Below, one piece after another: positions 1-62,953 of a stretch of 62,953 nucleotides of DNA; positions within the stretch are counted from its first letter, which is position 1; every line of letters starts with the position of its first letter. This stretch comes from Armatimonadia bacterium (GTDB taxonomy: Bacteria; Armatimonadota; Zipacnadia; Zipacnadales; UBA11051): NCBI GenBank assembly GCA_039683575.1, contig JBDKRC010000044.1, positions 1 through 62,953 on the forward strand. Reading direction: 5' to 3'. Below the pieces are notes generated by a model that ran no database searches, was not told where the DNA came from, and saw only the letters and a list, made by a program, of their open reading frames with translations. The translations under genes and the position numbers were made by a program.

Positions 1-3000
1 CTGACGATCAGAGCCCAGCAGGGCAAGCGAGGCCTGCTTCTACAGAACGGGGCGCTCTGCGACCCCGCCACCCGCAACTACTCCTTCCGGGGCTACTGGC
101 GCTGCCGGGACCTTGGCCCTGACTGGATCATCCGCATCGGCATCACCGCCTCCAGGGGCAAGACCGTCACCAAGTGGCTTCAGAACCTGCACCTCAGCCA
201 CCCGGCCACGGCCGACTGGAGTCCCTTCCGCCTCGACTTCACCGTACCGGATGACGTTAACGAGCTCTCCGCCTTTATCGGTCTCTGGTATGCCGAAGAC
301 CTCGTACCCAATCCTCCGCCCGGCGGCGGCCGACTATGGTTCGAAGACGTGTCGCTCGAACCGGTGCTCAAAGTAGCCGCCGCTCCCGCCGCGAAGCCGA
401 AACAGGAGGGCGTCGTCATCGACGGCCTCTTCCCTGGCGGCGAGCGGGGCGTCTTCACCCCCGGCCAGCCGGTCCAGCTCATGCTGGTCGGCAACAACTA
501 CGACGCCACTCCCGCCGAATTCGACCTCACACTGAAGATCAAGGACTTTGAGGATCAGCCCGCTGGCGAGAAGACCGTGCCGGTGAAGCTGGAGGCGGGC
601 AAGCCCTTCGCCATTCCCGTTGACCTCGCCGCCCCCGCCAAGCGCGGGTTCTTCTGCGTCTCCGGTGGCCTGCAACGCGCTGGCAAGCTCGTCACCCCGC
701 TCGAGACCTCCTTCTGCGTCATCGAGCCGGTCAAGTCGCAGGATCCCTTCTTCTTCGCCGACGTCAACGGCGCGGAAAGCGAACTCGTCGCCGCGATGCG
801 CCTGATCGGCGTCTCCGGCCGCAAGATCGGCCTCGTTTTCCCCAACATGCCAGCAGAGTACCGCGGCAAGGAGTTGCAGTGGTGGCAGGAGCAGCTAGCC
901 ACTGGCTCGCAAGCCCCGTACTGGAACTCCGACCTCCTGCTCATTGGCAACATCTATCTCGGCTTCTTCGTACCGCGCGACATGCTCGACAAAGTCGCCG
1001 AACGCCGCCGCCTGGGGCTCTTCCCGTACCCGGATGAAGTCTTCAAGCTCTTTGGTGACTTTGTAGAAGCACAGGCCACCGCGATGAAGGGCCGCGCCAA
1101 GATTTGGGTCCTCTCGGAGGAAATTGACGGCACCATCGGCATACCCGACCTCCAAAGTGGCAGCCAGCACGCGGAACTGATGCGCTACATCCTCGCCTCG
1201 CGCATTGCCTACGAGCGCATCAAGAAGGTAGACCCCGAGAACATCGTGGTTGGCCTCGCGGTCTCGGGCGACTTCAACCCCGTCCCGCGCTATCAACTGG
1301 TCCGCCGCCTGCTGCCGGATCTCAAGGACTACACCGACGTCATTGGCCCTGACCTCTATACCGACCCGTGGAACTGGCTCAAGGAAGTCAGCCGCGGCCC
1401 CGAGGCCGGCGAGATGCGCCAGAAGCTGCTCGACACCATCGCGCTGCAAAAGAGCCTCGGCAAGCGCCCGCAGACCAGTGTCTCCGAGCGCGGCTACTCC
1501 CAGCCCTGTCACCTCTCCCCCGACCACCCGATTGAAAAGCTCTACGCCCAGCTCAATAGCCGCAGCCTCATCATCGCCAAGTCCGTCCCCGGAGTGCTCT
1601 TCTACGCCCACCACATGATGTGCTCCGGTGCCGGCAACCGCGTTCGCGAGGGCGCGACCTCGACCGACGAGAACCCCCTGCTCGACATGGCGATGTGGAA
1701 GGCGATTCCCGACCACACCCGCAAGTTCTGGTACCGTCCCCGCACTGCCGTCGCAGCCTGGGCCACGGTCGCCCGCACCCTAGCCGGTAGCACCGATTGC
1801 ACCGAGGTGCTCCCGCAGGCCGGGCTCTACAGCTACGTCTTCAAATGCCCGGACCGCTCCGTTGCCGTCCTCTGGACCACCGACGCCAAGCCCTGTGAGA
1901 TGCGCCTCGCCCTGCCACAGGCAGTCGACTGCAGCGACCTCATGGGCAATACCCGCAAACTCGACAAGGGCGAAACCCCTCTCACCCTCACCGGCTCGCC
2001 AATCTTCCTCACCAGCGCCTCATCCCCCGACGCCCTGGCCGAGGCCCTCCGCCGGGGTAACCTCCCCGGCCGCATGGCAGTGAAAGCCGCCGCCCGTCTC
2101 TCAGCCCTCGACCGCGTGACGGTTGACCTCGTCAACCAGTCCGCCCAGCCTCAGGAGGCAACCGTGCAGGTGCAGAGCCTCGCAGGCGCGACGCCCCTGG
2201 AGAGCACGCTGAAAGCGGCCTTACCGGCCAATGGGAAGATGAAACTGGAGATTCCGCTGAAGAACGTCCAAGTGGCCAGACTGGGGCAATTACAGGCCAC
2301 CCTCAGAGCGGGCGATCAGGCTGCCGCTCTTGTGGCCGACCTCTCCGCCACGCCCATTCCTCTCGCCCCGCAGGTGAAAGTGGACGGAGACCTGTCCGAG
2401 TGGTCCAAACTGCCGCCCCTGACCCTCGACGGCCCCGAATGGCTCCTGCCGACTCGCGATGCGGCCCGCCGTGGGGAATGGGCGGGCCCGCAAGACCTCA
2501 GTGCGAGAGTTAACCTCGCATGGGACGAAAAGTACCTCTATGTCGCGGCGCGCGTCCGCGACGACGTCCACCTCCAGACCCAGTCTGACGACAAGATCTG
2601 GATGAACGACTGCCTCCAACTCGCCTTCGACACCCTCAACGACGCCCTGCCGCAGGACCTCACGGCCCCGGGCTATGACGCCAATGACTACAACCTTGCC
2701 GTCGCGCTCACGCCCAACGGCCCGCAGGCCTATACCTTCGTCGAACGCGGCTCCAGCGCCAACGCCGACCCGCGCACCTTCCCGCTGGCGATCAAGCGCC
2801 AGGGGGACGAGACCTGCTATGAGTTGGCCGTGCCCTGGGAGTTGCTCAGGCCCGCACAGCCAGCCGCCGGGAAGACCCTCGCCTTCAGCTTCGCCCTCTT
2901 TGATGTGGACGAGCCGGAGGACAAGCAGGCGAGCTACTGGCTCGGCCTGACTCCCGGGATCGCAAATGGCCAGGACCCCTCGGCGTACCGAACGTTCATC

Positions 3001-3012
3001 CTGACGAAGTGA
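1..3012 (+). CDS. Large modular carbohydrate-active protein, 5'-partial: CBM4/9-like domain, clan GH-A-like barrel, C-terminal CBM9-like domain
   Basis: Frame 1 is open from base 1, well upstream of the track start at 349, and contains a CBM-like end motif GRLWFEDVSLE. Candidate catalytic motifs are LSEEIDG and SERGY. The C-terminal VDGDLSEW...DLSARVNLAWDEKYLYVAARVRDD is typical of CBM9-like domains. Confidence 0.7.
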   Translation: MTIRAQQGKRGLLLQNGALCDPATRNYSFRGYWRCRDLGPDWIIRIGITASRGKTVTKWLQNLHLSHPATADWSPFRLDFTVPDDVNELSAFIGLWYAEDLVPNPPPGGGRLWFEDVSLEPVLKVAAAPAAKPKQEGVVIDGLFPGGERGVFTPGQPVQLMLVGNNYDATPAEFDLTLKIKDFEDQPAGEKTVPVKLEAGKPFAIPVDLAAPAKRGFFCVSGGLQRAGKLVTPLETSFCVIEPVKSQDPFFFADVNGAESELVAAMRLIGVSGRKIGLVFPNMPAEYRGKELQWWQEQLATGSQAPYWNSDLLLIGNIYLGFFVPRDMLDKVAERRRLGLFPYPDEVFKLFGDFVEAQATAMKGRAKIWVLSEEIDGTIGIPDLQSGSQHAELMRYILASRIAYERIKKVDPENIVVGLAVSGDFNPVPRYQLVRRLLPDLKDYTDVIGPDLYTDPWNWLKEVSRGPEAGEMRQKLLDTIALQKSLGKRPQTSVSERGYSQPCHLSPDHPIEKLYAQLNSRSLIIAKSVPGVLFYAHHMMCSGAGNRVREGATSTDENPLLDMAMWKAIPDHTRKFWYRPRTAVAAWATVARTLAGSTDCTEVLPQAGLYSYVFKCPDRSVAVLWTTDAKPCEMRLALPQAVDCSDLMGNTRKLDKGETPLTLTGSPIFLTSASSPDALAEALRRGNLPGRMAVKAAARLSALDRVTVDLVNQSAQPQEATVQVQSLAGATPLESTLKAALPANGKMKLEIPLKNVQVARLGQLQATLRAGDQAAALVADLSATPIPLAPQVKVDGDLSEWSKLPPLTLDGPEWLLPTRDAARRGEWAGPQDLSARVNLAWDEKYLYVAARVRDDVHLQTQSDDKIWMNDCLQLAFDTLNDALPQDLTAPGYDANDYNLAVALTPNGPQAYTFVERGSSANADPRTFPLAIKRQGDETCYELAVPWELLRPAQPAAGKTLAFSFALFDVDEPEDKQASYWLGLTPGIANGQDPSAYRTFILTK

Positions 3013-3201
3013 TCACCGGGCCGGCACCCTTGCCAGCCGGTCAAGCAGGCCCTCCACCATCTGCAGTCGCTCCTGCAGGCCCTCCTTGACGAGGGCCAGG
3101 TCCGTGTGGTGAATCTCCGGCGGCAGCTCCCGCCGCTCCCGGGCCAGGAGGTCGATCACCAGTTCCAACTCCTGCGCACTCAGTGACAATTGCATGGGCA
3201 T
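3013..3201 (-). CDS. Small helical hypothetical protein (about 62 aa)
   Basis: GGAGGTG SD lies 6 nt before ATG 3201. Amphipathic sequence with EIHHTD motif; converges on the preceding gene. Confidence 0.6.
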   Translation of the reverse strand: MPMQLSLSAQELELVIDLLARERRELPPEIHHTDLALVKEGLQERLQMVEGLLDRLARVPAR

Positions 3202-3279
3202 CAACATCACCTCCACCCGTTTCCACCATTGACGCTCTTCTTCATCTGGTGTTTCACTCGGCTGAGGATGATTGTGCCG

Positions 3280-3561
3280 CTATCGCACCCGCCGCTTTAG
3301 CTCATCGTAGGAAAGACTGCGGTGCCCCACCAGGAGCACCTCAACAGTGCTGGCCTCCTCATCAACATAGTAGATGATCCGGTAGCTGCCGACCCTCGCC
3401 CGCCTATAGCCGGCGAAAGCCCCGCTGAGGCCGATACTGCCCCTCGCCCGCGGATCAGTTGCGAGGCCCCGTATCGCCTCAAGCAGACGTTCATGCATCT
3501 TTGGGTCGATCTTGCGGAAGTCCCTCTGGACGCTGGGATGGACGGTGATCCTGTAACTCAT
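3280..3561 (-). CDS. relE: RelE/ParE-family type II toxin
   Basis: 93 aa basic protein, MSYRITV...YRRARVGSYRIIYYVDE...VGHR; ATGA overlap with the upstream gene. Confidence 0.9.
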   Translation of the reverse strand: MSYRITVHPSVQRDFRKIDPKMHERLLEAIRGLATDPRARGSIGLSGAFAGYRRARVGSYRIIYYVDEEASTVEVLLVGHRSLSYDELKRRVR

Positions 3562-3842
3562 GAGCCGAGTGATTTCTCGAACTCATCGAGCCCCAGATAC
3601 TCACCTTCAGGCGTTGTCTCGCGCCGCTCCTTGGCCACCCGCGCAAACCACCCGTCAACCATCCGCTCTGAAAGTACGCCCCCGCGCGCCAACCACGCGT
3701 CAAGGTCAGCCTTGCGGAACAGCCACTTGCGCCCAGTCTTTGCCGCCGGCAACTCCCCCGCCCGCGCCTTGCGCTTCAGTGTGTCAACGCCCAGCCGCAG
3801 GTACTCCGCAGCCTCCTGGCTTGTCATGGTGTCCTGTGCCAT
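3558..3842 (-). CDS. Putative antitoxin with excisionase-like (HTH_17) N-terminal domain and acidic C-terminus
   Basis: MTSQEAAEYLRLGVDTLKRKARAGELPAAKTGRKWLFRKADLDAWL, then EGEYLGLDEFEKSLG; translationally coupled to relE. Start moved to ATG 3842 (GAGG upstream). Confidence 0.75.
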   Translation of the reverse strand: MAQDTMTSQEAAEYLRLGVDTLKRKARAGELPAAKTGRKWLFRKADLDAWLARGGVLSERMVDGWFARVAKERRETTPEGEYLGLDEFEKSLGS

Positions 3843-3882
3843 CTGTAATGCCTCATTTGCACGATAATGCTCGATACAGCCC

Positions 3883-3891
3883 ATTATACCA
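3883..3891 (-). promoter_or_regulatory. Extended -10 promoter element of the TA operon
   Basis: TGGTATAAT (TGn-TATAAT) on the minus strand about 40 nt upstream of the antitoxin start. Confidence 0.5.
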
Positions 3892-3934
3892 CACAATGAT
3901 CCGTTGTAACACGCCATATTGGCTCATTTCTGAC

Positions 3935-6900
3935 CTACTTCAGCCTCGCCCCGCCCCAAACCGCATGGTCGCTGCCGATCCCGTCCCCTGCATCCGTCGT
4001 ATACAGCCGCAGGTACTTCGCCCTCCCCAACTCCACCTTCACCGTCACCGGCTCCTCCCCGCCCCGCAACGTCGGTGACGTATAAAGCGTCTGCCACGGC
4101 CCCTTCGCCTCGCCACCCACCTGCACCTTGAACGCCGCGCTGCCGTTGCCGCTGGCTGACGTGCTGATCCCCACATCCGAGTAAAGCGTCAAACCCGGCT
4201 TGTCTGGCGGCAGCAGGTACACAACCTCCCCATGCACCCCGTCCGGGCTCGGTTCCGGGCACAGGGTCAGGCACTTCACATACACTCGGTCCGCAATCTG
4301 CGCCGGGTTCCCGATATAGTCCCGATCCAGGATCAGCCCCCCATGAGCAAACGAACTCACCGCCTGCAGATCACTAAGGTATATCGCCCCCGCATCCTGC
4401 GGCACGCGGATCATGAACGCCACCGGCAGCACCATCCTCTGCCGGTCCACCGACTTGTCCGCTACCGACACCTCCACCGCCACCTTCCGCGTCTGCCGCT
4501 CCTCCCCCAGCGCCCGTTGTAGATCAACCTCCACCTTCAGCCCCTTCCCATCCCCCGCTGCAGTCGCCGTCACCACCCCCGCCTCCGCCGGCTTGCCATT
4601 CACCCCGACCTTCAGCGACCCCACGTCCAGCGGGTTCTCCGCCTCCCTGATCTCCACCGTCAGCCGCTTCGGCGCCTCAATCCACCCCAAATCCTTCGCC
4701 TTCTCTGGGTCAACCTCTTGCCCGTCCATCGCCAGCCGCACCACCTGCGGCGGCGTCGTATAGTTCAGGTTCAGCCACGCCGGCTTGTCCGCCACCAGCG
4801 TGATCGCCTCGTCATCACTCGCGCTGAAAGCCCCCTGCCCCTTTCCCGCCTCCTTCCACTCTCCCGCCCCCGACCTCTGCCACAGCCCCGCCTCCGTCGC
4901 CTTGCACTTCACCTCAACCGGCCCCGTCGCCCGCAGCCCATATTGCTTCCACTCCGTCGCCCCCTCCCGCCGGAAGCAGAAGTCATTCGCCACCTGCACC
5001 TGCAGCCCCGGCTGCACCCCGTAGATCACATACCAATCCCCCACCTTGATCCCCTCGGCCGCGAGGTTCACCTTCTCCACCAGTCCCACCGTATCGCCGC
5101 CATACCCGCCGCCCACCCTGTTCACGTTCTTGATCGTGTACAGCTTGTTCTGCTCTGGGAACCACAGCTTCAAACCGTTGTACCACGGGTTGTTACCATG
5201 ATCCACCATCGGCCGCCAGGTTTTGATTACGTTCTGCCGGTCAGTCGGCAGCACCGTTACCTGGTGCCAGCTAACCACAAACGGCGCCGCGTCCTGCATA
5301 TCCACGCGCACGAGCCCGCCCGGCAGCGCCGTCACCTTCTCCACCCGCCAGCCCTCGTTCCCTGGATCGCGCAGTTCGCTTTCATACCGCACCAGTAGTT
5401 GCCGCCCCTTCAGGTTCGTCCCCACTGGCCACGGCCTATCCGGCCGTATCACCAGCGCACTCTCCTGCCGCGTTCCCGTCAGGTCCCCGATCACATCCAC
5501 AATCGTCCCGCCAAACTCCCCCGCCGCCTTTACTCCAAAACCCGGCAGCTTCAGGTAAGTCCCCCGGCACATCTCACTCTCCAGCGTCTCCCCCTTCCCA
5601 TCCCTCCGCACCAGCGCATACCGCGCATCGGTCTCTACCCCATCCGCCAGCTTCACCACTCCCGCGTCGGACTGGTACACCACCACATCACTATGCCCCG
5701 CCGCCATCTCCAGCTTCAGCGCCACAATCTCCCGCTCCGGCCCCTTCACACTCGTCGCCTGCAGCGGCGTGACGCTCTTGATAACCGACTGCTCGCCCTC
5801 ACGATACCCCTCCAGGATATGGACATAACGGCTATCCACCGTCTTCTGTCCCTCCGCCGGCAGCCTCCGCTCCACCACAATGTCCCGCGCATCCCTGAAC
5901 GCCACATACCCATCCGCCCGTTGCCCATTCGGCAGCGGCTGGTGCAGCCACCCCACCCACGGTCCCTGCCCCCGAATGAGCTCCGTCCGGGCCTTGTCGG
6001 GCATACCGATCATCCGCAGCCTCACCTGCCCCGTATCACCCGCCCACGGCCTCGCAAACGGCTTCCCATTCGCATCCCGCGGCGCGTACTGCCCCACATC
6101 CTGCTTCCACGTCATACCCCACTGCCCCGTCGGCGCCCCCAGCACCTCAACCTTCCGCATCTGCCTGAAGCTCTGTTGCTCGACCGAGTCCTCCTTCGCC
6201 GCCTCCGGGTTGTCCTTCGCATACACCTCCGCCAGCGTCTCCGCCTTCGACTTGGCCGGCGGCAGCTCCGTCTCCACCGCGTCCCCAAACACGCTGTTGT
6301 AGAGCGCCTGCCGCCCCTCACCCTTCGCCTTCAGGATATCTACCGCATAGGGCCGCCCATCCGGCCCCTCAACTCCGATGACAGTCCGCCGGAACTCGTC
6401 CATCTTCCGGTCCACCCGCGACCACGAGTAGTGGTCCACCACCTCCAGCACCTGGAACCCCGATCCCGGCTCTCCCGCCGCCTCGCCGCCCTTGAAGGTC
6501 ACGACCTCCCCGTACCCCCGGTTGTCATCCCATCCCGCCCCCACGCCCTTCTCGTCCACCGTCAGGTTATTCTGGCACAGCGGGCTATGGCACCAGTTCC
6601 ACGTCCAGTTATCCGGCGGACGCCCCGCTTCCACGATCTCCTTCGGGTAGCCCATCTTCCTGAGCGCCGCCACCTCCGGCCGCTCCCATTGTAGCCGCGC
6701 ATTGCTCCAGTACGCCGCATAGCCGCCCCGCCGCAACATAGGTATCCCGTCCACCCAGCACTCCAGGCCCAGTGCATCCTGCGCGTTGTGCAGGCTCGCC
6801 CGCGTGTACGTCAGTCCCAACTCCTGCCGGTGCCCCGGCCCCCCAATCCGCATGATCCCCACGCCATACCCCGCCCAGTTCCTGCTCCCCACCCTCTCAG

Positions 6901-8353
6901 TCTCCCGAAGCTGCGCCGGGTTGGTCACCAGCGGCGGGAACACCTGCTCATGCTGGTCCCCGAACTCCACCTGCAGCCCCCGCACAGTAGTCAGCTTCCG
7001 CATCTCCGCATTCGCCGCCTGGTAGAACGGGTGGTCCTCCAAGAACTTCGGATAGTACTGCAGCCAGCCCTTCGGGTCTGCCAGGAAGGGGTAGAAGTAC
7101 CCTCCCGGCATGGCCATATAGTTGGGAGCCCCCTCCCCGTTCAGTCCGTCCTGATAGGTGTGGTTATACATCGCCACTTCCTGCGCCGGCCCCGCGAAAT
7201 CCACCAGCACCGGGTCCTCCGCCAGTATCCCCAGCAGCCACATATCCACATAGTTCGCTTCCTGGTAGTTTGTGAGCAGCTTCTGAGAGAACACTCCCTC
7301 AAACATCAGGGCCAGCTCCCGCATCAGCTTGTAGGTGATCTTCTTATCCAGCGCCTCCGGGTCCCCGTACTTGATCTTCGAGTAAGCCTTGAACGTCGGA
7401 TGGTGCCGCACCCGCCCAAACGGCTCCACCCAGATGTGCTCATCCATCATGTTGAGCCATCCCGGGCTCGAATGCGGCATCCGCCGCCCCCAGGCACCCA
7501 ACTCCCCCACCTCAAAGATAGCGGGCCGTGGCAGCGCCTCCCACTCCGCCCGCGACAGCCCCTTCCCCTCTTTGCCCATGCACAGGTGATTGTCCCAAGC
7601 CAGCGGCAGCCCGTAGTAGGTGTCCGCTACCTCATCCAGCAGCACCGCCACCTTGTGTACATAAAGCGGGTCCGCCGTCTCCGCAAACTTCTGCGCATAC
7701 TGCCGCACCAGTTCCCCGCCCTCGCTCAGCCACCGCTTGTGGTCAAACAGGGTCTTGATGAATAGCTCCCAGACCACCCCATCCTTGTCCGTATACACCG
7801 TGCACGGGGCCTCATACCAGGTATCATCAAGGTGCAGGAACTTGACCTTCTCCGTAGGCCGCAGCGCATAGCCCTCGGGCATATCCTTCTCGCGCCCCCA
7901 AAGCTCCCTCCGGCAGCAGGTAGTGGTCGCGTGGTACGGATTCTTCGGGTCCGCCGTCATCCCAAACGCCCACGCCCCACAAAGCGGGCAGTAGCTCGTA
8001 AACGCCGCATCCGCTTTGCCCGGCGCCGCCTGCCCCGACCTCACTTGCGCAAAGGGCGTGATATGCCGCGGAAAATCCGCCCGCAACTCCGCATCCGCAG
8101 GCGCGGTGGCGGCGTACTTGGCATAGGCTTCCTCCGCCCCGAGCGCCGGGTGCTCCTTGTTCCACCGCTCCACTTGCTGCCTGGTCCAGTCGGCAAACAG
8201 ATTCTCCCGCGTAAGCTTCGGAATCTTCCGCCCGGGGATCAACTCGGCAACCTTGGCCCCTCTCTCCGGCGCCGACCAGACCGGCCCCACCTCCGCCGCC
8301 TCAGCCACGCCAAAGCCACCCACAACAATCACCGCCAAAAGAGCAGCAATCAT
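3935..8353 (-). CDS. Very large secreted protein with heparinase II/III-like lyase domain and C-terminal NPCBM/NEW2 domain
   Basis: AAGGAGG SD before ATG 8353; signal peptide MIAALLAVIVVGGFGVAEAA; HNAQDALGL and HSPLCQNNLTVD motifs; C-terminal IYLSDL...LRLYTTDAGDGIGSDHAVWGGARL. Confidence 0.7.
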   Translation of the reverse strand: MIAALLAVIVVGGFGVAEAAEVGPVWSAPERGAKVAELIPGRKIPKLTRENLFADWTRQQVERWNKEHPALGAEEAYAKYAATAPADAELRADFPRHITPFAQVRSGQAAPGKADAAFTSYCPLCGAWAFGMTADPKNPYHATTTCCRRELWGREKDMPEGYALRPTEKVKFLHLDDTWYEAPCTVYTDKDGVVWELFIKTLFDHKRWLSEGGELVRQYAQKFAETADPLYVHKVAVLLDEVADTYYGLPLAWDNHLCMGKEGKGLSRAEWEALPRPAIFEVGELGAWGRRMPHSSPGWLNMMDEHIWVEPFGRVRHHPTFKAYSKIKYGDPEALDKKITYKLMRELALMFEGVFSQKLLTNYQEANYVDMWLLGILAEDPVLVDFAGPAQEVAMYNHTYQDGLNGEGAPNYMAMPGGYFYPFLADPKGWLQYYPKFLEDHPFYQAANAEMRKLTTVRGLQVEFGDQHEQVFPPLVTNPAQLRETERVGSRNWAGYGVGIMRIGGPGHRQELGLTYTRASLHNAQDALGLECWVDGIPMLRRGGYAAYWSNARLQWERPEVAALRKMGYPKEIVEAGRPPDNWTWNWCHSPLCQNNLTVDEKGVGAGWDDNRGYGEVVTFKGGEAAGEPGSGFQVLEVVDHYSWSRVDRKMDEFRRTVIGVEGPDGRPYAVDILKAKGEGRQALYNSVFGDAVETELPPAKSKAETLAEVYAKDNPEAAKEDSVEQQSFRQMRKVEVLGAPTGQWGMTWKQDVGQYAPRDANGKPFARPWAGDTGQVRLRMIGMPDKARTELIRGQGPWVGWLHQPLPNGQRADGYVAFRDARDIVVERRLPAEGQKTVDSRYVHILEGYREGEQSVIKSVTPLQATSVKGPEREIVALKLEMAAGHSDVVVYQSDAGVVKLADGVETDARYALVRRDGKGETLESEMCRGTYLKLPGFGVKAAGEFGGTIVDVIGDLTGTRQESALVIRPDRPWPVGTNLKGRQLLVRYESELRDPGNEGWRVEKVTALPGGLVRVDMQDAAPFVVSWHQVTVLPTDRQNVIKTWRPMVDHGNNPWYNGLKLWFPEQNKLYTIKNVNRVGGGYGGDTVGLVEKVNLAAEGIKVGDWYVIYGVQPGLQVQVANDFCFRREGATEWKQYGLRATGPVEVKCKATEAGLWQRSGAGEWKEAGKGQGAFSASDDEAITLVADKPAWLNLNYTTPPQVVRLAMDGQEVDPEKAKDLGWIEAPKRLTVEIREAENPLDVGSLKVGVNGKPAEAGVVTATAAGDGKGLKVEVDLQRALGEERQTRKVAVEVSVADKSVDRQRMVLPVAFMIRVPQDAGAIYLSDLQAVSSFAHGGLILDRDYIGNPAQIADRVYVKCLTLCPEPSPDGVHGEVVYLLPPDKPGLTLYSDVGISTSASGNGSAAFKVQVGGEAKGPWQTLYTSPTLRGGEEPVTVKVELGRAKYLRLYTTDAGDGIGSDHAVWGGARLK

Positions 8354-8465
8354 CTCAAGCCTCCTTAACTTCCGTACCCCCAACCCGGCCGCCTGTAGGA
8401 GCGCTCACCAAAGCGCGATCATCCACGCCGACCTTCCGCCAACGCCGCTCAACCCCGTCCAACCG

Positions 8466-8544
8466 TGTCATCCTGAGAAGCGTCGTTTGCGACGAAGGAT
8501 CTCCTCCCGCCCCCCCGAGATTCTTCGCTTCGCTCAGAATGACA
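8466..8544. repeat. REP-like inverted doublet, GTCAT family (TGTCATTCTGAG...GAAGAATC), representative copy
   Basis: TGTCATCCTGAG...CTCAGAATGACA. Further copies near 50990, 51119-51208, 52830, 54366-54473, 58919-59001, 59096-59179, 61425-61651 and 62688-62780. Confidence 0.85.
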
Positions 8545-8556
8545 AGGCTCAATGTG

Positions 8557-8613
8557 CCCGCCGTTGTTCCCGCCGTTCCCGCCGTACCTGTTCCCGCCTC
8601 ACCCGTTCCCGCC
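8557..8613 (-). repeat. Short degenerate tandem repeat (GGCGGGAACGG units on the minus strand)
   Basis: CCGTTCCCGCC-like units; the same motif occurs on the + strand at about 49625-49672, 56808-56870, 58851 and 59027. Confidence 0.7.
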
Positions 8614-8620
8614 CTCCATC

Positions 8621-8664
8621 TTTTACACCCCCGTCACTCAAGTCACAGTCCCTCCTGCCGATAA
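8621..8664 (+). promoter_or_regulatory. Sigma28 (FliA/SigD)-type promoter upstream of rpoN
   Basis: TCAA(8638-41)-N15-GCCGATAA(8657-64), preceded by TTTTACA at 8621. Confidence 0.75.
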
Positions 8665-8713
8665 CCCTTTCGGCCCAATCTTCGCTCCATACCGCCGCGT
8701 CCCGGGGGACCTC

Positions 8714-10021
8714 ATGGTTGCGCTCAGCACCCAGCTTCTTACTCAGCCGCGTCTGCAGCAATCCGTCTCGCCGCAGGTCATCCTGCAAAGCCACATACTC
8801 GAACTGGCCGCCGACGACCTGCGCGAGCGCGTGGCTGCTGAATTACAGGACAACCCTGCGCTCGAATTGGCCGACGATGTCTATTTCCTTCCCGCTCCAG
8901 TCGCCCCTCCGGCCCTGCCGTATGACTCCGTGGAGGCGCTCGAACGCCTCTGCGCTCCCTATACTCTCGCCGATGACCTCCGTCTTCAGCTAACCCACGT
9001 TCCCGAGCAGCACCGCTCTCTTTGCGAATACCTCATCGAATGCCTCGACGACCGTGGCTTCCTCGACGCCGACTTGCGCGACGTCGCCGCCCACTTCGAC
9101 ACCACGACGGGGCAAGCCGAAGCCGCTCTCGCTCATCTGCAGGCCCTCGAACCCGCCGGCATAGGTGCCCGCAACCTTCGCGAATGCCTCCTGCTCCAGC
9201 TAGACCGCTTCAACGCCGCCCAAGTCCCGCCCCACACCCGCGACTTCATCTCCGCCTATCTCAACACCGACCGCCAGGGCTCGCCCAGCCAGACCGCTGG
9301 CGCGCTCGGGCTCGCAGACAACGATTTCGCCGCGATCATCAAGTTCATAGCCTCCCGCCTGCACATGTGGCCTGCGGACAAGTTCCACGACGACCAGCAC
9401 TCCCTGAACGAGCCCGCCCACGCCCTCTTCCCGGACGCCCGTATCACCCTCGACGGCGAGCAACTCAGCGTCCAGGTCTCTCAATCCTGGTCCCGCGCTC
9501 TCCGCGTCAGCGAGGCCTATTCCCGCCTCGAACGCGACCTCACCGCCCGCCCCACGGGGCAGGAGGGACAGAGCCTCACCGAGCGCATTCAAGAGGCCCG
9601 TACCTTCATCCACCAGCTAACCCGCCGGGAGACCATGCTCAAGCAGGTTACCGAGGCCATCGCCGCCCACCAGTACGACTTCTTCTTCGACGGCGCCCAG
9701 GCCCTCCAGCCCCTCACCCGCAAGGAGATAGCCACTCGGGTGGGCGTCCACGAGTCCACAATCAGCCGCGTAACCGCCGGCAAGTACGTGCAACTCCCCA
9801 ACGAGCAACTCGTCCCCTTCGACTACTTCTTCGACAACTCCCTCTCTGCCAAGGCCATCCTCCGCTCCCTTATAGAGCGTGAAGACCCCCGCCGCCCCCT
9901 TTCCGACGGCGCCCTGGCCACCCGCTTGCAGTCCGCGGGCTACCCCCTCGCCCGCCGCACGGTAGCCAAATACCGCGACGCCCTGGACCTCCCGCCCGCC
10001 CACCAACGCAAACGCGCCTAG
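8714..10021 (+). CDS. rpoN: RNA polymerase sigma-54 factor
   Basis: Region I QPRLQQSVSPQVILQSHILEL...ELQDNPALE; LEPAGIGARNLRECLLLQL; HESTISRVT; RpoN box ARRTVAKYR. The track's extension from 8552 is repeat-derived. Confidence 0.95.
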   Translation: MVALSTQLLTQPRLQQSVSPQVILQSHILELAADDLRERVAAELQDNPALELADDVYFLPAPVAPPALPYDSVEALERLCAPYTLADDLRLQLTHVPEQHRSLCEYLIECLDDRGFLDADLRDVAAHFDTTTGQAEAALAHLQALEPAGIGARNLRECLLLQLDRFNAAQVPPHTRDFISAYLNTDRQGSPSQTAGALGLADNDFAAIIKFIASRLHMWPADKFHDDQHSLNEPAHALFPDARITLDGEQLSVQVSQSWSRALRVSEAYSRLERDLTARPTGQEGQSLTERIQEARTFIHQLTRRETMLKQVTEAIAAHQYDFFFDGAQALQPLTRKEIATRVGVHESTISRVTAGKYVQLPNEQLVPFDYFFDNSLSAKAILRSLIEREDPRRPLSDGALATRLQSAGYPLARRTVAKYRDALDLPPAHQRKRA

Positions 10022-10040
10022 TGCCGCCGCCCCGTCCGCT

Positions 10041-10150
10041 GTAGGTTCGGGGGCTAGTGCCCGCTGTAGGGCGGGGGCTCGTACCCCGCCGGCCGTCATC
10101 CCCGACCAACTCTCATTCCGCGGGTAGGAGCGCTCCCCCGAGCGCGACCA
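10041..10150. repeat. Cluster of GTAG-type REP palindromes
   Basis: GTAGGGCGGGGGCTCGTACCCCGCC and GTAGGAGCGCTCCCCCGAGCGCG. Relatives at 8395, 26697, 29101, 36746-36833, 46307-46374, 52871, 55097-55150 and 56901. Confidence 0.8.
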
Positions 10151-10221
10151 TCAACGACCTCCCCTCGCCCCGTTCCCCCTACGACCGTTTTCCGTTTCCG
10201 TTTCGCCTCTCCCTCTCCCCC

Positions 10222-10237
10222 TGGCACGCATCTTGCA
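10222..10237 (+). promoter_or_regulatory. Sigma54 (-24/-12) promoter of flgB
   Basis: TGGCACGCATCTTGCA matches the consensus TGGCACG-N4-TTGCW exactly. Confidence 0.85.
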
Positions 10238-10250
10238 TCTGTCCTCCCCG

Positions 10251-10640
10251 ATGTCATCCTACCTCACCGACAACACCGTCTCCGCACTCTCCAAGGCCCT
10301 CCAGGGCCAGGCCCTGCGCCAGCGCACGGTCGCCAATAACCTCGCCAACGTAGACACGCCCGGCTACCGGCCCCAGCGCGTGGACTTCGAGGCCCAGCTT
10401 CGCCACGCCCTCGCCTCCGCCGATGGCGACAATCCCGCCTCCTCCGCCGTCATTGATGCCATCCGCCCGCAAGCCTCCACCTCGTCCTCGCCCGCCCTGC
10501 GCCGCGATGGCAATGCCGTGGACCTTGAGACCGAGATGGTAGAACTCGCCGAGAGCAGCACACATTACAACGCCCTCATCCGCCTGCTCTCAAAGAAGCT
10601 GCAAATGCTCAAATCAGTAGCCACCGAAGGTGGCAAGTAA
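10251..10640 (+). CDS. flgB: Flagellar basal-body rod protein FlgB
   Basis: RQRTVANNLANVDTPGYRP; RRDGNAVDLETEM. Confidence 0.95.
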   Translation: MSSYLTDNTVSALSKALQGQALRQRTVANNLANVDTPGYRPQRVDFEAQLRHALASADGDNPASSAVIDAIRPQASTSSSPALRRDGNAVDLETEMVELAESSTHYNALIRLLSKKLQMLKSVATEGGK

Positions 10641-10641
10641 C

Positions 10642-10742
10642 GCGTAGGCAGGTTCATCCTTGAACCTGCAAATGACCGCGTGTAGGCAGGTTCATCGCGA
10701 ACCTGCAATGACCGCGTAGGCGGGTTCGTCTCGAACCCGCAA
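10642..10742. repeat. Three tandem GTAG-type hairpin repeats between flgB and flgC
   Basis: GTAGGC(A/G)GGTTC-loop-GAACC(T/C)GCAA x3. Two related copies at 37977-38050. Confidence 0.85.
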
Positions 10743-10760
10743 CCAATGGAGCCCTTCACC

Positions 10761-11150
10761 ATGAGCCTCTTCTCCGGCCTCAAAATCAGCGCCAGCGCCC
10801 TCTCGGTCGAGCGCCTTCGCATGAACGTCATCGCCGAGAACATCGCCAACGCCGAAACCACCCGTACGCCCGAGGGCGGACCCTACCGCCGCCGCGAGGT
10901 CCAGATCGCCTCTTCCGGCGAAGCGCCTGGCGTCTATGCCTCGGTCGCATCCGACCCGCGCCCCGATCGCCTCATGTACGATCCCTCCCACCCCGAGGCC
11001 AACGCCGAGGGCTATGTCCGCATGCCCAACGTGGACCTGCCGGCCGAGATGGTGGACATGATGACCGCCACCCGCGCTTACGAGGCCAACACCGTAGCCT
11101 TCCAAAGCCAGCGCCAGACCCAGGAGCGCACCCTCGAACTACTCGCCTAG
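10761..11150 (+). CDS. flgC: Flagellar basal-body rod protein FlgC
   Basis: RMNVIAENIANAETT...GGPYRRR; YDPSHPEANAEGYVRMPNVD; TRAYEAN. Confidence 0.95.
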   Translation: MSLFSGLKISASALSVERLRMNVIAENIANAETTRTPEGGPYRRREVQIASSGEAPGVYASVASDPRPDRLMYDPSHPEANAEGYVRMPNVDLPAEMVDMMTATRAYEANTVAFQSQRQTQERTLELLA

Positions 11151-11214
11151 CCCTCTCACGCGGTTTCTGATCCTTACTATCCTTCTCATCCTGTGAATGC
11201 CATTTCTGAAAGCC

Positions 11215-11589
11215 ATGCTGATCAACTCCTTCCAACCAGCCCAACTCGTCACCCCCGGAGAACTCCCCTCCGCCTCCCGCCTCCCTGTCTCCTGGCCTGA
11301 GACTGGCTCCACGAGCCTGATCCAGCCCGGAATGCCTGCTGCTCAGCAGCCGCTGGCCGACGGTTCACCACCGGAGTTCTCCCAGGTCCTCGGCAAGGAG
11401 CTTGAGCGGGTCAACGACCTCCTCGGCGAGGCCGACGTGCAGGCCCAGCGCGTCGCCACCGGTGACGCGGAGAACCTCCACGAATCCATGCTGGCCATGG
11501 CCGAGGCCGACCTCGCGCTCCAAGTCACCATGCGCGTCACCCAGAAAGCCATCGCCGTCTACCAGGAAATCAGCCGCATGCAGGTATAG
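11215..11589 (+). CDS. fliE: Flagellar hook-basal body protein FliE
   Basis: C-terminus LHESMLAMAEADLALQ...KAIAVYQEISRMQV; synteny. Confidence 0.9.
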   Translation: MLINSFQPAQLVTPGELPSASRLPVSWPETGSTSLIQPGMPAAQQPLADGSPPEFSQVLGKELERVNDLLGEADVQAQRVATGDAENLHESMLAMAEADLALQVTMRVTQKAIAVYQEISRMQV

Positions 11590-11621
11590 TTCCGCTTAGC
11601 CGGAGGGCCGAATGGGGCCTC

Positions 11622-11655
11622 TCCCCCATCCGGCCCGCCACCTTTTCAACCCTCA
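11622..11655. repeat. GGAGGG(G)CCGA...CCGGCCC palindromic repeat family, representative copy
   Basis: Same outer arms at 46380-46404, 54497-54538, 59203-59227 and 59262-59303, with different inner hairpins. Confidence 0.65.
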
Positions 11656-11728
11656 CGGTCTGCGGGAAAAACGCCCCAAATCGTTACATCGGTTAACTTC
11701 TTCTGTCGCGTTTGACACCTGGAATGAC

Positions 11729-13279
11729 ATGCCACAACCGACTTTTGTGACGCAACTAACCTCCCTGTGGCAGCGCCTCGACCGGCGCGCCCGCCTCGTC
11801 ATCATCGCGGCTGCCGCCCTCTGCGTCGGCGGCCTGATCGCCCTCACCCGCGTTGGCTCTGGGACCACCTACACCACGCTCTACAGCAACCTCTCCGCCG
11901 AAGACGCCGGACAGATCACCGAGAAACTCAAGTCCGAGCGCACCGAATACCGCCTCACCGACGGCGGGGCCACCATCCAGGTCCCGACCGACACGGTATA
12001 CGAACTCCGCCTGTCCCTCGCCAAGGAGGGCCTGCCCACCTCTGGACAGGTTGGCTTCGAGATCTTTGACAAGTCTGGCCTCCCCGGCACCCAGTTCAAC
12101 AACCGCGTCAACTACCAGCGTGCCCTGCAGGGCGAGTTGGCGCGCACTATCGGCTCAATGGGCGAGATCCGCAGCGCCCGCGTCCACCTGGTCTTGCCCG
12201 AGGAAAACCTCTTCTCCGAGAAGACCAAAGCCAGCGCCTCGGTGGTCCTTCAGCCCAAATCGGGGGCTGAGGTCACTGCTGAGATGACTGCTGCCATAGC
12301 CCACATCGTCGCCAGCGCGGTTGAGGAGATCACTCCGGAGCAGGTGACCATCGTTGACGCCGGCGGGCGGGTGCTGCGTGGCCCCGAGGACGGCAAATTC
12401 GGGGGCCTCACTGCCAGCCAGTTCGAGATCCAGCGCCAGTACGAAGACCGCCTGTGCCTCAGCCTCCAGTCCATGCTCGACTCGGTCCTCGGCCCCAATC
12501 AGGCCGTTGTACGGGTCCAGGCACAGCTTGATTTCAACGCTGAGGAAGTCAAAGACGAGAACATCGTGCCTGTGGCCGATGGCAAGGGGCTGGTGACGAC
12601 CGAGAAGGTCAAAGAGGAGCAGTACCAGGGCAGCCAGCGGGGTGGCAGCGGCAGCATGGGCCTGCAGCCAAATGTCGGCGTGGCAGGCGCGGGCAGCGGC
12701 CCAGGCCCGGAGGGCGGGGCCTATGTCCAGCGGGATGAGACCCGCCAGTACGAGTTCTCCCGCCGCACCAGCTCCCTGGTCAAGGCGCCCGGCGCCCTGA
12801 AGAATCTGACTGTCGCGGCGGTCATTGATGAGAACCTCACCCCCTCTGCCGAGGACCAGGTGAAGCAGGTCATCACCGCCGCCGCCGGCCTTGATGTGGA
12901 CCGCGGCGACGTTGTGACCGTCGAGCGCATGAAGATCGAGGCGGCTGAACTGGCCAAGAAGCAGGAGCAGGAGTACACCGCAGTCGAGAAGGGCCGCCGC
13001 CGCGACAGCTTCCTGCACACCGCTCTGCGCAGCAGCCTGGTGCTCGTGGCCGCCGCGCTCATCTTCATGAGCATCATGATCGCGATGAGACAGGTGCGCG
13101 GGATGGACCTTGGCCTGGCGGAGCCAACCACGGAGATTCCGCCCGCCGAGGAGGAGCCCGCCTCTCCCCCGCCAGCCCTCAACGAGCACGCGCGCCAGCA
13201 ACTGCGCCAGATGACCCGTCAGGATGCGGGGGTAGTGGCTGACCGCCTCCGCGCCCTGCTCGAAGGCGAGCGCAACTGA
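11729..13279 (+). CDS. fliF: Flagellar M-ring protein FliF
   Basis: Two TM segments; VGFEIFD; YQRALQGELARTI; ARVHLVLPE; ASASVVL. Confidence 0.95.
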   Translation: MPQPTFVTQLTSLWQRLDRRARLVIIAAAALCVGGLIALTRVGSGTTYTTLYSNLSAEDAGQITEKLKSERTEYRLTDGGATIQVPTDTVYELRLSLAKEGLPTSGQVGFEIFDKSGLPGTQFNNRVNYQRALQGELARTIGSMGEIRSARVHLVLPEENLFSEKTKASASVVLQPKSGAEVTAEMTAAIAHIVASAVEEITPEQVTIVDAGGRVLRGPEDGKFGGLTASQFEIQRQYEDRLCLSLQSMLDSVLGPNQAVVRVQAQLDFNAEEVKDENIVPVADGKGLVTTEKVKEEQYQGSQRGGSGSMGLQPNVGVAGAGSGPGPEGGAYVQRDETRQYEFSRRTSSLVKAPGALKNLTVAAVIDENLTPSAEDQVKQVITAAAGLDVDRGDVVTVERMKIEAAELAKKQEQEYTAVEKGRRRDSFLHTALRSSLVLVAAALIFMSIMIAMRQVRGMDLGLAEPTTEIPPAEEEPASPPPALNEHARQQLRQMTRQDAGVVADRLRALLEGERN

Positions 13280-13304
13280 TGCCGACGGGTGGCCTCACTA
13301 TACT

Positions 13305-13374
13305 GTGGGAGGGGTCTCCAGCCCCCGATGGCGCTACGGTGCAGGCAAGGTCGGGGTCTGGAGACCCCTCCCAC
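13305..13374. repeat. Inverted pair of GTGGGAGGGG-type REP elements
   Basis: GTGGGAGGGGTCTCCAGCCCCCGA and GTCGGGGTCTGGAGACCCCTCCCAC. Relatives at 37398, 50426, 51227, 61668 and 62801. Confidence 0.85.
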
Positions 13375-13439
13375 AAGGGATTCTCATCTTCCGGAAATGA
13401 TCTAGTCCAACTGATTCCCATCTTTGGCAGGGCACCAGC

Positions 13440-14141
13440 ATGACCGCTTCATTCCAGCCCACCTTCGCACCCTCCGCACAGTCCCCGGCCTTCACGCCCC
13501 TCTTCCCAACCTCACCCGAAGCCTTTTCGGCTTCCCTTTGGGAGCCCAAGCCTCCAGCCCCTCCACCCGCCGAGCCCGAGGAAGTGCTCGCCGTGACGGA
13601 AGTCGAAGCGGAGCGGCTACTGGCCGAAGCGCAAGCCCGCGCTGATGAGCTCGTGGCGGCACAGGTGCGGCAGGCGGTTGAAGCGGCGCGGCAGGAGCAA
13701 GTGGAGGCTTTCACTCAGGCGTCTGAGACGCTGCTTGCCTCACTGGAGCGGAACACCAACGCCCGGCTCGATGGAGTCGAGAAACAAATGGCGCTGCTAC
13801 TGAGCCACCTCCTCGAGCGCCTCGTCCATCAGCAGATCGCGGCTGACGATCAGGCCATCGTCTCGCTGGTGCGCGCGGCCTTGCAGCGGCTGACGGAGAG
13901 CGGGCGCGTGCAGGTAGTCATCGCCCCCCAGCACGAACCGGCGCTGCGGCAGGCCTATGACGACTTGGCGGCAGTTCTGCGCGAGGACACCCGCCTTGAG
14001 ATAGTGGTCGCCGATACCGCTGAAGCGGCAGGCTGTGTCGTGCATGGAGACCGGGAGAGCATAGACGCGCGGCTCTCGACCCGTCTCGAAGCCATTGGTC
14101 AGACGATTCAGCAGACCGTGCTGGGTGACGCGGCCGCATGA
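13440..14141 (+). CDS. fliH: Flagellar assembly protein FliH
   Basis: Ala/Glu-rich coiled coil; C-terminal [26 protein letters not shown] overlap with fliI. Confidence 0.85.
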
Positions 14142-15448
14142 CCATCTGCGACCGTCTTCTGCCCGCTCTGGACGACCTTGACCTGCTCCCGCGTATGGGG
14201 CAGGTCACCCGCTCGGTTGGCCTCATCGTGGAGTCCAGCGGCCCGCGTGCCCGCATCGGCGACCTGTGCGAAATCCGCGACGAGGCCCATGCGCCGGTGC
14301 TGGCCGAGGTCGTCGGCTTCCGTGGCGACAACCTCGTCATGATGCCCCTGGGCCGCACCGAGACCATTGCGATGGGCGGCGAGGTGCGCTCTGCGGGGGC
14401 CTTCGATCTCTGGCCAAGCGAGAAGATGCTCGGCCGGGTGCTTGACGGCCTCGGTCAGCCCCTCGACGGCCTGCCTCTCCCCCGTGGTCCGCGCGCTGTG
14501 CCGGTCATAGCCACTCCCCCCTCCCCTCTGAGCCGCCAGCGCATCACCGAGCCCCTGTCGCTTGGCGTCCGGGCCCTCGACGGCCTGTTGACCTGCGGAC
14601 GCGGCCAGCGCCTCGGCATCTTCGCCGGCGCTGGCGTGGGCAAGAGCACCCTCCTGGGCACCATCGCCCGGTCCACCCGCGCCGACATCAATGTCATCGC
14701 CCTCATCGGCGAGCGTGGGCGCGAGGTCCGCGAGTTCATCGAGCGCGACCTCGGCGAGGACGGGCTGAGACGCTCAGTGGTCGTCGCCGTGACCGGAGAC
14801 GAGCCGCCGCTAGTCCGCATCAAGGGCGCGTATGTGGCCACCGCGATAGCCGAGTACTTCCGTGACCAGGGCCAGCATGTGCTGCTGATGATGGACTCGG
14901 TCACTCGCTTTGCGTGGGCCCAGCGCGAAGTCGGCCTCGCCAGCGGCGAACCCCCCACGCGCAATGGCTACACGCCCTCGGTCTTCGCGGCCCTCCCCCG
15001 TCTGCTCGAACGCGCCGGCTGCAGCGACCGCGGCAGCATCACCGGCCTCTACACCGTGCTCGTGGAGGGCGACGACCTCAACGACCCCGCCGCCGACGCC
15101 GCGCGCAGCATCCTCGACGGCCACATAGTCCTCTCGCGCCAGTTGGCCTCGCGTGGCCACTACCCCGCCATAGACGTCCTGCAAAGCGTCAGCAGGCTGA
15201 TGAGCGACATCGCCACGCCGGAGCACCTGCGGGCCGCGCAGAAGCTACGTCAGGCGCTGGCGGACTACCAGGAGGCCGAGGACCTGATCAACCTGGGGGC
15301 TTACGTGGCCGGGAGCAACCCGAAGATAGACGAGGCGATTGCGCTACGCGACGGCATCACGGAGTTCCTGTGCCAGCGGACGGGCGAAGCGAGCGGGTTT
15401 GAGGAGACGGTGGAGGGGTTGAAGGTGGCGGTGGGGCTGTCTGCTTGA
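14138..15448 (+). CDS. fliI: Flagellar export ATPase FliI
   Basis: Walker [18 protein letters not shown]; Walker [19 protein letters not shown]. Confidence 0.95.
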
Positions 15449-15463
15449 CTTGACCGGCCGCTG

Positions 15464-15592
15464 GTGCACATAATCTGGAACGGGAAGCTCTACCAGTACA
15501 ATAAAGTGCGACCGATTTTTGTTGAGGAAGACCACGAGATCATCGTCGTGACCGTGTATACATATTACTTTGATGGAGGCGAGGGCGAATGA
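15464..15592 (+). pseudogene. C-terminal remnant of a DUF4258-like toxin
   Basis: Not in the track. Reads WNGKLYQYNKVRPIFVEEDHEIIVVTVYTYYF and overlaps the DUF2283 gene by ATGA. The frame is closed upstream by the fliI stop, so the N-terminal half is absent. Confidence 0.65.
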
Positions 15593-15807
15593 AGATCACC
15601 TACGACGCTGAAGTTGATGCCCTGTACATCCGCTTCGCTGACACCACCGTTACCACGAAGGAACTTGGTGACGGCATCGCGGTCGATTTCGATGCGGAGG
15701 GCAATCTGGCGGGCATTGAAGTGCTCGATGCGAAGAAGCGCCTTGGTGCTACCGACCCCTTCCGCTCAATCACACTTGAGGATATCGCGCTCGCCCACCC
15801 GGCGTAG
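15589..15807 (+). CDS. DUF2283-family protein (putative antitoxin)
   Basis: MKITYDAEVDALYIRF...GIAVDFDAEGNLAGIEVLDA; GGAGG SD. Confidence 0.85.
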   Translation: MKITYDAEVDALYIRFADTTVTTKELGDGIAVDFDAEGNLAGIEVLDAKKRLGATDPFRSITLEDIALAHPA

Positions 15808-15830
15808 CCGACTATCGGGGAAGAAACACC

Positions 15831-16139
15831 GTGATCGACAACCACGAGATGGAAAAGCGTGCAATGGAGTTGTTCCGGCAGGGCCGGGGCAAGGAAGCCA
15901 GCGCGCTGCAGGATGAGTTTCTCGCCGAGATCAATCGCCTGGGCGTGGACCACTGCACCTGCCCCGGCAACTGCAAGTTCCACGGCAAGTGCGTCGAGTG
16001 TGTGATCTGCCATCGCGGCCACGGCGACCATCTCCCCCACTGCTTCCGCAATATGCTCAACGAGCGGCTGGCGAAGCTGTCCGAGCTGAGCGAGCATAGC
16101 TTCGGGCGCCAGTCGGCAGCCCCCAGGACCAACGAGTAG
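15831..16139 (+). CDS. Small Cys/His-rich putative metal-binding protein
   Basis: DHCTCPGNCKFHGKCVECVICHRGHGDHLPHC. Confidence 0.75.
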   Translation: MIDNHEMEKRAMELFRQGRGKEASALQDEFLAEINRLGVDHCTCPGNCKFHGKCVECVICHRGHGDHLPHCFRNMLNERLAKLSELSEHSFGRQSAAPRTNE

Positions 16140-16181
16140 TCCCTCAGGAACAATCGTTACTGCAGCACAAGCGCACTCCGT

Positions 16182-18203
16182 TCACTCATACGCCCTGAAG
16201 AACGCCAGGCAAGTCTCGATCACCAGGTCCGTCTGAAAGACGAGGCCGTAGGTGCTGCGGTAACCGGCGGGGACTTCCACTATGAGACCCAGCCGGTTCG
16301 GACATGCAGAGGTGATCAGCGTCGGGCGAACCTGCTCCCAGCTTATCGTCTCCATGGCATACTGCTGTACCCCCGGCCGATTTGCCTCGCGGAGTACGTA
16401 GCGGTCGGCCATGGCCTCATCGAAGCGCTGCGCCATGTCGTGAACGCGGTCCTCGTTTCCCGGCTGACCTGTGGAGGGAATGAAGATCAGTCGGTTGTTG
16501 CCCGCGCCCCCCGCGTTGCCGTGGAAATCCAGCACCGCCCGCGGGTTGACCCGGTCCAGAACGCGCTTCCAGGCCTGCGTCTCGGGTTCCGAATATGGCG
16601 CCGTTCCCTTCCAGTCATAGCAGCCGGGGCCGTAGACACCGTCCTTGTTGGGTGTGCCCGCGTACTCCTGCCAGCGCACGTCGCCATTGCGATTGAGGTC
16701 CACCTTGTTGGCGTTGTGCCTCGCCGGGTTGTCATAGCCCCACGGGTTGACGAGCGGCATCATCACCAGTTGGTAACGCCCGAAGTCAAACAGCTTCTCC
16801 TCAGGCCGCTCCAGCAGCCGCTCCGCCAGCGCCAGGAGCCCGTAGGCCGACTCCCATTCGCTGCCATGGGCCGCCCCGTATATGAAGATCGCTGGTTTGC
16901 CCTCATCCCCCAGGCTCAGGGTGTACATGCGCTGATCGCCGGAACTGGGCCCCTCGTCGCGCAACCGGGCCTCTTTGTGACTCTCCGCCAGCTTGCGCAT
17001 CATCTCCACGAACTCCGCGTATGGCATCCTCTGCGCAAAATGCCGGCCATAGCGCACGGAGTTGCCCAGCAGGTTGCCGGCAAACAGGTACTTGTTGAAG
17101 CTCCCAGGTTGGTTCCAGACCGGCTCAGGCAGCCCACTCAGGTCTGTCGCGAGCAAGGCACCCGTCCCCATCTTCTCATAGACCACCAGTGCGCTGCCGT
17201 CTGCGGCTTCACAGAGTACCTGCCCGGTGATCTTGCCCTGAAGCGAGCGCTGCACGGTCTTGTCGCGCTCTCCGGCGTACCAGGGAATCGTGTCGCCGCG
17301 CTTGAAGCCACGGGTCACAGAGTGCTCGGCCGCGATCCGCAGTACCGCCTGCTCCGGCGCAAGCGACTGCTCTTTGACCGTGAGCCCCCGCAACCGTGCG
17401 TATAGCGAAAGGTCCGCCACCGCCAGACCGCCCGCCGCCGCAAACGCCTCCACTTTGGCCATGTCGATGCAAGGCGTCGTGCCTCTTTCCAGCGCGATCA
17501 GGCCCCGATAGGCGCCCTTGTCAACGGGTTCGCCGGGCTGCTTCACAGCAAGTGCGGGATAGAGCGTCCGAAGGCTGGAGACAGTCATGTCGTTATCTGG
17601 CGCGTCGGTCACAAGGGCGAGGTCGGCGGTGGCCTTGCGCACGCGGGGAGCGCGTACCACGACCAGTTCGAGATCATCGAAATCTGCTGCCCCGATGGCG
17701 CCGGGCAGTTCTAGGTAGGCCATGAGGTACTTGGTGTTGGCCGGCACCGTGAGACTGACGTTGCTGCGGGTCCAGTCGGACTTGCCGACCACCGGCCGGG
17801 AGGTGGGCTGAGCGGTGATCTCGCCTTTCTCGTCCATGGCGTAGAGGCGCAATGCCGCGTAGCCATCCGGCCCGAGGTCGGTCCTGATCCAGCCAGAAAG
17901 CCGCATCACCGATCCCGGCTCGGCGGCCAGCGTCCGTGTGCTGCCCTGCCTCCAGCGACTGTCGGTCCTGGTGTGGTTGACGATACGCGCGCCTGCTTTG
18001 CCCGACCGCAGAGCTTCTGGCGTGATCGACAACGTGCGTTCGGCACTGTCAGGGGTCCGTCTCTCCCAGCCCTCCTCCCCCGCCTCAAAACCGGGGTTGG
18101 CGAGGAGGTTCGGCCGCTCTGCCTGTGCCCACAGGCCGGCACCTGCGGAAAGACAGAGGGCGCATACGAGAGCGCCCACGCGTAGCATCTTGATCGTCAG
18201 CAT
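16182..18203 (-). CDS. Secreted protein: CBM4/9-like domain plus C-terminal M14 zinc carboxypeptidase domain
   Basis: Signal peptide; NLLANPGFE...ADFDDLEL; HGSE, NPWG, RHNANKVDLNRN and DFHG motifs. Confidence 0.8.
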   Translation of the reverse strand: MLTIKMLRVGALVCALCLSAGAGLWAQAERPNLLANPGFEAGEEGWERRTPDSAERTLSITPEALRSGKAGARIVNHTRTDSRWRQGSTRTLAAEPGSVMRLSGWIRTDLGPDGYAALRLYAMDEKGEITAQPTSRPVVGKSDWTRSNVSLTVPANTKYLMAYLELPGAIGAADFDDLELVVVRAPRVRKATADLALVTDAPDNDMTVSSLRTLYPALAVKQPGEPVDKGAYRGLIALERGTTPCIDMAKVEAFAAAGGLAVADLSLYARLRGLTVKEQSLAPEQAVLRIAAEHSVTRGFKRGDTIPWYAGERDKTVQRSLQGKITGQVLCEAADGSALVVYEKMGTGALLATDLSGLPEPVWNQPGSFNKYLFAGNLLGNSVRYGRHFAQRMPYAEFVEMMRKLAESHKEARLRDEGPSSGDQRMYTLSLGDEGKPAIFIYGAAHGSEWESAYGLLALAERLLERPEEKLFDFGRYQLVMMPLVNPWGYDNPARHNANKVDLNRNGDVRWQEYAGTPNKDGVYGPGCYDWKGTAPYSEPETQAWKRVLDRVNPRAVLDFHGNAGGAGNNRLIFIPSTGQPGNEDRVHDMAQRFDEAMADRYVLREANRPGVQQYAMETISWEQVRPTLITSACPNRLGLIVEVPAGYRSTYGLVFQTDLVIETCLAFFRAYE

Positions 18204-18331
18204 TATGTGACCCCCGTGTTACCAGGTTGTCCGCCGGGCCGCGTCACACGAGCCTTCCCTGGCGGCTTCAGTTCACTGCGCCGGACTCTTGGCCGTCGGT
18301 GGTGCTGAAACCTGCAGTGGCCTGAATCAAC

Positions 18332-18364
18332 AAACGGACGCGCCTTTGTGGGGCGCGCCCGTTT
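18332..18364 (-). terminator. Stem-loop downstream of hcp
   Basis: AAACGGACGCGCC/GGCGCGCCCGTTT inverted repeat, followed by a T-rich stretch on the minus strand. Confidence 0.55.
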
Positions 18365-18382
18365 CGTGCTCAGGTCGCTTCT

Positions 18383-20050
18383 CTACCCCAGGATTGCCTT
18401 GAGGTCCTCTTCTGGCGTCGTGATCGGCGCGAGACCGAAGTTCTCCACCAGCACGTTCAGCACGGGCTCGGTGATGAAGGCCGGCAGGCTTGGCCCGAGG
18501 CGGATGTTCTTGACGCCCAGGTGCAGCAGCGTCAGCAGGATGCAGACCGCCTTCTGCTCGTACCATGACAGAATCAGCGACAGTGGCAGGCTGTTGATGT
18601 CGGTCTCGAACGCGTCAGCCAGCGCCAGCGCGATCTTGATGGCCGAGTAGCTGTCATTGCACTGGCCGATGTCGAGCAGCCGGGGGATGCCGCCGATGTC
18701 GCCGAAGTCGAGCTTGTTGAACCGGTACTTGCCGCACGCCAGCGTCAGGATCACGCAGTCATCCGGGACCTGCTGGGCGAGTTCGGTGTAGTAGTTGCGG
18801 CCCGGTTTGGCGCCGTCGCAGCCACCGATCAGGAAGAAGTGGCGGATCTTGCCGGCTTTGACCGCGTCAACGACCGCGCCCGCTACGCCGAGGACCGCAG
18901 CATGGCCGAAGCCCGTCAGGATGGTCTTGTCTTCGCCGTCTTCAGCGAAGCCGGGGGCGGCCAGGGCCGCCTCGATGACTGGGCCGAAGTCCTTCTGGCC
19001 CGCAGGCGGCGCCGGGATGTGCATGACGCCGGGCCACGCGACGAGACCGGTGCTGAAGATGCGGCCCAGGTATGTCTCCTTGGGCTTCTGGATGCAGTTG
19101 GTGGTCATCAGGATCGCGCCGGGGAATTCGTCGAACTCCTTGCGCTGATCCTGCCACGCCCCGCCGTAGTTGCCCACGAGGTGTGCGAACTTCTTCAGTT
19201 CAGGGTAGCCGTGCGCCGGTAGCATCTCGCCGTGGGTGTAGACATTGATACCCTTGCCCTCGGTCTGCTGCAGGAGTTCGTACAGGTCCTTGAGGTCGTG
19301 GCCGGAGACGAGGATCGCCTTGCCCTTGACGGGGGTTATGCGGACCGGCGTGGGCGTCGGGTTGCCATAGGCGCCGGTGTTGGCGGTGTCGAGCAGCTCC
19401 ATGACCTTGAAGTTGACCTCGCCGCACTTGAGCGACTGCCCCACGAGCGCGTTGACATCGTCGGCGCCCTCGGCCAGGAAGTTCAGGGCCTCGTGGAAGT
19501 AGGCGTACACGCTGTCGTCTTCCTGGCCCAGGATCGCGGCATGGTCGGCATAGGCCGCGGTACCCTTGAGACCGTAGGTGAGAAGCTGCTGCAGGCCGCT
19601 GACCGTATCGCCGAACTTCTCCGTGTACTTCTCGATGGTCTCGCCCTCGCCCTGGGCGATCAGGTCGTTGAGGTCGGCGGCGGGCTGCCAGACGGCAGCT
19701 TCCTTGAGGGCGGCGCTGTCGTCCACACTCTGCCCCGCGGCCGCGGCGGCGTCCTCGTACAGCTTCTTGGCCTTGTCCCGGACCTTGCCCGCCTTGGCGA
19801 GCAACGCCTGGAGGCGCTCCGGGTCGAAGTTCACGTTAGTGACGGTGGTGAAGAGCGCCTCGACTACGAAACGGTCCACCTCCGCGTCCTTGGCTCCGAG
19901 CTTGCGCGCCCGGTGCGCAAACATCGCGATCGCCTTGGCGGCATACATGAGCAGATCCTGCAAGGCAGCAGTCTCCGGGTCCTTGCCGCACACCCCAAAG
20001 CTGACACATCCGGTCCCCTTCGCTGTCTGTTCACACTGGTAGCAAAACAT
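18383..20050 (-). CDS. hcp: Hybrid cluster protein (hydroxylamine/NO reductase)
   Basis: [15 protein letters not shown]...[36 protein letters not shown]. Confidence 0.97.
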
Positions 20051-20116
20051 TGTCTGACCCCTTTCCACGGTTCGTTCCACTATCTCTGGGCCGGCTGAAG
20101 CGCGGCCCCTCCGTCC

Positions 20117-20443
20117 CTAGATGCAGACTACATCGGCGTCGCCGGCGGCTTCGTAGAAATCGGCAAAGTGGCCGATGGTGACGCCGTCAATCATCTTGTC
20201 GGTCATGTCGCGGGCCTCCTGCGAACACTCGCAGACGGTTACCTTGACGCCCTGTTCCTTCATTGCGCGCTCGATCTTCTCCGCGTTCTCCGTGCCGCGC
20301 AGCAGGAAGAACACTCCGTTCTCGCAAAAGTGCAGCGCCGTGACCTTGCGGCCGTGAATCCCCGCCGCCACGGTGTTGAGCAGGCACCCGCCCACTAACT
20401 CGCGGGTCGCTGCTCCGGTGATGATGTACGCTACCTCTCTCAT
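20117..20443 (-). CDS. DsrE-family protein
   Basis: ALHFCENGVFFL...VCECSQEAR...ADVVCI pattern. Confidence 0.7.
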   Translation of the reverse strand: MREVAYIITGAATRELVGGCLLNTVAAGIHGRKVTALHFCENGVFFLLRGTENAEKIERAMKEQGVKVTVCECSQEARDMTDKMIDGVTIGHFADFYEAAGDADVVCI

Positions 20444-20530
20444 TGAGACCCCTTCCTTCCATCCGGTTCTATACCCCGCGCCTGCGCGGGAAGTCGGTTG
20501 GGACCGCTGTCCCTCCCGTAGATGCTGATG

Positions 20531-21067
20531 TCAGTGCGCCCGGGCCCCCGCCAGCTCGTGCGCCAACTCGTGGTACCGCTCGTGTACGCCCTCGCCAATC
20601 TCTTTCCTCTCCACCCTCTCGAACTCCGCCGTGAGAAACTGCTGGTCACTCTCGCCAAGAAGCTGGTCCGCCAGCGGGAAGAGCACGTTGTTCTCCTTGC
20701 CGATGTGGGCCCGCAGCAGGTCAACGAACGCCGCCAGATGCTCCGCAATCGCGTCCTCGTTATCTTCCTCAGCCTGTTCGAGGGCCGCGGCTATGGCTCG
20801 CACGTGGCCCCGCCCCTCCTCGTGCTCATCAAGCATTACTGCGATGGGCCCTTCCTCTAGCGGCAGCCCCCGCTCGACCAGTGTCGGAAACAGGTAGCCC
20901 TCTTCCTTGGCATGATGGCACTTGTCCACGAAACCGCGGAAGAAATCCACCATCTGGCTCACCCGCTGCCTGTCGCATGCCCCCTGCCGGGTGGCCTCGT
21001 TCTCGGCCGCGTCGAGGACCAGGAGGATGATGTCATGTTCATGTCTGAGCGTCTCTGTTGCCTTCAT
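20531..21067 (-). CDS. Hemerythrin (HHE) domain protein
   Basis: LRHEH, CHHAKEEGYLFP, MLDEHEEGR, HIGKENNVLFP. Confidence 0.9.
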   Translation of the reverse strand: MKATETLRHEHDIILLVLDAAENEATRQGACDRQRVSQMVDFFRGFVDKCHHAKEEGYLFPTLVERGLPLEEGPIAVMLDEHEEGRGHVRAIAAALEQAEEDNEDAIAEHLAAFVDLLRAHIGKENNVLFPLADQLLGESDQQFLTAEFERVERKEIGEGVHERYHELAHELAGARAH

Positions 21068-21099
21068 TTCGGCCACCACCTTTTCGCTACGGCCCTGTG

Positions 21100-21420
21100 T
21101 TACTTGAAGCTCTTCGGATGCGGCGTCTTGAGCACCAGGAAGGCCGAGGCGGCCATCGAGCGGTTGCTCACATCCATCGTCGTATCATACGGAACGCTGA
21201 TCGCCTCACCGGGCTCCGCCGTCACTTCCTCCTCCCCCGTCTGGACGGTTACTACCCCATGCAGCGGCACGATGAGCACGTTCGAGTTCGAATTGTGCGT
21301 CGGCAGCGAATGTCCGCCGCTCAGCCGTATTCGCATGATCTGGATGTCATCCGTCTCGTAGACCGACTGCCGGTCCGCTTCATCGCCGAGGTGCAGGTTG
21401 ACCACGTTCAAGACTGCCAT
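21100..21420 (-). CDS. Cupin domain protein
   Basis: LSGGHSLPTHNS...LHGVVTV...PGEAISVP; AGGAG SD before ATG 21420. Confidence 0.8.
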   Translation of the reverse strand: MAVLNVVNLHLGDEADRQSVYETDDIQIMRIRLSGGHSLPTHNSNSNVLIVPLHGVVTVQTGEEEVTAEPGEAISVPYDTTMDVSNRSMAASAFLVLKTPHPKSFK

Positions 21421-21430
21421 GATGTCTCTC

Positions 21431-22030
21431 CTAGTGCTCGTGTATGGCTGCCGGAGCTTCGCCATGAGCGCCTGCGGTCTCGGCGGCTAGCTTGTACAGC
21501 GCTTCGGCATAGTGTGTGAAGTCAACGTAGGCCTCTACATACTCCCGGCCGGCCTCAATGCTGTGTCCTGCATGCTCCCGGGTCTCCCGGGCGCGGGTGA
21601 ACCGCCGGTGCAATCCCGCCTGCGCTTCCTGGCAAATTATCTTCGTCAGCGCCTCGTCCGAACCGCTCTGCAGGGCCGTGTCTGCCGCAGCCACTGCCGG
21701 GTCTATGGGCGTCCCAGCGGGCTTCAGGCCGGTATACGGGGCGCCCTCGCCTGCCCTGTGGATGCGCACCAGCGTCTCGAAGAGGTACATGTCCGCCAGA
21801 TCCCGCGCCTCCGGGCCGAGCTTGCGCACCGCCAGCGTCTTCTCAAAGATCTCTCTGATCGTCGCTTCGTCCTCAGCGCGCACCCACTTGAGAAGTGGGG
21901 TAACATCGCCCTTGGTCAGGGCCTGCCGCGCCTCGGCTACCACCGGGCCGTCCATCGTGTCACAATGTGCCAGCGCCAGCGCGGGCGCACCTACCAGGAT
22001 CACCAGACTGAACAACATTGCCTTACCCAT
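21431..22030 (-). CDS. Secreted DUF6448-like protein
   Basis: Signal peptide, then HCDTMDGPVV; FETLVRIHRAGEGAPYTGLKP. Confidence 0.75.
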   Translation of the reverse strand: MGKAMLFSLVILVGAPALALAHCDTMDGPVVAEARQALTKGDVTPLLKWVRAEDEATIREIFEKTLAVRKLGPEARDLADMYLFETLVRIHRAGEGAPYTGLKPAGTPIDPAVAAADTALQSGSDEALTKIICQEAQAGLHRRFTRARETREHAGHSIEAGREYVEAYVDFTHYAEALYKLAAETAGAHGEAPAAIHEH

Positions 22031-22054
22031 CTCCCACCTCCAACCTCTTATTAG

Positions 22055-22438
22055 CTAGCCGTGAATGAGTGCCGGCAAACAGCGCACGCACACCCACTGG
22101 CTCTTGCCCTCGTGCCGGCACGGGAACAACACCGCCGCCCGCTCATCGGAGCCGCACCGGAAGCACTGCTCCTCCAGGAACTGCTCCCCGCGCTCCTGAG
22201 CCTTCTCATGGGCCGCCTCGGGGCTGAACTCCTCCGCCTCGCGCTGCTCGATCTCCAGCGCGCCGGTTGGGCAAACCCCCAGACAGAAGCCTGCGCCGTC
22301 GCAAAGCTCTTCCTTCACAACTTTCGCCTTGCCGTCCACAATCTCAATCGCGCCCTCAGCGCAGGGTCTCACACAGGCCCCACAGCCGGTGCACTTCTCC
22401 TCATCTATCTTCACAATATTGCGTGTCCGCTTTGCCAT
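22055..22438 (-). CDS. 4Fe-4S ferredoxin with C-terminal CxxC pair
   Basis: CTGCGACVRPC; CDGAGFCLGVCP; CFRC and CVRC. Confidence 0.9.
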   Translation of the reverse strand: MAKRTRNIVKIDEEKCTGCGACVRPCAEGAIEIVDGKAKVVKEELCDGAGFCLGVCPTGALEIEQREAEEFSPEAAHEKAQERGEQFLEEQCFRCGSDERAAVLFPCRHEGKSQWVCVRCLPALIHG

Positions 22439-22491
22439 GATAGGCCTCTCTCTCTCGGTCCTCTCTGGTCCCTGAACCCTGAACCCTGCCT

Positions 22492-23115
22492 CTATATCTT
22501 CAGCTCTGCCGGAATGTGCGCCAGGCGGTCCACCTTCTTCGGCTTATACTCAAACACCCGGTGCAGCGTTTCGCAGATCTCGTCGATGACCTCATCGCGG
22601 CTGCTCTTGATCATGCCGCGGTCCATGAAGAAAATAGTCCGCAGGAGCATGCCGATCATAATCGCGGCCCCGAGGTGCGCGTCGATTACCCGCAGTTCCT
22701 TGTCGCGGATGCCCTGGTCGATGACCTGGACGAAGACATCCTTGGGCAGCGGCTGATCGGGTCGCAGGCCACCCACGTTGTCATGATGGCGGGCCATGAC
22801 GTACTCGTATGCCTCGGGGCTGTCCTGGGCGAACTGGAAAAAGGCCCGTGCGAGCGCGCACAGCCGCTTGTGCGAGCCGTGTACGTCCGCCACCGAGGCT
22901 GCCAGCGCCTCGTACAGGCTCTTGGCGCACTCCCCGAACAGCGACTGTGCCAGTTGTTCCTTGCTCTCAAAGTGCCGGTACAGCGCCCCCTCTGTGACCC
23001 CCGCCTCCTGGGCGATATCGCGGATCGTCGTGGCCTTGATGCCCCTGTCTGCAAACAGCCGCAGGGCGGCTGCGATCATGTCCTTCCGCTTGCTATGTGG
23101 TCGTGTGGCGTTCAT
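22492..23115 (-). CDS. TetR/AcrR-family transcriptional regulator
   Basis: AALRLFADRGIKATTIRDIAQEAGVTEGALYRHFESKEQL. Start placed at ATG 23115, downstream of the promoter. Confidence 0.92.
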   Translation of the reverse strand: MNATRPHSKRKDMIAAALRLFADRGIKATTIRDIAQEAGVTEGALYRHFESKEQLAQSLFGECAKSLYEALAASVADVHGSHKRLCALARAFFQFAQDSPEAYEYVMARHHDNVGGLRPDQPLPKDVFVQVIDQGIRDKELRVIDAHLGAAIMIGMLLRTIFFMDRGMIKSSRDEVIDEICETLHRVFEYKPKKVDRLAHIPAELKI

Positions 23116-23140
23116 TGTGTGCTCTTGGACGGCATGGATA

Positions 23141-23158
23141 AGTAAGTGTTCACTCACT
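23141..23158. promoter_or_regulatory. Putative TetR operator palindrome
   Basis: AGTAAGTG-TT-CACTCACT (one mismatch), overlapping the -10/+1 region. Confidence 0.7.
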
Positions 23159-23184
23159 ATAATGAAACATGGTTACGGTGTCAA
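23156..23184 (-). promoter_or_regulatory. Sigma70-type promoter of the tetR-hcp operon
   Basis: TTGACA-N17-TATAGT. Confidence 0.85.
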
Positions 23185-23332
23185 GCCTTTCTGGCAAAAA
23201 ACTTCACAGGTTTTTTCTGACGTTCCTCGCCCCCCAAAGGGACAGTAGGTGATGAAGAAGATGCCTGGCGGCTCAGCCGCCGTAACGCGCGTCGTGCAGG
23301 TCCCCTCTCCCCCCTCGCGGAAACCTCATTTC

Positions 23333-23360
23333 GGAAACCACACGGCAACCCCAGACGTTC
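23333..23360 (+). promoter_or_regulatory. Possible ECF-sigma promoter upstream of the nucleotidyltransferase
   Basis: GGAAAC-N17-CGTT; motif match only. Confidence 0.3.
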
Positions 23361-23397
23361 TTGAAGATGAGCAATATCGATGAGGGAGGCGAGTGGG

Positions 23398-24144
23398 ATG
23401 AAGGGTGTAATCCTGGTAGGCGGGCTGGGCACGCGCCTGGCTCCGATGACGAAGGTCACGAACAAGCACCTGCTGCCTGTGGGCTGCTTCCCGATGGTCT
23501 ACTACCCCCTGCACGCGCTGGTAGAGGCCGGGATTGACGAGGTCATACTCATTACTGGCGGCAACAGCCCCGGGGCCTTCCTGGAGCTTCTGCACGACGG
23601 CAGCGAGTTCGGCCTCAAGACCCTGTACTACGCCTACCAGTTCGCCCCGCGCGGCATCGCCGATGCCCTGCGTCTCGCGGAGGCCTTTGTGGATCGCGAC
23701 GATTGCGTGGTAATGCTGGGGGATAATGTCGTGGATGCCTCATTGCGGCCGTTTGTGGAAGGTTTTCGTAACCAGGGCGGCGGGGCCCGCATCCTGCTCA
23801 CTGAGGTGCCTGATCCGGAGCGTTTCGGCGTACCGCAATTTGATGACCAAAAGCGCATCACGCGCCTGATCGAAAAGCCTCTCGAGCCCCCGTCGAACTA
23901 CGCGGTCATCGGCGTCTACGCCTACGACCGCCAGCTATGGGACATCCTCCCGGCGCTGCAGCTTTCCGAGCGCGGACAATACGAGATCACCGACGTCAAT
24001 AACCTCTACCTGCAGTCGGGCAAGCTCCACTACGACATCTTTGAGGGCAAGTGGTCCGACGCAGGCACGCCGCAGAGTCTCTACCGCGCCAGCCAGATCG
24101 CCTGGCAGAGCACGTTCCTGCCGTGTCCGGTGGTCAAGGATTGA
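23398..24144 (+). CDS. Sugar-phosphate nucleotidyltransferase (RmlA/SpsI-like)
   Basis: MKGVILVGGLGTRLAPMTKVTNKHLLPV; IEKP; SERGQYEITD; WSDAGT. Confidence 0.9.
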   Translation: MKGVILVGGLGTRLAPMTKVTNKHLLPVGCFPMVYYPLHALVEAGIDEVILITGGNSPGAFLELLHDGSEFGLKTLYYAYQFAPRGIADALRLAEAFVDRDDCVVMLGDNVVDASLRPFVEGFRNQGGGARILLTEVPDPERFGVPQFDDQKRITRLIEKPLEPPSNYAVIGVYAYDRQLWDILPALQLSERGQYEITDVNNLYLQSGKLHYDIFEGKWSDAGTPQSLYRASQIAWQSTFLPCPVVKD

Positions 24145-24205
24145 CCACAAGGTCAAAGATTGACCACCGGGTCAAGGATTGACCACCGGGTCAAGGATTG
24201 ACCAC
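24132..24205. repeat. Four tandem 19-bp units, each a palindrome GGTCAA-NNN-TTGACC
   Basis: Units start at 24132, 24151, 24170 and 24189; the first contains the stop codon of the upstream gene. Confidence 0.95.
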
Positions 24206-24243
24206 ACTGGACCTGACAACCTAACTCATACACGGAGACCCTC

Positions 24244-24840
24244 TTGAAGAAGAAGTGGCAGCTTGCGGCAACGATCATCGGACTGCTCATCATTGTCGTC
24301 GGCATGAATACCGTCGCTGACATGCAGCGGCAGAAGGCAGCGAAACTGGCCAAAGAGGCCGAGAAGGCCCGCACGGAGGCGGAGATAGCAGCCTCCGAGG
24401 CTCACGCCAAGCCCGAGGCGGGCGACAAGAAGTCCACCGAGAGCGTGTTCGCGCTCCCGGCCGCCTCCGGCCCAAAGACCGCGCCTGTGAAGCTCGAGGT
24501 CTTCGTCAACAACTCCAATACCTGCCACCAGGTGAACGTGACCGAGATCGGTGATCTCGGCAAGGCTTACGGGAATCTGCTGCGGATGGAGTGGCAGAGC
24601 ATGATCGACCCCAAAGTCGCCAAGCGCTCTGACATGAAGCAGATCGGCTGTGACGCCGGGCTGTTGCTCAACGGCAAGATTGAGCACAAGATCGACAGGC
24701 TCGGTGGCAAGCACATCGTGAGTTTCCGGGGCCCGGTCGGCGACAAGTACAAGATTGCAGACCTGTACGCGGCGATCAACCAGGAACTCAAGGCAAAAGG
24801 CAAGCCGGTCCCCGCGGCGGCCAAAGAGCGGGCCAAGTAG
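24244..24840 (+). CDS. Membrane-anchored hypothetical protein, possibly thioredoxin-like fold
   Basis: N-terminal TM helix, coiled linker, SGPKTAPVKLEVFVNNSNTCH; TTG start after GGAG. Confidence 0.7.
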   Translation: MKKKWQLAATIIGLLIIVVGMNTVADMQRQKAAKLAKEAEKARTEAEIAASEAHAKPEAGDKKSTESVFALPAASGPKTAPVKLEVFVNNSNTCHQVNVTEIGDLGKAYGNLLRMEWQSMIDPKVAKRSDMKQIGCDAGLLLNGKIEHKIDRLGGKHIVSFRGPVGDKYKIADLYAAINQELKAKGKPVPAAAKERAK

Positions 24841-24857
24841 GCGCCTTTTCCACGCAC

Positions 24858-24893
24858 AAAAAAGCGACAGGCCGAGATCTCGGCCTGTCGCTT
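24858..24893. terminator. Intrinsic terminator between convergent genes
   Basis: Perfect 32-bp palindrome AAGCGACAGGCCGAGATCTCGGCCTGTCGCTT with an A-run (U tract on the minus strand). Confidence 0.85.
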
Positions 24894-24915
24894 GCTTATC
24901 CAATGATTGTCGTCG

Positions 24916-25608
24916 TCACACAGCGCAGAGCTTGTAACCAAAGGCCCGTACCGTCCGCACCCGCTCGGGCTTGCGCGGGTCCTTCTCGATCTTGCTGCGC
25001 AAGTTTGCCACATGAACCTCGACCAGATGCGTATCGTACTGGTCATAGCCCCACACCGCACGCAGCAGTTCCTCGCGGCTGAAGACCTTCCCCGGACGCT
25101 CCGCGAGCGTCTTCAGCAGCGTGAACTCGGTCTTGGTCAGTAGCACGATCTCCCCGTCCACCATTACCTCGGCGGCTTCCATGTTGATCTCGAGACCACC
25201 GCACTTGAGCTTGCCGTCGCTGTCGGGCAGGCCGACACCGGGGCCGCTGCGCCGCAAGACCGCCTTCACGCGCGCCACCAGCTCATCGAGGCTGCAGGGC
25301 TTGGTGATGTAGTCGTCAGCGCCCAGTTCGAGGCCGACGATACGGTTTACCTCTTCGCCCATGGCGGTGAGCATGATAATCGGCACGCGCGACTTGCGCC
25401 GGATCTGCTGACAGATCGTCATGCCATCAATGTCGGGCAGCCGCAAATCGAGTAGAATCAGGTCGGGGCTAGCCTCTTCAATGAGCTTAAAGGCTTCCTT
25501 GCCACTAGCTGCGCTGATGGCCTTGAAGCTGTGATGGCCGAGCTTCTCACACACCACTTCACGCACGGCCGGCTCATCGTCTACTACCAGCACCAAAGGT
25601 TGTTGCAT
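24916..25608 (-). CDS. OmpR/PhoB-family response regulator
   Basis: VLVVDDE, LILLDLRLP, GADDYITKP; winged helix VEVHVANLRSKIE...TVRAFGY. Confidence 0.95.
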   Translation of the reverse strand: MQQPLVLVVDDEPAVREVVCEKLGHHSFKAISAASGKEAFKLIEEASPDLILLDLRLPDIDGMTICQQIRRKSRVPIIMLTAMGEEVNRIVGLELGADDYITKPCSLDELVARVKAVLRRSGPGVGLPDSDGKLKCGGLEINMEAAEVMVDGEIVLLTKTEFTLLKTLAERPGKVFSREELLRAVWGYDQYDTHLVEVHVANLRSKIEKDPRKPERVRTVRAFGYKLCAV

Positions 25609-25726
25609 GCTCACGTGCCAACTCCATTTCTCGTGTTACCTGTCCTGCCCGGCCCTTTCGCCACGCCGCGAGCCGCGCTGAGCAGGATGACAAGATTAGA
25701 TAGTCATGTAGTAGCTTTATGTTCCG

Positions 25727-26671
25727 CTACTTCATGACCCCGAACAGGTTCTTCATGGACAAGAGACCCGGTCCCATGATGATAACGAACAGTGCCGGGA
25801 AGATGCAGAAGATGAGCGGGAAGAGCATTTTGGTGCCCAGGACCGCCGCCTGCTCCCGAATCTTCATTGATCGCCGGCTGCGAAGACCATCCGCATGCGT
25901 CCGCAGGGCCTTCGCAACACTCACCCCAAGCTCCTCTGCCTGGTATAGCGCCGCCACCAGTGCCGCAAGCTCCTCGACCTGCGCCCGGTCAGCGAGGTCC
26001 TGCCAGGCGTCGCGCCGCCGTTTGCCCAGCCGGATCTCCAGCAGCGCCCGATCAAACTCTTCCGCCAGCGGCCCCTCCTTGCGCTGAACCACCTCCGCCA
26101 GCGCCCCATCGAGTCCCATCCCCGCCTCGGCGCTTACCACCAGCAGGTCCAGTGTATCAGGCAAGACCTTGCGGATCGCGGTCTGTCGAGCCTTGATTTT
26201 GTTCTGCAGCATGTAATCGGGGACCATGCCGCCCATGAAGAGCAGCACCAGCGGCACCATCATCCGCATCATCGGCTGCGCACCGGCCAGCACCTTCGTG
26301 TAGAAGAACACCGCCAGCGCCACGCCTCCCAGCATGCCAATTCCTCGCAGCAACAGGAAGATCGGCTCCGTCAGCCCCGGCGGGTTCCCGGCTGCGTTGA
26401 GCTGCTTGCGTACGGTCTCAATCATCCCCTGCGGCGCGATCCCCAGCAGCCGTTTGTTGATGGTAGTGACTACTGGCTTGACGGCGCGGTCGTAGAACGG
26501 CAACTGCAACTGGCGGGAAACGGCCGACTGCGATATCTCAGCCACCGGCCGCACGGCTTGCAGCGCCTCCACGCGCTCGGCAATCTTGATTTGCCGGTTG
26601 GAGGTCGTCAGCCCCATGATCAGGGCCGCGATGCACACGAACAGCAGAATGACAACGATGATGATCAGCAT
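25727..26671 (-). CDS. tadC: Tad pilus inner-membrane protein TadC
   Basis: LPDTLDLLVVSAEAGMGLD; TKMLFPLIFCIFPALF. Confidence 0.92.
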   Translation of the reverse strand: MLIIIVVILLFVCIAALIMGLTTSNRQIKIAERVEALQAVRPVAEISQSAVSRQLQLPFYDRAVKPVVTTINKRLLGIAPQGMIETVRKQLNAAGNPPGLTEPIFLLLRGIGMLGGVALAVFFYTKVLAGAQPMMRMMVPLVLLFMGGMVPDYMLQNKIKARQTAIRKVLPDTLDLLVVSAEAGMGLDGALAEVVQRKEGPLAEEFDRALLEIRLGKRRRDAWQDLADRAQVEELAALVAALYQAEELGVSVAKALRTHADGLRSRRSMKIREQAAVLGTKMLFPLIFCIFPALFVIIMGPGLLSMKNLFGVMK

Positions 26672-26727
26672 GGTATACCTGCGGCTAAATGGGCACGTAG
26701 GGGCGCACCGTGGTGCGCCCGAATCAC

Positions 26728-27696
26728 CTAGATGTCGATCTCCAGCATCTTCTTGATGATGATGATACCCAGCAACATCATCCCGCCGGCAATCCCCAGC
26801 AATATGAGCCCCAGCGGCTCCTTGAACAGGGGCGCGACGTAACCTGGGCTGACGATATTGATCAGGAAGGCCATCCCAAAGGGCAGCCCGCCGAGGATCA
26901 CCGCGGACATCCGGCCTTCCGCTGTGGCCGCCGCGATCTCGCCCGCCAGTCGTACCCGCTCCCGGATCATACCCGAGATGTTGTCCATGACTTCGGCGAG
27001 GTTACCGCCAATCGAGAGCTGGGTCTGCACCGCCGACACGATCAGCTCCAGGTCATAGTTCCCGGTGCGGTCCAGAATGTGGTCCAGCGACTTGTCCAGC
27101 GACTGCCCGAGCCGCACCTCGTCAATGGCTCGCTCAAACTCTTCGGTGATCGGCGGGCTCATCTGCGTCACGACCACCTGCAAGCCCCTCAGAAACGAGT
27201 GGCCTGACCGCAGTGACGACGAGAGCAGGTCCAGCGCGTCAGGCAATTGGTTACTGATCCGCCGCTGCCGCTGCCCCTGCTTGGACTTCATATGCATGTA
27301 CGGTGCTGCCGCCCCCACACCAAGCAGCGCAATGGCGAAAAACCAGGCGTGTCCGAGTTGCAGTCCGACGAAGCCGCCGGTAAACGCACAGATCCCGGAG
27401 ATGATCAGGAACTCAGACGGCCGCAGCAGCATTCCAGCGCGCAGCAACTCGGTCTGCAGCACCTTGCCAAAGTCGCTGCGCTGCAAGATACCTGTCAAGA
27501 GCGGCGCCGGATCCGGAACAGATTCCTTCCTGCTCTTCTTGATCGTCGGCTTGAACTGCGGCCTGCCCTCCTTGAGCTCCTGCAGACGCCGCTGCCGGTC
27601 ACCGTGCGCCGACAGCACCGCGGTAAACAGCACCATGATGCCGCCCGACACGCCCAGGAAAGCCAATACAATCATTGCCACAGTTGCGATAGGCAA
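26728..27696 (-). CDS. tadB: Tad pilus inner-membrane protein TadB
   Basis: QLPDALDLLSSSLRSGHSF; GGNLAEV; TAEGRMSA. Confidence 0.92.
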   Translation of the reverse strand: MPIATVAMIVLAFLGVSGGIMVLFTAVLSAHGDRQRRLQELKEGRPQFKPTIKKSRKESVPDPAPLLTGILQRSDFGKVLQTELLRAGMLLRPSEFLIISGICAFTGGFVGLQLGHAWFFAIALLGVGAAAPYMHMKSKQGQRQRRISNQLPDALDLLSSSLRSGHSFLRGLQVVVTQMSPPITEEFERAIDEVRLGQSLDKSLDHILDRTGNYDLELIVSAVQTQLSIGGNLAEVMDNISGMIRERVRLAGEIAAATAEGRMSAVILGGLPFGMAFLINIVSPGYVAPLFKEPLGLILLGIAGGMMLLGIIIIKKMLEIDI

Positions 27697-27738
27697 AGTG
27701 CGACTCCATACTCTCGCGGGTGAACTCTCCCGCCGGGA

Positions 27739-29076
27739 TTACCTGATAGGCTCAAACACTTCCGGACCAAGCTGCAGGCCCTCAGCCTCGAGCTTCTCCA
27801 TGAACAGCGGCCGAATCCCACGCGGCGCATGCTCCCCGACGATCCGCCCGTCCTTGTCAAACCCATGCCGCTTGTACACAAAGATATCCTGCAGCACGAT
27901 CTCGTCCTGCTCCATCCGCTGCACTTCAGTGATGTGCGTGATCCGCCGTGACCCGTCCCGCAGGCGCTCCTGGTGGACGATCAGATCAAGTGCCGACGCG
28001 ATCTGCTCGCGGATCGCGTGCGCGGGCAGCTGCATCCCGCCCATCAGTACCATGGTCTCCAGACGCGACAACGTATCGCGCGGGCTGTTGCTGTGCACCG
28101 TGCCCAGCGAACCGTCGTGACCCGTGTTCATCGCCTGCAGCATGTCCAGGGCCTCTGAGCCGCGGACCTCACCTACCACAATCCGTTCTGGCCTCATGCG
28201 CAGGGAGTTGCGGACGAGCTGCCGGATCGTGATCTCGCCCTTGCCCTCAAGGTTCGACGGGCGGCTCTCGAGCGTAATCACATGCTCCTGCTGCAGCCGC
28301 AACTCAGCCGCATCCTCAATCGTCACAATACGTTCGTCATGCGGAATGAAGCTGGACAGCACATTCAGCGTCGTCGTCTTCCCGCTACCAGTACCGCCAG
28401 AGACAATGATATTCAGCCGGGCGATGACACACGCCTCCAAAAACGTCGTCATCGTCTCGGACATGGTCCCAAAGTTCACCAGGTCGCGCGGCTTGAGTGG
28501 CTCGACCGAGAACTTTCGGATCGTTACGCACGGCCCGTTGATCGAAATCGGCGGGATGATCGCGTTCACACGGGAGCCATCAGGAAGGCGAGCATCGACC
28601 ATAGGCATGGCTTCATCCAGCCGGCGTCCCAACGGCGCGATGATCTTCTCGATGATCCGCATCACGTGCGCGTCATCCACAAAACGCTTGCCAACCCGGT
28701 GCAGCTTCCCCGCGCGCTCCACGTAGATGCTCTCTGGCCCGTTGATCATGACCTCGGAGATGGAGGGGTCATCCAGCAGCGTCTGGATCGGCCCATAGCC
28801 CATGACCTCATTCAATACCTCGGCCTGCACCTGCTCCTTGGTCCGCGCTGATAGAGAAAGGTTCCGCTCCTCTCCCACTAACTGCGTGAGGAACCGGATC
28901 TGCTCGATCAGCTCCTCCTGGCTCATGGTCTGCAGCATTCGGAAGTCGGTCTCGGTCAGCAGCCGCTGATGAACCTGCAGCTTTAGTTCATCGAGTATCT
29001 CGGCCTCGGCGGTGGAGATACCCAGTGCCGCCGCCGTTTCGCGGATCAGTTCTTGTGAAGCTCTACTTAAGGCCAT
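27739..29076 (-). CDS. cpaF: Tad pilus ATPase CpaF/TadA
   Basis: GGTGSGKTT; IEDAAEL; LRMRPERIVVGEVRG; AMNTGHDGS. Confidence 0.95.
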   Translation of the reverse strand: MALSRASQELIRETAAALGISTAEAEILDELKLQVHQRLLTETDFRMLQTMSQEELIEQIRFLTQLVGEERNLSLSARTKEQVQAEVLNEVMGYGPIQTLLDDPSISEVMINGPESIYVERAGKLHRVGKRFVDDAHVMRIIEKIIAPLGRRLDEAMPMVDARLPDGSRVNAIIPPISINGPCVTIRKFSVEPLKPRDLVNFGTMSETMTTFLEACVIARLNIIVSGGTGSGKTTTLNVLSSFIPHDERIVTIEDAAELRLQQEHVITLESRPSNLEGKGEITIRQLVRNSLRMRPERIVVGEVRGSEALDMLQAMNTGHDGSLGTVHSNSPRDTLSRLETMVLMGGMQLPAHAIREQIASALDLIVHQERLRDGSRRITHITEVQRMEQDEIVLQDIFVYKRHGFDKDGRIVGEHAPRGIRPLFMEKLEAEGLQLGPEVFEPIR

Positions 29077-29180
29077 AAGTCCCTCTACTTCGCAATCTTA
29101 GCTGTGGGGCGTAGCGACGTCCGCGTCGCAGGGGGCTTGTACCCCGCCGATCGTCATCTACAACCGCCGGCCGCCCTCTC

Positions 29181-30350
29181 CTACACCGCCACGCCCTCCA
29201 ACAGCCGCGCCATCAACTTCTGGAGCGCCTGTGCTACGGGCGTCCCCGGCGCGGTCAGCACAAACGGCTTGCCTTCGTTGTACGCCCCCATCGCCGTCTG
29301 CGGATCATCCGGCAACTGCGCCGCCACCTGAAACCCCGTTGCCTCCTCCAGATCCCTCACCGTAAACTGGTTGGCCCGCGATACGCGGTTGGCCAGCAGA
29401 TGGATCCGGTCCTTCGGAATGTGCGTCGCCACGATAGCCTCCAGCAGCGCCGTCGTATCCCGCAGCGTCGCCAGGTCAATCGTGTTGCTGACAATCACAA
29501 GCTCGTTGCACCGGGAGAGAATATAGGTGCTGGCTTGCCATAGCACCGGAGGCATGTCGAAGAACACAAAGCGGTACCGCAGCCGCAACAGTCCGAACAG
29601 TTCCGCCAGATGCGGCACATTCACCGACGACTCGAGCTGTGAGTGACCCCGCCCCACCCCGGACAGTACCCGCAGAGTAGACTCGTGTTTGGCCAAATGG
29701 GTTTCCACCAGGTCTGCGTCGAGGGCCCCAAAGTGCAGGAGGTCAGAAATGCTATTCTCCGGGCGCAGGTCAAGGGCCAGAGCCACATCGCCAAACTGCC
29801 CGTAGAAGTCAACCAGTGCCACTTGGTCTGGGAATTTCCGCGCGAAAAGCACCGCGAGGTTCGCCGCAATCGTGGTCTTCCCGACCCCGCCCTTGGCCGA
29901 GGTGATCGCCACCGTCACCGGCACTTTGGTGGGGTTGGTGATGATACCGAATTGGTCGCTCTGCTTGACCTTCCGTAACTCCGCAAGCTGCGTCACAAGC
30001 TGCCCCAGCGCCCCTGGCGGTTGGTCCCGCCGGATGACCGCTCGCGCACCCGACCGCATGCCCTTCTCGATCGCCGCCCCTATCTCCGACTCCGCCAGCA
30101 GGATGCAGATCGAGTCCGGTGCCGCGGCCGTCGACAGCCTGCAGGCCTCGTAGCCGTTTATCCCCGGCAGGTTCTCGTCGATGAACAGCATGTCGGGCTT
30201 GAGTTGTGCCGCCAGTTGCGCGACTTCCAGGCCGTCGCGGGCATAGCCGACGACCTGCACCTGTTGCTCCCCGCTGAGCTGGCTGATCAGCTCATTGCGA
30301 AGCCCCTCGGCAGCGCCCGGATTTACCTCAGAGATCACAACTCTGATCAT
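29181..30350 (-). CDS. cpaE: CpaE/TadZ: receiver domain plus MinD-like ATPase
   Basis: REC domain LFIDENLPGING; SAKGGVGKTT; QFGDV. Confidence 0.88.
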   Translation of the reverse strand: MIRVVISEVNPGAAEGLRNELISQLSGEQQVQVVGYARDGLEVAQLAAQLKPDMLFIDENLPGINGYEACRLSTAAAPDSICILLAESEIGAAIEKGMRSGARAVIRRDQPPGALGQLVTQLAELRKVKQSDQFGIITNPTKVPVTVAITSAKGGVGKTTIAANLAVLFARKFPDQVALVDFYGQFGDVALALDLRPENSISDLLHFGALDADLVETHLAKHESTLRVLSGVGRGHSQLESSVNVPHLAELFGLLRLRYRFVFFDMPPVLWQASTYILSRCNELVIVSNTIDLATLRDTTALLEAIVATHIPKDRIHLLANRVSRANQFTVRDLEEATGFQVAAQLPDDPQTAMGAYNEGKPFVLTAPGTPVAQALQKLMARLLEGVAV

Positions 30351-30447
30351 GCTGGTGGTCTTTTACTGGATTACAAACCCGAAGCTCCTCCACACCGCCA
30401 GGACTACGCCTTCCTCCCCTGCCTCCGCGCTCATCGGTACCTAGCAC

Positions 30448-32379
30448 TTACTTCGATGCCGGTGCCGTCCCGGTCCCTGTCCCCATTGAAGAGCCCCCAA
30501 CAGGCGCTGCCGTGATGCCGGTCATATTCCCGCCCACGGGAGTCGCCTTTCCTCCCGACTTGTCGATGATCTCCGGAGTCACCATGATCACGAGTTCGGT
30601 CTCGTTGTGCTGGAACTGCTTATGCCGGAACAGCTGGCCAATCACCGGCAGGTCCCCGATCAGCGGTATCTTGGAGACTATCTTGGAGTCTTCACTCTGC
30701 AGCAGCCCGCCCAGTATCAATGTGTCGTTGTTCCCGATGGTGACTGTAGTCTTCACTCGCCGGCTCTTCAGCGCTGGCAGTGAGAAGCTGCTGATCGTTA
30801 CCGCGTTCGAAGCATCAAGTGAGCTGACTTCGGACACCACCTTCAAGTTGATCCGCTGGCGATTCTCCAGGATCGTGGGGCTGATGGCCAGGTGGACACC
30901 GTAGTCCTTCCACTCAACCGTCACTTCTGCCACCCCGCCGCCACCGGCTTGCGCTATGGGTATCGGTATCTCGCCACCCACCAGGATCTCCGCCGCGTCA
31001 CCGTCATCTACCATCACATTCGGCTCAGACAGAATCCGGGCCTTGTTTTCCAGCTTGAGCGCCTCAACCTGCGCTCCGAGTGTGAGTACGTTGTTGACGC
31101 CGCCCTCCGCCACTATGAGCCATGGCTGATCCACGAAGCCCACTGCGTCGCCGTCAACCTGGAGTTGGCCCCAGTTTACGCCGAGCTTCTTGGAGTCGCC
31201 CTTGCTTATCTCGAGAACCTTCGCATGGACCACTATCTGCATCTTCTCAGGCAATGCCACCCGCAGCAGGTCTACCACGCGGAACGGTATCGGCGACTTG
31301 GCGATGATTTCACGAACGCGGTTCATCTCATCCGCGTTCTGCACCATCCCCTCGATGATGATCGCCTCATGGTTGAAGGGCCGCAAGGAGAAGCGGTTCC
31401 CGGTTATCTCCTGCAGAGCCGCCATGGCCGCGTTGATGTCCGGTTGCGGCTCCACGACGCGCACCATGTTGATGATCCGAGCCTGCGCCGCAAAGGCCTC
31501 GAGCAGTTTCGACAGGTTCGCCAGTTCCGCCGCGGACGCCACCTCGCCCTCGATCGCCACCGTCTTGCCCTGCACCTGCCAAACGCGGAACTTGTCACCC
31601 ACCGCCCGTGCGATATCCTCCAGCGGCGGCTCGCCCGCCGACTCCTGGTACTCCAGCAGGTCCACGACGTTCACGCCGCGTCCCGTCACCGCCGTCACCA
31701 GCCGCCGCGCCCGGTCCAGCGCCGCCTGATCCCCCACCTGCCCCTGCACGATCAGGGTGTTGTTATTCCATATGGTGTACTGCAGCTTATCACCCAGCAC
31801 CCCTCGCAGCGCGTTCGCAACCGCCATCGCCGCTGTCGTGCTGTCGCCCTGCACCCGGATCAGGTCAACTATCTGCAGGCCTTCCTTGGACGCCACAGCG
31901 ATGATGCTGCGCGCCCGCTCCGCCTCCTCGGCGCTCACGGTACCCTCAATCACCACCGCCATGTCACCCGCCGGCGTGTAGGTGAGCTTGTTGCCAAGCA
32001 CCCGCCGCAGGTTCTCTACCAGCTTGTCAGCCGGAGACGGTGCCACGACAGTCACTTCGATCTGGGACATCCCCGCCTTGTCCCACACGAACACCGTGGT
32101 CTCGCCAGCCTTCTTACCATATAGTGACAGGTCATTGAGCGACGCCACAACCACCTCAACCAGGTCCGGCTCAATCACCTCCACTCGGCGCATGCGGTCG
32201 AAGTGCAGCGTTGTGCTGCGCCCAATGGGAATTGTTACGCTGCGCCCGTTGCGCATGGCAAGGCCGGTATTCACCGCCAGACCGGCCGGCGCGGCGACGG
32301 CCGCGCCCGCGGCAATGGTCAGGCCGATCACCAGCAGACCCACGAGCCTGTGCATACTGCGAATTTGGCTGTTATGCAT
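30448..32379 (-). CDS. cpaC: Tad secretin CpaC/RcpA with repeated BON-like domains
   Basis: Pilus-assembly N domain (GKKAGETTVFVWD); ARILSEPN; GGEIPIP; KIPLIGDLPVIGQLF; TELVIMVTP. Confidence 0.9.
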   Translation of the reverse strand: MHNSQIRSMHRLVGLLVIGLTIAAGAAVAAPAGLAVNTGLAMRNGRSVTIPIGRSTTLHFDRMRRVEVIEPDLVEVVVASLNDLSLYGKKAGETTVFVWDKAGMSQIEVTVVAPSPADKLVENLRRVLGNKLTYTPAGDMAVVIEGTVSAEEAERARSIIAVASKEGLQIVDLIRVQGDSTTAAMAVANALRGVLGDKLQYTIWNNNTLIVQGQVGDQAALDRARRLVTAVTGRGVNVVDLLEYQESAGEPPLEDIARAVGDKFRVWQVQGKTVAIEGEVASAAELANLSKLLEAFAAQARIINMVRVVEPQPDINAAMAALQEITGNRFSLRPFNHEAIIIEGMVQNADEMNRVREIIAKSPIPFRVVDLLRVALPEKMQIVVHAKVLEISKGDSKKLGVNWGQLQVDGDAVGFVDQPWLIVAEGGVNNVLTLGAQVEALKLENKARILSEPNVMVDDGDAAEILVGGEIPIPIAQAGGGGVAEVTVEWKDYGVHLAISPTILENRQRINLKVVSEVSSLDASNAVTISSFSLPALKSRRVKTTVTIGNNDTLILGGLLQSEDSKIVSKIPLIGDLPVIGQLFRHKQFQHNETELVIMVTPEIIDKSGGKATPVGGNMTGITAAPVGGSSMGTGTGTAPASK

Positions 32380-32481
32380 TGGTGCTAAGCTCCCCTCTTC
32401 TCTGGAGCATGGCTGCTTACAGTGTGCCCCCACACTGTGCCACGCCACCTCGCCACAAGCCCTCGCGATGGCGTATCGCTG

Positions 32482-33435
32482 TTACGGAGTAACTACCTCT
32501 CGCTGCCCGCCGCGAATCACCTCAACTGATGGCCTCTTCGGCTGCGGCGGTGCTGGTGCCACCGGACGTGCGCCCCACGCCTGTGGCCCCTGCGGGCCGC
32601 CGTACTGCTGTGTCGGTGGTTGTTGCTGGCCAGCTTGCTGCTGCTGTGCGCCCGAAGCGGGTTGCGCGCCCGCCTGCTTCGGCTTCGGCCACTCACCGAT
32701 CATGGACCAGTTATTGGAATTCGGCAGCGGGACGATTGCCCGGTCGCCCATCGGCCGCAACGTCAGCCGGATATCACCGGAGACATCGGCTGTCAGCACT
32801 AGCTGCGCCTGTGTCGGTGTGACTTGCAGGGTTACGGGAGTCTCGGTGCGGCGAGGTGCCTGCTGTTCCGTACCCGTCTTGCCGGCGGCCGGCTGTTCCG
32901 CTGCCGGGGGAGCGACATTCGTGGCGGTTCCCACCGCCAGCACCACGACATCCTGCGTCACGGTGCGCACGACCGCATTGTTCTCTCGCTCGAACGACAC
33001 CAGCACGTCCACGTGCGTGCCTGGTTGCAGGAAGTCACCCACCGCTCCGACGATGTCCAGCGAGATGGACATCGCCCGCGAGCCCTCGGGAAGCGTGTAG
33101 GCCAGCCCCAGCTTCTTGGAGCGCACTGCGATCTGGTCGGCGCGTACTGGCTGACCCTCCGGCAGTTCCGTAAGGCTGATGCGCCCCGCCAGGTCCTGCT
33201 CGGTGAGCATGACACCAGCGGGCAGCTTCGTCTTCTCGAAGGTTAGCTTCTTGAACATCTCCGGCTGCAGGTCGAGCTGCGGTGGGAGTGTCTTGATCGG
33301 CACCGGTACCTCAACTGTCTCCACCACCGGTGCCTTGGGCTTCGCCTGCCGGCCTATGTACATCCAGGCCAGCACTGCTGCGAACAGCCCGCAAATGAGG
33401 GCGATTGCCAGCGCGGCTTGCCTCGTCAATCGCAT
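32482..33435 (-). CDS. cpaB: Flp pilus assembly protein CpaB/RcpC
   Basis: SAF domain; GSRAMSI...VGDFLQPGTHVDVLV; VTLQVTPTQAQ; IRLTLRP. Confidence 0.9.
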   Translation of the reverse strand: MRLTRQAALAIALICGLFAAVLAWMYIGRQAKPKAPVVETVEVPVPIKTLPPQLDLQPEMFKKLTFEKTKLPAGVMLTEQDLAGRISLTELPEGQPVRADQIAVRSKKLGLAYTLPEGSRAMSISLDIVGAVGDFLQPGTHVDVLVSFERENNAVVRTVTQDVVVLAVGTATNVAPPAAEQPAAGKTGTEQQAPRRTETPVTLQVTPTQAQLVLTADVSGDIRLTLRPMGDRAIVPLPNSNNWSMIGEWPKPKQAGAQPASGAQQQQAGQQQPPTQQYGGPQGPQAWGARPVAPAPPQPKRPSVEVIRGGQREVVTP

Positions 33436-33686
33436 TAGATGCCACGCCCCTTTACTGCGATTGGTTGATCGGGAAGACCCTCCGGGCCGCAAAGACGACA
33501 CTGGGCCAAAGTTGAGCCCGTCATTGATCGACCGGCCAAGCTTTGGCTGATGTCATTCCTGCGTCCGAAACCCCGTCAACCTTTGTGTGATGATCCCTCG
33601 AACAGGTGGGCCAGCAACTCCCTCACCGCATCGCCACCCGCTGCCCTCCGTATGTCAGCCCACAACTGACGTACAGCCTGAATTCT

Positions 33687-34181
33687 CTACTCGCGACGGA
33701 TGACCATCTCCGCCCGCAGCCCCATGGTGCTCTCGCCGGGGCGGCCGATAAGGCGGGCGAATAATGGCCCTGTCAGCAGGTTATGAGTATACGTGCAGAT
33801 CACGCGGACCTGCGCCCCCTGAGGTGCGTCATTGTCCCCCGAACCGTCGGTCCGGTCTGCCAGGCTGGTCCAGGAACTCCATACGCCGTTAGCGTAAGTG
33901 CGCCAGCTCTTGGTATACGTCAGCCTGTCGAGTGATAGTCCGGTGGCGCAGCCGGTGATGCGAGCGTCGATCTCCGACACGCCTCTACCCACTGCCGCCA
34001 CTCGCGCTCCCTCGCGAGCAGCCTGCTGCAGTGAGAGCTGGTCCTTGAAGATAAACCCGAACTCGATAATGCCAAACAGCAGCGACAAAAGAAGTGGCAG
34101 CACGAGCGCGAATTCTACGCTCGCCGTGCCCCGCCGTTTGCAGTTTGAGATAGGTTTCGTGAGCCTGATCACAACGGCCAC
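33687..34181 (-). CDS. tadE: TadE-family pseudopilin
   Basis: RRG/TASVEFALVLPLLLSLLFGIIEFG...AAREGAR; start uncertain. Confidence 0.88.
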   Translation of the reverse strand: MAVVIRLTKPISNCKRRGTASVEFALVLPLLLSLLFGIIEFGFIFKDQLSLQQAAREGARVAAVGRGVSEIDARITGCATGLSLDRLTYTKSWRTYANGVWSSWTSLADRTDGSGDNDAPQGAQVRVICTYTHNLLTGPLFARLIGRPGESTMGLRAEMVIRRE

Positions 34182-34363
34182 CTTCCGGCCTGGAACCGTC
34201 GCTAAGACCGGTACCCGCCACTGGGGTTGAGGTTAAGCCCTCCGGCCCCTCTATTGTGCCCCAGCGGGTTCTTCGTAACCTCTGGGAAAGCTCAAGATAC
34301 TCTCGGCGCGTCTATATTCCCTGTTCGCTCTCTGGACAGGACGAACTTCACCCACTTCATGTT

Positions 34364-34885
34364 CTACTGCCGTACCCAAATAGTGAATAACGTGCCGGCG
34401 CAGATCGCTATCGCATATGGCAACCGTAGTTTGGAAGGAGAGTCCGTGATGTCCATGGGGGTCTTCATATATATACGGAAGTACAGTGCCTGCCATACTC
34501 GCTGTAGCGCCTGCCGCAGTACCCCGCGCCATATCGCCATCAGAATCCCGAAGATCCCGCCGGCGATCAACGAGTAGAGAACCGCCCATAGCAAAACCTG
34601 CGGCCCCAGCAAGGCGCCGACTGCCGCAAACAGCTTGCAGTCACCTGCGCCAAGCAGCCGGCCAAGCAGGCCGCTGACGAAGAACAGCGCCAGGCCGACC
34701 GCCACGCCGGCGATACTGAGCAGCAGCCCGGTGAGGCCGCCGTTCAGCAGATTGAGTACCATTCCGAGCAAAGCAAAGGGGAGGGTGACGGCGTTGTAGA
34801 TCTTGCCGTCACGTACGTCAGTGAAGACTGCTACTACTAGCAGCAGGCATGTGGCAATGAGGGTGGTGTGGTGTAGTGTGATCAT
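34364..34885 (-). CDS. cpaA: A24 prepilin peptidase CpaA/TadV
   Basis: TDVRDGKIYN; GAGDCKL; LPYAIAI. Confidence 0.9.
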   Translation of the reverse strand: MITLHHTTLIATCLLLVVAVFTDVRDGKIYNAVTLPFALLGMVLNLLNGGLTGLLLSIAGVAVGLALFFVSGLLGRLLGAGDCKLFAAVGALLGPQVLLWAVLYSLIAGGIFGILMAIWRGVLRQALQRVWQALYFRIYMKTPMDITDSPSKLRLPYAIAICAGTLFTIWVRQ

Positions 34886-34917
34886 CTTGCCGCGCCTAAA
34901 TTGTCTAAGACCGTAGT

Positions 34918-34946
34918 ATTATTGCGCCTATCGCCGAATTGTGCAA
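34918..34946 (-). promoter_or_regulatory. Possible sigma70 promoter of cpaA
   Basis: TTGCAC-N17-AATAAT, located after the pilin terminators. Confidence 0.4.
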
Positions 34947-35075
34947 GCCAAAAGTGCCCCAAATCATGCTCAAGAGCCCTTCCAGCCCCAGGGCCGGCGC
35001 CTCCGCCCGGCTGCTGAGCCTCCGCTGGCCCAGCCACCAGCCCCTCCACTCCGACTGCTTTCCGTCGTCACCCCC

Positions 35076-35163
35076 AAAACAAAAAACGCCCGGTGAGGGG
35101 CGTTGTTGTCGAAAAAAGTGCGGGGAGAAGGATGGGAGCCTGGGTATCCCCATCCCCCTCCCC
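35076..35163 (-). terminator. Two tandem intrinsic terminators after the flp cluster
   Basis: Long GC stem at 35122-35163 followed by U6 on the minus strand, and an AACGCCC/GGGCGTT stem followed by a U-rich tract. Confidence 0.75.
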
Positions 35164-35215
35164 TGGCCTGGTTGTGGTCTATCCAGCCTTTAGCGGCAGG
35201 ATAACTCAATACCAA

Positions 35216-35380
35216 CTAGCTGCCGGAGGGCAGGGACGACGTGGCGGTGCTGACAGTGCCGCTGACGCGGGTGCCGAGAGTGGACCACGCAGTGATTGCC
35301 GCGATCGCGACCAAAGCGAGCAACAGGGCGTACTCTACGGTCGTCAGGCCCTCTTCGTCCTTCCAAAGCTGCTTGAACAT
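35216..35380 (-). CDS. flp: Flp type IVb pilin, copy 3 (54 aa; not in the ORF track)
   Basis: MFKQLWKDEEG/LTTVEYALLLALVAIAAITAWSTLGTRVSGTVSTATSSLPSGS; AAGGAG SD. Confidence 0.95.
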   Translation of the reverse strand: MFKQLWKDEEGLTTVEYALLLALVAIAAITAWSTLGTRVSGTVSTATSSLPSGS

Positions 35381-35531
35381 GTTCGTTCTCCTTCTGGGGT
35401 GTGCTGCGGTCAGGTCAAGTTGGGTAAAGCGTGTGGCGGTCGGTATGATTTGCTATGATGGCTGGGAGCGGAAAGCCCGGTCTTCATCTTGCCGCTCCCG
35501 TACGGCTTACAGCGATTGTTGGGCTGGGTCT

Positions 35532-35696
35532 CTAGCTGCCGGCGGGCAGGCTGCTGGTCGCTGTCGAGACGGTGTTGCTGGTCCGCTGTCCGAGCGTCGT
35601 CCACGCGGCGATTGCGGCGATGGCGACCAGGGCGAGCAGCAGTGCGTACTCTACAGTTGTCAGACCCTCTTCGTCCTTCCACAGCTTCTTGAACAT
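35532..35696 (-). CDS. flp: Flp type IVb pilin, copy 2 (54 aa; not in the ORF track)
   Basis: [62 protein letters not shown]. Confidence 0.95.
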   Translation of the reverse strand: MFKKLWKDEEGLTTVEYALLLALVAIAAIAAWTTLGQRTSNTVSTATSSLPAGS

Positions 35697-35753
35697 TTGA
35701 AACTCTCCCTATCTGCGGTATTGTCCTGACTTACTTAGGCAGAAAGCTGAAGC

Positions 35754-35918
35754 TTAGCTGCCGGCGGGAAGGCTGCTGGTGGCGGTGGCTACGGTGGAGC
35801 TGGTCCGCTGTCCGAGCGTGGTCCACGCGGCGATCGCGGCGATGGCGACCAGGGCGAGCAACAGCGCGTACTCTACGGTGGTCAGACCCTCTTCGTCCTT
35901 CCAGAGCTGCTTGATCAT
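35754..35918 (-). CDS. flp: Flp type IVb pilin, copy 1 (54 aa)
   Basis: MIKQLWKDEEG/LTTVEYALLLALVAIAAIAAWTTLGQRTSSTVATATSSLPAGS; GGGGAG SD. Confidence 0.95.
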   Translation of the reverse strand: MIKQLWKDEEGLTTVEYALLLALVAIAAIAAWTTLGQRTSSTVATATSSLPAGS

Positions 35919-36077
35919 GGTTTTATCTCTCCCCGTCATTGGATTTTCCAACGTCGCTCCGGGGTGCTGATGAGCATGATCCGGATTACGACTTAGCTCC
36001 TCGACTTGTCGGCAGTATAGACCTGGGTACTCAAGCGTTTTACAGGTGTGCCGCAAGGAAATCTCAAGGAACAACTT

Positions 36078-37937
36078 CTACTTCCCTGCGCCCGGAGGAC
36101 CCCTCTCGGCTCTCGTACCCGCCAGTCGCCGACTTGTCAGGGTGCTGGCTGCGTTTGCTACGGTTACATTATTGCTGCCGTCTTTCACGTTTGCATGCAC
36201 GTTATGCTCAAGAATTCGTAACGCTTCCGAACCATCATAAACCCCAATTAGCACCGCCCTGGCCCGGTACGCCCCATAGGTCGCCAGCGTCTCTTGCAGA
36301 TACTTGTTGTGCTCCAGAAACAGCCACAGCGTCATGCCCTGCAGATGTGGCGCCTGCCACAGCGCCTTCCCCTGCTCCACGATCAGCCCCGCCGCCGACC
36401 GCGCATACTCCTCCGGAGGCATCATCACCGCGCCGTTCATGAACTGGTGGCCCTCGATCACCACCAGTGTCCGCCCCCGCTTGGTCAAAGCCTGCAGATC
36501 CGCCAGCGCGCCAGCCGGTGTCATAGCCATCTGCCGCGTCACCTCCAGGGCAAAGACGGGTGCATGCGCCTGAGCCGCGCTCAGGTTGGTCGTCATCAGA
36601 CACGTCGCCCCGAGCCTCCGGCACTCCTCCAGCGCCGCCAGTTCATTCGACTTCGACCCCAAAGTCCGCCAGCAAGCAACCCCCTCATTAGCCCCCACCG
36701 ACACCAGCCAAACGACAGCAATCCCCAATAACCATCGCTTCGATGGTAGGAACGCTCCACCAACCGCAACCGAACGCTCTTCAGCTGTAGGGCGGGGGCT
36801 CGTACCCCGCCGGCCGTTATCCCCGACCAACTCACGCGTCCCCCACAACCTCTCCCAAAGCCCCCAGACCCCATACCCTCCCAGCATCGCCACCACCGGC
36901 GCCAGCCACGAGTTGTACCTTAAATATGGTATCAGCACCGCCGCCTGCACCGCCGGCAGGACCACTAACGACGCCACCTTGAGCACGCGCCCGTCTCTCT
37001 GCCTCCACGCCCACCAGACGCCGACCACCGCCGCCGTCACCACCACCAGCCCATAGTGTCCCGCCATCCACAGCCAATCCACATATCCGCTGCCGAGATA
37101 CTCCGGCCGCAAGCTCTCCTGTCCGCGCGCAAACCGCCGCAATTGCGCGAAATACGACTCCAGCTCAAACCCAAACCGTCCCAGCACCCGGTTCGCCACC
37201 ACGTACGGCAGCTCATAGCCCCCCAGCATCACCGCGAACCCGCCGGCGACTGCCAGCGCGTGAGCCCACCACCGCCGCCCGCTCCCGGCGCTCCTCCAGA
37301 CCAGCACCCACGGCACCAGCATCAAGACCCGCAGGTTGATCCCAAACGCCAACCCCGCCAGACACCCCAACCAGACTGACCTCAGCAGATCAGTCTTGTG
37401 GGAGGGGTCTCCAGACCCCGACTGCTCCAGTTCCTCCCACTTCAGCCACAGCCACACAACCAGCAGCACCACTGCCGTAGCAGCGGCTTCCGGCAGTCCC
37501 AGCCGGCGATACGTGAGAAAGTAGGGGCAAAGAGCGAGGAAGAACGTCGCGAGGAGTGCAGGGCCCTCTCCCGAGAGCCGCCGCATTATAATAAAGGTAA
37601 GCCACAGACACAGAACCCCCGCCAGAACCGACACCAGCCCCGGCGCCCAGACCCTCTCCCCCGCCACGCCGATTGCCGCGGCGTTCAGCAGCACATTCAC
37701 CGGCCGCCCCATCCGCGGCGGCAGCGCCACCAGTCTTTCCCGTGCCTGCTCCCCCGAGACACGTCCGCCAAGCACTCCCGGCGCCAGGCGCGCTGCCTGC
37801 ACGAGGTACCGGGCCTCATCATAATATACGCCTTCATCCCAGGCATGGAGATCGCGAGTGGTGAGTCCATACAGCCCGGAGAACAAGCCCCAGGCGAGGA
37901 GCAACAGGAGCACGAGGAGGGTCAGGTTGCGTCGCAT
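36078..37937 (-). CDS. ArnT/PMT-type (GT-C) membrane glycosyltransferase with in-frame REP insertions
   Basis: WDEGVY after TM1; RP motif; many TM helices; YLRY; REP-derived peptides in loops. Confidence 0.8.
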   Translation of the reverse strand: MRRNLTLLVLLLLLAWGLFSGLYGLTTRDLHAWDEGVYYDEARYLVQAARLAPGVLGGRVSGEQARERLVALPPRMGRPVNVLLNAAAIGVAGERVWAPGLVSVLAGVLCLWLTFIIMRRLSGEGPALLATFFLALCPYFLTYRRLGLPEAAATAVVLLVVWLWLKWEELEQSGSGDPSHKTDLLRSVWLGCLAGLAFGINLRVLMLVPWVLVWRSAGSGRRWWAHALAVAGGFAVMLGGYELPYVVANRVLGRFGFELESYFAQLRRFARGQESLRPEYLGSGYVDWLWMAGHYGLVVVTAAVVGVWWAWRQRDGRVLKVASLVVLPAVQAAVLIPYLRYNSWLAPVVAMLGGYGVWGLWERLWGTRELVGDNGRRGTSPRPTAEERSVAVGGAFLPSKRWLLGIAVVWLVSVGANEGVACWRTLGSKSNELAALEECRRLGATCLMTTNLSAAQAHAPVFALEVTRQMAMTPAGALADLQALTKRGRTLVVIEGHQFMNGAVMMPPEEYARSAAGLIVEQGKALWQAPHLQGMTLWLFLEHNKYLQETLATYGAYRARAVLIGVYDGSEALRILEHNVHANVKDGSNNVTVANAASTLTSRRLAGTRAERGPPGAGK

Positions 37938-38109
37938 GTAGTCCGGTGTAGTCTGCAAAGTGCGCCGCAAAGTGTCGCGTAGGTCGGTTCGTCCTCGAAC
38001 CGACACTCCGTCACATCGTCCGCGTAGGCCGGTTCGTCCCCGAACCGGCACTGCGTCTACCACCATAAGTCTGCCGCATCAGCCCGCGCTTGGCAAGGCT
38101 TTTCTCGCA

Positions 38110-38147
38110 CAAAACGAAGCGGGGCAGGCGACCTCGCCTGCCCCGCT
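38110..38147 (-). terminator. Intrinsic terminator after the DUF1559 gene
   Basis: AGCGGGGCAGGCGA/TCGCCTGCCCCGCT stem with an adjacent U-rich tract on the minus strand. Confidence 0.7.
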
Positions 38148-38168
38148 GATTCTCCTGATTGCCTGCCG

Positions 38169-38720
38169 CTACGGCACCCACGGCAGCACATACGTCGTCG
38201 GCAACGGCCCTTTCTGCCACTTCGCATGCCCATCCACGTAGTTCATGTTGCACCCCTCATTGTGCCGGTACTCCACGCGCGTCGGATTGTTGTTGTACTG
38301 CAGAAACCGGACGTTCGAGTCCGCCATCATCATCGTCTCCGAGGGCGTGTTGCACGTAGCCAGCGACCTGCCCGGTGAGTTCAGGAACACATTCGCATTG
38401 TCACCATAGTCGGGGTACCACGCAACGAAGGTGGCCGCACTCGGGCAGTGGTACATCTGCTCGTTCTTTACGTACGGATACAGCGCCGTATACCAGGGGC
38501 AGTAGTACGTCCCGACCAGGTAGTCCTGCAGCGGAAACTTCTCGTCATAGTCCTGAACATAAGCCAGGGCCGCCGTGCCCCACTGCCGCAAGTTAGAAAG
38601 ACACGACGTCTGCCGCGCCTTTTCCCGGGCCTTGGCAAATACCGGGAACAGAATCGCCGCCAAAATGGCGATGATCGCGATAACCACCAGCAGCTCGATG
38701 AGCGTAAATCCTCGTCGCAA
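38169..38720 (-). CDS. Prepilin-type N-terminal cleavage/methylation protein (DUF1559, H-X9-DG motif)
   Basis: [67 protein letters not shown]. Confidence 0.92.
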
Positions 38721-39115
38721 TGGACTAGCCTCCTACTAATATGGTAGTACCTGACGAACAGTAATTCGCCGTGCCCCCGAGATGACCTTCATCGCCTCTG
38801 CACCGCCTGGGTGGCCTGCTCCGGCACCTCCCGAACGAGAAAGGTCTGGAAAGCTGGGTAGAGGTGGCGACCAGACGCCGCCGGAGTGCTGCCGCTATTG
38901 CCTGGGGGATACGGGGGGCCTGATTCCGCACCGGCAACTGACACGGGCGGAGTCGGATAATCCGGCCCTGAGGCCGGTCACGCGGGCGACGCACCTGAGC
39001 CGCACGCGGCTGCTGCGCGGGCTGGCGGTGCGGTGCAGCGGCGAACTGAAGCACCGGCTTGGACGCCTAGCCCCCCGGCGCCATCCCCCCGCAGACCGTC
39101 TACCGTGAGCGCCTA

Positions 39116-39991
39116 CTAGCCCGGCTGGGGATGGAGACGCCCCAGTTTGACCTGCAGGCGCCCCCAGAGGATGCCGGGAAGGATCACCATGCCCAGGGCG
39201 ATGGCATCCGGCCCGCGCTTGACGGCACTCACCGCCTTGTGGCTCATCTCCCACTGACGACCTATCGCGATATCATTGTAGCCTGACCAGAAGGCCCGCC
39301 GCAGGATGTATGGCAGGCGCATGCGTTCGGGGGGAACTTTGTGGTACACCACCGCCGACGGCTCGAACCAGAGGCTGTGGCCAGAGCTGCGGACGCGGCG
39401 CCCGACCGAGATATCCCCTCCGCCCGTCACGCCGCTGGCGCCAATGCGGCCCGGGGCTACCCCGAAGTAGTTCGCATCCAGCAGGGCCGCGCGGGTATAC
39501 AGGGCGTTGCCCCCCAGGAGCCACTCCACCGGCGCGCGGGCCTCGCCGAAATCCATAAAGCTCAGGGTCTCTTGCATGCAACGGGACTTGAGCAGCCAAC
39601 GGGGGGGAGACGCCTGCCAAAGCGGTTGGTACGGCCCGCCAACACCCCCTGCGCCGGTTTCATCCATGGCAGCCAGCAACCGTGTAAGCCAGTCCGGTGA
39701 CGCCACCTCGTCGTCATCCAGGAAAGCCAGCAAATCGCCGGAGGCCTCCAGGCAGCCGCGGTTGCGCGCCACGTTGACACCTGGCTGGTCCTCATACAGA
39801 TACCGCAAGCGCGGCTCGTGGAGCGCCAGACCCTGGACCACTTCCGCCGTCCCGTCGGTGGAGCGATTGTCGATGACCAGTACCTCTAGCTGTGAGTGCT
39901 CCTGTGCAAACAACGACTGCAGAGTCTCCAGCAGATCGTTGAGGCGGTTATGGGTCGGCACTATGACGCTGACCAAGCACGCAGAATGCAT
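39116..39991 (-). CDS. Glycosyltransferase family 2
   Basis: VSVIVPTHNR; IDNRSTDGT; ARNRG; AFLDDD. Confidence 0.92.
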   Translation of the reverse strand: MHSACLVSVIVPTHNRLNDLLETLQSLFAQEHSQLEVLVIDNRSTDGTAEVVQGLALHEPRLRYLYEDQPGVNVARNRGCLEASGDLLAFLDDDEVASPDWLTRLLAAMDETGAGGVGGPYQPLWQASPPRWLLKSRCMQETLSFMDFGEARAPVEWLLGGNALYTRAALLDANYFGVAPGRIGASGVTGGGDISVGRRVRSSGHSLWFEPSAVVYHKVPPERMRLPYILRRAFWSGYNDIAIGRQWEMSHKAVSAVKRGPDAIALGMVILPGILWGRLQVKLGRLHPQPG

Positions 39992-40199
39992 TCGTTACCC
40001 CTGTGAGTACTGCCACGGATGTAGCGGTTTCAGACCTTCTTGCGCCCGAGCATCCACAAATGGTAGTGGAAAACTGAGATAGTGCGTATCAGGAAGATAG
40101 GAAATCAGGAAGTCGGTCTCACCGAATTCCGCCTTCGAAATGTTGCAGGTCCCTCCCCTCCCGACTGTTCTCCGTCTTCCGTCTGCTGTTTTTGCCGTT

Positions 40200-40215
40200 T
40201 GGCCCCATTCTTGCA
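40200..40215 (+). promoter_or_regulatory. Sigma54 (-24/-12) promoter of flhA
   Basis: TGGCCCCATTCTTGCA (TGGC-N7-TTGCA, GG-N10-GC spacing). Confidence 0.65.
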
Positions 40216-40231
40216 GCCTCCCCTTCCACCC

Positions 40232-42289
40232 ATGCTCAAGCACCCCGCCGCAAACGCCGACATACTCATGGCTGTCGGGCTCATCGGCCTCATCGGGATG
40301 ATGCTCATCCCCTTGCCGCCACTGCTGCTCGACCTGCTCCTCGCGCTCAACCTCACCCTCTCGCTCACCATCCTCCTCCTCGCCATGTACGTCCAGCGTC
40401 CCCTGGACTTCTCCGTCCTCCCGTCGCTGCTGCTGGTCACCACCCTCTTCCGGCTCGCGCTTAACATCTCATCCACCCGCCTCATTCTCCTCCACGCCTC
40501 GGCAGGGCGCGTCATCGAGTGCTTCGGCCAGTTCGTGGTCGGCGGCGACCTCCTCGTCGGCTGCGTGATCTTCATCATCCTCATTGTGATTCAGTTCGTG
40601 GTCATCACCAACGGCGCCGGCCGCGTTGCCGAAGTCGCCGCCCGCTTCTGCCTCGACGAGATGCCCGGCAAGCAGATGAGCGTTGACGCCGACCTCAACG
40701 CCGGCCTGATCCCCGAGGACGAGGCCCGCGCCCGCCGTCGCGACATCGAGCGCGAGGCCGACTTCTACGGCTCCATGGACGGTGCCAGCAAGTTCATCCG
40801 CGGCGATGCCATCGCCGGCATCGTCATTGTCTGCATCAACATCCTCGGCGGCATCGCCATCGGCGCGGGCCGCATGGGCATGCCCATCGGTGAGGCCCTC
40901 CAGCGTTACGCCCTGCTAACCGTCGGCGACGGCCTCGTCAGCCAGATCCCCGCCCTGCTCATCTCCACCGCCACCGGTATCGTGGTGACCCGCTCCGCCT
41001 CCGAGCGCGACCTCGGCAGCGACGTCCTGGGTCAGCTACTCGCCCACCCCCGCGCCCTCAGCGTGGTCAGCGTCATGCTCTTCTCCCTCGGCCTCGTCCC
41101 CGGCCTGCCCAAGTTCAGCTTTCTCCTCCTCGGCGCCGGCACCGGCCTTGTCGCCTGGCAGGTAACTCGCGCCAGAAAGCAGGCCGCCCGCCCCTCAGCC
41201 GCCGAGGCCAAGCCCCGCGCCGCCGCCGCTGAAGACGACGCTCTCCCGCCAGTGGACCGCCTCAGTCTCGACGTCGGTTACGGCCTCATTGGCCTGCTCG
41301 AAGACACCCACGGCCCCGGCTTGCTAAGCCGCATCACCGCCCTGCGCCGCCAACTCTCCCGCGACCTCGGCCTCCTCATCCCGCCCGTCCGGGTCCGCGA
41401 CGACATCTCGCTGCAGCCCAACGAGTACGTCATCCGCCTGCGCGGCAGCGAGCGCGCCCGTGGCCAGGCCCGCCCCGGCTCTCTGCTCGCCATGCCCGGC
41501 GACGCCAACCCGCCGCCCCTTCCCGGCGACGAGACCCGCGAGCCGGTCTTTGACCTCCCCGCGTGGTGGATCCAGCCCGAGCACCAGCTTCAGGCCGAGA
41601 CGCGCGGCTACACCGTCGTCGAACCCGCTGCGGTCCTCGCCACCCACCTCAGCGAGACCATCCGCGCCCACGCTGCCGAGGTACTCACCCGCCAGGACGT
41701 CGCCGACCTCATCGAGCAGGTCCGCGCCACCGAACCCGCCGTCATCACCGAGCTAATCCCCGACCTCGCGGGAGTAGGCCAAATCCACCAGGCCCTCCGC
41801 CAGCTACTGGACGAGAGCCTCGCCATTCGCGACCTGCCTGCCCTCCTCGAGGCCTTAGCCGACGGCCTCCGCCTCACGCCCAGCCTCCAGCAAGCGGTCG
41901 AATACGTCCGCATGACCCAGGCCGAGGCCATCTGCGAGCGCCTCGCCGGCGACAAGCGCCAGATCCACGCCATCTCCCTCGCCCCCGACCTCGAGCAACT
42001 GGTCCAGGAAAGCCTGGTCCAGACCAACGAGGGCCTCGTCTGCGCCCTCCCGCCCGAGGCCTCCCGGCACCTCAGCAACCAGATCACCAACCTTCTCGAA
42101 AAGACCGGTATCACAGGCCAGGACCCAGTAATCCTGACCTCCCCTCAATCTCGCCCCCACGTAAGAAGCGCCCTGGCCCGCACCTTCCCCCGCCTCCCCG
42201 TAATCAGCTACGCCGAAATCGCCCCGCAAGTCCAAATCCAAGTCCAAGCCCAACTAACCTCCCCACCAGCCCTAACCCTCGCCTCCTGA
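40232..42289 (+). CDS. flhA: Flagellar export gate protein FlhA
   Basis: FRLALNISSTRLIL; RVAEVAARFCLDEMPGKQMSVDADLNAG; FYGSMDGASKFIRGDAIAG; LTVGDGLVSQIP. Confidence 0.97.
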   Translation: MLKHPAANADILMAVGLIGLIGMMLIPLPPLLLDLLLALNLTLSLTILLLAMYVQRPLDFSVLPSLLLVTTLFRLALNISSTRLILLHASAGRVIECFGQFVVGGDLLVGCVIFIILIVIQFVVITNGAGRVAEVAARFCLDEMPGKQMSVDADLNAGLIPEDEARARRRDIEREADFYGSMDGASKFIRGDAIAGIVIVCINILGGIAIGAGRMGMPIGEALQRYALLTVGDGLVSQIPALLISTATGIVVTRSASERDLGSDVLGQLLAHPRALSVVSVMLFSLGLVPGLPKFSFLLLGAGTGLVAWQVTRARKQAARPSAAEAKPRAAAAEDDALPPVDRLSLDVGYGLIGLLEDTHGPGLLSRITALRRQLSRDLGLLIPPVRVRDDISLQPNEYVIRLRGSERARGQARPGSLLAMPGDANPPPLPGDETREPVFDLPAWWIQPEHQLQAETRGYTVVEPAAVLATHLSETIRAHAAEVLTRQDVADLIEQVRATEPAVITELIPDLAGVGQIHQALRQLLDESLAIRDLPALLEALADGLRLTPSLQQAVEYVRMTQAEAICERLAGDKRQIHAISLAPDLEQLVQESLVQTNEGLVCALPPEASRHLSNQITNLLEKTGITGQDPVILTSPQSRPHVRSALARTFPRLPVISYAEIAPQVQIQVQAQLTSPPALTLAS

Positions 42290-42738
42290 CCTCTCCAATC
42301 CAGCGCCTCTCGTTGCCTTTCGGTGGGCGGGCATTCTCCGGCCGCTCGGACCAAGCTCCAACAGAACTCCCCGCACGCCCTCAACGCAGCTTCATGTATC
42401 AGTCTGCGCGACACTGCGTGCCGAGGCTCGCGAACGCTAACGCTTCACAGCTTCCGCACGTTTCCCGCGAAGCGGCGACTGAAAGTGGTCACGGAGAGGT
42501 GCAGCTTCCTCTTGGCCGCGATGATCTGCAGGTGACGACGGGTAACTCAGCTATGGCTTTGGGAAGTGCAACATTAGGATGCCTAGAGGTTCTATGCGCT
42601 AACCGCAACGGGCAGCGCTATGGTACCTTGTCATCTGGGAGAGCCCAGCAGAGTGTGAAGGCCGCGCGCAGTGCCGGCAGCCTTCCCACTCTGTTAACCG
42701 GTGGAGCATCATCACCGGTTGCGGCCATTCTGCGGAGT

Positions 42739-44373
42739 CTAAAGAGCTACAGGCAGACGTGCGAGTAGACACTTCAGAGGGGCCTGATCGTACGTGCCTG
42801 TCGGCTCGGTTCCCTCGGCGAATGCACGTGCCTCACTAAGGGCTCCACGCCTGACAAGTATACCCACCACGCGGCCTCTCATTGTCATCTCGCGATCGCG
42901 ATCACGCATCGCCTGCACAAAGAGGGGCACAGCCGCCTTTATCGCATCCCCCTCTGATACTACTGCGAAGTTCCCCTCTTCGTCTCGCACAAGTGAACGG
43001 TTCAGAATGTGGATTGCAAGGTTGCTGTACCGGCTTCCATCACGTGGATCGCAGAGCACAGCCTCCTCAAACTCGCAATAGGCCTCTTCGATGCGCCTCT
43101 GATCATCAAGGAAGTCCCCATAGAAGGAATGTGTGCTGTCGTCATTCGAGAAGGCTTCCAATGTCCTCCTAAACTCTCTTTCCGCCTCGTCGGTCAGACC
43201 TACTTCCGCCAATCCACGCGCGCGGTTCCGCCCAAGCAACGCCGTAAACCCTGTGACCGGCTCGGCTGTCTCCGCAACTGGTACTACCCAGTCCCACCTT
43301 CCCAGATGATTATAGAGATTGAACAGCACAGCTAGTGCCGGCGTAATCTGCGCAACCGGCATTTTGGGTTTGCCCGTCAACTTGGGCACGCCATTCTGGT
43401 GCTCAATTCCCAACAACTCCTCAAGTACTACTCTTCCGCGTTCCTTCAGATCGGGATCAGCGCCGTCGTCGTAGCTGTCGACGAGCGCCAATTTCAGTGT
43501 TAGCTCGCCGGGAAACCGACGTGTCGCGATCTCAAGGGTGGCTCGCCGATGGTCCAACAGCCCCTGTTGTCTGCACAGGCGTGCTATCTCTGCGTAATCG
43601 TTTGAGTCGAGATAGGGGCTGCGAAGTACCTCTCTTAGTTCGCGAATAAACCCTTCAGCGCCGTTGCTCTCCATGGCAGTCCTGAGACGCAACAGAACAT
43701 GCTGGCCGCTTGATTTCCATCGTGTGTTGGCGTCGTCCAATACAGCATCTACGTCAACTCCCTCACTTGGGCCTCCGCTCCATTGTGGATCGATCTCTTC
43801 CAGCCTCTTCCGCAGGGACTGCTCAACATCGGACATCTCCTCCAACCTGCTCTGCAGTTCGGCCATTCGTGCTCGTACAGCTTCATCACCCGTAGACCGC
43901 AGGTCAAGAGGCAGTCCAGGCAACGCATCATGCACTGGATTGTCAGAGTGTGTCGGGTCGTCGTCTCGCTTGCGGATTGCAGTGGATATGGCTGCTATCG
44001 CTACCGGCGCGTCAGCCAGATCGGTGCTATACTGCACCGCCCGGTACTGTCGTATATCGAAGGGAATGGTATGAGCTTTGTCCACTATGTGGACGGTACC
44101 ACTCTTGCGCAGTACGTGGCGGATTCCCAACTCGAAGAGAACATTTGCGTTAGCCCCAGTGAGATCAGCGATCACAGCGTCTGAGTTGGCCAGGTCCTGA
44201 ATAATATCGTGTGTGATATTGCCTGGCGCCCCCCCTATGTCACTCCGTTTGACCTCGTACCCCGCCTTAGTAACCGCTGGCTCGATGATCCCAAGAAAGA
44301 CGCCGTCGTAGTGTCGGCGAGCTTCCTCATCGTCCCCACCGTACGGCATTATAACGAAACACTTTTTAGCCAT
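42739..44373 (-). CDS. NDT/deoxyribohydrolase (TIR-like fold) domain fused to coiled coil and TPR repeats; candidate defence gene
   Basis: CFVIMPY...ITHDIIQDLANSDAVIADLTGANANVLFELGIRH...PFDIRQYR; TPR-like C-terminus; visibly lower GC and different codon usage. Confidence 0.75.
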   Translation of the reverse strand: MAKKCFVIMPYGGDDEEARRHYDGVFLGIIEPAVTKAGYEVKRSDIGGAPGNITHDIIQDLANSDAVIADLTGANANVLFELGIRHVLRKSGTVHIVDKAHTIPFDIRQYRAVQYSTDLADAPVAIAAISTAIRKRDDDPTHSDNPVHDALPGLPLDLRSTGDEAVRARMAELQSRLEEMSDVEQSLRKRLEEIDPQWSGGPSEGVDVDAVLDDANTRWKSSGQHVLLRLRTAMESNGAEGFIRELREVLRSPYLDSNDYAEIARLCRQQGLLDHRRATLEIATRRFPGELTLKLALVDSYDDGADPDLKERGRVVLEELLGIEHQNGVPKLTGKPKMPVAQITPALAVLFNLYNHLGRWDWVVPVAETAEPVTGFTALLGRNRARGLAEVGLTDEAEREFRRTLEAFSNDDSTHSFYGDFLDDQRRIEEAYCEFEEAVLCDPRDGSRYSNLAIHILNRSLVRDEEGNFAVVSEGDAIKAAVPLFVQAMRDRDREMTMRGRVVGILVRRGALSEARAFAEGTEPTGTYDQAPLKCLLARLPVAL

Positions 44374-44653
44374 GACATTGCCCCTTCTCCGTTTCTGTTT
44401 GCCAGAGATATTAGTAGCTTCTTCCTAACATTCCACAGTCCTCCTTGTATCTTGCCGCTGAGAGTGTGTTCTGGGTGATGGAGCCAACCGTCGCCTGCAT
44501 CCATGCTTGCTTGAGCGCCGGGCATGCACTGCCGCACCATCTTTGCCCTCCGCCTGTTCGGATGGGTGCTGCCCCGACGATTACCAACTGCCTCTCGTCT
44601 TGCCCCTCCCCATCATTGTAATCCCCCTATTTGTGTCCAGCAAATCTCTCCCC

Positions 44654-44680
44654 TCAAGCCCCCACCTCCCCCGCCGATAA
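44654..44680 (+). promoter_or_regulatory. Sigma28-type promoter of flgF
   Basis: TCAA-N15-GCCGATAA, 25 nt upstream of ATG 44706. Confidence 0.8.
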
Positions 44681-44705
44681 CTCCTCTGGAGGGAGGGAAC
44701 CCCCA

Positions 44706-45392
44706 ATGATTCGTGGCCTCTACGCCGCCGCCAGCGGCATGATCGCCCAGATGGCCCGGCAGGACGTCTACGCCGGCAATCTCGCTAACGCCAACTCCGT
44801 CGGTCACCGCCGGGGGCAGGTAGTGATGGGCTCCTTCGAGGCCGACCTCGCCGCCCAGACCGCCACCGGCGGCACCCGCGCCCTCCCCGCGAGCCTCGAC
44901 CTCTCCCAGGGCCCCGTCAGTACCACCAACCGCAACCTTGACCTCGCCCTGGACGGCCCGGGCTTCTTCACAGTCCAGACTCCCACCGGCCTCGCCTACA
45001 CTCGCGACGGCCGCCTCCAACTCGACTCCGAGAAGCACTTGGTGACCGCCGCCGGCTACCCGGTTCTCAGCGACTCCGGCCCAATCACCCTCCGCTCCGC
45101 AAGCTTCACCATCACCGAGGCCGGCGAAGTCCACTCCCAGGGCCAGACCATCGGCAAGCTCCGCATCACAAATCTAACCAACCCCACACCCACCGGCAAC
45201 AGCCTTTACACCGGCACGCCCTCACCCTCCACCCAATACGCCATCAAGCAGGGCGCCCTGGAGCAATCCAACGTCAACGCCATCCAGGAGATGGGTCGCA
45301 TGATGAACGGCTACCGCCTCTACGAAGCCAACGCCACGGCCCTGCGCTACCAGGACGAAACCCTGAGCAGCCTGATGCGCCTCGGTCAATGA
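44706..45392 (+). CDS. flgF: Flagellar rod protein FlgF
   Basis: MIRGLYAAASGM...NLANANS; LDLALDGPGFF; YTRDG; LEQSNVN. Confidence 0.9.
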   Translation: MIRGLYAAASGMIAQMARQDVYAGNLANANSVGHRRGQVVMGSFEADLAAQTATGGTRALPASLDLSQGPVSTTNRNLDLALDGPGFFTVQTPTGLAYTRDGRLQLDSEKHLVTAAGYPVLSDSGPITLRSASFTITEAGEVHSQGQTIGKLRITNLTNPTPTGNSLYTGTPSPSTQYAIKQGALEQSNVNAIQEMGRMMNGYRLYEANATALRYQDETLSSLMRLGQ

Positions 45393-45395
45393 GGC

Positions 45396-45484
45396 GAAAA
45401 CAGAAAACAGAAAACAGAAAACGGGAAGACCGAAAACTGAGACCTGCGCTCTGACTGTTTTCCGTTTTCTGTCCCGCGTTTTCA
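45396..45484. repeat. 7-bp periodic GAAAAC(A/G) repeats with an inverted counterpart
   Basis: GAAAACAGAAAACAGAAAACAGAAAACGG ... CTGTTTTCCGTTTTCTG. Also at 47677, 58863, 59039 and 59761. Confidence 0.8.
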
Positions 45485-45502
45485 TCACCGAAGGTGATCA
45501 AA

Positions 45503-46291
45503 ATGATGCGCGCTCTATGGTCCGCTGCCAGCGGCATGGTTGCCCAACAACTCAATGTTGACACCATCGCCAACAATCTCGCCAACGTGAACACGGCAGG
45601 CTTCAAGCGCGAGCGGGTGGACTTTCAAGACCTCATGTACCAGACCATGAGCACTGCCGGCACTCCTATCGCTCAGGGTGTGCAACTCCCCACCGGCATC
45701 CACGTCGGCCTCGGCACCCGCGCCGCTGCGACGACCAAGATCTTCAGCCAGGGGACCTTCCAGGAGACCGGCAACGCCCTTGACCTCGTGATTGAGGGCG
45801 ACGGCTTCTTCCAGATCACCACCCCCAGCGGTGAGACCGCCTATACCCGCGCGGGAGCCTTCAAACTCGACAGCGGCGGCAACATCGTCACCCCTGACGG
45901 CTACCCGCTCGAACCCGCCATCACCATCCCGCCCAATGCCTCCACGGTCTCAGTGGGCGCTGACGGCACCGTGGCGGTGACTCTCGCCGGCCAGACCGCG
46001 CCGCAGACCATCGGCCAGATCACCGTCGCCCGCTTCGCCAACCCTGCGGGCCTGCGCAGCATGGGCCACAGCCTCTACGCCGTCACCGCCGCCACGGGCA
46101 ACGCCGACGTAGGCACTCCCGGCCAGGATGGCCGGGGCCAGATCGCCCAGGGCGTCCTCGAGCTATCGAACGTGCAGGTAGTGGAGGAGATGGTCAACAT
46201 GATCACCGCCCAAAGAGCCTACGAGGCCAACTCGCAGGCCATCAAGGTAGCCGACGACATGCTCCAGACCGCCAACAACACCCGTCGCTAA
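45503..46291 (+). CDS. flgG: Flagellar distal rod protein FlgG
   Basis: [47 protein letters not shown]. Confidence 0.95.
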
Positions 46292-46431
46292 TCAACCTCA
46301 AAACCAGTAGTACGGGCGTCTCGCCCGCAGGGTACCCGCCTCCCCAACCCGTAGGGCGGGCGGCTCGCCCGCCGTCTTTGGAGGGGCCGAGCTTCAGCCG
46401 GCCCTGCCGTTGTCACCGACCAGCAATCGCC

Positions 46432-46519
46432 CAAAATGGGGACGGAGCCTTCACGCCGATGGAGGCTTCATGGAATCCACCAGACCCAACGTCGGCGCGA
46501 AGGCTCCGTCCCCATTTTG
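46432..46519. mobile_element. 88-bp MITE/REPIN-like hairpin element, copy 1
   Basis: Terminal inverted repeat CAAAATGGGGACGGAGCCTTC(A/G)CGCCGA; near-identical copy at 47727. Confidence 0.7.
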
Positions 46520-46554
46520 ACCAACACGTGTCGCAGACCAACCACAACACCAAC

Positions 46555-47103
46555 ATGCCCCACCCTCTATCACTCCTAACCCTCCTCACCCTCACCATCC
46601 CCGCCATGGCCGCTGCCATGCCCGTAGTGGCCCTTCAGCCTCAGGCGACCGTGGACACCACCGAAGTCACCCTCGGCCAAGTTGCCTCCGGCCTCACCCC
46701 TGAACTCGCCGCCGTCAACCTCGGCTCCGCCCCCGTCCCCGGCACCACGCGCCACATCACCGCCGACTACATCTGCCTCCGGCTGCGGCGCTGTGGCATC
46801 CGACCCGAGACCCTCGACCTGCAGGGCGAGGGCGTCACGGTCTGCCGTAAGGGCGCGGCAAACGCAACGGCCACTGCACGGCCCGTAGCCGCCCCCAGAG
46901 CCGATGCCCTCATCAGGCGCAACCAACTGGTCGAGGTCGAGGTGCAGTGTGGTGGGGTGACCATCCACACGACCGGCCGCGCCGCCGCGGACGCCTCTGA
47001 GGGCGACCTCATCGAGATCAATCTCGCCACCACCAACCGCAAGGTCACGGGCCGAGTCAGCCGTGGCACCATTCTTGTAGTGATTCCCGGGAGCGTGTCA
47101 TGA
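46555..47103 (+). CDS. flgA: Flagellar P-ring chaperone FlgA (short form)
   Basis: Signal peptide; VTLGQVA...LGSAPVPG; C-terminal LIRRNQLVEV...GRAAADASEGDLIEI; lies between flgG and flgH. Confidence 0.8.
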   Translation: MPHPLSLLTLLTLTIPAMAAAMPVVALQPQATVDTTEVTLGQVASGLTPELAAVNLGSAPVPGTTRHITADYICLRLRRCGIRPETLDLQGEGVTVCRKGAANATATARPVAAPRADALIRRNQLVEVEVQCGGVTIHTTGRAAADASEGDLIEINLATTNRKVTGRVSRGTILVVIPGSVS

Positions 47104-47666
47104 AGTACCTCGCCGCCATCGCCTTGCTGACCCTCAGCGCCGGATATGCCGATTCGCTCTACACGCCCACCAGCGGCTTCAGGAGCCTGTTTGCGGACCG
47201 CAGGGCCGTCGCCGTCGGCGACGTCTTGCACATCCTGGTGACCGAGACCGCGCAGGCCAACCAGACCGTCAACAACAGCACCCAGAGCACCACGGCCGCC
47301 AACCTCGGCCCCGGCCTGGGCAAGCTGAGCTTCCTGCCGCTGCTGAAGTACCAGGGCGACATCGCGGCCCAGTCCAAAGGCAGCGCCAGCCGCTCTGAGA
47401 CGCTCACAGCCCGTGTGGCTGTCACGGTTGTGGAAGTCACGCCGGCAGGGAATCTGAAGGTCGAGGGGAGCCGGCAGGTGGCCGTAAACAACGACCGGCA
47501 GCTCATCAAGCTCAGCGGCGAAGTGCGGCCCGAGGACGTCACCGCCGACAACACCGTGCCCTCGTACAAGGTAGCGAATGCCACCATCTCCTACACCGGA
47601 AGCGACCCGCTGAAGCCGGGGAAGAAGGTGGGGATCATTACCCGCTTGCTGCACTGGGTGTTCTGA
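47100..47666 (+). CDS. flgH: Flagellar L-ring protein FlgH
   Basis: LFADRRAVAVGDVLHILVTE; GNLKVEGSRQVAVN; SGEVRPEDV; SYKVANATISYTG. Confidence 0.92.
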   Translation: MKYLAAIALLTLSAGYADSLYTPTSGFRSLFADRRAVAVGDVLHILVTETAQANQTVNNSTQSTTAANLGPGLGKLSFLPLLKYQGDIAAQSKGSASRSETLTARVAVTVVEVTPAGNLKVEGSRQVAVNNDRQLIKLSGEVRPEDVTADNTVPSYKVANATISYTGSDPLKPGKKVGIITRLLHWVF

Positions 47667-47726
47667 GAGGGACGGCGAAAACGGAGAACAGAAAACAGAA
47701 AACAGGGGGCGGCGAAGAGGTTTGGT

Positions 47727-47814
47727 CAAAATGGGGACGGAGCCTTCGCGCCGATTGAGGCTTCATGGAATCCACCGATCGTAACGTCGGCGCGAAGGCT
47801 CCGTCCCCATTTTG
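47727..47814. mobile_element. 88-bp MITE/REPIN-like hairpin element, copy 2
   Basis: Same terminal inverted repeats and loop (GAGGCTTCATGGAATCCACC) as 46432-46519. Confidence 0.7.
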
Positions 47815-48421
47815 GGCGACTGGTTACGCCTATACCATGACAGGGGCGGACTGGCGAGGTGGTGATTCAGAGGCGCTCAGAAGCAGGCGAATCTGGCGGG
47901 TCGGAGGAGCGAACGTGGAAGAAGGGACAAATGGGCTGTGGGGAGATTAGGGGGCACTGTGGGGCACCTGTGCTATTCAATGAAAACTGCAAGTGGCGAT
48001 TTGGCGGTTTGAACGGGTACGAATGCCACTGAGAGCCACGGAGCGGGGCTTTTCCGGCGTCTTGATCAGGCAGTGAATCAAAAGTGTGCGAAACCGGCTC
48101 CGTGAGCAGCTCCGCCGGCACGAGGCCACAAGGCCCCGGGGGCGAGGGCCAAGAACGCGCTACGGCCCTGCGAACGGCCTCTGCGGGCACGTGAGACTAT
48201 TCAACGAAAACCTTAAATAGTGGCCGATTCGGTGTCGCAAGGTGAGCCCACGAAACTGAACAACATCGAAATCGCCTTGAGAGCCACGCAGCGGCCCTTT
48301 TCCGGGCGTTTCGCACTTCGACTCCAGCCCAACGAATCATCCAACGATTCCTTCCCAGCCCATTCCAACGCCCAATAACCATCAGGAAGCACGGATGAAA
48401 CAGCAACGCTGTAATACCAGC

Positions 48422-49618
48422 ATGGCAATGAGGCCGCAGGGGCAACGGTGTCTGCCGCTCATTGTGGTATGTCTACTTTCTACCCTCTCCCCCACCTTCG
48501 CCTCGCCGAGTCGAATCAAGGACATCGCCGCGATCAATGGTCTCGGCAGACACAAGCTATTGGGTTACGGAATCGTCGCGGGTCTGCAGGGCACCGGCGA
48601 CAGTGACGACTCGATGCTGACCATCCGCAGCATCGCCAACATGCTGCAGTCGTTCGGGGTGACGGTGGGCAAGGATGACTTCTCGGGCAAGAACCTCGCG
48701 GCAGTGATTGTGACCGCCGAGATGCCTCCCATCACCGCGGTCGGCAGCACGATTGATGTCACGGTGTCCTCCCTATCCGATGCGAAGAGTCTGCAGGGCG
48801 GGACGCTGCTGCTGACACCACTGCGGGCGGCCGACGGAGAGGTATACGCCGTGGCGCAGGGGGCGGTGACCATCGGGGGCTTCTCCGCCGAGACTCGCGG
48901 CGGGGACGTGGCGCAAAAGAACCACCCGACAGTGGGGCGAGTGCCCAATGGAGCCTCGCTGGTCAAGGCGCTGGCCGGGGACCTCAACAGTTGCGAGAAG
49001 CTGTCACTGGCGCTGCTGCAACCCGACTTCACCACGGCGGCGCGAATCGCTGAGGCGATCAACCAGGCGCAGGGCCAACCACTGGCGGTGGCGCTGGACA
49101 ATGCGACTGTGCAGGTGACAGTGCCCGAGGCGGCGCGGCGGAGTCTGACCACCTTTATCGTGTCATTGGAGAACCTGCCCATCGAGCCCGACAACGCCGC
49201 GCGGGTGGTCATCAACGAGCGGACGGGGACGGTTGTGATCGGGCAGCATGTGCGGATCATGCCAGTGGCGATCTGCCATGGAGGGCTGACGGTGGAGGTC
49301 AAGAGCCGGACGGAGGTGTCGCAGCCACCGCCGGTGGTGGAGGTTGTGGAAGGTCCGACCAAGGCTGCGGAGGCGGACAAGGATGTCCGCGCTCCACACG
49401 GCGAGAGGGTTAGCGGAGGGCGGACGGTGGTGGTGGAGCAGGAGGAGTTGCAGGTTCAGGAGGCGGCGGCCGCGCTGGTGGCGATTGAGGAGCAGGCGAC
49501 GCTGCATGATCTGGTGACGGCGCTCAATGCCCTGGGTGTGAAGCCGCGGGACCTGATTGCGATCATCCAGGCGCTGAAAGAGGCGGGGGCTTTGCGGGCG
49601 GAGTTGGTGTTGTTCTGA
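48422..49618 (+). CDS. flgI: Flagellar P-ring protein FlgI
   Basis: RIKDIA; LLGYGIVAGLQGTGD; DAKSLQGGTLL; ARVVINERTGTVV; ALKEAGALRAEL. Start uncertain (48395-48428). Confidence 0.95.
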   Translation: MAMRPQGQRCLPLIVVCLLSTLSPTFASPSRIKDIAAINGLGRHKLLGYGIVAGLQGTGDSDDSMLTIRSIANMLQSFGVTVGKDDFSGKNLAAVIVTAEMPPITAVGSTIDVTVSSLSDAKSLQGGTLLLTPLRAADGEVYAVAQGAVTIGGFSAETRGGDVAQKNHPTVGRVPNGASLVKALAGDLNSCEKLSLALLQPDFTTAARIAEAINQAQGQPLAVALDNATVQVTVPEAARRSLTTFIVSLENLPIEPDNAARVVINERTGTVVIGQHVRIMPVAICHGGLTVEVKSRTEVSQPPPVVEVVEGPTKAAEADKDVRAPHGERVSGGRTVVVEQEELQVQEAAAALVAIEEQATLHDLVTALNALGVKPRDLIAIIQALKEAGALRAELVLF

Positions 49619-49678
49619 GGAGTACGGCGGGAACAGAAACGGCGGGAACGGGTGCGGCGGGAACATCGGGAACTTGCA

Positions 49679-49752
49679 CGCGTGGTCGGCATGCTCCGCA
49701 TGCCGGAATCCCGTGCAATGAGTCCGGCATGCGGAGCATGCCTACCACGCGC
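49679..49752. repeat. Inverted pair of GGCATGCTCCGCATGCC palindromes
   Basis: CGCGTGGTCGGCATGCTCCGCATGCCGGA...TCCGGCATGCGGAGCATGCCTACCACGCG; another copy at about 59841-59869. Confidence 0.8.
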
Positions 49753-49807
49753 AGAGAGCATGTTCCGGCAGGCGGAGTGCCTTCGCGCTAAGAGAGAGGG
49801 AAACGTC

Positions 49808-50242
49808 ATGCAGACCATTACACGAGGCATTACGGAATATTTACATCCAGCCCAGGCGGAGGGGCTGAAGTTGGCTGGCGGTCCTGCCGATACCAAGGAG
49901 GACTCGGTACAGCTTCGGGTGCGAGAGGCTTGCCGCCAGTTCGAGGGATTCTGGCTCGGTGAGATGCTCAAGGCGATGCGGGAGGCGGGCGGGGAGCGTG
50001 AGGGGCTGGTGCCCGTCAGCCGGGCCGAGAAGATCTTTGTCCGACAGCAGTGTGAGACGCTGGGAGACATATTGGCAAAGCAGGAGCCACTCGGGATCGC
50101 ACAACTGCTTGGCAGCAACATTCACAGCACCGGGTTCAATGGAGGTGGCCATGATGAGGATCGAGACCTACAACTGCAGCCAGATGAGCCGTCTGGAACC
50201 GATGGGCCAAACGGGGCGCACCGAGACGGGTCAACGAATTGA
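49808..50242 (+). CDS. flgJ: FlgJ-like rod-binding protein without muramidase domain
   Basis: VREACRQFEGFWLGEMLKAMR...LGIAQLL; follows flgI; the tail overlaps flgM by 92 nt. Confidence 0.75.
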   Translation: MQTITRGITEYLHPAQAEGLKLAGGPADTKEDSVQLRVREACRQFEGFWLGEMLKAMREAGGEREGLVPVSRAEKIFVRQQCETLGDILAKQEPLGIAQLLGSNIHSTGFNGGGHDEDRDLQLQPDEPSGTDGPNGAHRDGSTN

Positions 50243-50501
50243 GCGCGGCGGCGTCGAGACACTCTCGCTCTCGCCGCTGGGGTCCCTCCTGGCCTCGGCG
50301 CAGCAGGCCCTGCGAGGACTGCCGGCGGTGCGCGAGGGGCGGGTGCGGGAGGTGGGCATGATGGTTAGCAGCGGCCGGTACAAGGCTGATGCAGAAAGCA
50401 TCGCGGGAGCGATGGTCGGCGCGGGGTCGGGCTCTGGAGAGCCCTCCCACAACACTACCATCTCCCACGGCACGAGCGAGGGGGCTTACCTTAGTGAGTG
50501 A
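50151..50501 (+). CDS. flgM: Anti-sigma28 factor FlgM with REP-derived C-terminal extension
   Basis: GGAGG SD; ETLSLS...PAVREGRVREV...GRYKADAESIAGAM. Confidence 0.82.
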   Translation: MMRIETYNCSQMSRLEPMGQTGRTETGQRIERGGVETLSLSPLGSLLASAQQALRGLPAVREGRVREVGMMVSSGRYKADAESIAGAMVGAGSGSGEPSHNTTISHGTSEGAYLSE

Positions 50502-50907
50502 CCAGTATCTCGCGGCTTTGTGGCAGGAGATCGCGGCCTGGCAGCACGTGGCCGAGGCTCTGAGCGAGCAGCGGCAGGCGATCCTGCAGCGCCAGTCGCA
50601 GCAGCTCTGGGAGGTGCAGGAGCGGCTGCAGGAGGCCTTGCGGCTGGCGGTCATTGCCCGCAATGAGACGCTGCGGCGGCGGCCACGGGAGACGGGGCCC
50701 GAGGTCGCGACGATTGAGGAGCAGGCGGCACGGATGCATCTGCAAGTGCGGGACGGCGTGCGGCTGAACCACGAGCTTTTGAAGGACATCTGCACCTACC
50801 TGGAGATGATCCGGGAGGTGGTGTTCCCGCACACGCTGGCGGGGACCTATGAGGCTTGCGGGAGGCGGAGGGAAGTGGCGGAGGAGAGGGTTGGGCGGGT
50901 GGCGTGA
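50494..50907 (+). CDS. flgN: Flagellar export chaperone FlgN
   Basis: Helical protein, LSEQRQAIL...VRLNHELL...GTY; lies between flgM and flgK. Confidence 0.75.
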   Translation: MSDQYLAALWQEIAAWQHVAEALSEQRQAILQRQSQQLWEVQERLQEALRLAVIARNETLRRRPRETGPEVATIEEQAARMHLQVRDGVRLNHELLKDICTYLEMIREVVFPHTLAGTYEACGRRREVAEERVGRVA

Positions 50908-50913
50908 GGGGAG

Positions 50914-51103
50914 GGGGAAAGGCATACAGGATGGACAGGATAACGGCGAGGATGGGGAGGATACGGCGGGAGAGGATGGGGGAGAGGTCTGTCACTCTGA
51001 GCGAAGCGAAGAGTCCCAAGGGTGGCGGGGCGCAATGGGTGGGGAAACGGCATACAGGATGGACAGGATAACGGCAAGGATGGGGAGGATACGGCGGGAG
51101 AGG
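50914..51103 (+). repeat. Two direct copies of an approximately 60-bp AGGAT-rich unit; third copy at 52751-52807
   Basis: GGCATACAGGATGGACAGGATAACGGC(G/A)AGGATGGGGAGGATACGGCGGGAGAGG. Confidence 0.9.
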
Positions 51104-51354
51104 GAGAGGGTGAGAGGGTGGCATTCTGAGCGAAGCGAAGAGGCCAGAGGGTAGCGGGGCGCAACGGGTGGGGATCCTTCGTCGCGAACGGCGCTCCTCA
51201 GGATGACACGGTCGGTTGGGGGTGGGGTCGGGGCCGATGACCCCTCCCACGGGGCACGACGGCCGGGCCGGAGGACCATGGTGAGGCTGTGATCATGCGG
51301 CCCCTCCGGAGAGACGGCGAGTTATAGCAAGCGTAGAGCGGATGGCGAGTCACT

Positions 51355-52734
51355 ATGTCCTTTCAGACTTTGGAGATTGCTCGGACGGCTTTGGCGGCCA
51401 GTCGTGTGGCGCTTGAGGTGGCGTCGCAGAATGTGGCCAATGCCAACACGCCCGGGTATGTGCGGCAACGGGTTGTGCTGGCGCCTATGGCCAATCGCGA
51501 TACCAGCGGCAGTGGGATGGTCGGTGGGGGCGTGGATGTCATCACCGTGCAGAGGCTGCGCGACCAGTGCCTGGAGGCCCAGATCAACAATCAGGAGGGG
51601 CGGCTCGGCGAAGAGAAGGCGCGTGCGGGCTCGTTGACGCGGGTTCAGACCTATTTCTCTGACTTGAGTGAGACCGGCATCTCCGCCGCGCTCGGCGAGT
51701 TCTTCAACTCGCTGCAGCGGGTGCAGACTACGCCGGAGAGTGTTACGGCGCGCGAGGAAGTGCTGTTCGCCGCGGATTCCCTGTGCCAGCAGATGCACAC
51801 GACGACGGCGAAGTTGCAGGAAGAGCGGTCGATTCTGGAATCAGACTTGCAGCTTCAGGTTACGCGGGCGAATCAGGTTCTGCAGCAGGTAGCGGAACTC
51901 AATGGCACGATTGCAACGCTGGCCGATAGCCCGCAGGCCAATGATCTGCGGGTGATGCGTGAGGAAGCGATCCGGGAGTTGGGGGGGATCTGCGGGGCGG
52001 GTGGGCTGGACATGGCTGACGGGTCGCAGGATGTGCTCCTGGGTGGCATCAGGCTCGTGCAGGGGTCGCAGTGGACGCCGCTGTCGCTGGTGGACGCCCC
52101 GGCGGACCCGACGCGGCATGTGGTGGAGGTGGCAGGGATCGTGCAGCCGGACGGGTTGGCAGGGACCATCGCAGGGGACATGACGGCGCGGGATACGAAT
52201 CTGGCGGGATGGCAGGGGAAGCTGGATGAACTGGCAGCCACAATCGCGGACGCTGTGAATGCGCAGCACCGGGCGGGGTATGACCTGGATAATGCGGCGG
52301 GCGGGGACCTGCTGGAATATGACGCGGGGTCGGCGGCGCGGACGCTGCGGGTGAGCGCGGAACTGGTGGCGGAGCCGCGGAAACTGGCGGCGGCGGGGAC
52401 GAGCGGCGGTGCGCCGGGTGATGGGACCAATGCGGCGGCGCTGGCCGGGCTGCGGGCCGAGAAGCTGCTGGGCGGGGCCACGCAGACGCTGGAGGAGTTC
52501 CAGGCAGGGCTGCTGTATGACGTGGGCGTGCAGACCGAGCAGGCGCAGAATGCGCTGGCGGCGCGGAAGGGGTTTGTGGTGTCGCTGGATGCGCAGTACG
52601 CCAACCAGGCGGGGGTGTCGCTGGACGAGGAGGCGGTTGACGTGATGAAGTACCAACAGGCATACACGGCGGCGCTGAAGCTGATCCAGATGGTGGATGA
52701 GATGACTGAGGATGTTTTGGGGTTGGTGCGGTGA
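51355..52734 (+). CDS. flgK: Flagellar hook-associated protein FlgK
   Basis: NVANANTPGYVRQR; GVSLDEEAVDVMKYQQAYTA. Confidence 0.95.
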   Translation: MSFQTLEIARTALAASRVALEVASQNVANANTPGYVRQRVVLAPMANRDTSGSGMVGGGVDVITVQRLRDQCLEAQINNQEGRLGEEKARAGSLTRVQTYFSDLSETGISAALGEFFNSLQRVQTTPESVTAREEVLFAADSLCQQMHTTTAKLQEERSILESDLQLQVTRANQVLQQVAELNGTIATLADSPQANDLRVMREEAIRELGGICGAGGLDMADGSQDVLLGGIRLVQGSQWTPLSLVDAPADPTRHVVEVAGIVQPDGLAGTIAGDMTARDTNLAGWQGKLDELAATIADAVNAQHRAGYDLDNAAGGDLLEYDAGSAARTLRVSAELVAEPRKLAAAGTSGGAPGDGTNAAALAGLRAEKLLGGATQTLEEFQAGLLYDVGVQTEQAQNALAARKGFVVSLDAQYANQAGVSLDEEAVDVMKYQQAYTAALKLIQMVDEMTEDVLGLVR

Positions 52735-52966
52735 GTGGGGAGGAGAAGGCAAAGGCATACAGGATGGGCAGGATAAAGGCTAGGATGGGGAGGATGACGG
52801 CGGGGAGGTGAGAGGTGGTGAGGTGTGTGGCGCTGCTCAGGATGACAAGGGTTGGTCGGTGATAACGGCTGCGGGCAGGATGCCCGCGCACCTACGGCTC
52901 GGCAACGGCAACGGCAACGGCAACGACAAAGGCAACGACGGCAAAGGCAAAGGCGTGAGGCGCTTT

Positions 52967-53899
52967 ATGCGGATCGGTAGTCGCGGGTATTTGGAGCAGA
53001 TACAGAGCAATGTGGCGCGGCCGGCTGAGCGGTTGACCCGGCTCTATGGGCAGCTTACCAGCGGGAAGCGGTTGCAGGTGCTTTCGGATGACCCTTTGGC
53101 GGCCTCGCGGGCCGTGCGGGGGCATGCGGTGCTGGAGGAGATTGAGGCGCGCAAGTTTGTGATCCGGCAGGGGCAGCAGGTTTTGGGGGCGGCCGACGGG
53201 GCTTTGGGCGACATCGCGCAGAGCCTCAGCAAAGTCAACAATCTCGCGCTGCAGGCTTCCGCCCCGTATCTGGAGGAGAGCGAACGGTCGGCGCTGGCGG
53301 CCGAGATCCGCGGCCTGAGCGACCAGATGGTGACACTGGGGAACATGCAGGTGCAGGACAAGTACATCTTCGCAGGGTCGCAGACGCAGACGCGGCCGCT
53401 GGAGCAGGCAGAAGGTGTGAGCCTGCCGGTGCTCTATCACGGCAATTCGCAGGCGCCGGTCTACGCGATTGATACGCTGCAGCAGGCGGGGGCGGGATTC
53501 ACGGGGCAGCGGGTCTTCAACTACGCCGATGGGAGCGGGGAGCGGGCCGTGGACGGGGTGGATACGGACGTGTTCTCGCTGCTCGAGGACCTGGCGACGG
53601 CGATTGAGGCGGGAGATACGGCCCAGTCCGAGACGCTGCGCGAGCAGGTGACCAAGTGCCACGCGTCGGTGGTGGGGCTGCGAGGGCAGGTGGGCGTCAT
53701 GACACAGCGGTACGAGCGGGCGCTGTCAGTGGCGGAGGCGGCTGACCTGCGCACGCGGGAGCTTTTGGCCGAGGAAGAGGATGTGGACTTTGCCAAGGCG
53801 GCCAGTGAGATGGAGCAGCAGGAAACGATCTATCAGGCGGCGCTGGGACTGACCTCACGTTTACTGGAGATGCCCGACCTCTTTGATATGCCATGGTAA
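52967..53899 (+). CDS. flgL: Flagellar hook-associated protein FlgL
   Basis: QLTSGKRLQVLSDDP; YIFAGSQT; EDVDFAKA...YQAAL. Confidence 0.92.
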   Translation: MRIGSRGYLEQIQSNVARPAERLTRLYGQLTSGKRLQVLSDDPLAASRAVRGHAVLEEIEARKFVIRQGQQVLGAADGALGDIAQSLSKVNNLALQASAPYLEESERSALAAEIRGLSDQMVTLGNMQVQDKYIFAGSQTQTRPLEQAEGVSLPVLYHGNSQAPVYAIDTLQQAGAGFTGQRVFNYADGSGERAVDGVDTDVFSLLEDLATAIEAGDTAQSETLREQVTKCHASVVGLRGQVGVMTQRYERALSVAEAADLRTRELLAEEEDVDFAKAASEMEQQETIYQAALGLTSRLLEMPDLFDMPW

Positions 53900-54354
53900 C
53901 AGCACAAGTACTACCTCAACCAATGCTGGCGCAGACGGTCCACTTCGGGACGATTGAGGTGTGGCCGGAAGATGTGATCGAATTCGTAGCGCCGCTGCCG
54001 CCGTTCGTGCAATTGCGGCGGTATGCGCTTTTGGAGCGGGAGGAGGAAAGCCCTTTCCGGTGGCTGCAGTCGCTGGAGGAGCCGGCGCTGGCGCTGGTGG
54101 TGGCCCCGTATGAGGTGGTGGTGGGCGAGGCGCCACCGGCAGCGTCTCAGGGGCTGCGGAAGGAGCTCGGGCTGCGGGCCGGCGAGGAGGCGCAGGTGTA
54201 CGTGATCATCTCGCTGGGCCAGCAGGCGCGGGAGAGCACGATGAACTTGCTGGCGCCGCTGTACTTGTGCGAGCGGACGGGGCGGGCGCGGCAGGTGATT
54301 GTGGGGGAGGATTTGGGGCTGGCGCGGACGGCGCTGATGGTTGATAGGCAATAG
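53893..54354 (+). CDS. fliW: Flagellar assembly factor FliW
   Basis: PFRWLQSLEEPALAL; TMNLLAPL...ARQVI; upstream of csrA. The start may be 53923. Confidence 0.9.
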   Translation: MVTAQVLPQPMLAQTVHFGTIEVWPEDVIEFVAPLPPFVQLRRYALLEREEESPFRWLQSLEEPALALVVAPYEVVVGEAPPAASQGLRKELGLRAGEEAQVYVIISLGQQARESTMNLLAPLYLCERTGRARQVIVGEDLGLARTALMVDRQ

Positions 54355-54609
54355 GCCGGCCGGCGTGTCATCGTGAGCGAAGCGGAGGAAGCCCCGGGTG
54401 GGTAGCGAGGGGATTCTTCGTCGCAGACGGCGCTCCTCAGAATGACAAGAGGGGACGGCGCTCCTGAATGACATGCCTGGTCGGGGATGGCGGCGTGGGC
54501 CGGATGCCGACGGAAAGGCTGTCGGCATTCGGCCCCTCCTGCAGAGGCGACGGTTGTCGGGGGATGGCTTGAGGCAGGGAGGCTTGTATCTCCATGGAGG
54601 GAGATTGTC

Positions 54610-54849
54610 ATGCTGGTGCTTACGCGGTCGGTGGAGCAGGAGATTGTCATTGGGGATGAGGTGCGGGTGAAGGTGCTGGCGATCAGCGGCAACCAGGTGC
54701 GGCTGGGGATTGAGGCGCCGGGGTCGGTGGGGATATTTCGGCGGGAGATACATGATGAGGTTTGCCGGCAGAATGCGGAGGCGGCGGTGGTGAGGCCCGA
54801 GGCTTTGGCGGGACTGTTGGGGGGAAAGGCGTTGGTGCAACGGCGTTGA
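54610..54849 (+). CDS. csrA: Carbon storage regulator CsrA (long, FliW-type)
   Basis: MLVLTR...IVIGDEVRVKVL...VRLGIEAP...IFRREI...RQN plus C-terminal extension; GGAGG SD. Confidence 0.95.
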   Translation: MLVLTRSVEQEIVIGDEVRVKVLAISGNQVRLGIEAPGSVGIFRREIHDEVCRQNAEAAVVRPEALAGLLGGKALVQRR

Positions 54850-54879
54850 TGGTTGATGGCAAAAGGCGGGGGGAGACGG

Positions 54880-54911
54880 AACGGAGGCTCTGAAGAGAGG
54901 CCTCCGTTTTT
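54880..54911 (+). terminator. Intrinsic terminator after csrA
   Basis: AACGGAGGC...GCCTCCGTT stem ending in a T run. Confidence 0.8.
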
Positions 54912-55022
54912 CGGGTTCTGGGGGGCGGGTCGCGGAGGGTCGCGATCGGTGATCACTCGTACAGGTGGGGTAAGGCGAAGAGTCCTCTCCCCTACCGGGC
55001 TGTAACAATCGTGTTGCCGGGC

Positions 55023-55049
55023 TCAAGGCCGGGGGAGGGCTGCCAATAA
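55023..55049 (+). promoter_or_regulatory. Sigma28-type promoter of fliC
   Basis: TCAA-N15-GCCAATAA. Confidence 0.75.
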
Positions 55050-55172
55050 TGGGGACTGACGGCGGCCGTTTGAGACTTGCGGAAGGAGGGTTGGTTGACG
55101 GCGGCGGGGTACGAGCCCCCTGCGACGCAGACGTCGCTTCGCCCTACAGCAGACGCGGAAGCTGCGGTTTTG

Positions 55173-55226
55173 GGCATGGATGCCTTAGCAGCTCCGCCAC
55201 TTGCGTACTCTTTCACGGAGGAAAGA
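55173..55226 (+). promoter_or_regulatory. Two CsrA-binding hairpins in the fliC leader
   Basis: GGCA-TGGA-TGCC (55173-84) and TCTTTC-ACGGAG-GAAAGA (55209-26); the second overlaps the SD. Confidence 0.75.
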
Positions 55227-55230
55227 TCTC

Positions 55231-56742
55231 ATGGCTTTGACCAGCATTAACCAGAACATTTCGTCACTCAACGCCCAGCGGAACCTGGGCCTGAACTCGA
55301 CTCGCCTGCAGAGTTCAGTCGAACGCCTGTCTTCAGGTCTGCGGATCAACCGCGGCGCTGACGACCCGTCCGGTCTGATCATCAGCGAGCTCTTGCGCTC
55401 GCAGGTGTCCAGCCTCGACGTGGCCCAGAAGAACGCGCTTGAGGGCGTGAACCTGATCAAGACTGCTGAGGGCGCGCTGAACGAGGTCAACGGGCTGCTG
55501 CGGCAGATGCGTGACCTGGCAGTGTCGGCGTCCTCGGACAGCAACAACACCGACGAATCCCGCGCGGCGCTGCAGATGCGCGTTTCCTCGGCTTTGACCA
55601 CCCTCGACTCCATTGCCAACACCACCGCCTACGGCGGCCGCAAGCTGCTCGACGGGTCGGCAGGCACCAAGAGCACAGTGGCTGACACCGCTCACGTGGC
55701 CAGCGCCAGCCTGTCCCTGAGCGACCAGACTGAGGGCTGGGTGGACGTGCATGTGACGGGTGTCGCCGAGAAGGCGACCGTGAGCAGCGATGCCGCTGCC
55801 GTAACCACCGCCGCGACGACCTTCGCCGCGGACATGACCAAGTTCGACGCCGGCGATGAAGTCGCCATGTATGTCAACGGCACGAAGGTCAACATCGCCA
55901 CCAACGGCCAGAACGGCAACATCGGCGATGCAACCACGTGGCAGAACATCGTGGACTCAGTCACGGCGCAGCAGAGCAGCCTGGGCGTGACGGCCACCGC
56001 GACCGCGGGCGGGACCTTCAGCGTGAGCAGCCTCGACTACGGCACCAACGCCCACGTGAGCGTGGAGTTCCGCAAAGTCACCGACTCCGGCGGCGACATG
56101 AACATCAGCGAGGCGCTCAGCGGCGCCGGCCAGGACCTGTTCGCAGCCGACGCCGGCGCCAACGCAGCGGGCCACGCGCACTTCAACGGCGGGGCGCAGG
56201 TGGACTTCACCACCGGGTCCGGCATGACGCTGAGCAACGCGACCTATGGCTCGATCACCCTCTCCGCGGCCGGCAACGCAGTCGCCGACTACGGAAGCGC
56301 GGTCTATGCCGAAGAGGGCAAGCTGGCGTTCCAGATCGGGATCAACGCCGGTGAGACCGCCGAGATGGAGATCCGCAACTGCGCGGCGTCAGAGCTGGGC
56401 AAGGGTGTGGACGCGACGTACACCAGCCTGGGCGCGATTGACATCTCGACGGTGGAAGGCGGGTCAAAGGCGCTGGCGGTGCTTGACAAGGCGATCGGGG
56501 AAGTCTCCGCACTGCGCGGCAACCTTGGCGCTTTCCAGGCCAACGAGCTCGAAGCGCAGTCCCGGTCGCTGGCAGTAACCCGCGAGAACCTGGCCGCGTC
56601 CGAAAGCGCCATCCGCGATACCGACTTCGGTAAGGAGATGAGCGAGTTCACGACCAGCCAGATCATGGTGCAGTCCGCGATGTCGTTCCTGTCGCAAGCC
56701 AATGGGCTGCCCAATAACGTGCTCAGCCTCATCAGAGGCTAA
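55231..56742 (+). CDS. fliC: Flagellin
   Basis: INQNISSLNAQRNL...ERLSSGLRINRGADDPSGL; FQIGIN; ENLAASESAIRDTDFGKEM. Confidence 0.97.
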   Translation: MALTSINQNISSLNAQRNLGLNSTRLQSSVERLSSGLRINRGADDPSGLIISELLRSQVSSLDVAQKNALEGVNLIKTAEGALNEVNGLLRQMRDLAVSASSDSNNTDESRAALQMRVSSALTTLDSIANTTAYGGRKLLDGSAGTKSTVADTAHVASASLSLSDQTEGWVDVHVTGVAEKATVSSDAAAVTTAATTFAADMTKFDAGDEVAMYVNGTKVNIATNGQNGNIGDATTWQNIVDSVTAQQSSLGVTATATAGGTFSVSSLDYGTNAHVSVEFRKVTDSGGDMNISEALSGAGQDLFAADAGANAAGHAHFNGGAQVDFTTGSGMTLSNATYGSITLSAAGNAVADYGSAVYAEEGKLAFQIGINAGETAEMEIRNCAASELGKGVDATYTSLGAIDISTVEGGSKALAVLDKAIGEVSALRGNLGAFQANELEAQSRSLAVTRENLAASESAIRDTDFGKEMSEFTTSQIMVQSAMSFLSQANGLPNNVLSLIRG

Positions 56743-56756
56743 GTGACAACCTAAAG

Positions 56757-56792
56757 GCCGGGCGCCTGCCCCTCCCTCCCCAGGCGCCCGGC
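56757..56792 (+). terminator. Stem-loop after fliC (stabiliser or partial terminator)
   Basis: GCCGGGCGCCTG/CAGGCGCCCGGC 12-bp stem without a U tract. Confidence 0.5.
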
Positions 56793-56948
56793 ACCATATA
56801 GAGGCAACGGCGGGAACGGATACGGCGGGAACGGGGAACGGGTGAGGCGGGAACGGGTGAGGCGGGAACGGAGGACGGCAAACGGCAAACGGCTTCGGAG
56901 GCGGGCAGGATGCCCGCGCACCTACGGCAACGGCAGGCGTGAGGCACT

Positions 56949-58850
56949 ATGGCACTTGGCACTACCTCGATTGATGGGCTGTTTTCCGGGCTGGATACTG
57001 CCAGCATCATTAGCTCGCTGACTAACATCCAGCGCAAGCCTATCACGGTGGTTGAGAACCGGATCAAGAGTCGGCAGCAGACGCTGGCGGCTTATCAGTC
57101 TTTGACGGCCCAGGTGCTGTCGCTGCAGAGCGCGTCGGCTAACCTCGCGACGGGGAGCTCTTTGCAGGCGCGGACGGTGAAGGTTTCGGAGAACACCGCG
57201 CTGGTGGCGTCGGCGGGGGCGGGGACGGCCGTGGGAACCTATGAGATTACAGTGAACCGGCTGGCCGAGGCGCATAAGGTCAGCTCGGGCGCTATCGCCG
57301 ATGAGAAGGCGGAGCTGGGGTTTGCGGGGGATCTGGTGGTCAATGGCAAGACGGTGACGCTCGCGGCGACCGATAGCCTGGAGGCGCTGCGAGACGGGAT
57401 CAACGACGCCGGCGCAGGCGTGGCGGCTTCGATTCTCAAGGTGTCGGAGACGGACCAGCGGCTGGTGCTGCGGAGCCTGAAGACCGGGATGGAGAACGCG
57501 ATTGAGGTGACCGGTGAGGCGGGGTTCCTTGCGACGTTGGGGTTGCACGATCTGCAAGCCGCAGTGGATGCGGAGATCGAGGTCGATGGGTATACGCTGA
57601 CGCGGGCCAGCAACAGTATTGACGACGCGGTGGCGGGGATGAGTCTGGATCTGCTCGTGGCCGATCCGACGAAGACGCTTGAGGTGACGGTCGGCGCGAA
57701 CTACCAGGCGGCGATCAGCGCGGTGCAGGGCGTGGTGAATTCGTACAACGCGATTGTCAACACGCTCAACGCGGGACAGAGCTTCGATACGGAGACCAAC
57801 ACCGGAGGCGCGTTCTTTTCCGAGAGCGCGATTCTGATGCTGCAAGAGGGGCTGCACGGGCAGGCAATGTCGCCAGCGGGGACGCTGGGCGGCAGCCTGA
57901 CCCTGATGTCGCAGCTCGGGCTGGGGACGGACCGCTATGGTGCGCTGACGCTGGACACGGCGAAGCTGCAGGAGAAGCTGGAGGCGGACCCGCAGGGCGT
58001 GATGCGGCTGCTCGGGACGCGGGCGGAGACGACGAGCGGGGAAGTCAGCTTCGAGGAAGCGGGCGCGGGGGTGCAGGACTCGGGGGCGGCGGGGTATGCG
58101 GTGAATATCACGCAGGCGGCGACCAGGGCGAAGGCGGTCAGCGGCGACCTGGTTGGGGGCATCGCGCGTGACGAGACTCTGACGATCAACGGGCAGTACA
58201 ACGTGCTGCTCGAAGCGGGGACGACGCTGGAGCAGGCGGCGGAGAAGCTGAACGCGGTTTTTGAGGGCAACAAGCTGGGGATCACGGCGTCGGCATCGAG
58301 CGGCAGGCTGGAGCTTCAGAGCGACTTCTATGGCAGCAACTACGGGATCAGCCTGGTATCAAGCCTAGGAGACGGCGAGGGCGGGACGGACCTGGGCGGG
58401 GCGACGGCGGGAACGGCGGAGACAGTGTATGGGACGAACGTGGCGGGGACGATCGGGGGTAAGGCAGCGACGGGTTGGGGACAGTGGCTGACCGGGGACG
58501 AGGGCGCGGTGAAGGGGCTGAAGCTGAAGGTCACGAGCACCGAGGCGGGCGAGAAGGGGGCGGTGAAGGTGAGCCAGGGGTTGGCGAGCCGGCTCAGCAA
58601 CTACTGCACGCAGGTGACCGAGAGTACGCAGGGGCTGCTGTCGCGGGCGTCGGCGGCGATCGATGACAACATCGAGGCGCTGAGCGAGGACGTCGAGAGG
58701 ATGGAGGCCTCCGTGACGCTGTACACGGAGCGGCTGCAACTGAAGTTCGCCGCGGCCGAGGGCATCATCGCGAAGAACAAGACAGTGCAGCAGTATCTGA
58801 CGACGCAGTTGGCGAGTTTGACGGGGACGAAGGTGGATTCGGAGGCGTGA
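56949..58850 (+). CDS. fliD: Flagellar filament cap FliD
   Basis: IDGLFSGLDTASII; GTYEITVNRLAEAH; TRASNSIDDAVAGMSLDL; ERLQLKFAA. Confidence 0.95.
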   Translation: MALGTTSIDGLFSGLDTASIISSLTNIQRKPITVVENRIKSRQQTLAAYQSLTAQVLSLQSASANLATGSSLQARTVKVSENTALVASAGAGTAVGTYEITVNRLAEAHKVSSGAIADEKAELGFAGDLVVNGKTVTLAATDSLEALRDGINDAGAGVAASILKVSETDQRLVLRSLKTGMENAIEVTGEAGFLATLGLHDLQAAVDAEIEVDGYTLTRASNSIDDAVAGMSLDLLVADPTKTLEVTVGANYQAAISAVQGVVNSYNAIVNTLNAGQSFDTETNTGGAFFSESAILMLQEGLHGQAMSPAGTLGGSLTLMSQLGLGTDRYGALTLDTAKLQEKLEADPQGVMRLLGTRAETTSGEVSFEEAGAGVQDSGAAGYAVNITQAATRAKAVSGDLVGGIARDETLTINGQYNVLLEAGTTLEQAAEKLNAVFEGNKLGITASASSGRLELQSDFYGSNYGISLVSSLGDGEGGTDLGGATAGTAETVYGTNVAGTIGGKAATGWGQWLTGDEGAVKGLKLKVTSTEAGEKGAVKVSQGLASRLSNYCTQVTESTQGLLSRASAAIDDNIEALSEDVERMEASVTLYTERLQLKFAAAEGIIAKNKTVQQYLTTQLASLTGTKVDSEA

Positions 58851-59180
58851 GGCGGGAACGGCGAAAACGGAAAACAGAAAACGGAAAACAGGCGGAGGGG
58901 AAGGCGGAGCGAGTAGTGTGTCATTCTGAGCGAAGCGAAGAATCCTCGGGGTGCGGACGGTAGCGAGGGGATTCTTCGTCGCTTCGCTTCTCAGAATGAC
59001 AGCCGGGGTGAGGCTCGTCAGCGTGAGGCGGGAACGGCGAAAACGGGAAACAGAAAACGGAAAACAGGCGGAGGGGAAGGCGGCGGGCGTGCGGTTGTCT
59101 TTGTGAGCGAAGCGAAGAATCTTCGGGGCGCGGGTGGGTAGCGAGGGGATTCTTCGTCGCTTCGCTTCTCAGAATGACAT
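58845..59180 (+). repeat. Tandem duplication (period 176 bp) of a composite repeat block
   Basis: GCGTGAGGCGGGAACGGCGAAAACGG... at 58845 and 59021, each followed by a GTCAT-family doublet. Confidence 0.9.
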
Positions 59181-59330
59181 GGTTGGTCGGGGACAACGGC
59201 GCGGGCCGGCTGAAGCTCGGCCCCTCCTGCAGAGTCGACGGTTGGTCGGGGATGGCGGCTTGGGCCGGCTTGAGACCGCAGAGGGGTCTCGGCTCGGCCC
59301 GTCCAGCGGAATGACAGTTGATCGGAGTTC

Positions 59331-59744
59331 ATGATGGGTGCTTCCTATCCAGCGCGGGCTTATCAGACTACCGCGGCAGAGACTGCTGACTGCAAGCATG
59401 CCGTGGTGCTGCTGTATGATGCGGCAGTGCGGTTCTTGTGCGGGGCGCGGGCGGCGATGCAGGCGCATGACTATGAGAACCAGTGTGAGAACATCCTGCG
59501 GGCGCAGAAGATCGTGTCCACGCTCATGGGGGCGCTCGACCGGGGCGTGAACCCGGAGTTCGCCGACAACCTGTGGGGGCTGTACAACTGGGTGCATGCG
59601 AATCTCACGCAGGCGGGGATCAAGGATGATATGGCGCTGCTCGAGCAGATCATCGAGATCATGACGAACCTGCGCGAGGCGTGGCGAGAGGCGGAGGCGG
59701 CTTGCCGGGCGGAGGAAGGCGGGGATGGGGCTAAGGCGGCGTAG
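59331..59744 (+). CDS. fliS: Flagellin chaperone FliS
   Basis: AYQTT...LLYDAAVRFL; RAQKIVSTLMGALD; NLWGLYNW; LREAW. Confidence 0.92.
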   Translation: MMGASYPARAYQTTAAETADCKHAVVLLYDAAVRFLCGARAAMQAHDYENQCENILRAQKIVSTLMGALDRGVNPEFADNLWGLYNWVHANLTQAGIKDDMALLEQIIEIMTNLREAWREAEAACRAEEGGDGAKAA

Positions 59745-59884
59745 GGGCAGAGGAAAGGCGAAGACGGAAAACAGAAAACGGAGAACAGGGGGAGGGGAAG
59801 GTGGGGTACGAAGAGGCGATGGGGTGACGTTGGAGCAGGTTCCGGCATGCGGAGCATGCCTGCCACGCGCAGGGAACGAAAAGC

Positions 59885-59920
59885 AAAGGGCCCTCCGGGA
59901 GAGAGACGGAGGGCCCTTTT
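59885..59920. terminator. Bidirectional terminator between fliS and the activator gene
   Basis: AAAGGGCCCTCCG/CGGAGGGCCCTTTT. Confidence 0.85.
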
Positions 59921-59992
59921 CGCGTCTGCCGGTTGAGGAACCGGCATTTGGTGGCTGGCTTCGCTGGGTCGAGGAGCGGTGCCAGCCGCTGG

Positions 59993-61219
59993 CTAGACGC
60001 CCACGCCGGTTATGGCTGGGACAGGGAAGAGACGCAGTGGAGCGTCCTGCTGGACCTCGTCCACGCTGAGGTGCTCGGCGTGGATGTTGCGCGAGGGCGA
60101 CATCAGGATCGCGCGCTGGATTACGTTCTCCAGCTCGCGGAGGTTGCCCGGCCAGTGGTGGTCGCGCAGCCGCGCCTCGGCACACTCGCAGAGGGTCTTG
60201 GCCCCGGAGCCGGGGGTGTGCTTGTTGAGGAAGTGGCGGGCGAAGACGAGTACATCGCCCTCGCGGTCGCGCAGGGGCGGCAGGTTGAGATTCATGACGG
60301 CCAGGCGGTAGTAGAGGTCTTCACGGAAGCGGCCTTCGCGGACAGCGCGGCGCAGGTCCTGGTTGGTTGCGGCGATGACCCGGACGTCCACCTTGACTGT
60401 CTCGAGACCCCCGACGCGGACGAAGCTCTTGTCCTGCAGAAAGCGCAGCATCTTGACCTGCATCGGCATGCTCATGTCGCCGATCTCGTCGAGGAAGAGC
60501 GTGCCCTTGTGGGCGGTTTCACAGAGGCCAGGCTTGGCGCGGGTGGCGGAGGTGAACGCCCCGCGCTCGTGGCCGAAGAGTTCGCTTTCGAGGAGGCTTT
60601 CGGGGATGGCGCCGCAGTTGACCGCGACGAAGGGCTTGTCGCGGCGGGGGCTCATGAAGTGCAGCGCCCGGGCGAGGTACTCCTTGCCGGTGCCGGTCTC
60701 ACCCTCGATGAGGCAGGTGACGTCGCTGGGGGCGGCCTGCGCGGCCTGGGTGTAGGTGCGGCGGCAGGAGCCGCTGGCGCTGTAGACGTGGTCGTAGTCG
60801 CTGCGCTTGCGGAAGCTGCGCCAGAGCAACTCGTACTGTGGCCGGCTGGCGGCGGTGAGACCGAGGGCTTCGGCCATCTGCCGGACGACGCGGTCGGCCG
60901 AGAGGCTGGCCGGGACGTAGTCATAGCAGCCGAGGCCGATGAAGGCAACGGCTTCGGAGATGGACGGTGAGGAGGTAACTGCGACTACCTCCCCCTCGTA
61001 GCCGTCCTCCCGCAGCCCGGCGACGGCCTCGACGGGATCGTCCGGAAAGCTCTGACAGTGTAGCAGCAGGTGGCTGCTGCGAGCGGCGAGCGACAGTTGT
61101 TGTGCGTCTTCCACCACGTCGGCTCGGAGCTTGAGCCTGGCCAGTTCGTTCGTCCATTTGGTTGCGACATCCTGATCTGTAGCGGCGACGAGGACAAGGT
61201 CGTGGATGGCTAGAGGCAC
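59993..61219 (-). CDS. Sigma54-dependent activator (bEBP) with degenerate receiver and no C-terminal HTH
   Basis: GETGTGKE; ESELFGHERGAFTSA; LFLDEIG; FREDLYYRL; WPGNLRELEN. GGAGG SD before GTG 61219; the protein ends shortly after the AAA+ domain. Confidence 0.9.
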   Translation of the reverse strand: MPLAIHDLVLVAATDQDVATKWTNELARLKLRADVVEDAQQLSLAARSSHLLLHCQSFPDDPVEAVAGLREDGYEGEVVAVTSSPSISEAVAFIGLGCYDYVPASLSADRVVRQMAEALGLTAASRPQYELLWRSFRKRSDYDHVYSASGSCRRTYTQAAQAAPSDVTCLIEGETGTGKEYLARALHFMSPRRDKPFVAVNCGAIPESLLESELFGHERGAFTSATRAKPGLCETAHKGTLFLDEIGDMSMPMQVKMLRFLQDKSFVRVGGLETVKVDVRVIAATNQDLRRAVREGRFREDLYYRLAVMNLNLPPLRDREGDVLVFARHFLNKHTPGSGAKTLCECAEARLRDHHWPGNLRELENVIQRAILMSPSRNIHAEHLSVDEVQQDAPLRLFPVPAITGVGV

Positions 61220-61344
61220 TCGATTCCCTCCCAAGAACGTTGCGCCCAATGGCAGCCGGTGACTGGTTGTAAACAGCAATGACATGCCGAGGGGGATATG
61301 CGCGCGCCCAACGCGCGAAGCGAATATGACTGACACCCAAAGGT

Positions 61345-61389
61345 GTATCGGCAGGAGTGCGGGTGAGCTTGAGGGGAAGGGATGTAAAA
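61345..61389 (-). promoter_or_regulatory. Sigma28-type promoter upstream of the bEBP gene
   Basis: TTTTACA-N9-CTCAAG...CTCCTGCCGATAC (TCAA-N16-GCCGATAC), closely matching the rpoN promoter. Confidence 0.7.
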
Positions 61390-61694
61390 ATGTTGATGGT
61401 AGAGGCGCGGCGGTAAATGCCAGTTGTCATTCTGAGCGAAGCGAAGAATCTCCGGATGGGTAGCGGGGGGATTCTTCGTCGCAAACGGCGCTCCTCAGAA
61501 TGACACGGTTGGTCGGGGAAGGCGGGGGTGTGAGATTGTCATTCTGAGCGAAGCGAAGAATCTCCGGATGCGGACGGTCGGCGGGGGGGATTCTTCGTCG
61601 CAAACGGCGCTCCTCAGAATGACAGCCGTGGTGACGCTCCTTAGGATGACACGGTTTGTCGGGGAGGGTCGGGGTCGGTGACCCCTCCCCCGGG

Positions 61695-62663
61695 CTAGAG
61701 GTCGGGGGGCGTTGAGGAGAGGAGGCGGATGGCTACTTTGCCGCTGGCCATGCCGGGTTCGCCCTGGAACTTGGGGACGCCGCCGATGGCGACCTCGAAG
61801 GGCTGGCCCGCGGGGTGCCGGAGGTCGAGGGTTTGGCCTGGGGAGAGGCTGAGGAGGGTGCGGAGGGTGAACGGCGGCGGCTCGAGGTAGGCGGTGATGG
61901 GGACGGGGGTTTCGGCGAGGGTCTCGCCAGCGGGGAGTTCCGGGACGGCGGCGTCGAGGTCGGTGGGGCTGATCGTGTCCTTCTCCTCGCGCAAGAGGCG
62001 CTTGACTGCCATCAGGGGCAGGCAGAGACGCAACAGGCCGGTGGTCTGGGCGATGTTGACCTCGAGACCCACGCAGAAGAGGCGCTCGTCGGTGGCGCGC
62101 AGGTCTATGGCTCCGGGGCTGGAGACCACCTCGTAGACGACAGGCGCCAGATCGCGCAGGCGGTCCCAAAGCTCGGTCCAGGCGCTGAGGATCTCCTGGA
62201 AGAGGCGGCGGAGGACGGCGCGCTGCACCGCAGTGGCCTCGGCGTCGGGCGGCTCGGAGAGTTCGCCGGCGCCCCCGAGCATGCAATCGAGAGCAGCATA
62301 CGCGGGGGCGGGCGAGAGTTCCCACAACGCAGGGGTGACGCCGCCGGCGAAGCCGACCACGCCGAGGACGGCCTTGTCGGAGAGGTTGCGCATGTACTGT
62401 TCGTAGCTCAGAACGTCCACCGAGGGGGCGCGGAACTCGGCCGTGTTGTTGAGATAGAGGCTGACGGTGTGGTCGAGCACGGCGGCGAGGACAGTGACGC
62501 GGCCCTGCAGCACGCGGAGGTGGTCGGGCGAGAGCTTGGTGGCGTGGCGGAAGTCGTAGAGCGCGGCGGTGGCCGGAGAGGCGCCGGGGCGCCGGTGGCG
62601 GTCGGCGACCTCGATGGCGGTGAAGAGCGTGTCGAGTTCGTCCTGGGTAATGAGGTCGGGCAT
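61695..62663 (-). CDS. fliM: Flagellar motor switch protein FliM
   Basis: N-terminal LITQDELDTLF; YDFRHATKLS; CheC-like middle domain; C-terminal SpoA domain (LSPGQTLDL...PKFQGEPG). Confidence 0.88.
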   Translation of the reverse strand: MPDLITQDELDTLFTAIEVADRHRRPGASPATAALYDFRHATKLSPDHLRVLQGRVTVLAAVLDHTVSLYLNNTAEFRAPSVDVLSYEQYMRNLSDKAVLGVVGFAGGVTPALWELSPAPAYAALDCMLGGAGELSEPPDAEATAVQRAVLRRLFQEILSAWTELWDRLRDLAPVVYEVVSSPGAIDLRATDERLFCVGLEVNIAQTTGLLRLCLPLMAVKRLLREEKDTISPTDLDAAVPELPAGETLAETPVPITAYLEPPPFTLRTLLSLSPGQTLDLRHPAGQPFEVAIGGVPKFQGEPGMASGKVAIRLLSSTPPDL

Positions 62664-62953
62664 TGGTTGAGGGCCTTTGGTCACGGTTGTCATTCTTAGG
62701 CCGGACGCCAGTTCGGAGAGCCAGGAAGCCCCAGCGTGTGGTCAAGAGGATCCTTCGTCGCTTCGCTCCTCAGGATGACACGCTGGTTGATGGGGCGGCG
62801 GGGTCAGTGCCCCCTCCCACAGTGGCGGCGGGCGAGCCGCCAGTAGTGTCTCATAAAAACTTGGGGGAGAAAGAGGGGTGGGAGAGCTCCGGCAAGAAGT
62901 GATTGTTACCAGACAACCTTCTGTGGAGGCTCTCCCGATGGCTCATTTCTCCG

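Follow-up and report, generated by a model that had tools for sequence, protein, structure and literature searches.

Sigma-28-type promoters precede rpoN and the sole sigma-54 activator gene in an uncultured armatimonadial bacterium, where the usual order of the flagellar sigma factors appears reversed or closed into a loop

Must sigma-54 act before sigma-28 when a flagellum that uses both factors is built? In the outline given by Tsang and Hoover (PMC3930126), this is the order in Vibrio cholerae, Pseudomonas aeruginosa, Campylobacter jejuni and Helicobacter pylori, and the account of Geobacter sulfurreducens on which we draw (PMC2725144) likewise describes an RpoN-then-FliA hierarchy. The window analysed here, a whole stretch of 62,953 nucleotides from an uncultured, soil-type armatimonadial bacterium, raises the question anew. 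A sequence-only reading of it placed sigma-28 above sigma-54, citing sigma-28-type motifs in front of rpoN and of the gene for a sigma-54 activator. Conserved sigma-28-type promoters do stand at both genes; that FliA is the factor reading them, and that rpoN depends on sigma-28, is what we infer from their sequence and distribution. On this evidence the two factors seem either to have exchanged their usual places or to be wired into a loop.

The rpoN gene (8714..10021, plus strand) encodes a sigma-54 of 435 amino acids with the Pfam domains Sigma54_AID, CBD and DBD; Sigma54_DBD is matched only once genome-wide, which marks this gene as the sole copy. In front of it, at 8638..8664 on the plus strand, lies an exact match to TCAA-N15-GCCGATAA, its final base 49 nt from the ATG at 8714, just as first described; a transcript would be expected to start near 8671. 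The sigma-28 consensus is TAAA-N15-GCCGATAA, and the boxes found here (TCAA at -35, GCCGATAA at -10, 15-16 nt apart) fit it. Scored with a matrix built from relatives only, the site reaches 28.0 bits. The neighbouring gene on the upstream side is transcribed divergently, which leaves no read-through into rpoN. An arrival of the promoter with a dispersed repeat was considered and rejected: the repeats at 8384-8613 (38-80 copies) exclude the site, and the 100 nt that bear it (8614-8713) match only themselves in the genome.

A second site, TCAA-N16-GCCGATAC at 61345..61372 on the minus strand, again agrees exactly with the earlier description and scores 24.2 bits. It precedes the sigma-54 activator (bEBP) gene (59993..61285, minus strand; Pfam Sigma54_activat, 234.6 bits), whose transcript would be expected to start near 61338. 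The encoded protein joins a degenerate receiver-like N-terminus, with a Pfam Response_reg score of only 13.3 bits, to an AAA+ domain carrying GAFTSA as its GAFTGA-type loop; akin to FlgR of H. pylori, it lacks a DNA-binding domain. Among the PF00158 matches of the whole genome this is the only true sigma-54 activator, the three others, all weak, having been set aside as ClpB/ClpA-type and chelatase-type ATPases. Coding-strand scans with the E. coli consensus, which may miss the housekeeping promoters of this phylum, found no sigma-70-like -35/-10 pair before either rpoN or the activator gene. A search of RNA sequencing runs for the stretch 8300-10700 listed none that contains it, the runs listed sharing at most 0.05 of its sequence words.

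The sequence-only reading also reported sigma-54 -24/-12 boxes before flgB and flhA, and both are there and recur in relatives. The frame tested was GG-N10-GC with TGGCAC-N5-TTGCA, near a gene start. One box, TGGCACGCATCTTGCA (10222..10237, plus strand; 11/11), stands 13 nt before flgB, at the head of flgB-flgC-fliE-fliF-fliH-fliI (10251..15448, plus strand; Pfam), which encodes proximal rod, MS ring and export ATPase. Of the 28 loci scanned, 13 have a flgB-like gene next to rpoN with an equivalent box in front of it; these flgB genes were missed by tblastn with FlgB and were found by the box scan. The flhA box, TGGCCCCATTCTTGCA (40200..40215, plus strand; 10/11), is present at 10/11 or better, in the same place, in all seven same-family relatives and in none of 11 relatives from other families. 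In the longest flhA open reading frame (40082..42289, plus strand; Pfam FHIPEP, 838 bits) the domain begins at residue 71 and the alignment with FlhA2, a second FlhA discussed below, begins at 40274; translation probably starts a little downstream of the box. The motA gene is also preceded by a sigma-54 box (11/11). A loose genome-wide pattern gave 111 hits, mostly intragenic, and was excluded from all counts. As to the flagellar ATPase itself, the best named matches to FliI, at 54-65% identity, are mostly from Bacillota, among many phyla.

How often would the sigma-28-type motif arise by chance? Exact TCAA-N15/16-GCCGATA occurs three times in the window, once each upstream of rpoN, of flgF and of the activator gene, against an expectation of 0.08, and none of 100 shuffles reached three. 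Across the genome the motif has 12 occurrences, versus two to four at each other spacing, and at a threshold of 17 bits the background amounts to 23 sites over 12.46 million strand-bases. A chance origin was rejected on these grounds together with the rpoN loci of other lineages considered below.

The remaining targets, like all genes here, were identified with Pfam and NCBIfam; the activator, flagellin, flgF and flgM genes are independent targets, scored with the rpoN-derived matrix. The site before flgF (44654..44680, plus strand; exact, 22.3 bits) lies 25 nt from that gene and leads into flgF-flgG-flgA-flgH-flgI-flgJ-like-flgM-flgN; flgF sites of at least 15 bits occur in nine of 20 testable relatives. 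Within the flgJ-like gene a further site (49862..49896, plus strand; 22.3 bits) is placed 255 nt before flgM (50151-50501, plus strand; 39.6 bits against Pfam FlgM). The flgM gene of the original description proves to be one of two in the genome, the other lying on contig C162; their sigma-28-type sites score 22.3 and 17.4 bits. That the same motif precedes fliC as well as flgF was exactly true of flgF and loosely true of fliC: no exact motif lies before fliC (55231-56742, plus strand), where a weak variant, TCAAG-N14-GCCAATAA (55019..55052, plus strand; 17.6 bits), is found about 180 nt before the ATG at 55231. This variant recurs at the same distance in the close relatives G003 and G004, and other relatives have canonical GCCGATA sites 115-220 nt before their flagellin genes. 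Of 22 genomes, 12 have flagellin-gene sites that score 17 bits or more and 14 have sites of 15 bits or more; in the other eight the scores stay below 15 bits.

Conservation of the two regulatory sites extends through most of the order. In 21 of 26 orthologue loci, drawn from six families with RpoN 34-59% identical, a pattern scan located the motif no more than 260 nt ahead of rpoN, and in five it found none; with the matrix, 22 of the 26 score 17 bits or higher, although 18 of those sites had trained it. As a negative control we used rpoN loci from other lineages retrieved with the RpoN alignment, where, among the matches listed, a site scoring 17 bits or more was seen at one of 80. In an alignment of four near relatives, the only conserved elements in the 150 nt before rpoN are the two sigma-28 boxes and the ribosome-binding site. 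With the rpoN-derived matrix, 16 of 26 relatives show a site that reaches 17 bits upstream of the activator orthologue; four of the ten without such a site belong to a family that carries fliA2 beside the activator gene. The relatives are kin, so these counts overstate independence. Because the sites have been kept order-wide before both rpoN and the activator gene, and because flagellin and flgM genes have the same motif in front of them, they are very probably real FliA-type promoters.

The distribution of the two sigma factors points the same way. Among 41 genomes, fliA occurs without rpoN in eight, in which its expression cannot depend on sigma-54, and rpoN occurs without fliA in one; such a nested distribution fits sigma-28 as an upstream or independent factor. 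Five rpoN-bearing relatives yielded no flagellar structural genes with the queries used, so that sigma-54 is not purely flagellar throughout the order. In G033, G016, G040 and G032, which have no detectable flagellar structural genes, the motif upstream of rpoN persists, and all four still carry fliA.

The fliA gene of the genome lies on another contig (C137:60834-61532; 249.7-250.1 bits against TIGR02479, cut-off 189.6), as the final gene in a second, minimal and hook-less type III export cluster comprising a SctJ-like ring, an ATPase, FliN/O/P/R, a short FlhB and FlhA2. FliA and FlgM form a textbook pair, and this second cluster, with FliA and FlgM, is retained even by non-flagellate relatives. 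A weak sigma-28 site heads the cluster, and within the coding sequence of flhB2, shortly before flhA2-fliA, there is a perfect sigma-54 box. It occupies the same codons in G000, G004 and G001, the three rpoN-bearing genomes of the two nearest genera with sequence at hand, and has been degraded by synonymous changes in G002, which lacks rpoN. On this evidence a positive loop between sigma-28 and sigma-54 is plausible, as the sequence-only reading had suggested when it spoke of positive feedback. Within the same family no sigma-54 or sigma-28 site was found within 500 nt of fliA; farther afield, a sigma-54 box stands 193-329 nt before fliA in G034 and G038, of a related family, and in G016, and directly before rpoN in G040 and G018. 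Given these boxes, the wiring in those five genomes may be a loop rather than a strict inversion.

Which factor would read the sites is a matter on which several explanations compete. The sequence-only reading had offered, as an alternative to feedback, a second sigma-28 paralogue insensitive to FlgM that would act as master regulator at the rpoN and activator promoters. We regard this as extremely improbable: in a genome that is 96% complete no second FliA exceeds the family cut-off, and the next-best sigma factor, the only other of group 3, is of the SigB/F type and has RsbW and RsbV as neighbours (a 726-amino-acid open frame among the further hits is presumably the primary sigma factor). 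What speaks for a paralogue comes from one related family, the only one in which fliA is duplicated, where one copy lies directly beside the activator gene and the -10 box of the rpoN promoters is shifted to GCCGAAGTA; a tree of 34 FliA rows, in which second copies figure where their locus had been retrieved, nevertheless places the extra FliA as a lineage-specific duplicate. That a different sigma factor or DNA-binding regulator reads the motif, or that it is no promoter at all and its likeness to the FliA consensus is coincidental, seems very unlikely. The link between FliA and the sites is drawn from sequence, several top-scoring sites in the genome precede no recognisable flagellar gene, and the four relatives that keep the rpoN motif with no detectable flagellar structural genes could be taken to favour such a factor; yet those four all carry fliA, the two boxes match the sigma-28 consensus in sequence and spacing, flagellin and flgM genes share the motif, and the SigB/F-type factor has partner-switching genes of its own.

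A possible, if rather doubtful, explanation accepts the sites as real sigma-28 promoters and assigns them an auxiliary role, rpoN and the activator gene being first expressed from unrecognised housekeeping promoters and boosted or maintained late by sigma-28, much as sigmaD acts through PD3 on fla/che in Bacillus subtilis. The cascade would then start independently of sigma-28. In B. subtilis (PMC3874003), PD3(fla/che) depends on sigmaD and does not suffice to make cells motile, the operon's main promoter being read by sigmaA. The sigma-70 scans are weak because the housekeeping promoters of this phylum are uncharacterised, the presence of FlgM would make a start from sigma-28 awkward, and the fact that some relatives have a sigma-54 box ahead of fliA or of rpoN fits a reinforcement of the loop type. 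Set against this are the 150 nt before rpoN, in which the four near relatives share no conserved element apart from the sigma-28 boxes and the ribosome-binding site, the order-wide retention of the site at both genes, and the finding that fliA without rpoN is recurrent while the reverse almost never occurs.

We consider it probable that the single FliA reads both 8638-8664 and 61345-61372, placing sigma-28 above sigma-54 in a feed-forward arrangement that may close into a loop. In this scheme, RNA polymerase carrying FliA would transcribe rpoN and the only sigma-54 activator gene; sigma-54, with an activator devoid of a DNA-binding domain, would then fire the promoters of flgB-flgC-fliE-fliF-fliH-fliI and flhA, and probably that of motAB, which would make sigma-54 a flagellum-dedicated factor in the host genome. 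Sigma-28 would also read the late flagellin and flgM genes and the distal rod/ring operon. Such a feed-forward design would be unlike the sigma-54-then-sigma-28 succession of Vibrio, Pseudomonas, Campylobacter and Helicobacter, and the sigma-54 box upstream of flhA2-fliA may let the two factors reinforce each other. The duplicated fliA beside the activator gene in the related family is a second form of linkage between sigma-28 and the activator. An extension of the same idea, which we think unlikely, would have the whole order run its flagella from the sigma-28 side. FliA would be made from, and gated by, the hook-less second export apparatus, which would export its own FlgM paralogue; the freed sigma-28 would switch on rpoN and the sole activator, and sigma-54 would re-fire flhA2-fliA, yielding a bistable motility switch. 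As non-flagellate relatives keep the FliA-FlgM-export module, that module would be older than the flagellum and independent of it.

Comparison with described systems shows both what is shared and what would be new. As far as the cited accounts of RpoN-then-FliA systems extend, they too employ sigma-54 and an AAA+ activator for the basal body, sigma-28 for flagellin, and FlgM as anti-sigma factor. In them, however, transcription of rpoN and of the activator gene falls to the housekeeping sigma factor or a master regulator, whereas here both genes have sigma-28-type promoters; fliA lies downstream of sigma-54, whereas relatives lacking rpoN keep it here; and the distal rod/ring genes of the present genome have sigma-28-type sites and motAB a sigma-54 box. 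The canonical independence of rpoN and activator from sigma-28 is thus not seen at the sequence level, and predicted sigma-28-type promoters before flagellin genes, with FlgM present, are. B. subtilis comes closest in logic: in what PMC3874003 covers, sigmaD acts through swrA on fla/che, in addition to the sigmaD-dependent PD3, so that a sigma-28-family factor transcribes the activator of the early operon and closes a positive loop. There sigma-54 plays no part and the early operon is chiefly driven from a sigmaA promoter, whereas here the intermediate would be a second sigma factor with its activator, and the E. coli consensus scan found no housekeeping promoter.

In Salmonella and E. coli, the class 2/3 dual promoters (fliA, flgM, flgK, fliD) let sigma-28 re-read an earlier tier, its own gene included, with FlhDC, not sigma-28, at the top of the hierarchy and no part for sigma-54. 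Literature searches, in which supplementary files were outside the scope, returned no report of FliA-dependent, sigma-28-driven rpoN and nothing relevant on flagellar regulation in Armatimonadetes. The earlier remark that no hierarchy wired in this manner has been described accordingly stands for a sigma-28-driven rpoN in the literature searched, and less so for the general logic, for which the sigmaD-to-activator step of B. subtilis is a precedent.

If the proposed wiring is true, this lineage would show that the order of the sigma-54 and sigma-28 tiers is evolvable. The FlgM checkpoint, as Tsang and Hoover outline it (PMC3930126), is built on sigma-54 preceding sigma-28, and a reversed order would raise the puzzle of how sigma-28 escapes two FlgM copies before any hook-basal body exists. 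It would also offer a natural two-sigma positive loop in which bistable motility could be studied. Finally, the second export cluster with FliA and FlgM in non-flagellate relatives may represent a sigma-28 regulatory device that is free of the flagellum.

The window corresponds to contig C44 in a genome of 6.23 Mb (352 contigs, 63.5% G+C, 96% complete), and its genes were named from Pfam and NCBIfam. They include rpoN (8714-10021), flgB-flgC-fliE-fliF-fliH-fliI (10251-15448), flhA (40082-42289), flgF-flgG-flgA-flgH-flgI with a flgJ-like rod-binding gene, flgM and flgN (44706-50907), flgK-flgL, fliC (55231-56742), fliD, fliS and, on the minus strand, a sigma-54 activator gene (59993-61285). Between two flagellar blocks lies a Tad/Flp-type pilus cluster (25727-33501, minus strand) encoding TadB/C-like proteins, a CpaF-like ATPase, a ParA/CpaE-like protein with a receiver, a secretin and RcpC/CpaB.

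The sequence-only reading placed a sigma-28-type (FliA) motif before rpoN, the activator gene, flgF and fliC, and sigma-54 (RpoN) boxes before flgB and flhA. TCAA-N14-17-GCCGATA matches the window three times, against 0.08 expected and with none of 100 shuffles giving three, and the matches stand exactly before three of these genes: rpoN (8638), flgF (44654) and the activator gene (61372, minus strand). Before fliC, a pattern search of the window did not find the exact motif, and the claim survives there only as the variant GCCAATAA (GCCAATA) at 55019-55052, which scores 17.6 bits with a two-block matrix trained on the rpoN sites of 18 relatives, the genome studied being left out. This matrix gives the rpoN site of the window 28.0 bits, detects 23 sites scoring 17 bits or more across the 12.46 million strand-bases of the genome, and scores sites upstream of both flgM genes (22.3 and 17.4 bits). 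Genome-wide, the N15 and N16 spacings have four and eight matches, respectively, and other spacings two to four each. Five of the nine strongest sites (22.0-28.7 bits), all on the plus strand, have no recognisable flagellar gene downstream (C213:7658-7692, C298:8136-8170, C298:1967-2002, C21:31631-31665 and C120:9534-9567); one precedes a 67-residue membrane-like ORF, others are antisense or in gene-poor gaps, and they may represent small genes, small RNAs or part of a non-flagellar regulon.

Of 41 related genomes, 28 yielded an RpoN orthologue and three more gave weak matches only; the N-terminus could be placed at 26 loci (L013-L038; L039 and L040 were left out as partial). At 21 of these, T[ACT]AA-N13-18-[GC]CCGA[TA]A lies within 260 nt upstream of rpoN, the exceptions being L018, L027, L030, L031 and L038; in a control set of 80 rpoN loci from other lineages in the matches listed (among them Chloroflexota, Pseudomonadota and other Armatimonadota), one has a site of at least 17 bits and two have sites of about 12 bits. 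Motif conservation upstream of rpoN orthologues, a check proposed with the original reading, is thus evident. The RpoN proteins compared share only 34-59% identity, and nothing is common to the spacers between the boxes. Alignment of the four nearest relatives leaves both boxes and the ribosome-binding site as the only conserved elements. Over 600 nt upstream, the matrix reaches at least 17 bits at 22 of the 26 loci, a count that is circular for the 18 training sites, 12-13 bits at three, and finds nothing at one. The sole strong control site (L356, 24.1 bits) lies about 24 nt before the rpoN match of a Thiobacillus sp. MAG (JADFDC010000002.1). In two relatives (G040, L025; G018, L029) a sigma-54 box follows the sigma-28 site, 11-46 nt before rpoN, which suggests sigma-54 autoregulation of rpoN in their family.

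A housekeeping promoter may also start rpoN independently of sigma-28; a simple scan before the gene found none by the E. coli consensus, which may not be that of the phylum. The final 100 nt upstream of rpoN occur nowhere else in the genome. Dispersed REP-like repeat families (for example, ...GATTCTTCGCTTCGCTCAGAATGACA...), with 38-80 copies, occupy intergenic DNA upstream of rpoN (8384-8613), flgK (50900-51200) and the activator gene (61420-61560), and end before the promoters.

The rpoN-derived matrix was also applied upstream of other genes in relatives. Activator orthologues reach at least 17 bits at 16 of 26 loci (L133-L158; L159-L162 were left out as partial or paralogous), and four of the ten misses belong to a family whose second fliA directly adjoins the activator gene. 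In 12 of 22 genomes at least one flagellin gene has a site of 17 bits or higher, and in 14 at least one reaches 15 bits, the sites lying 115-220 nt upstream; the GCCAATA variant is common to the genome studied and two relatives (G003, G004) at the same position. For flgF, 9 of 20 testable loci reach at least 15 bits, and one relative has a sigma-54 box in place of the sigma-28 site. Since the activator gene, flagellin, flgF and flgM form the set expected of FliA, the motif is best read as a FliA promoter.

The sigma-54 boxes were also confirmed, with TGGCACGCATCTTGCA 13 nt upstream of flgB and TGGCCCCATTCTTGCA upstream of flhA. A sigma-54 box followed by a flgB-like gene adjoins rpoN at 13 of 28 loci scanned, while the flhA box occurs in all seven same-family relatives versus none of 11 from other families. 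Another perfect box (C239:24062-24077) separates flgE from motA-motB-fliL-fliPQR-flhB. Stator genes usually belong to the late, sigma-28-dependent class; here motA-motB look sigma-54-dependent. The genome has one Sigma54_DBD match, hence one rpoN, and one strong Sigma54_activat match (236.7 bits); three weak matches (24.6-31.4 bits), considered as further activators, proved to be two ClpB/ClpA-type chaperones and a chelatase-like ATPase. Given a single rpoN, a single activator and boxes before flgB, flhA and the motA operon, sigma-54 looks dedicated to early flagellar operons in this genome. The activator has a GAFTSA loop, no DNA-binding domain after the AAA+ lid, and a receiver-like N-terminus (only 13.3 bits) in which, by eye, the phospho-acceptor aspartate (LLLHCQSFP) and the conserved lysine are missing; its activity may depend chiefly on how much of it is present or on a partner protein. 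In several relatives (L014, L021, L022, L024, L032) a CheX/CheC-like gene (MQ.QFIEPF...) near rpoN has its own sigma-54 box.

A second, FlgM-insensitive sigma-28 factor had been offered as a possible master regulator. It was rejected for this genome, as a single FliA exceeds the family cut-off (249.7 bits, C137:60834-61532) and the next-best sigma factor is of SigB/F type, with RsbW and RsbV adjoining. The fliA gene lies 59 nt downstream of flhA2 and closes a second, minimal type III export cluster outside the window (C137:60834-74482; L124, L132) comprising a HisKA kinase, a receiver, HD-GYP, a short SctJ/FliF-like protein, an ATPase, FliN, FliO, FliP, FliR, a 240-residue FlhB, FlhA2 and FliA; no gene for a rod, hook or filament component was seen within it. 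Its core, from the ATPase to fliA, is kept in relatives even where no flagellar gene was found (for example, G002, G006 and G013), and the second FlgM, of the type encoded on contig C162, occurs in 31 of 41 genomes, five non-flagellate ones among them. This cluster is an obvious candidate exporter for one of the two FlgM proteins, from which sigma-28 would have to escape before a hook-basal body exists. One related family (G020, G025, G030, G035, G039; L142, L147, L149, L150) does have a duplicated fliA immediately next to the activator gene, a lineage-specific copy in a tree of 34 FliA rows plus outgroup that excluded second copies lacking a fetched locus. In its rpoN promoters the -10 box is shifted (GCCGAAGTA or GCCGAAATA, some 41-45 nt upstream of the start), which may reflect altered specificity of the duplicate.

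The positive-feedback loop also proposed is plausible. In the same family, neither a sigma-28 nor a sigma-54 site was found within 500 nt of fliA. A perfect TGGCAC-N5-TTGCA lies inside flhB2 (codons L-A-R/Q-D/G-L-Q) in the genome studied, G004 and G001, all rpoN-bearing, whereas G002, which lacks rpoN, has CTGGCGCAGGATCTGCAG in these codons, breaking the box. With four genomes, this only hints at an internal sigma-54 promoter feeding flhA2-fliA. At the start of the export cluster stands a sigma-28-type site (16.9 bits here, 21.5 bits in G002), and three further relatives (G034, G038, G016) have a perfect sigma-54 box 193-329 nt before fliA.

Across the 41 genomes, in counts that are descriptive only because kin are not independent, fliA is present in 35, rpoN in 28, the activator in 29 and any of FliF, FliC or FlgG in 24; these 24 flagellate genomes include 23 with rpoN, 22 with the activator and 23 with fliA. 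Eight genomes have fliA without rpoN, and one (G022, 89% complete) the reverse. Five (G016, G023, G032, G033, G040) carry rpoN, the activator gene and fliA, yet the queries used found neither FliF nor FliC nor FlgG in them, so that sigma-54 is not strictly flagellar across the whole order; the sigma-28 site still precedes rpoN in four of these genomes, and the two-sigma link may there have a non-flagellar role.

The hierarchies treated in portions of the review by Tsang and Hoover (PMC3930126) set RpoN-dependent genes ahead of FliA-dependent ones, whereas here predicted sigma-28 promoters stand on rpoN and its activator gene; in Geobacter, according to part of one study (PMC2725144), the best RpoN promoter precedes the operon containing fliA. 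We found no literature report of a FliA-dependent rpoN, and nothing on flagellar regulation in Armatimonadetes. The assertion that no described hierarchy is wired in this way holds to that extent, but related logic appears in Bacillus subtilis, where, in the sections of PMC3874003 that bear on it, swrA is transcribed by sigmaD, SwrA activates the fla/che operon that houses sigD, and a sigmaD-dependent promoter, PD3, also feeds that operon. Among known systems this seems the nearest. The best-supported arrangement, as predicted from promoter motifs, has sigma-28 above rpoN and the activator gene: sigma-28 would transcribe both, sigma-54 with its sole activator would then drive the early flagellar operons, sigma-28 would also read flagellin, flgM and the operon for the distal rod and rings, and sigma-54 may act back on fliA, completing a positive loop.
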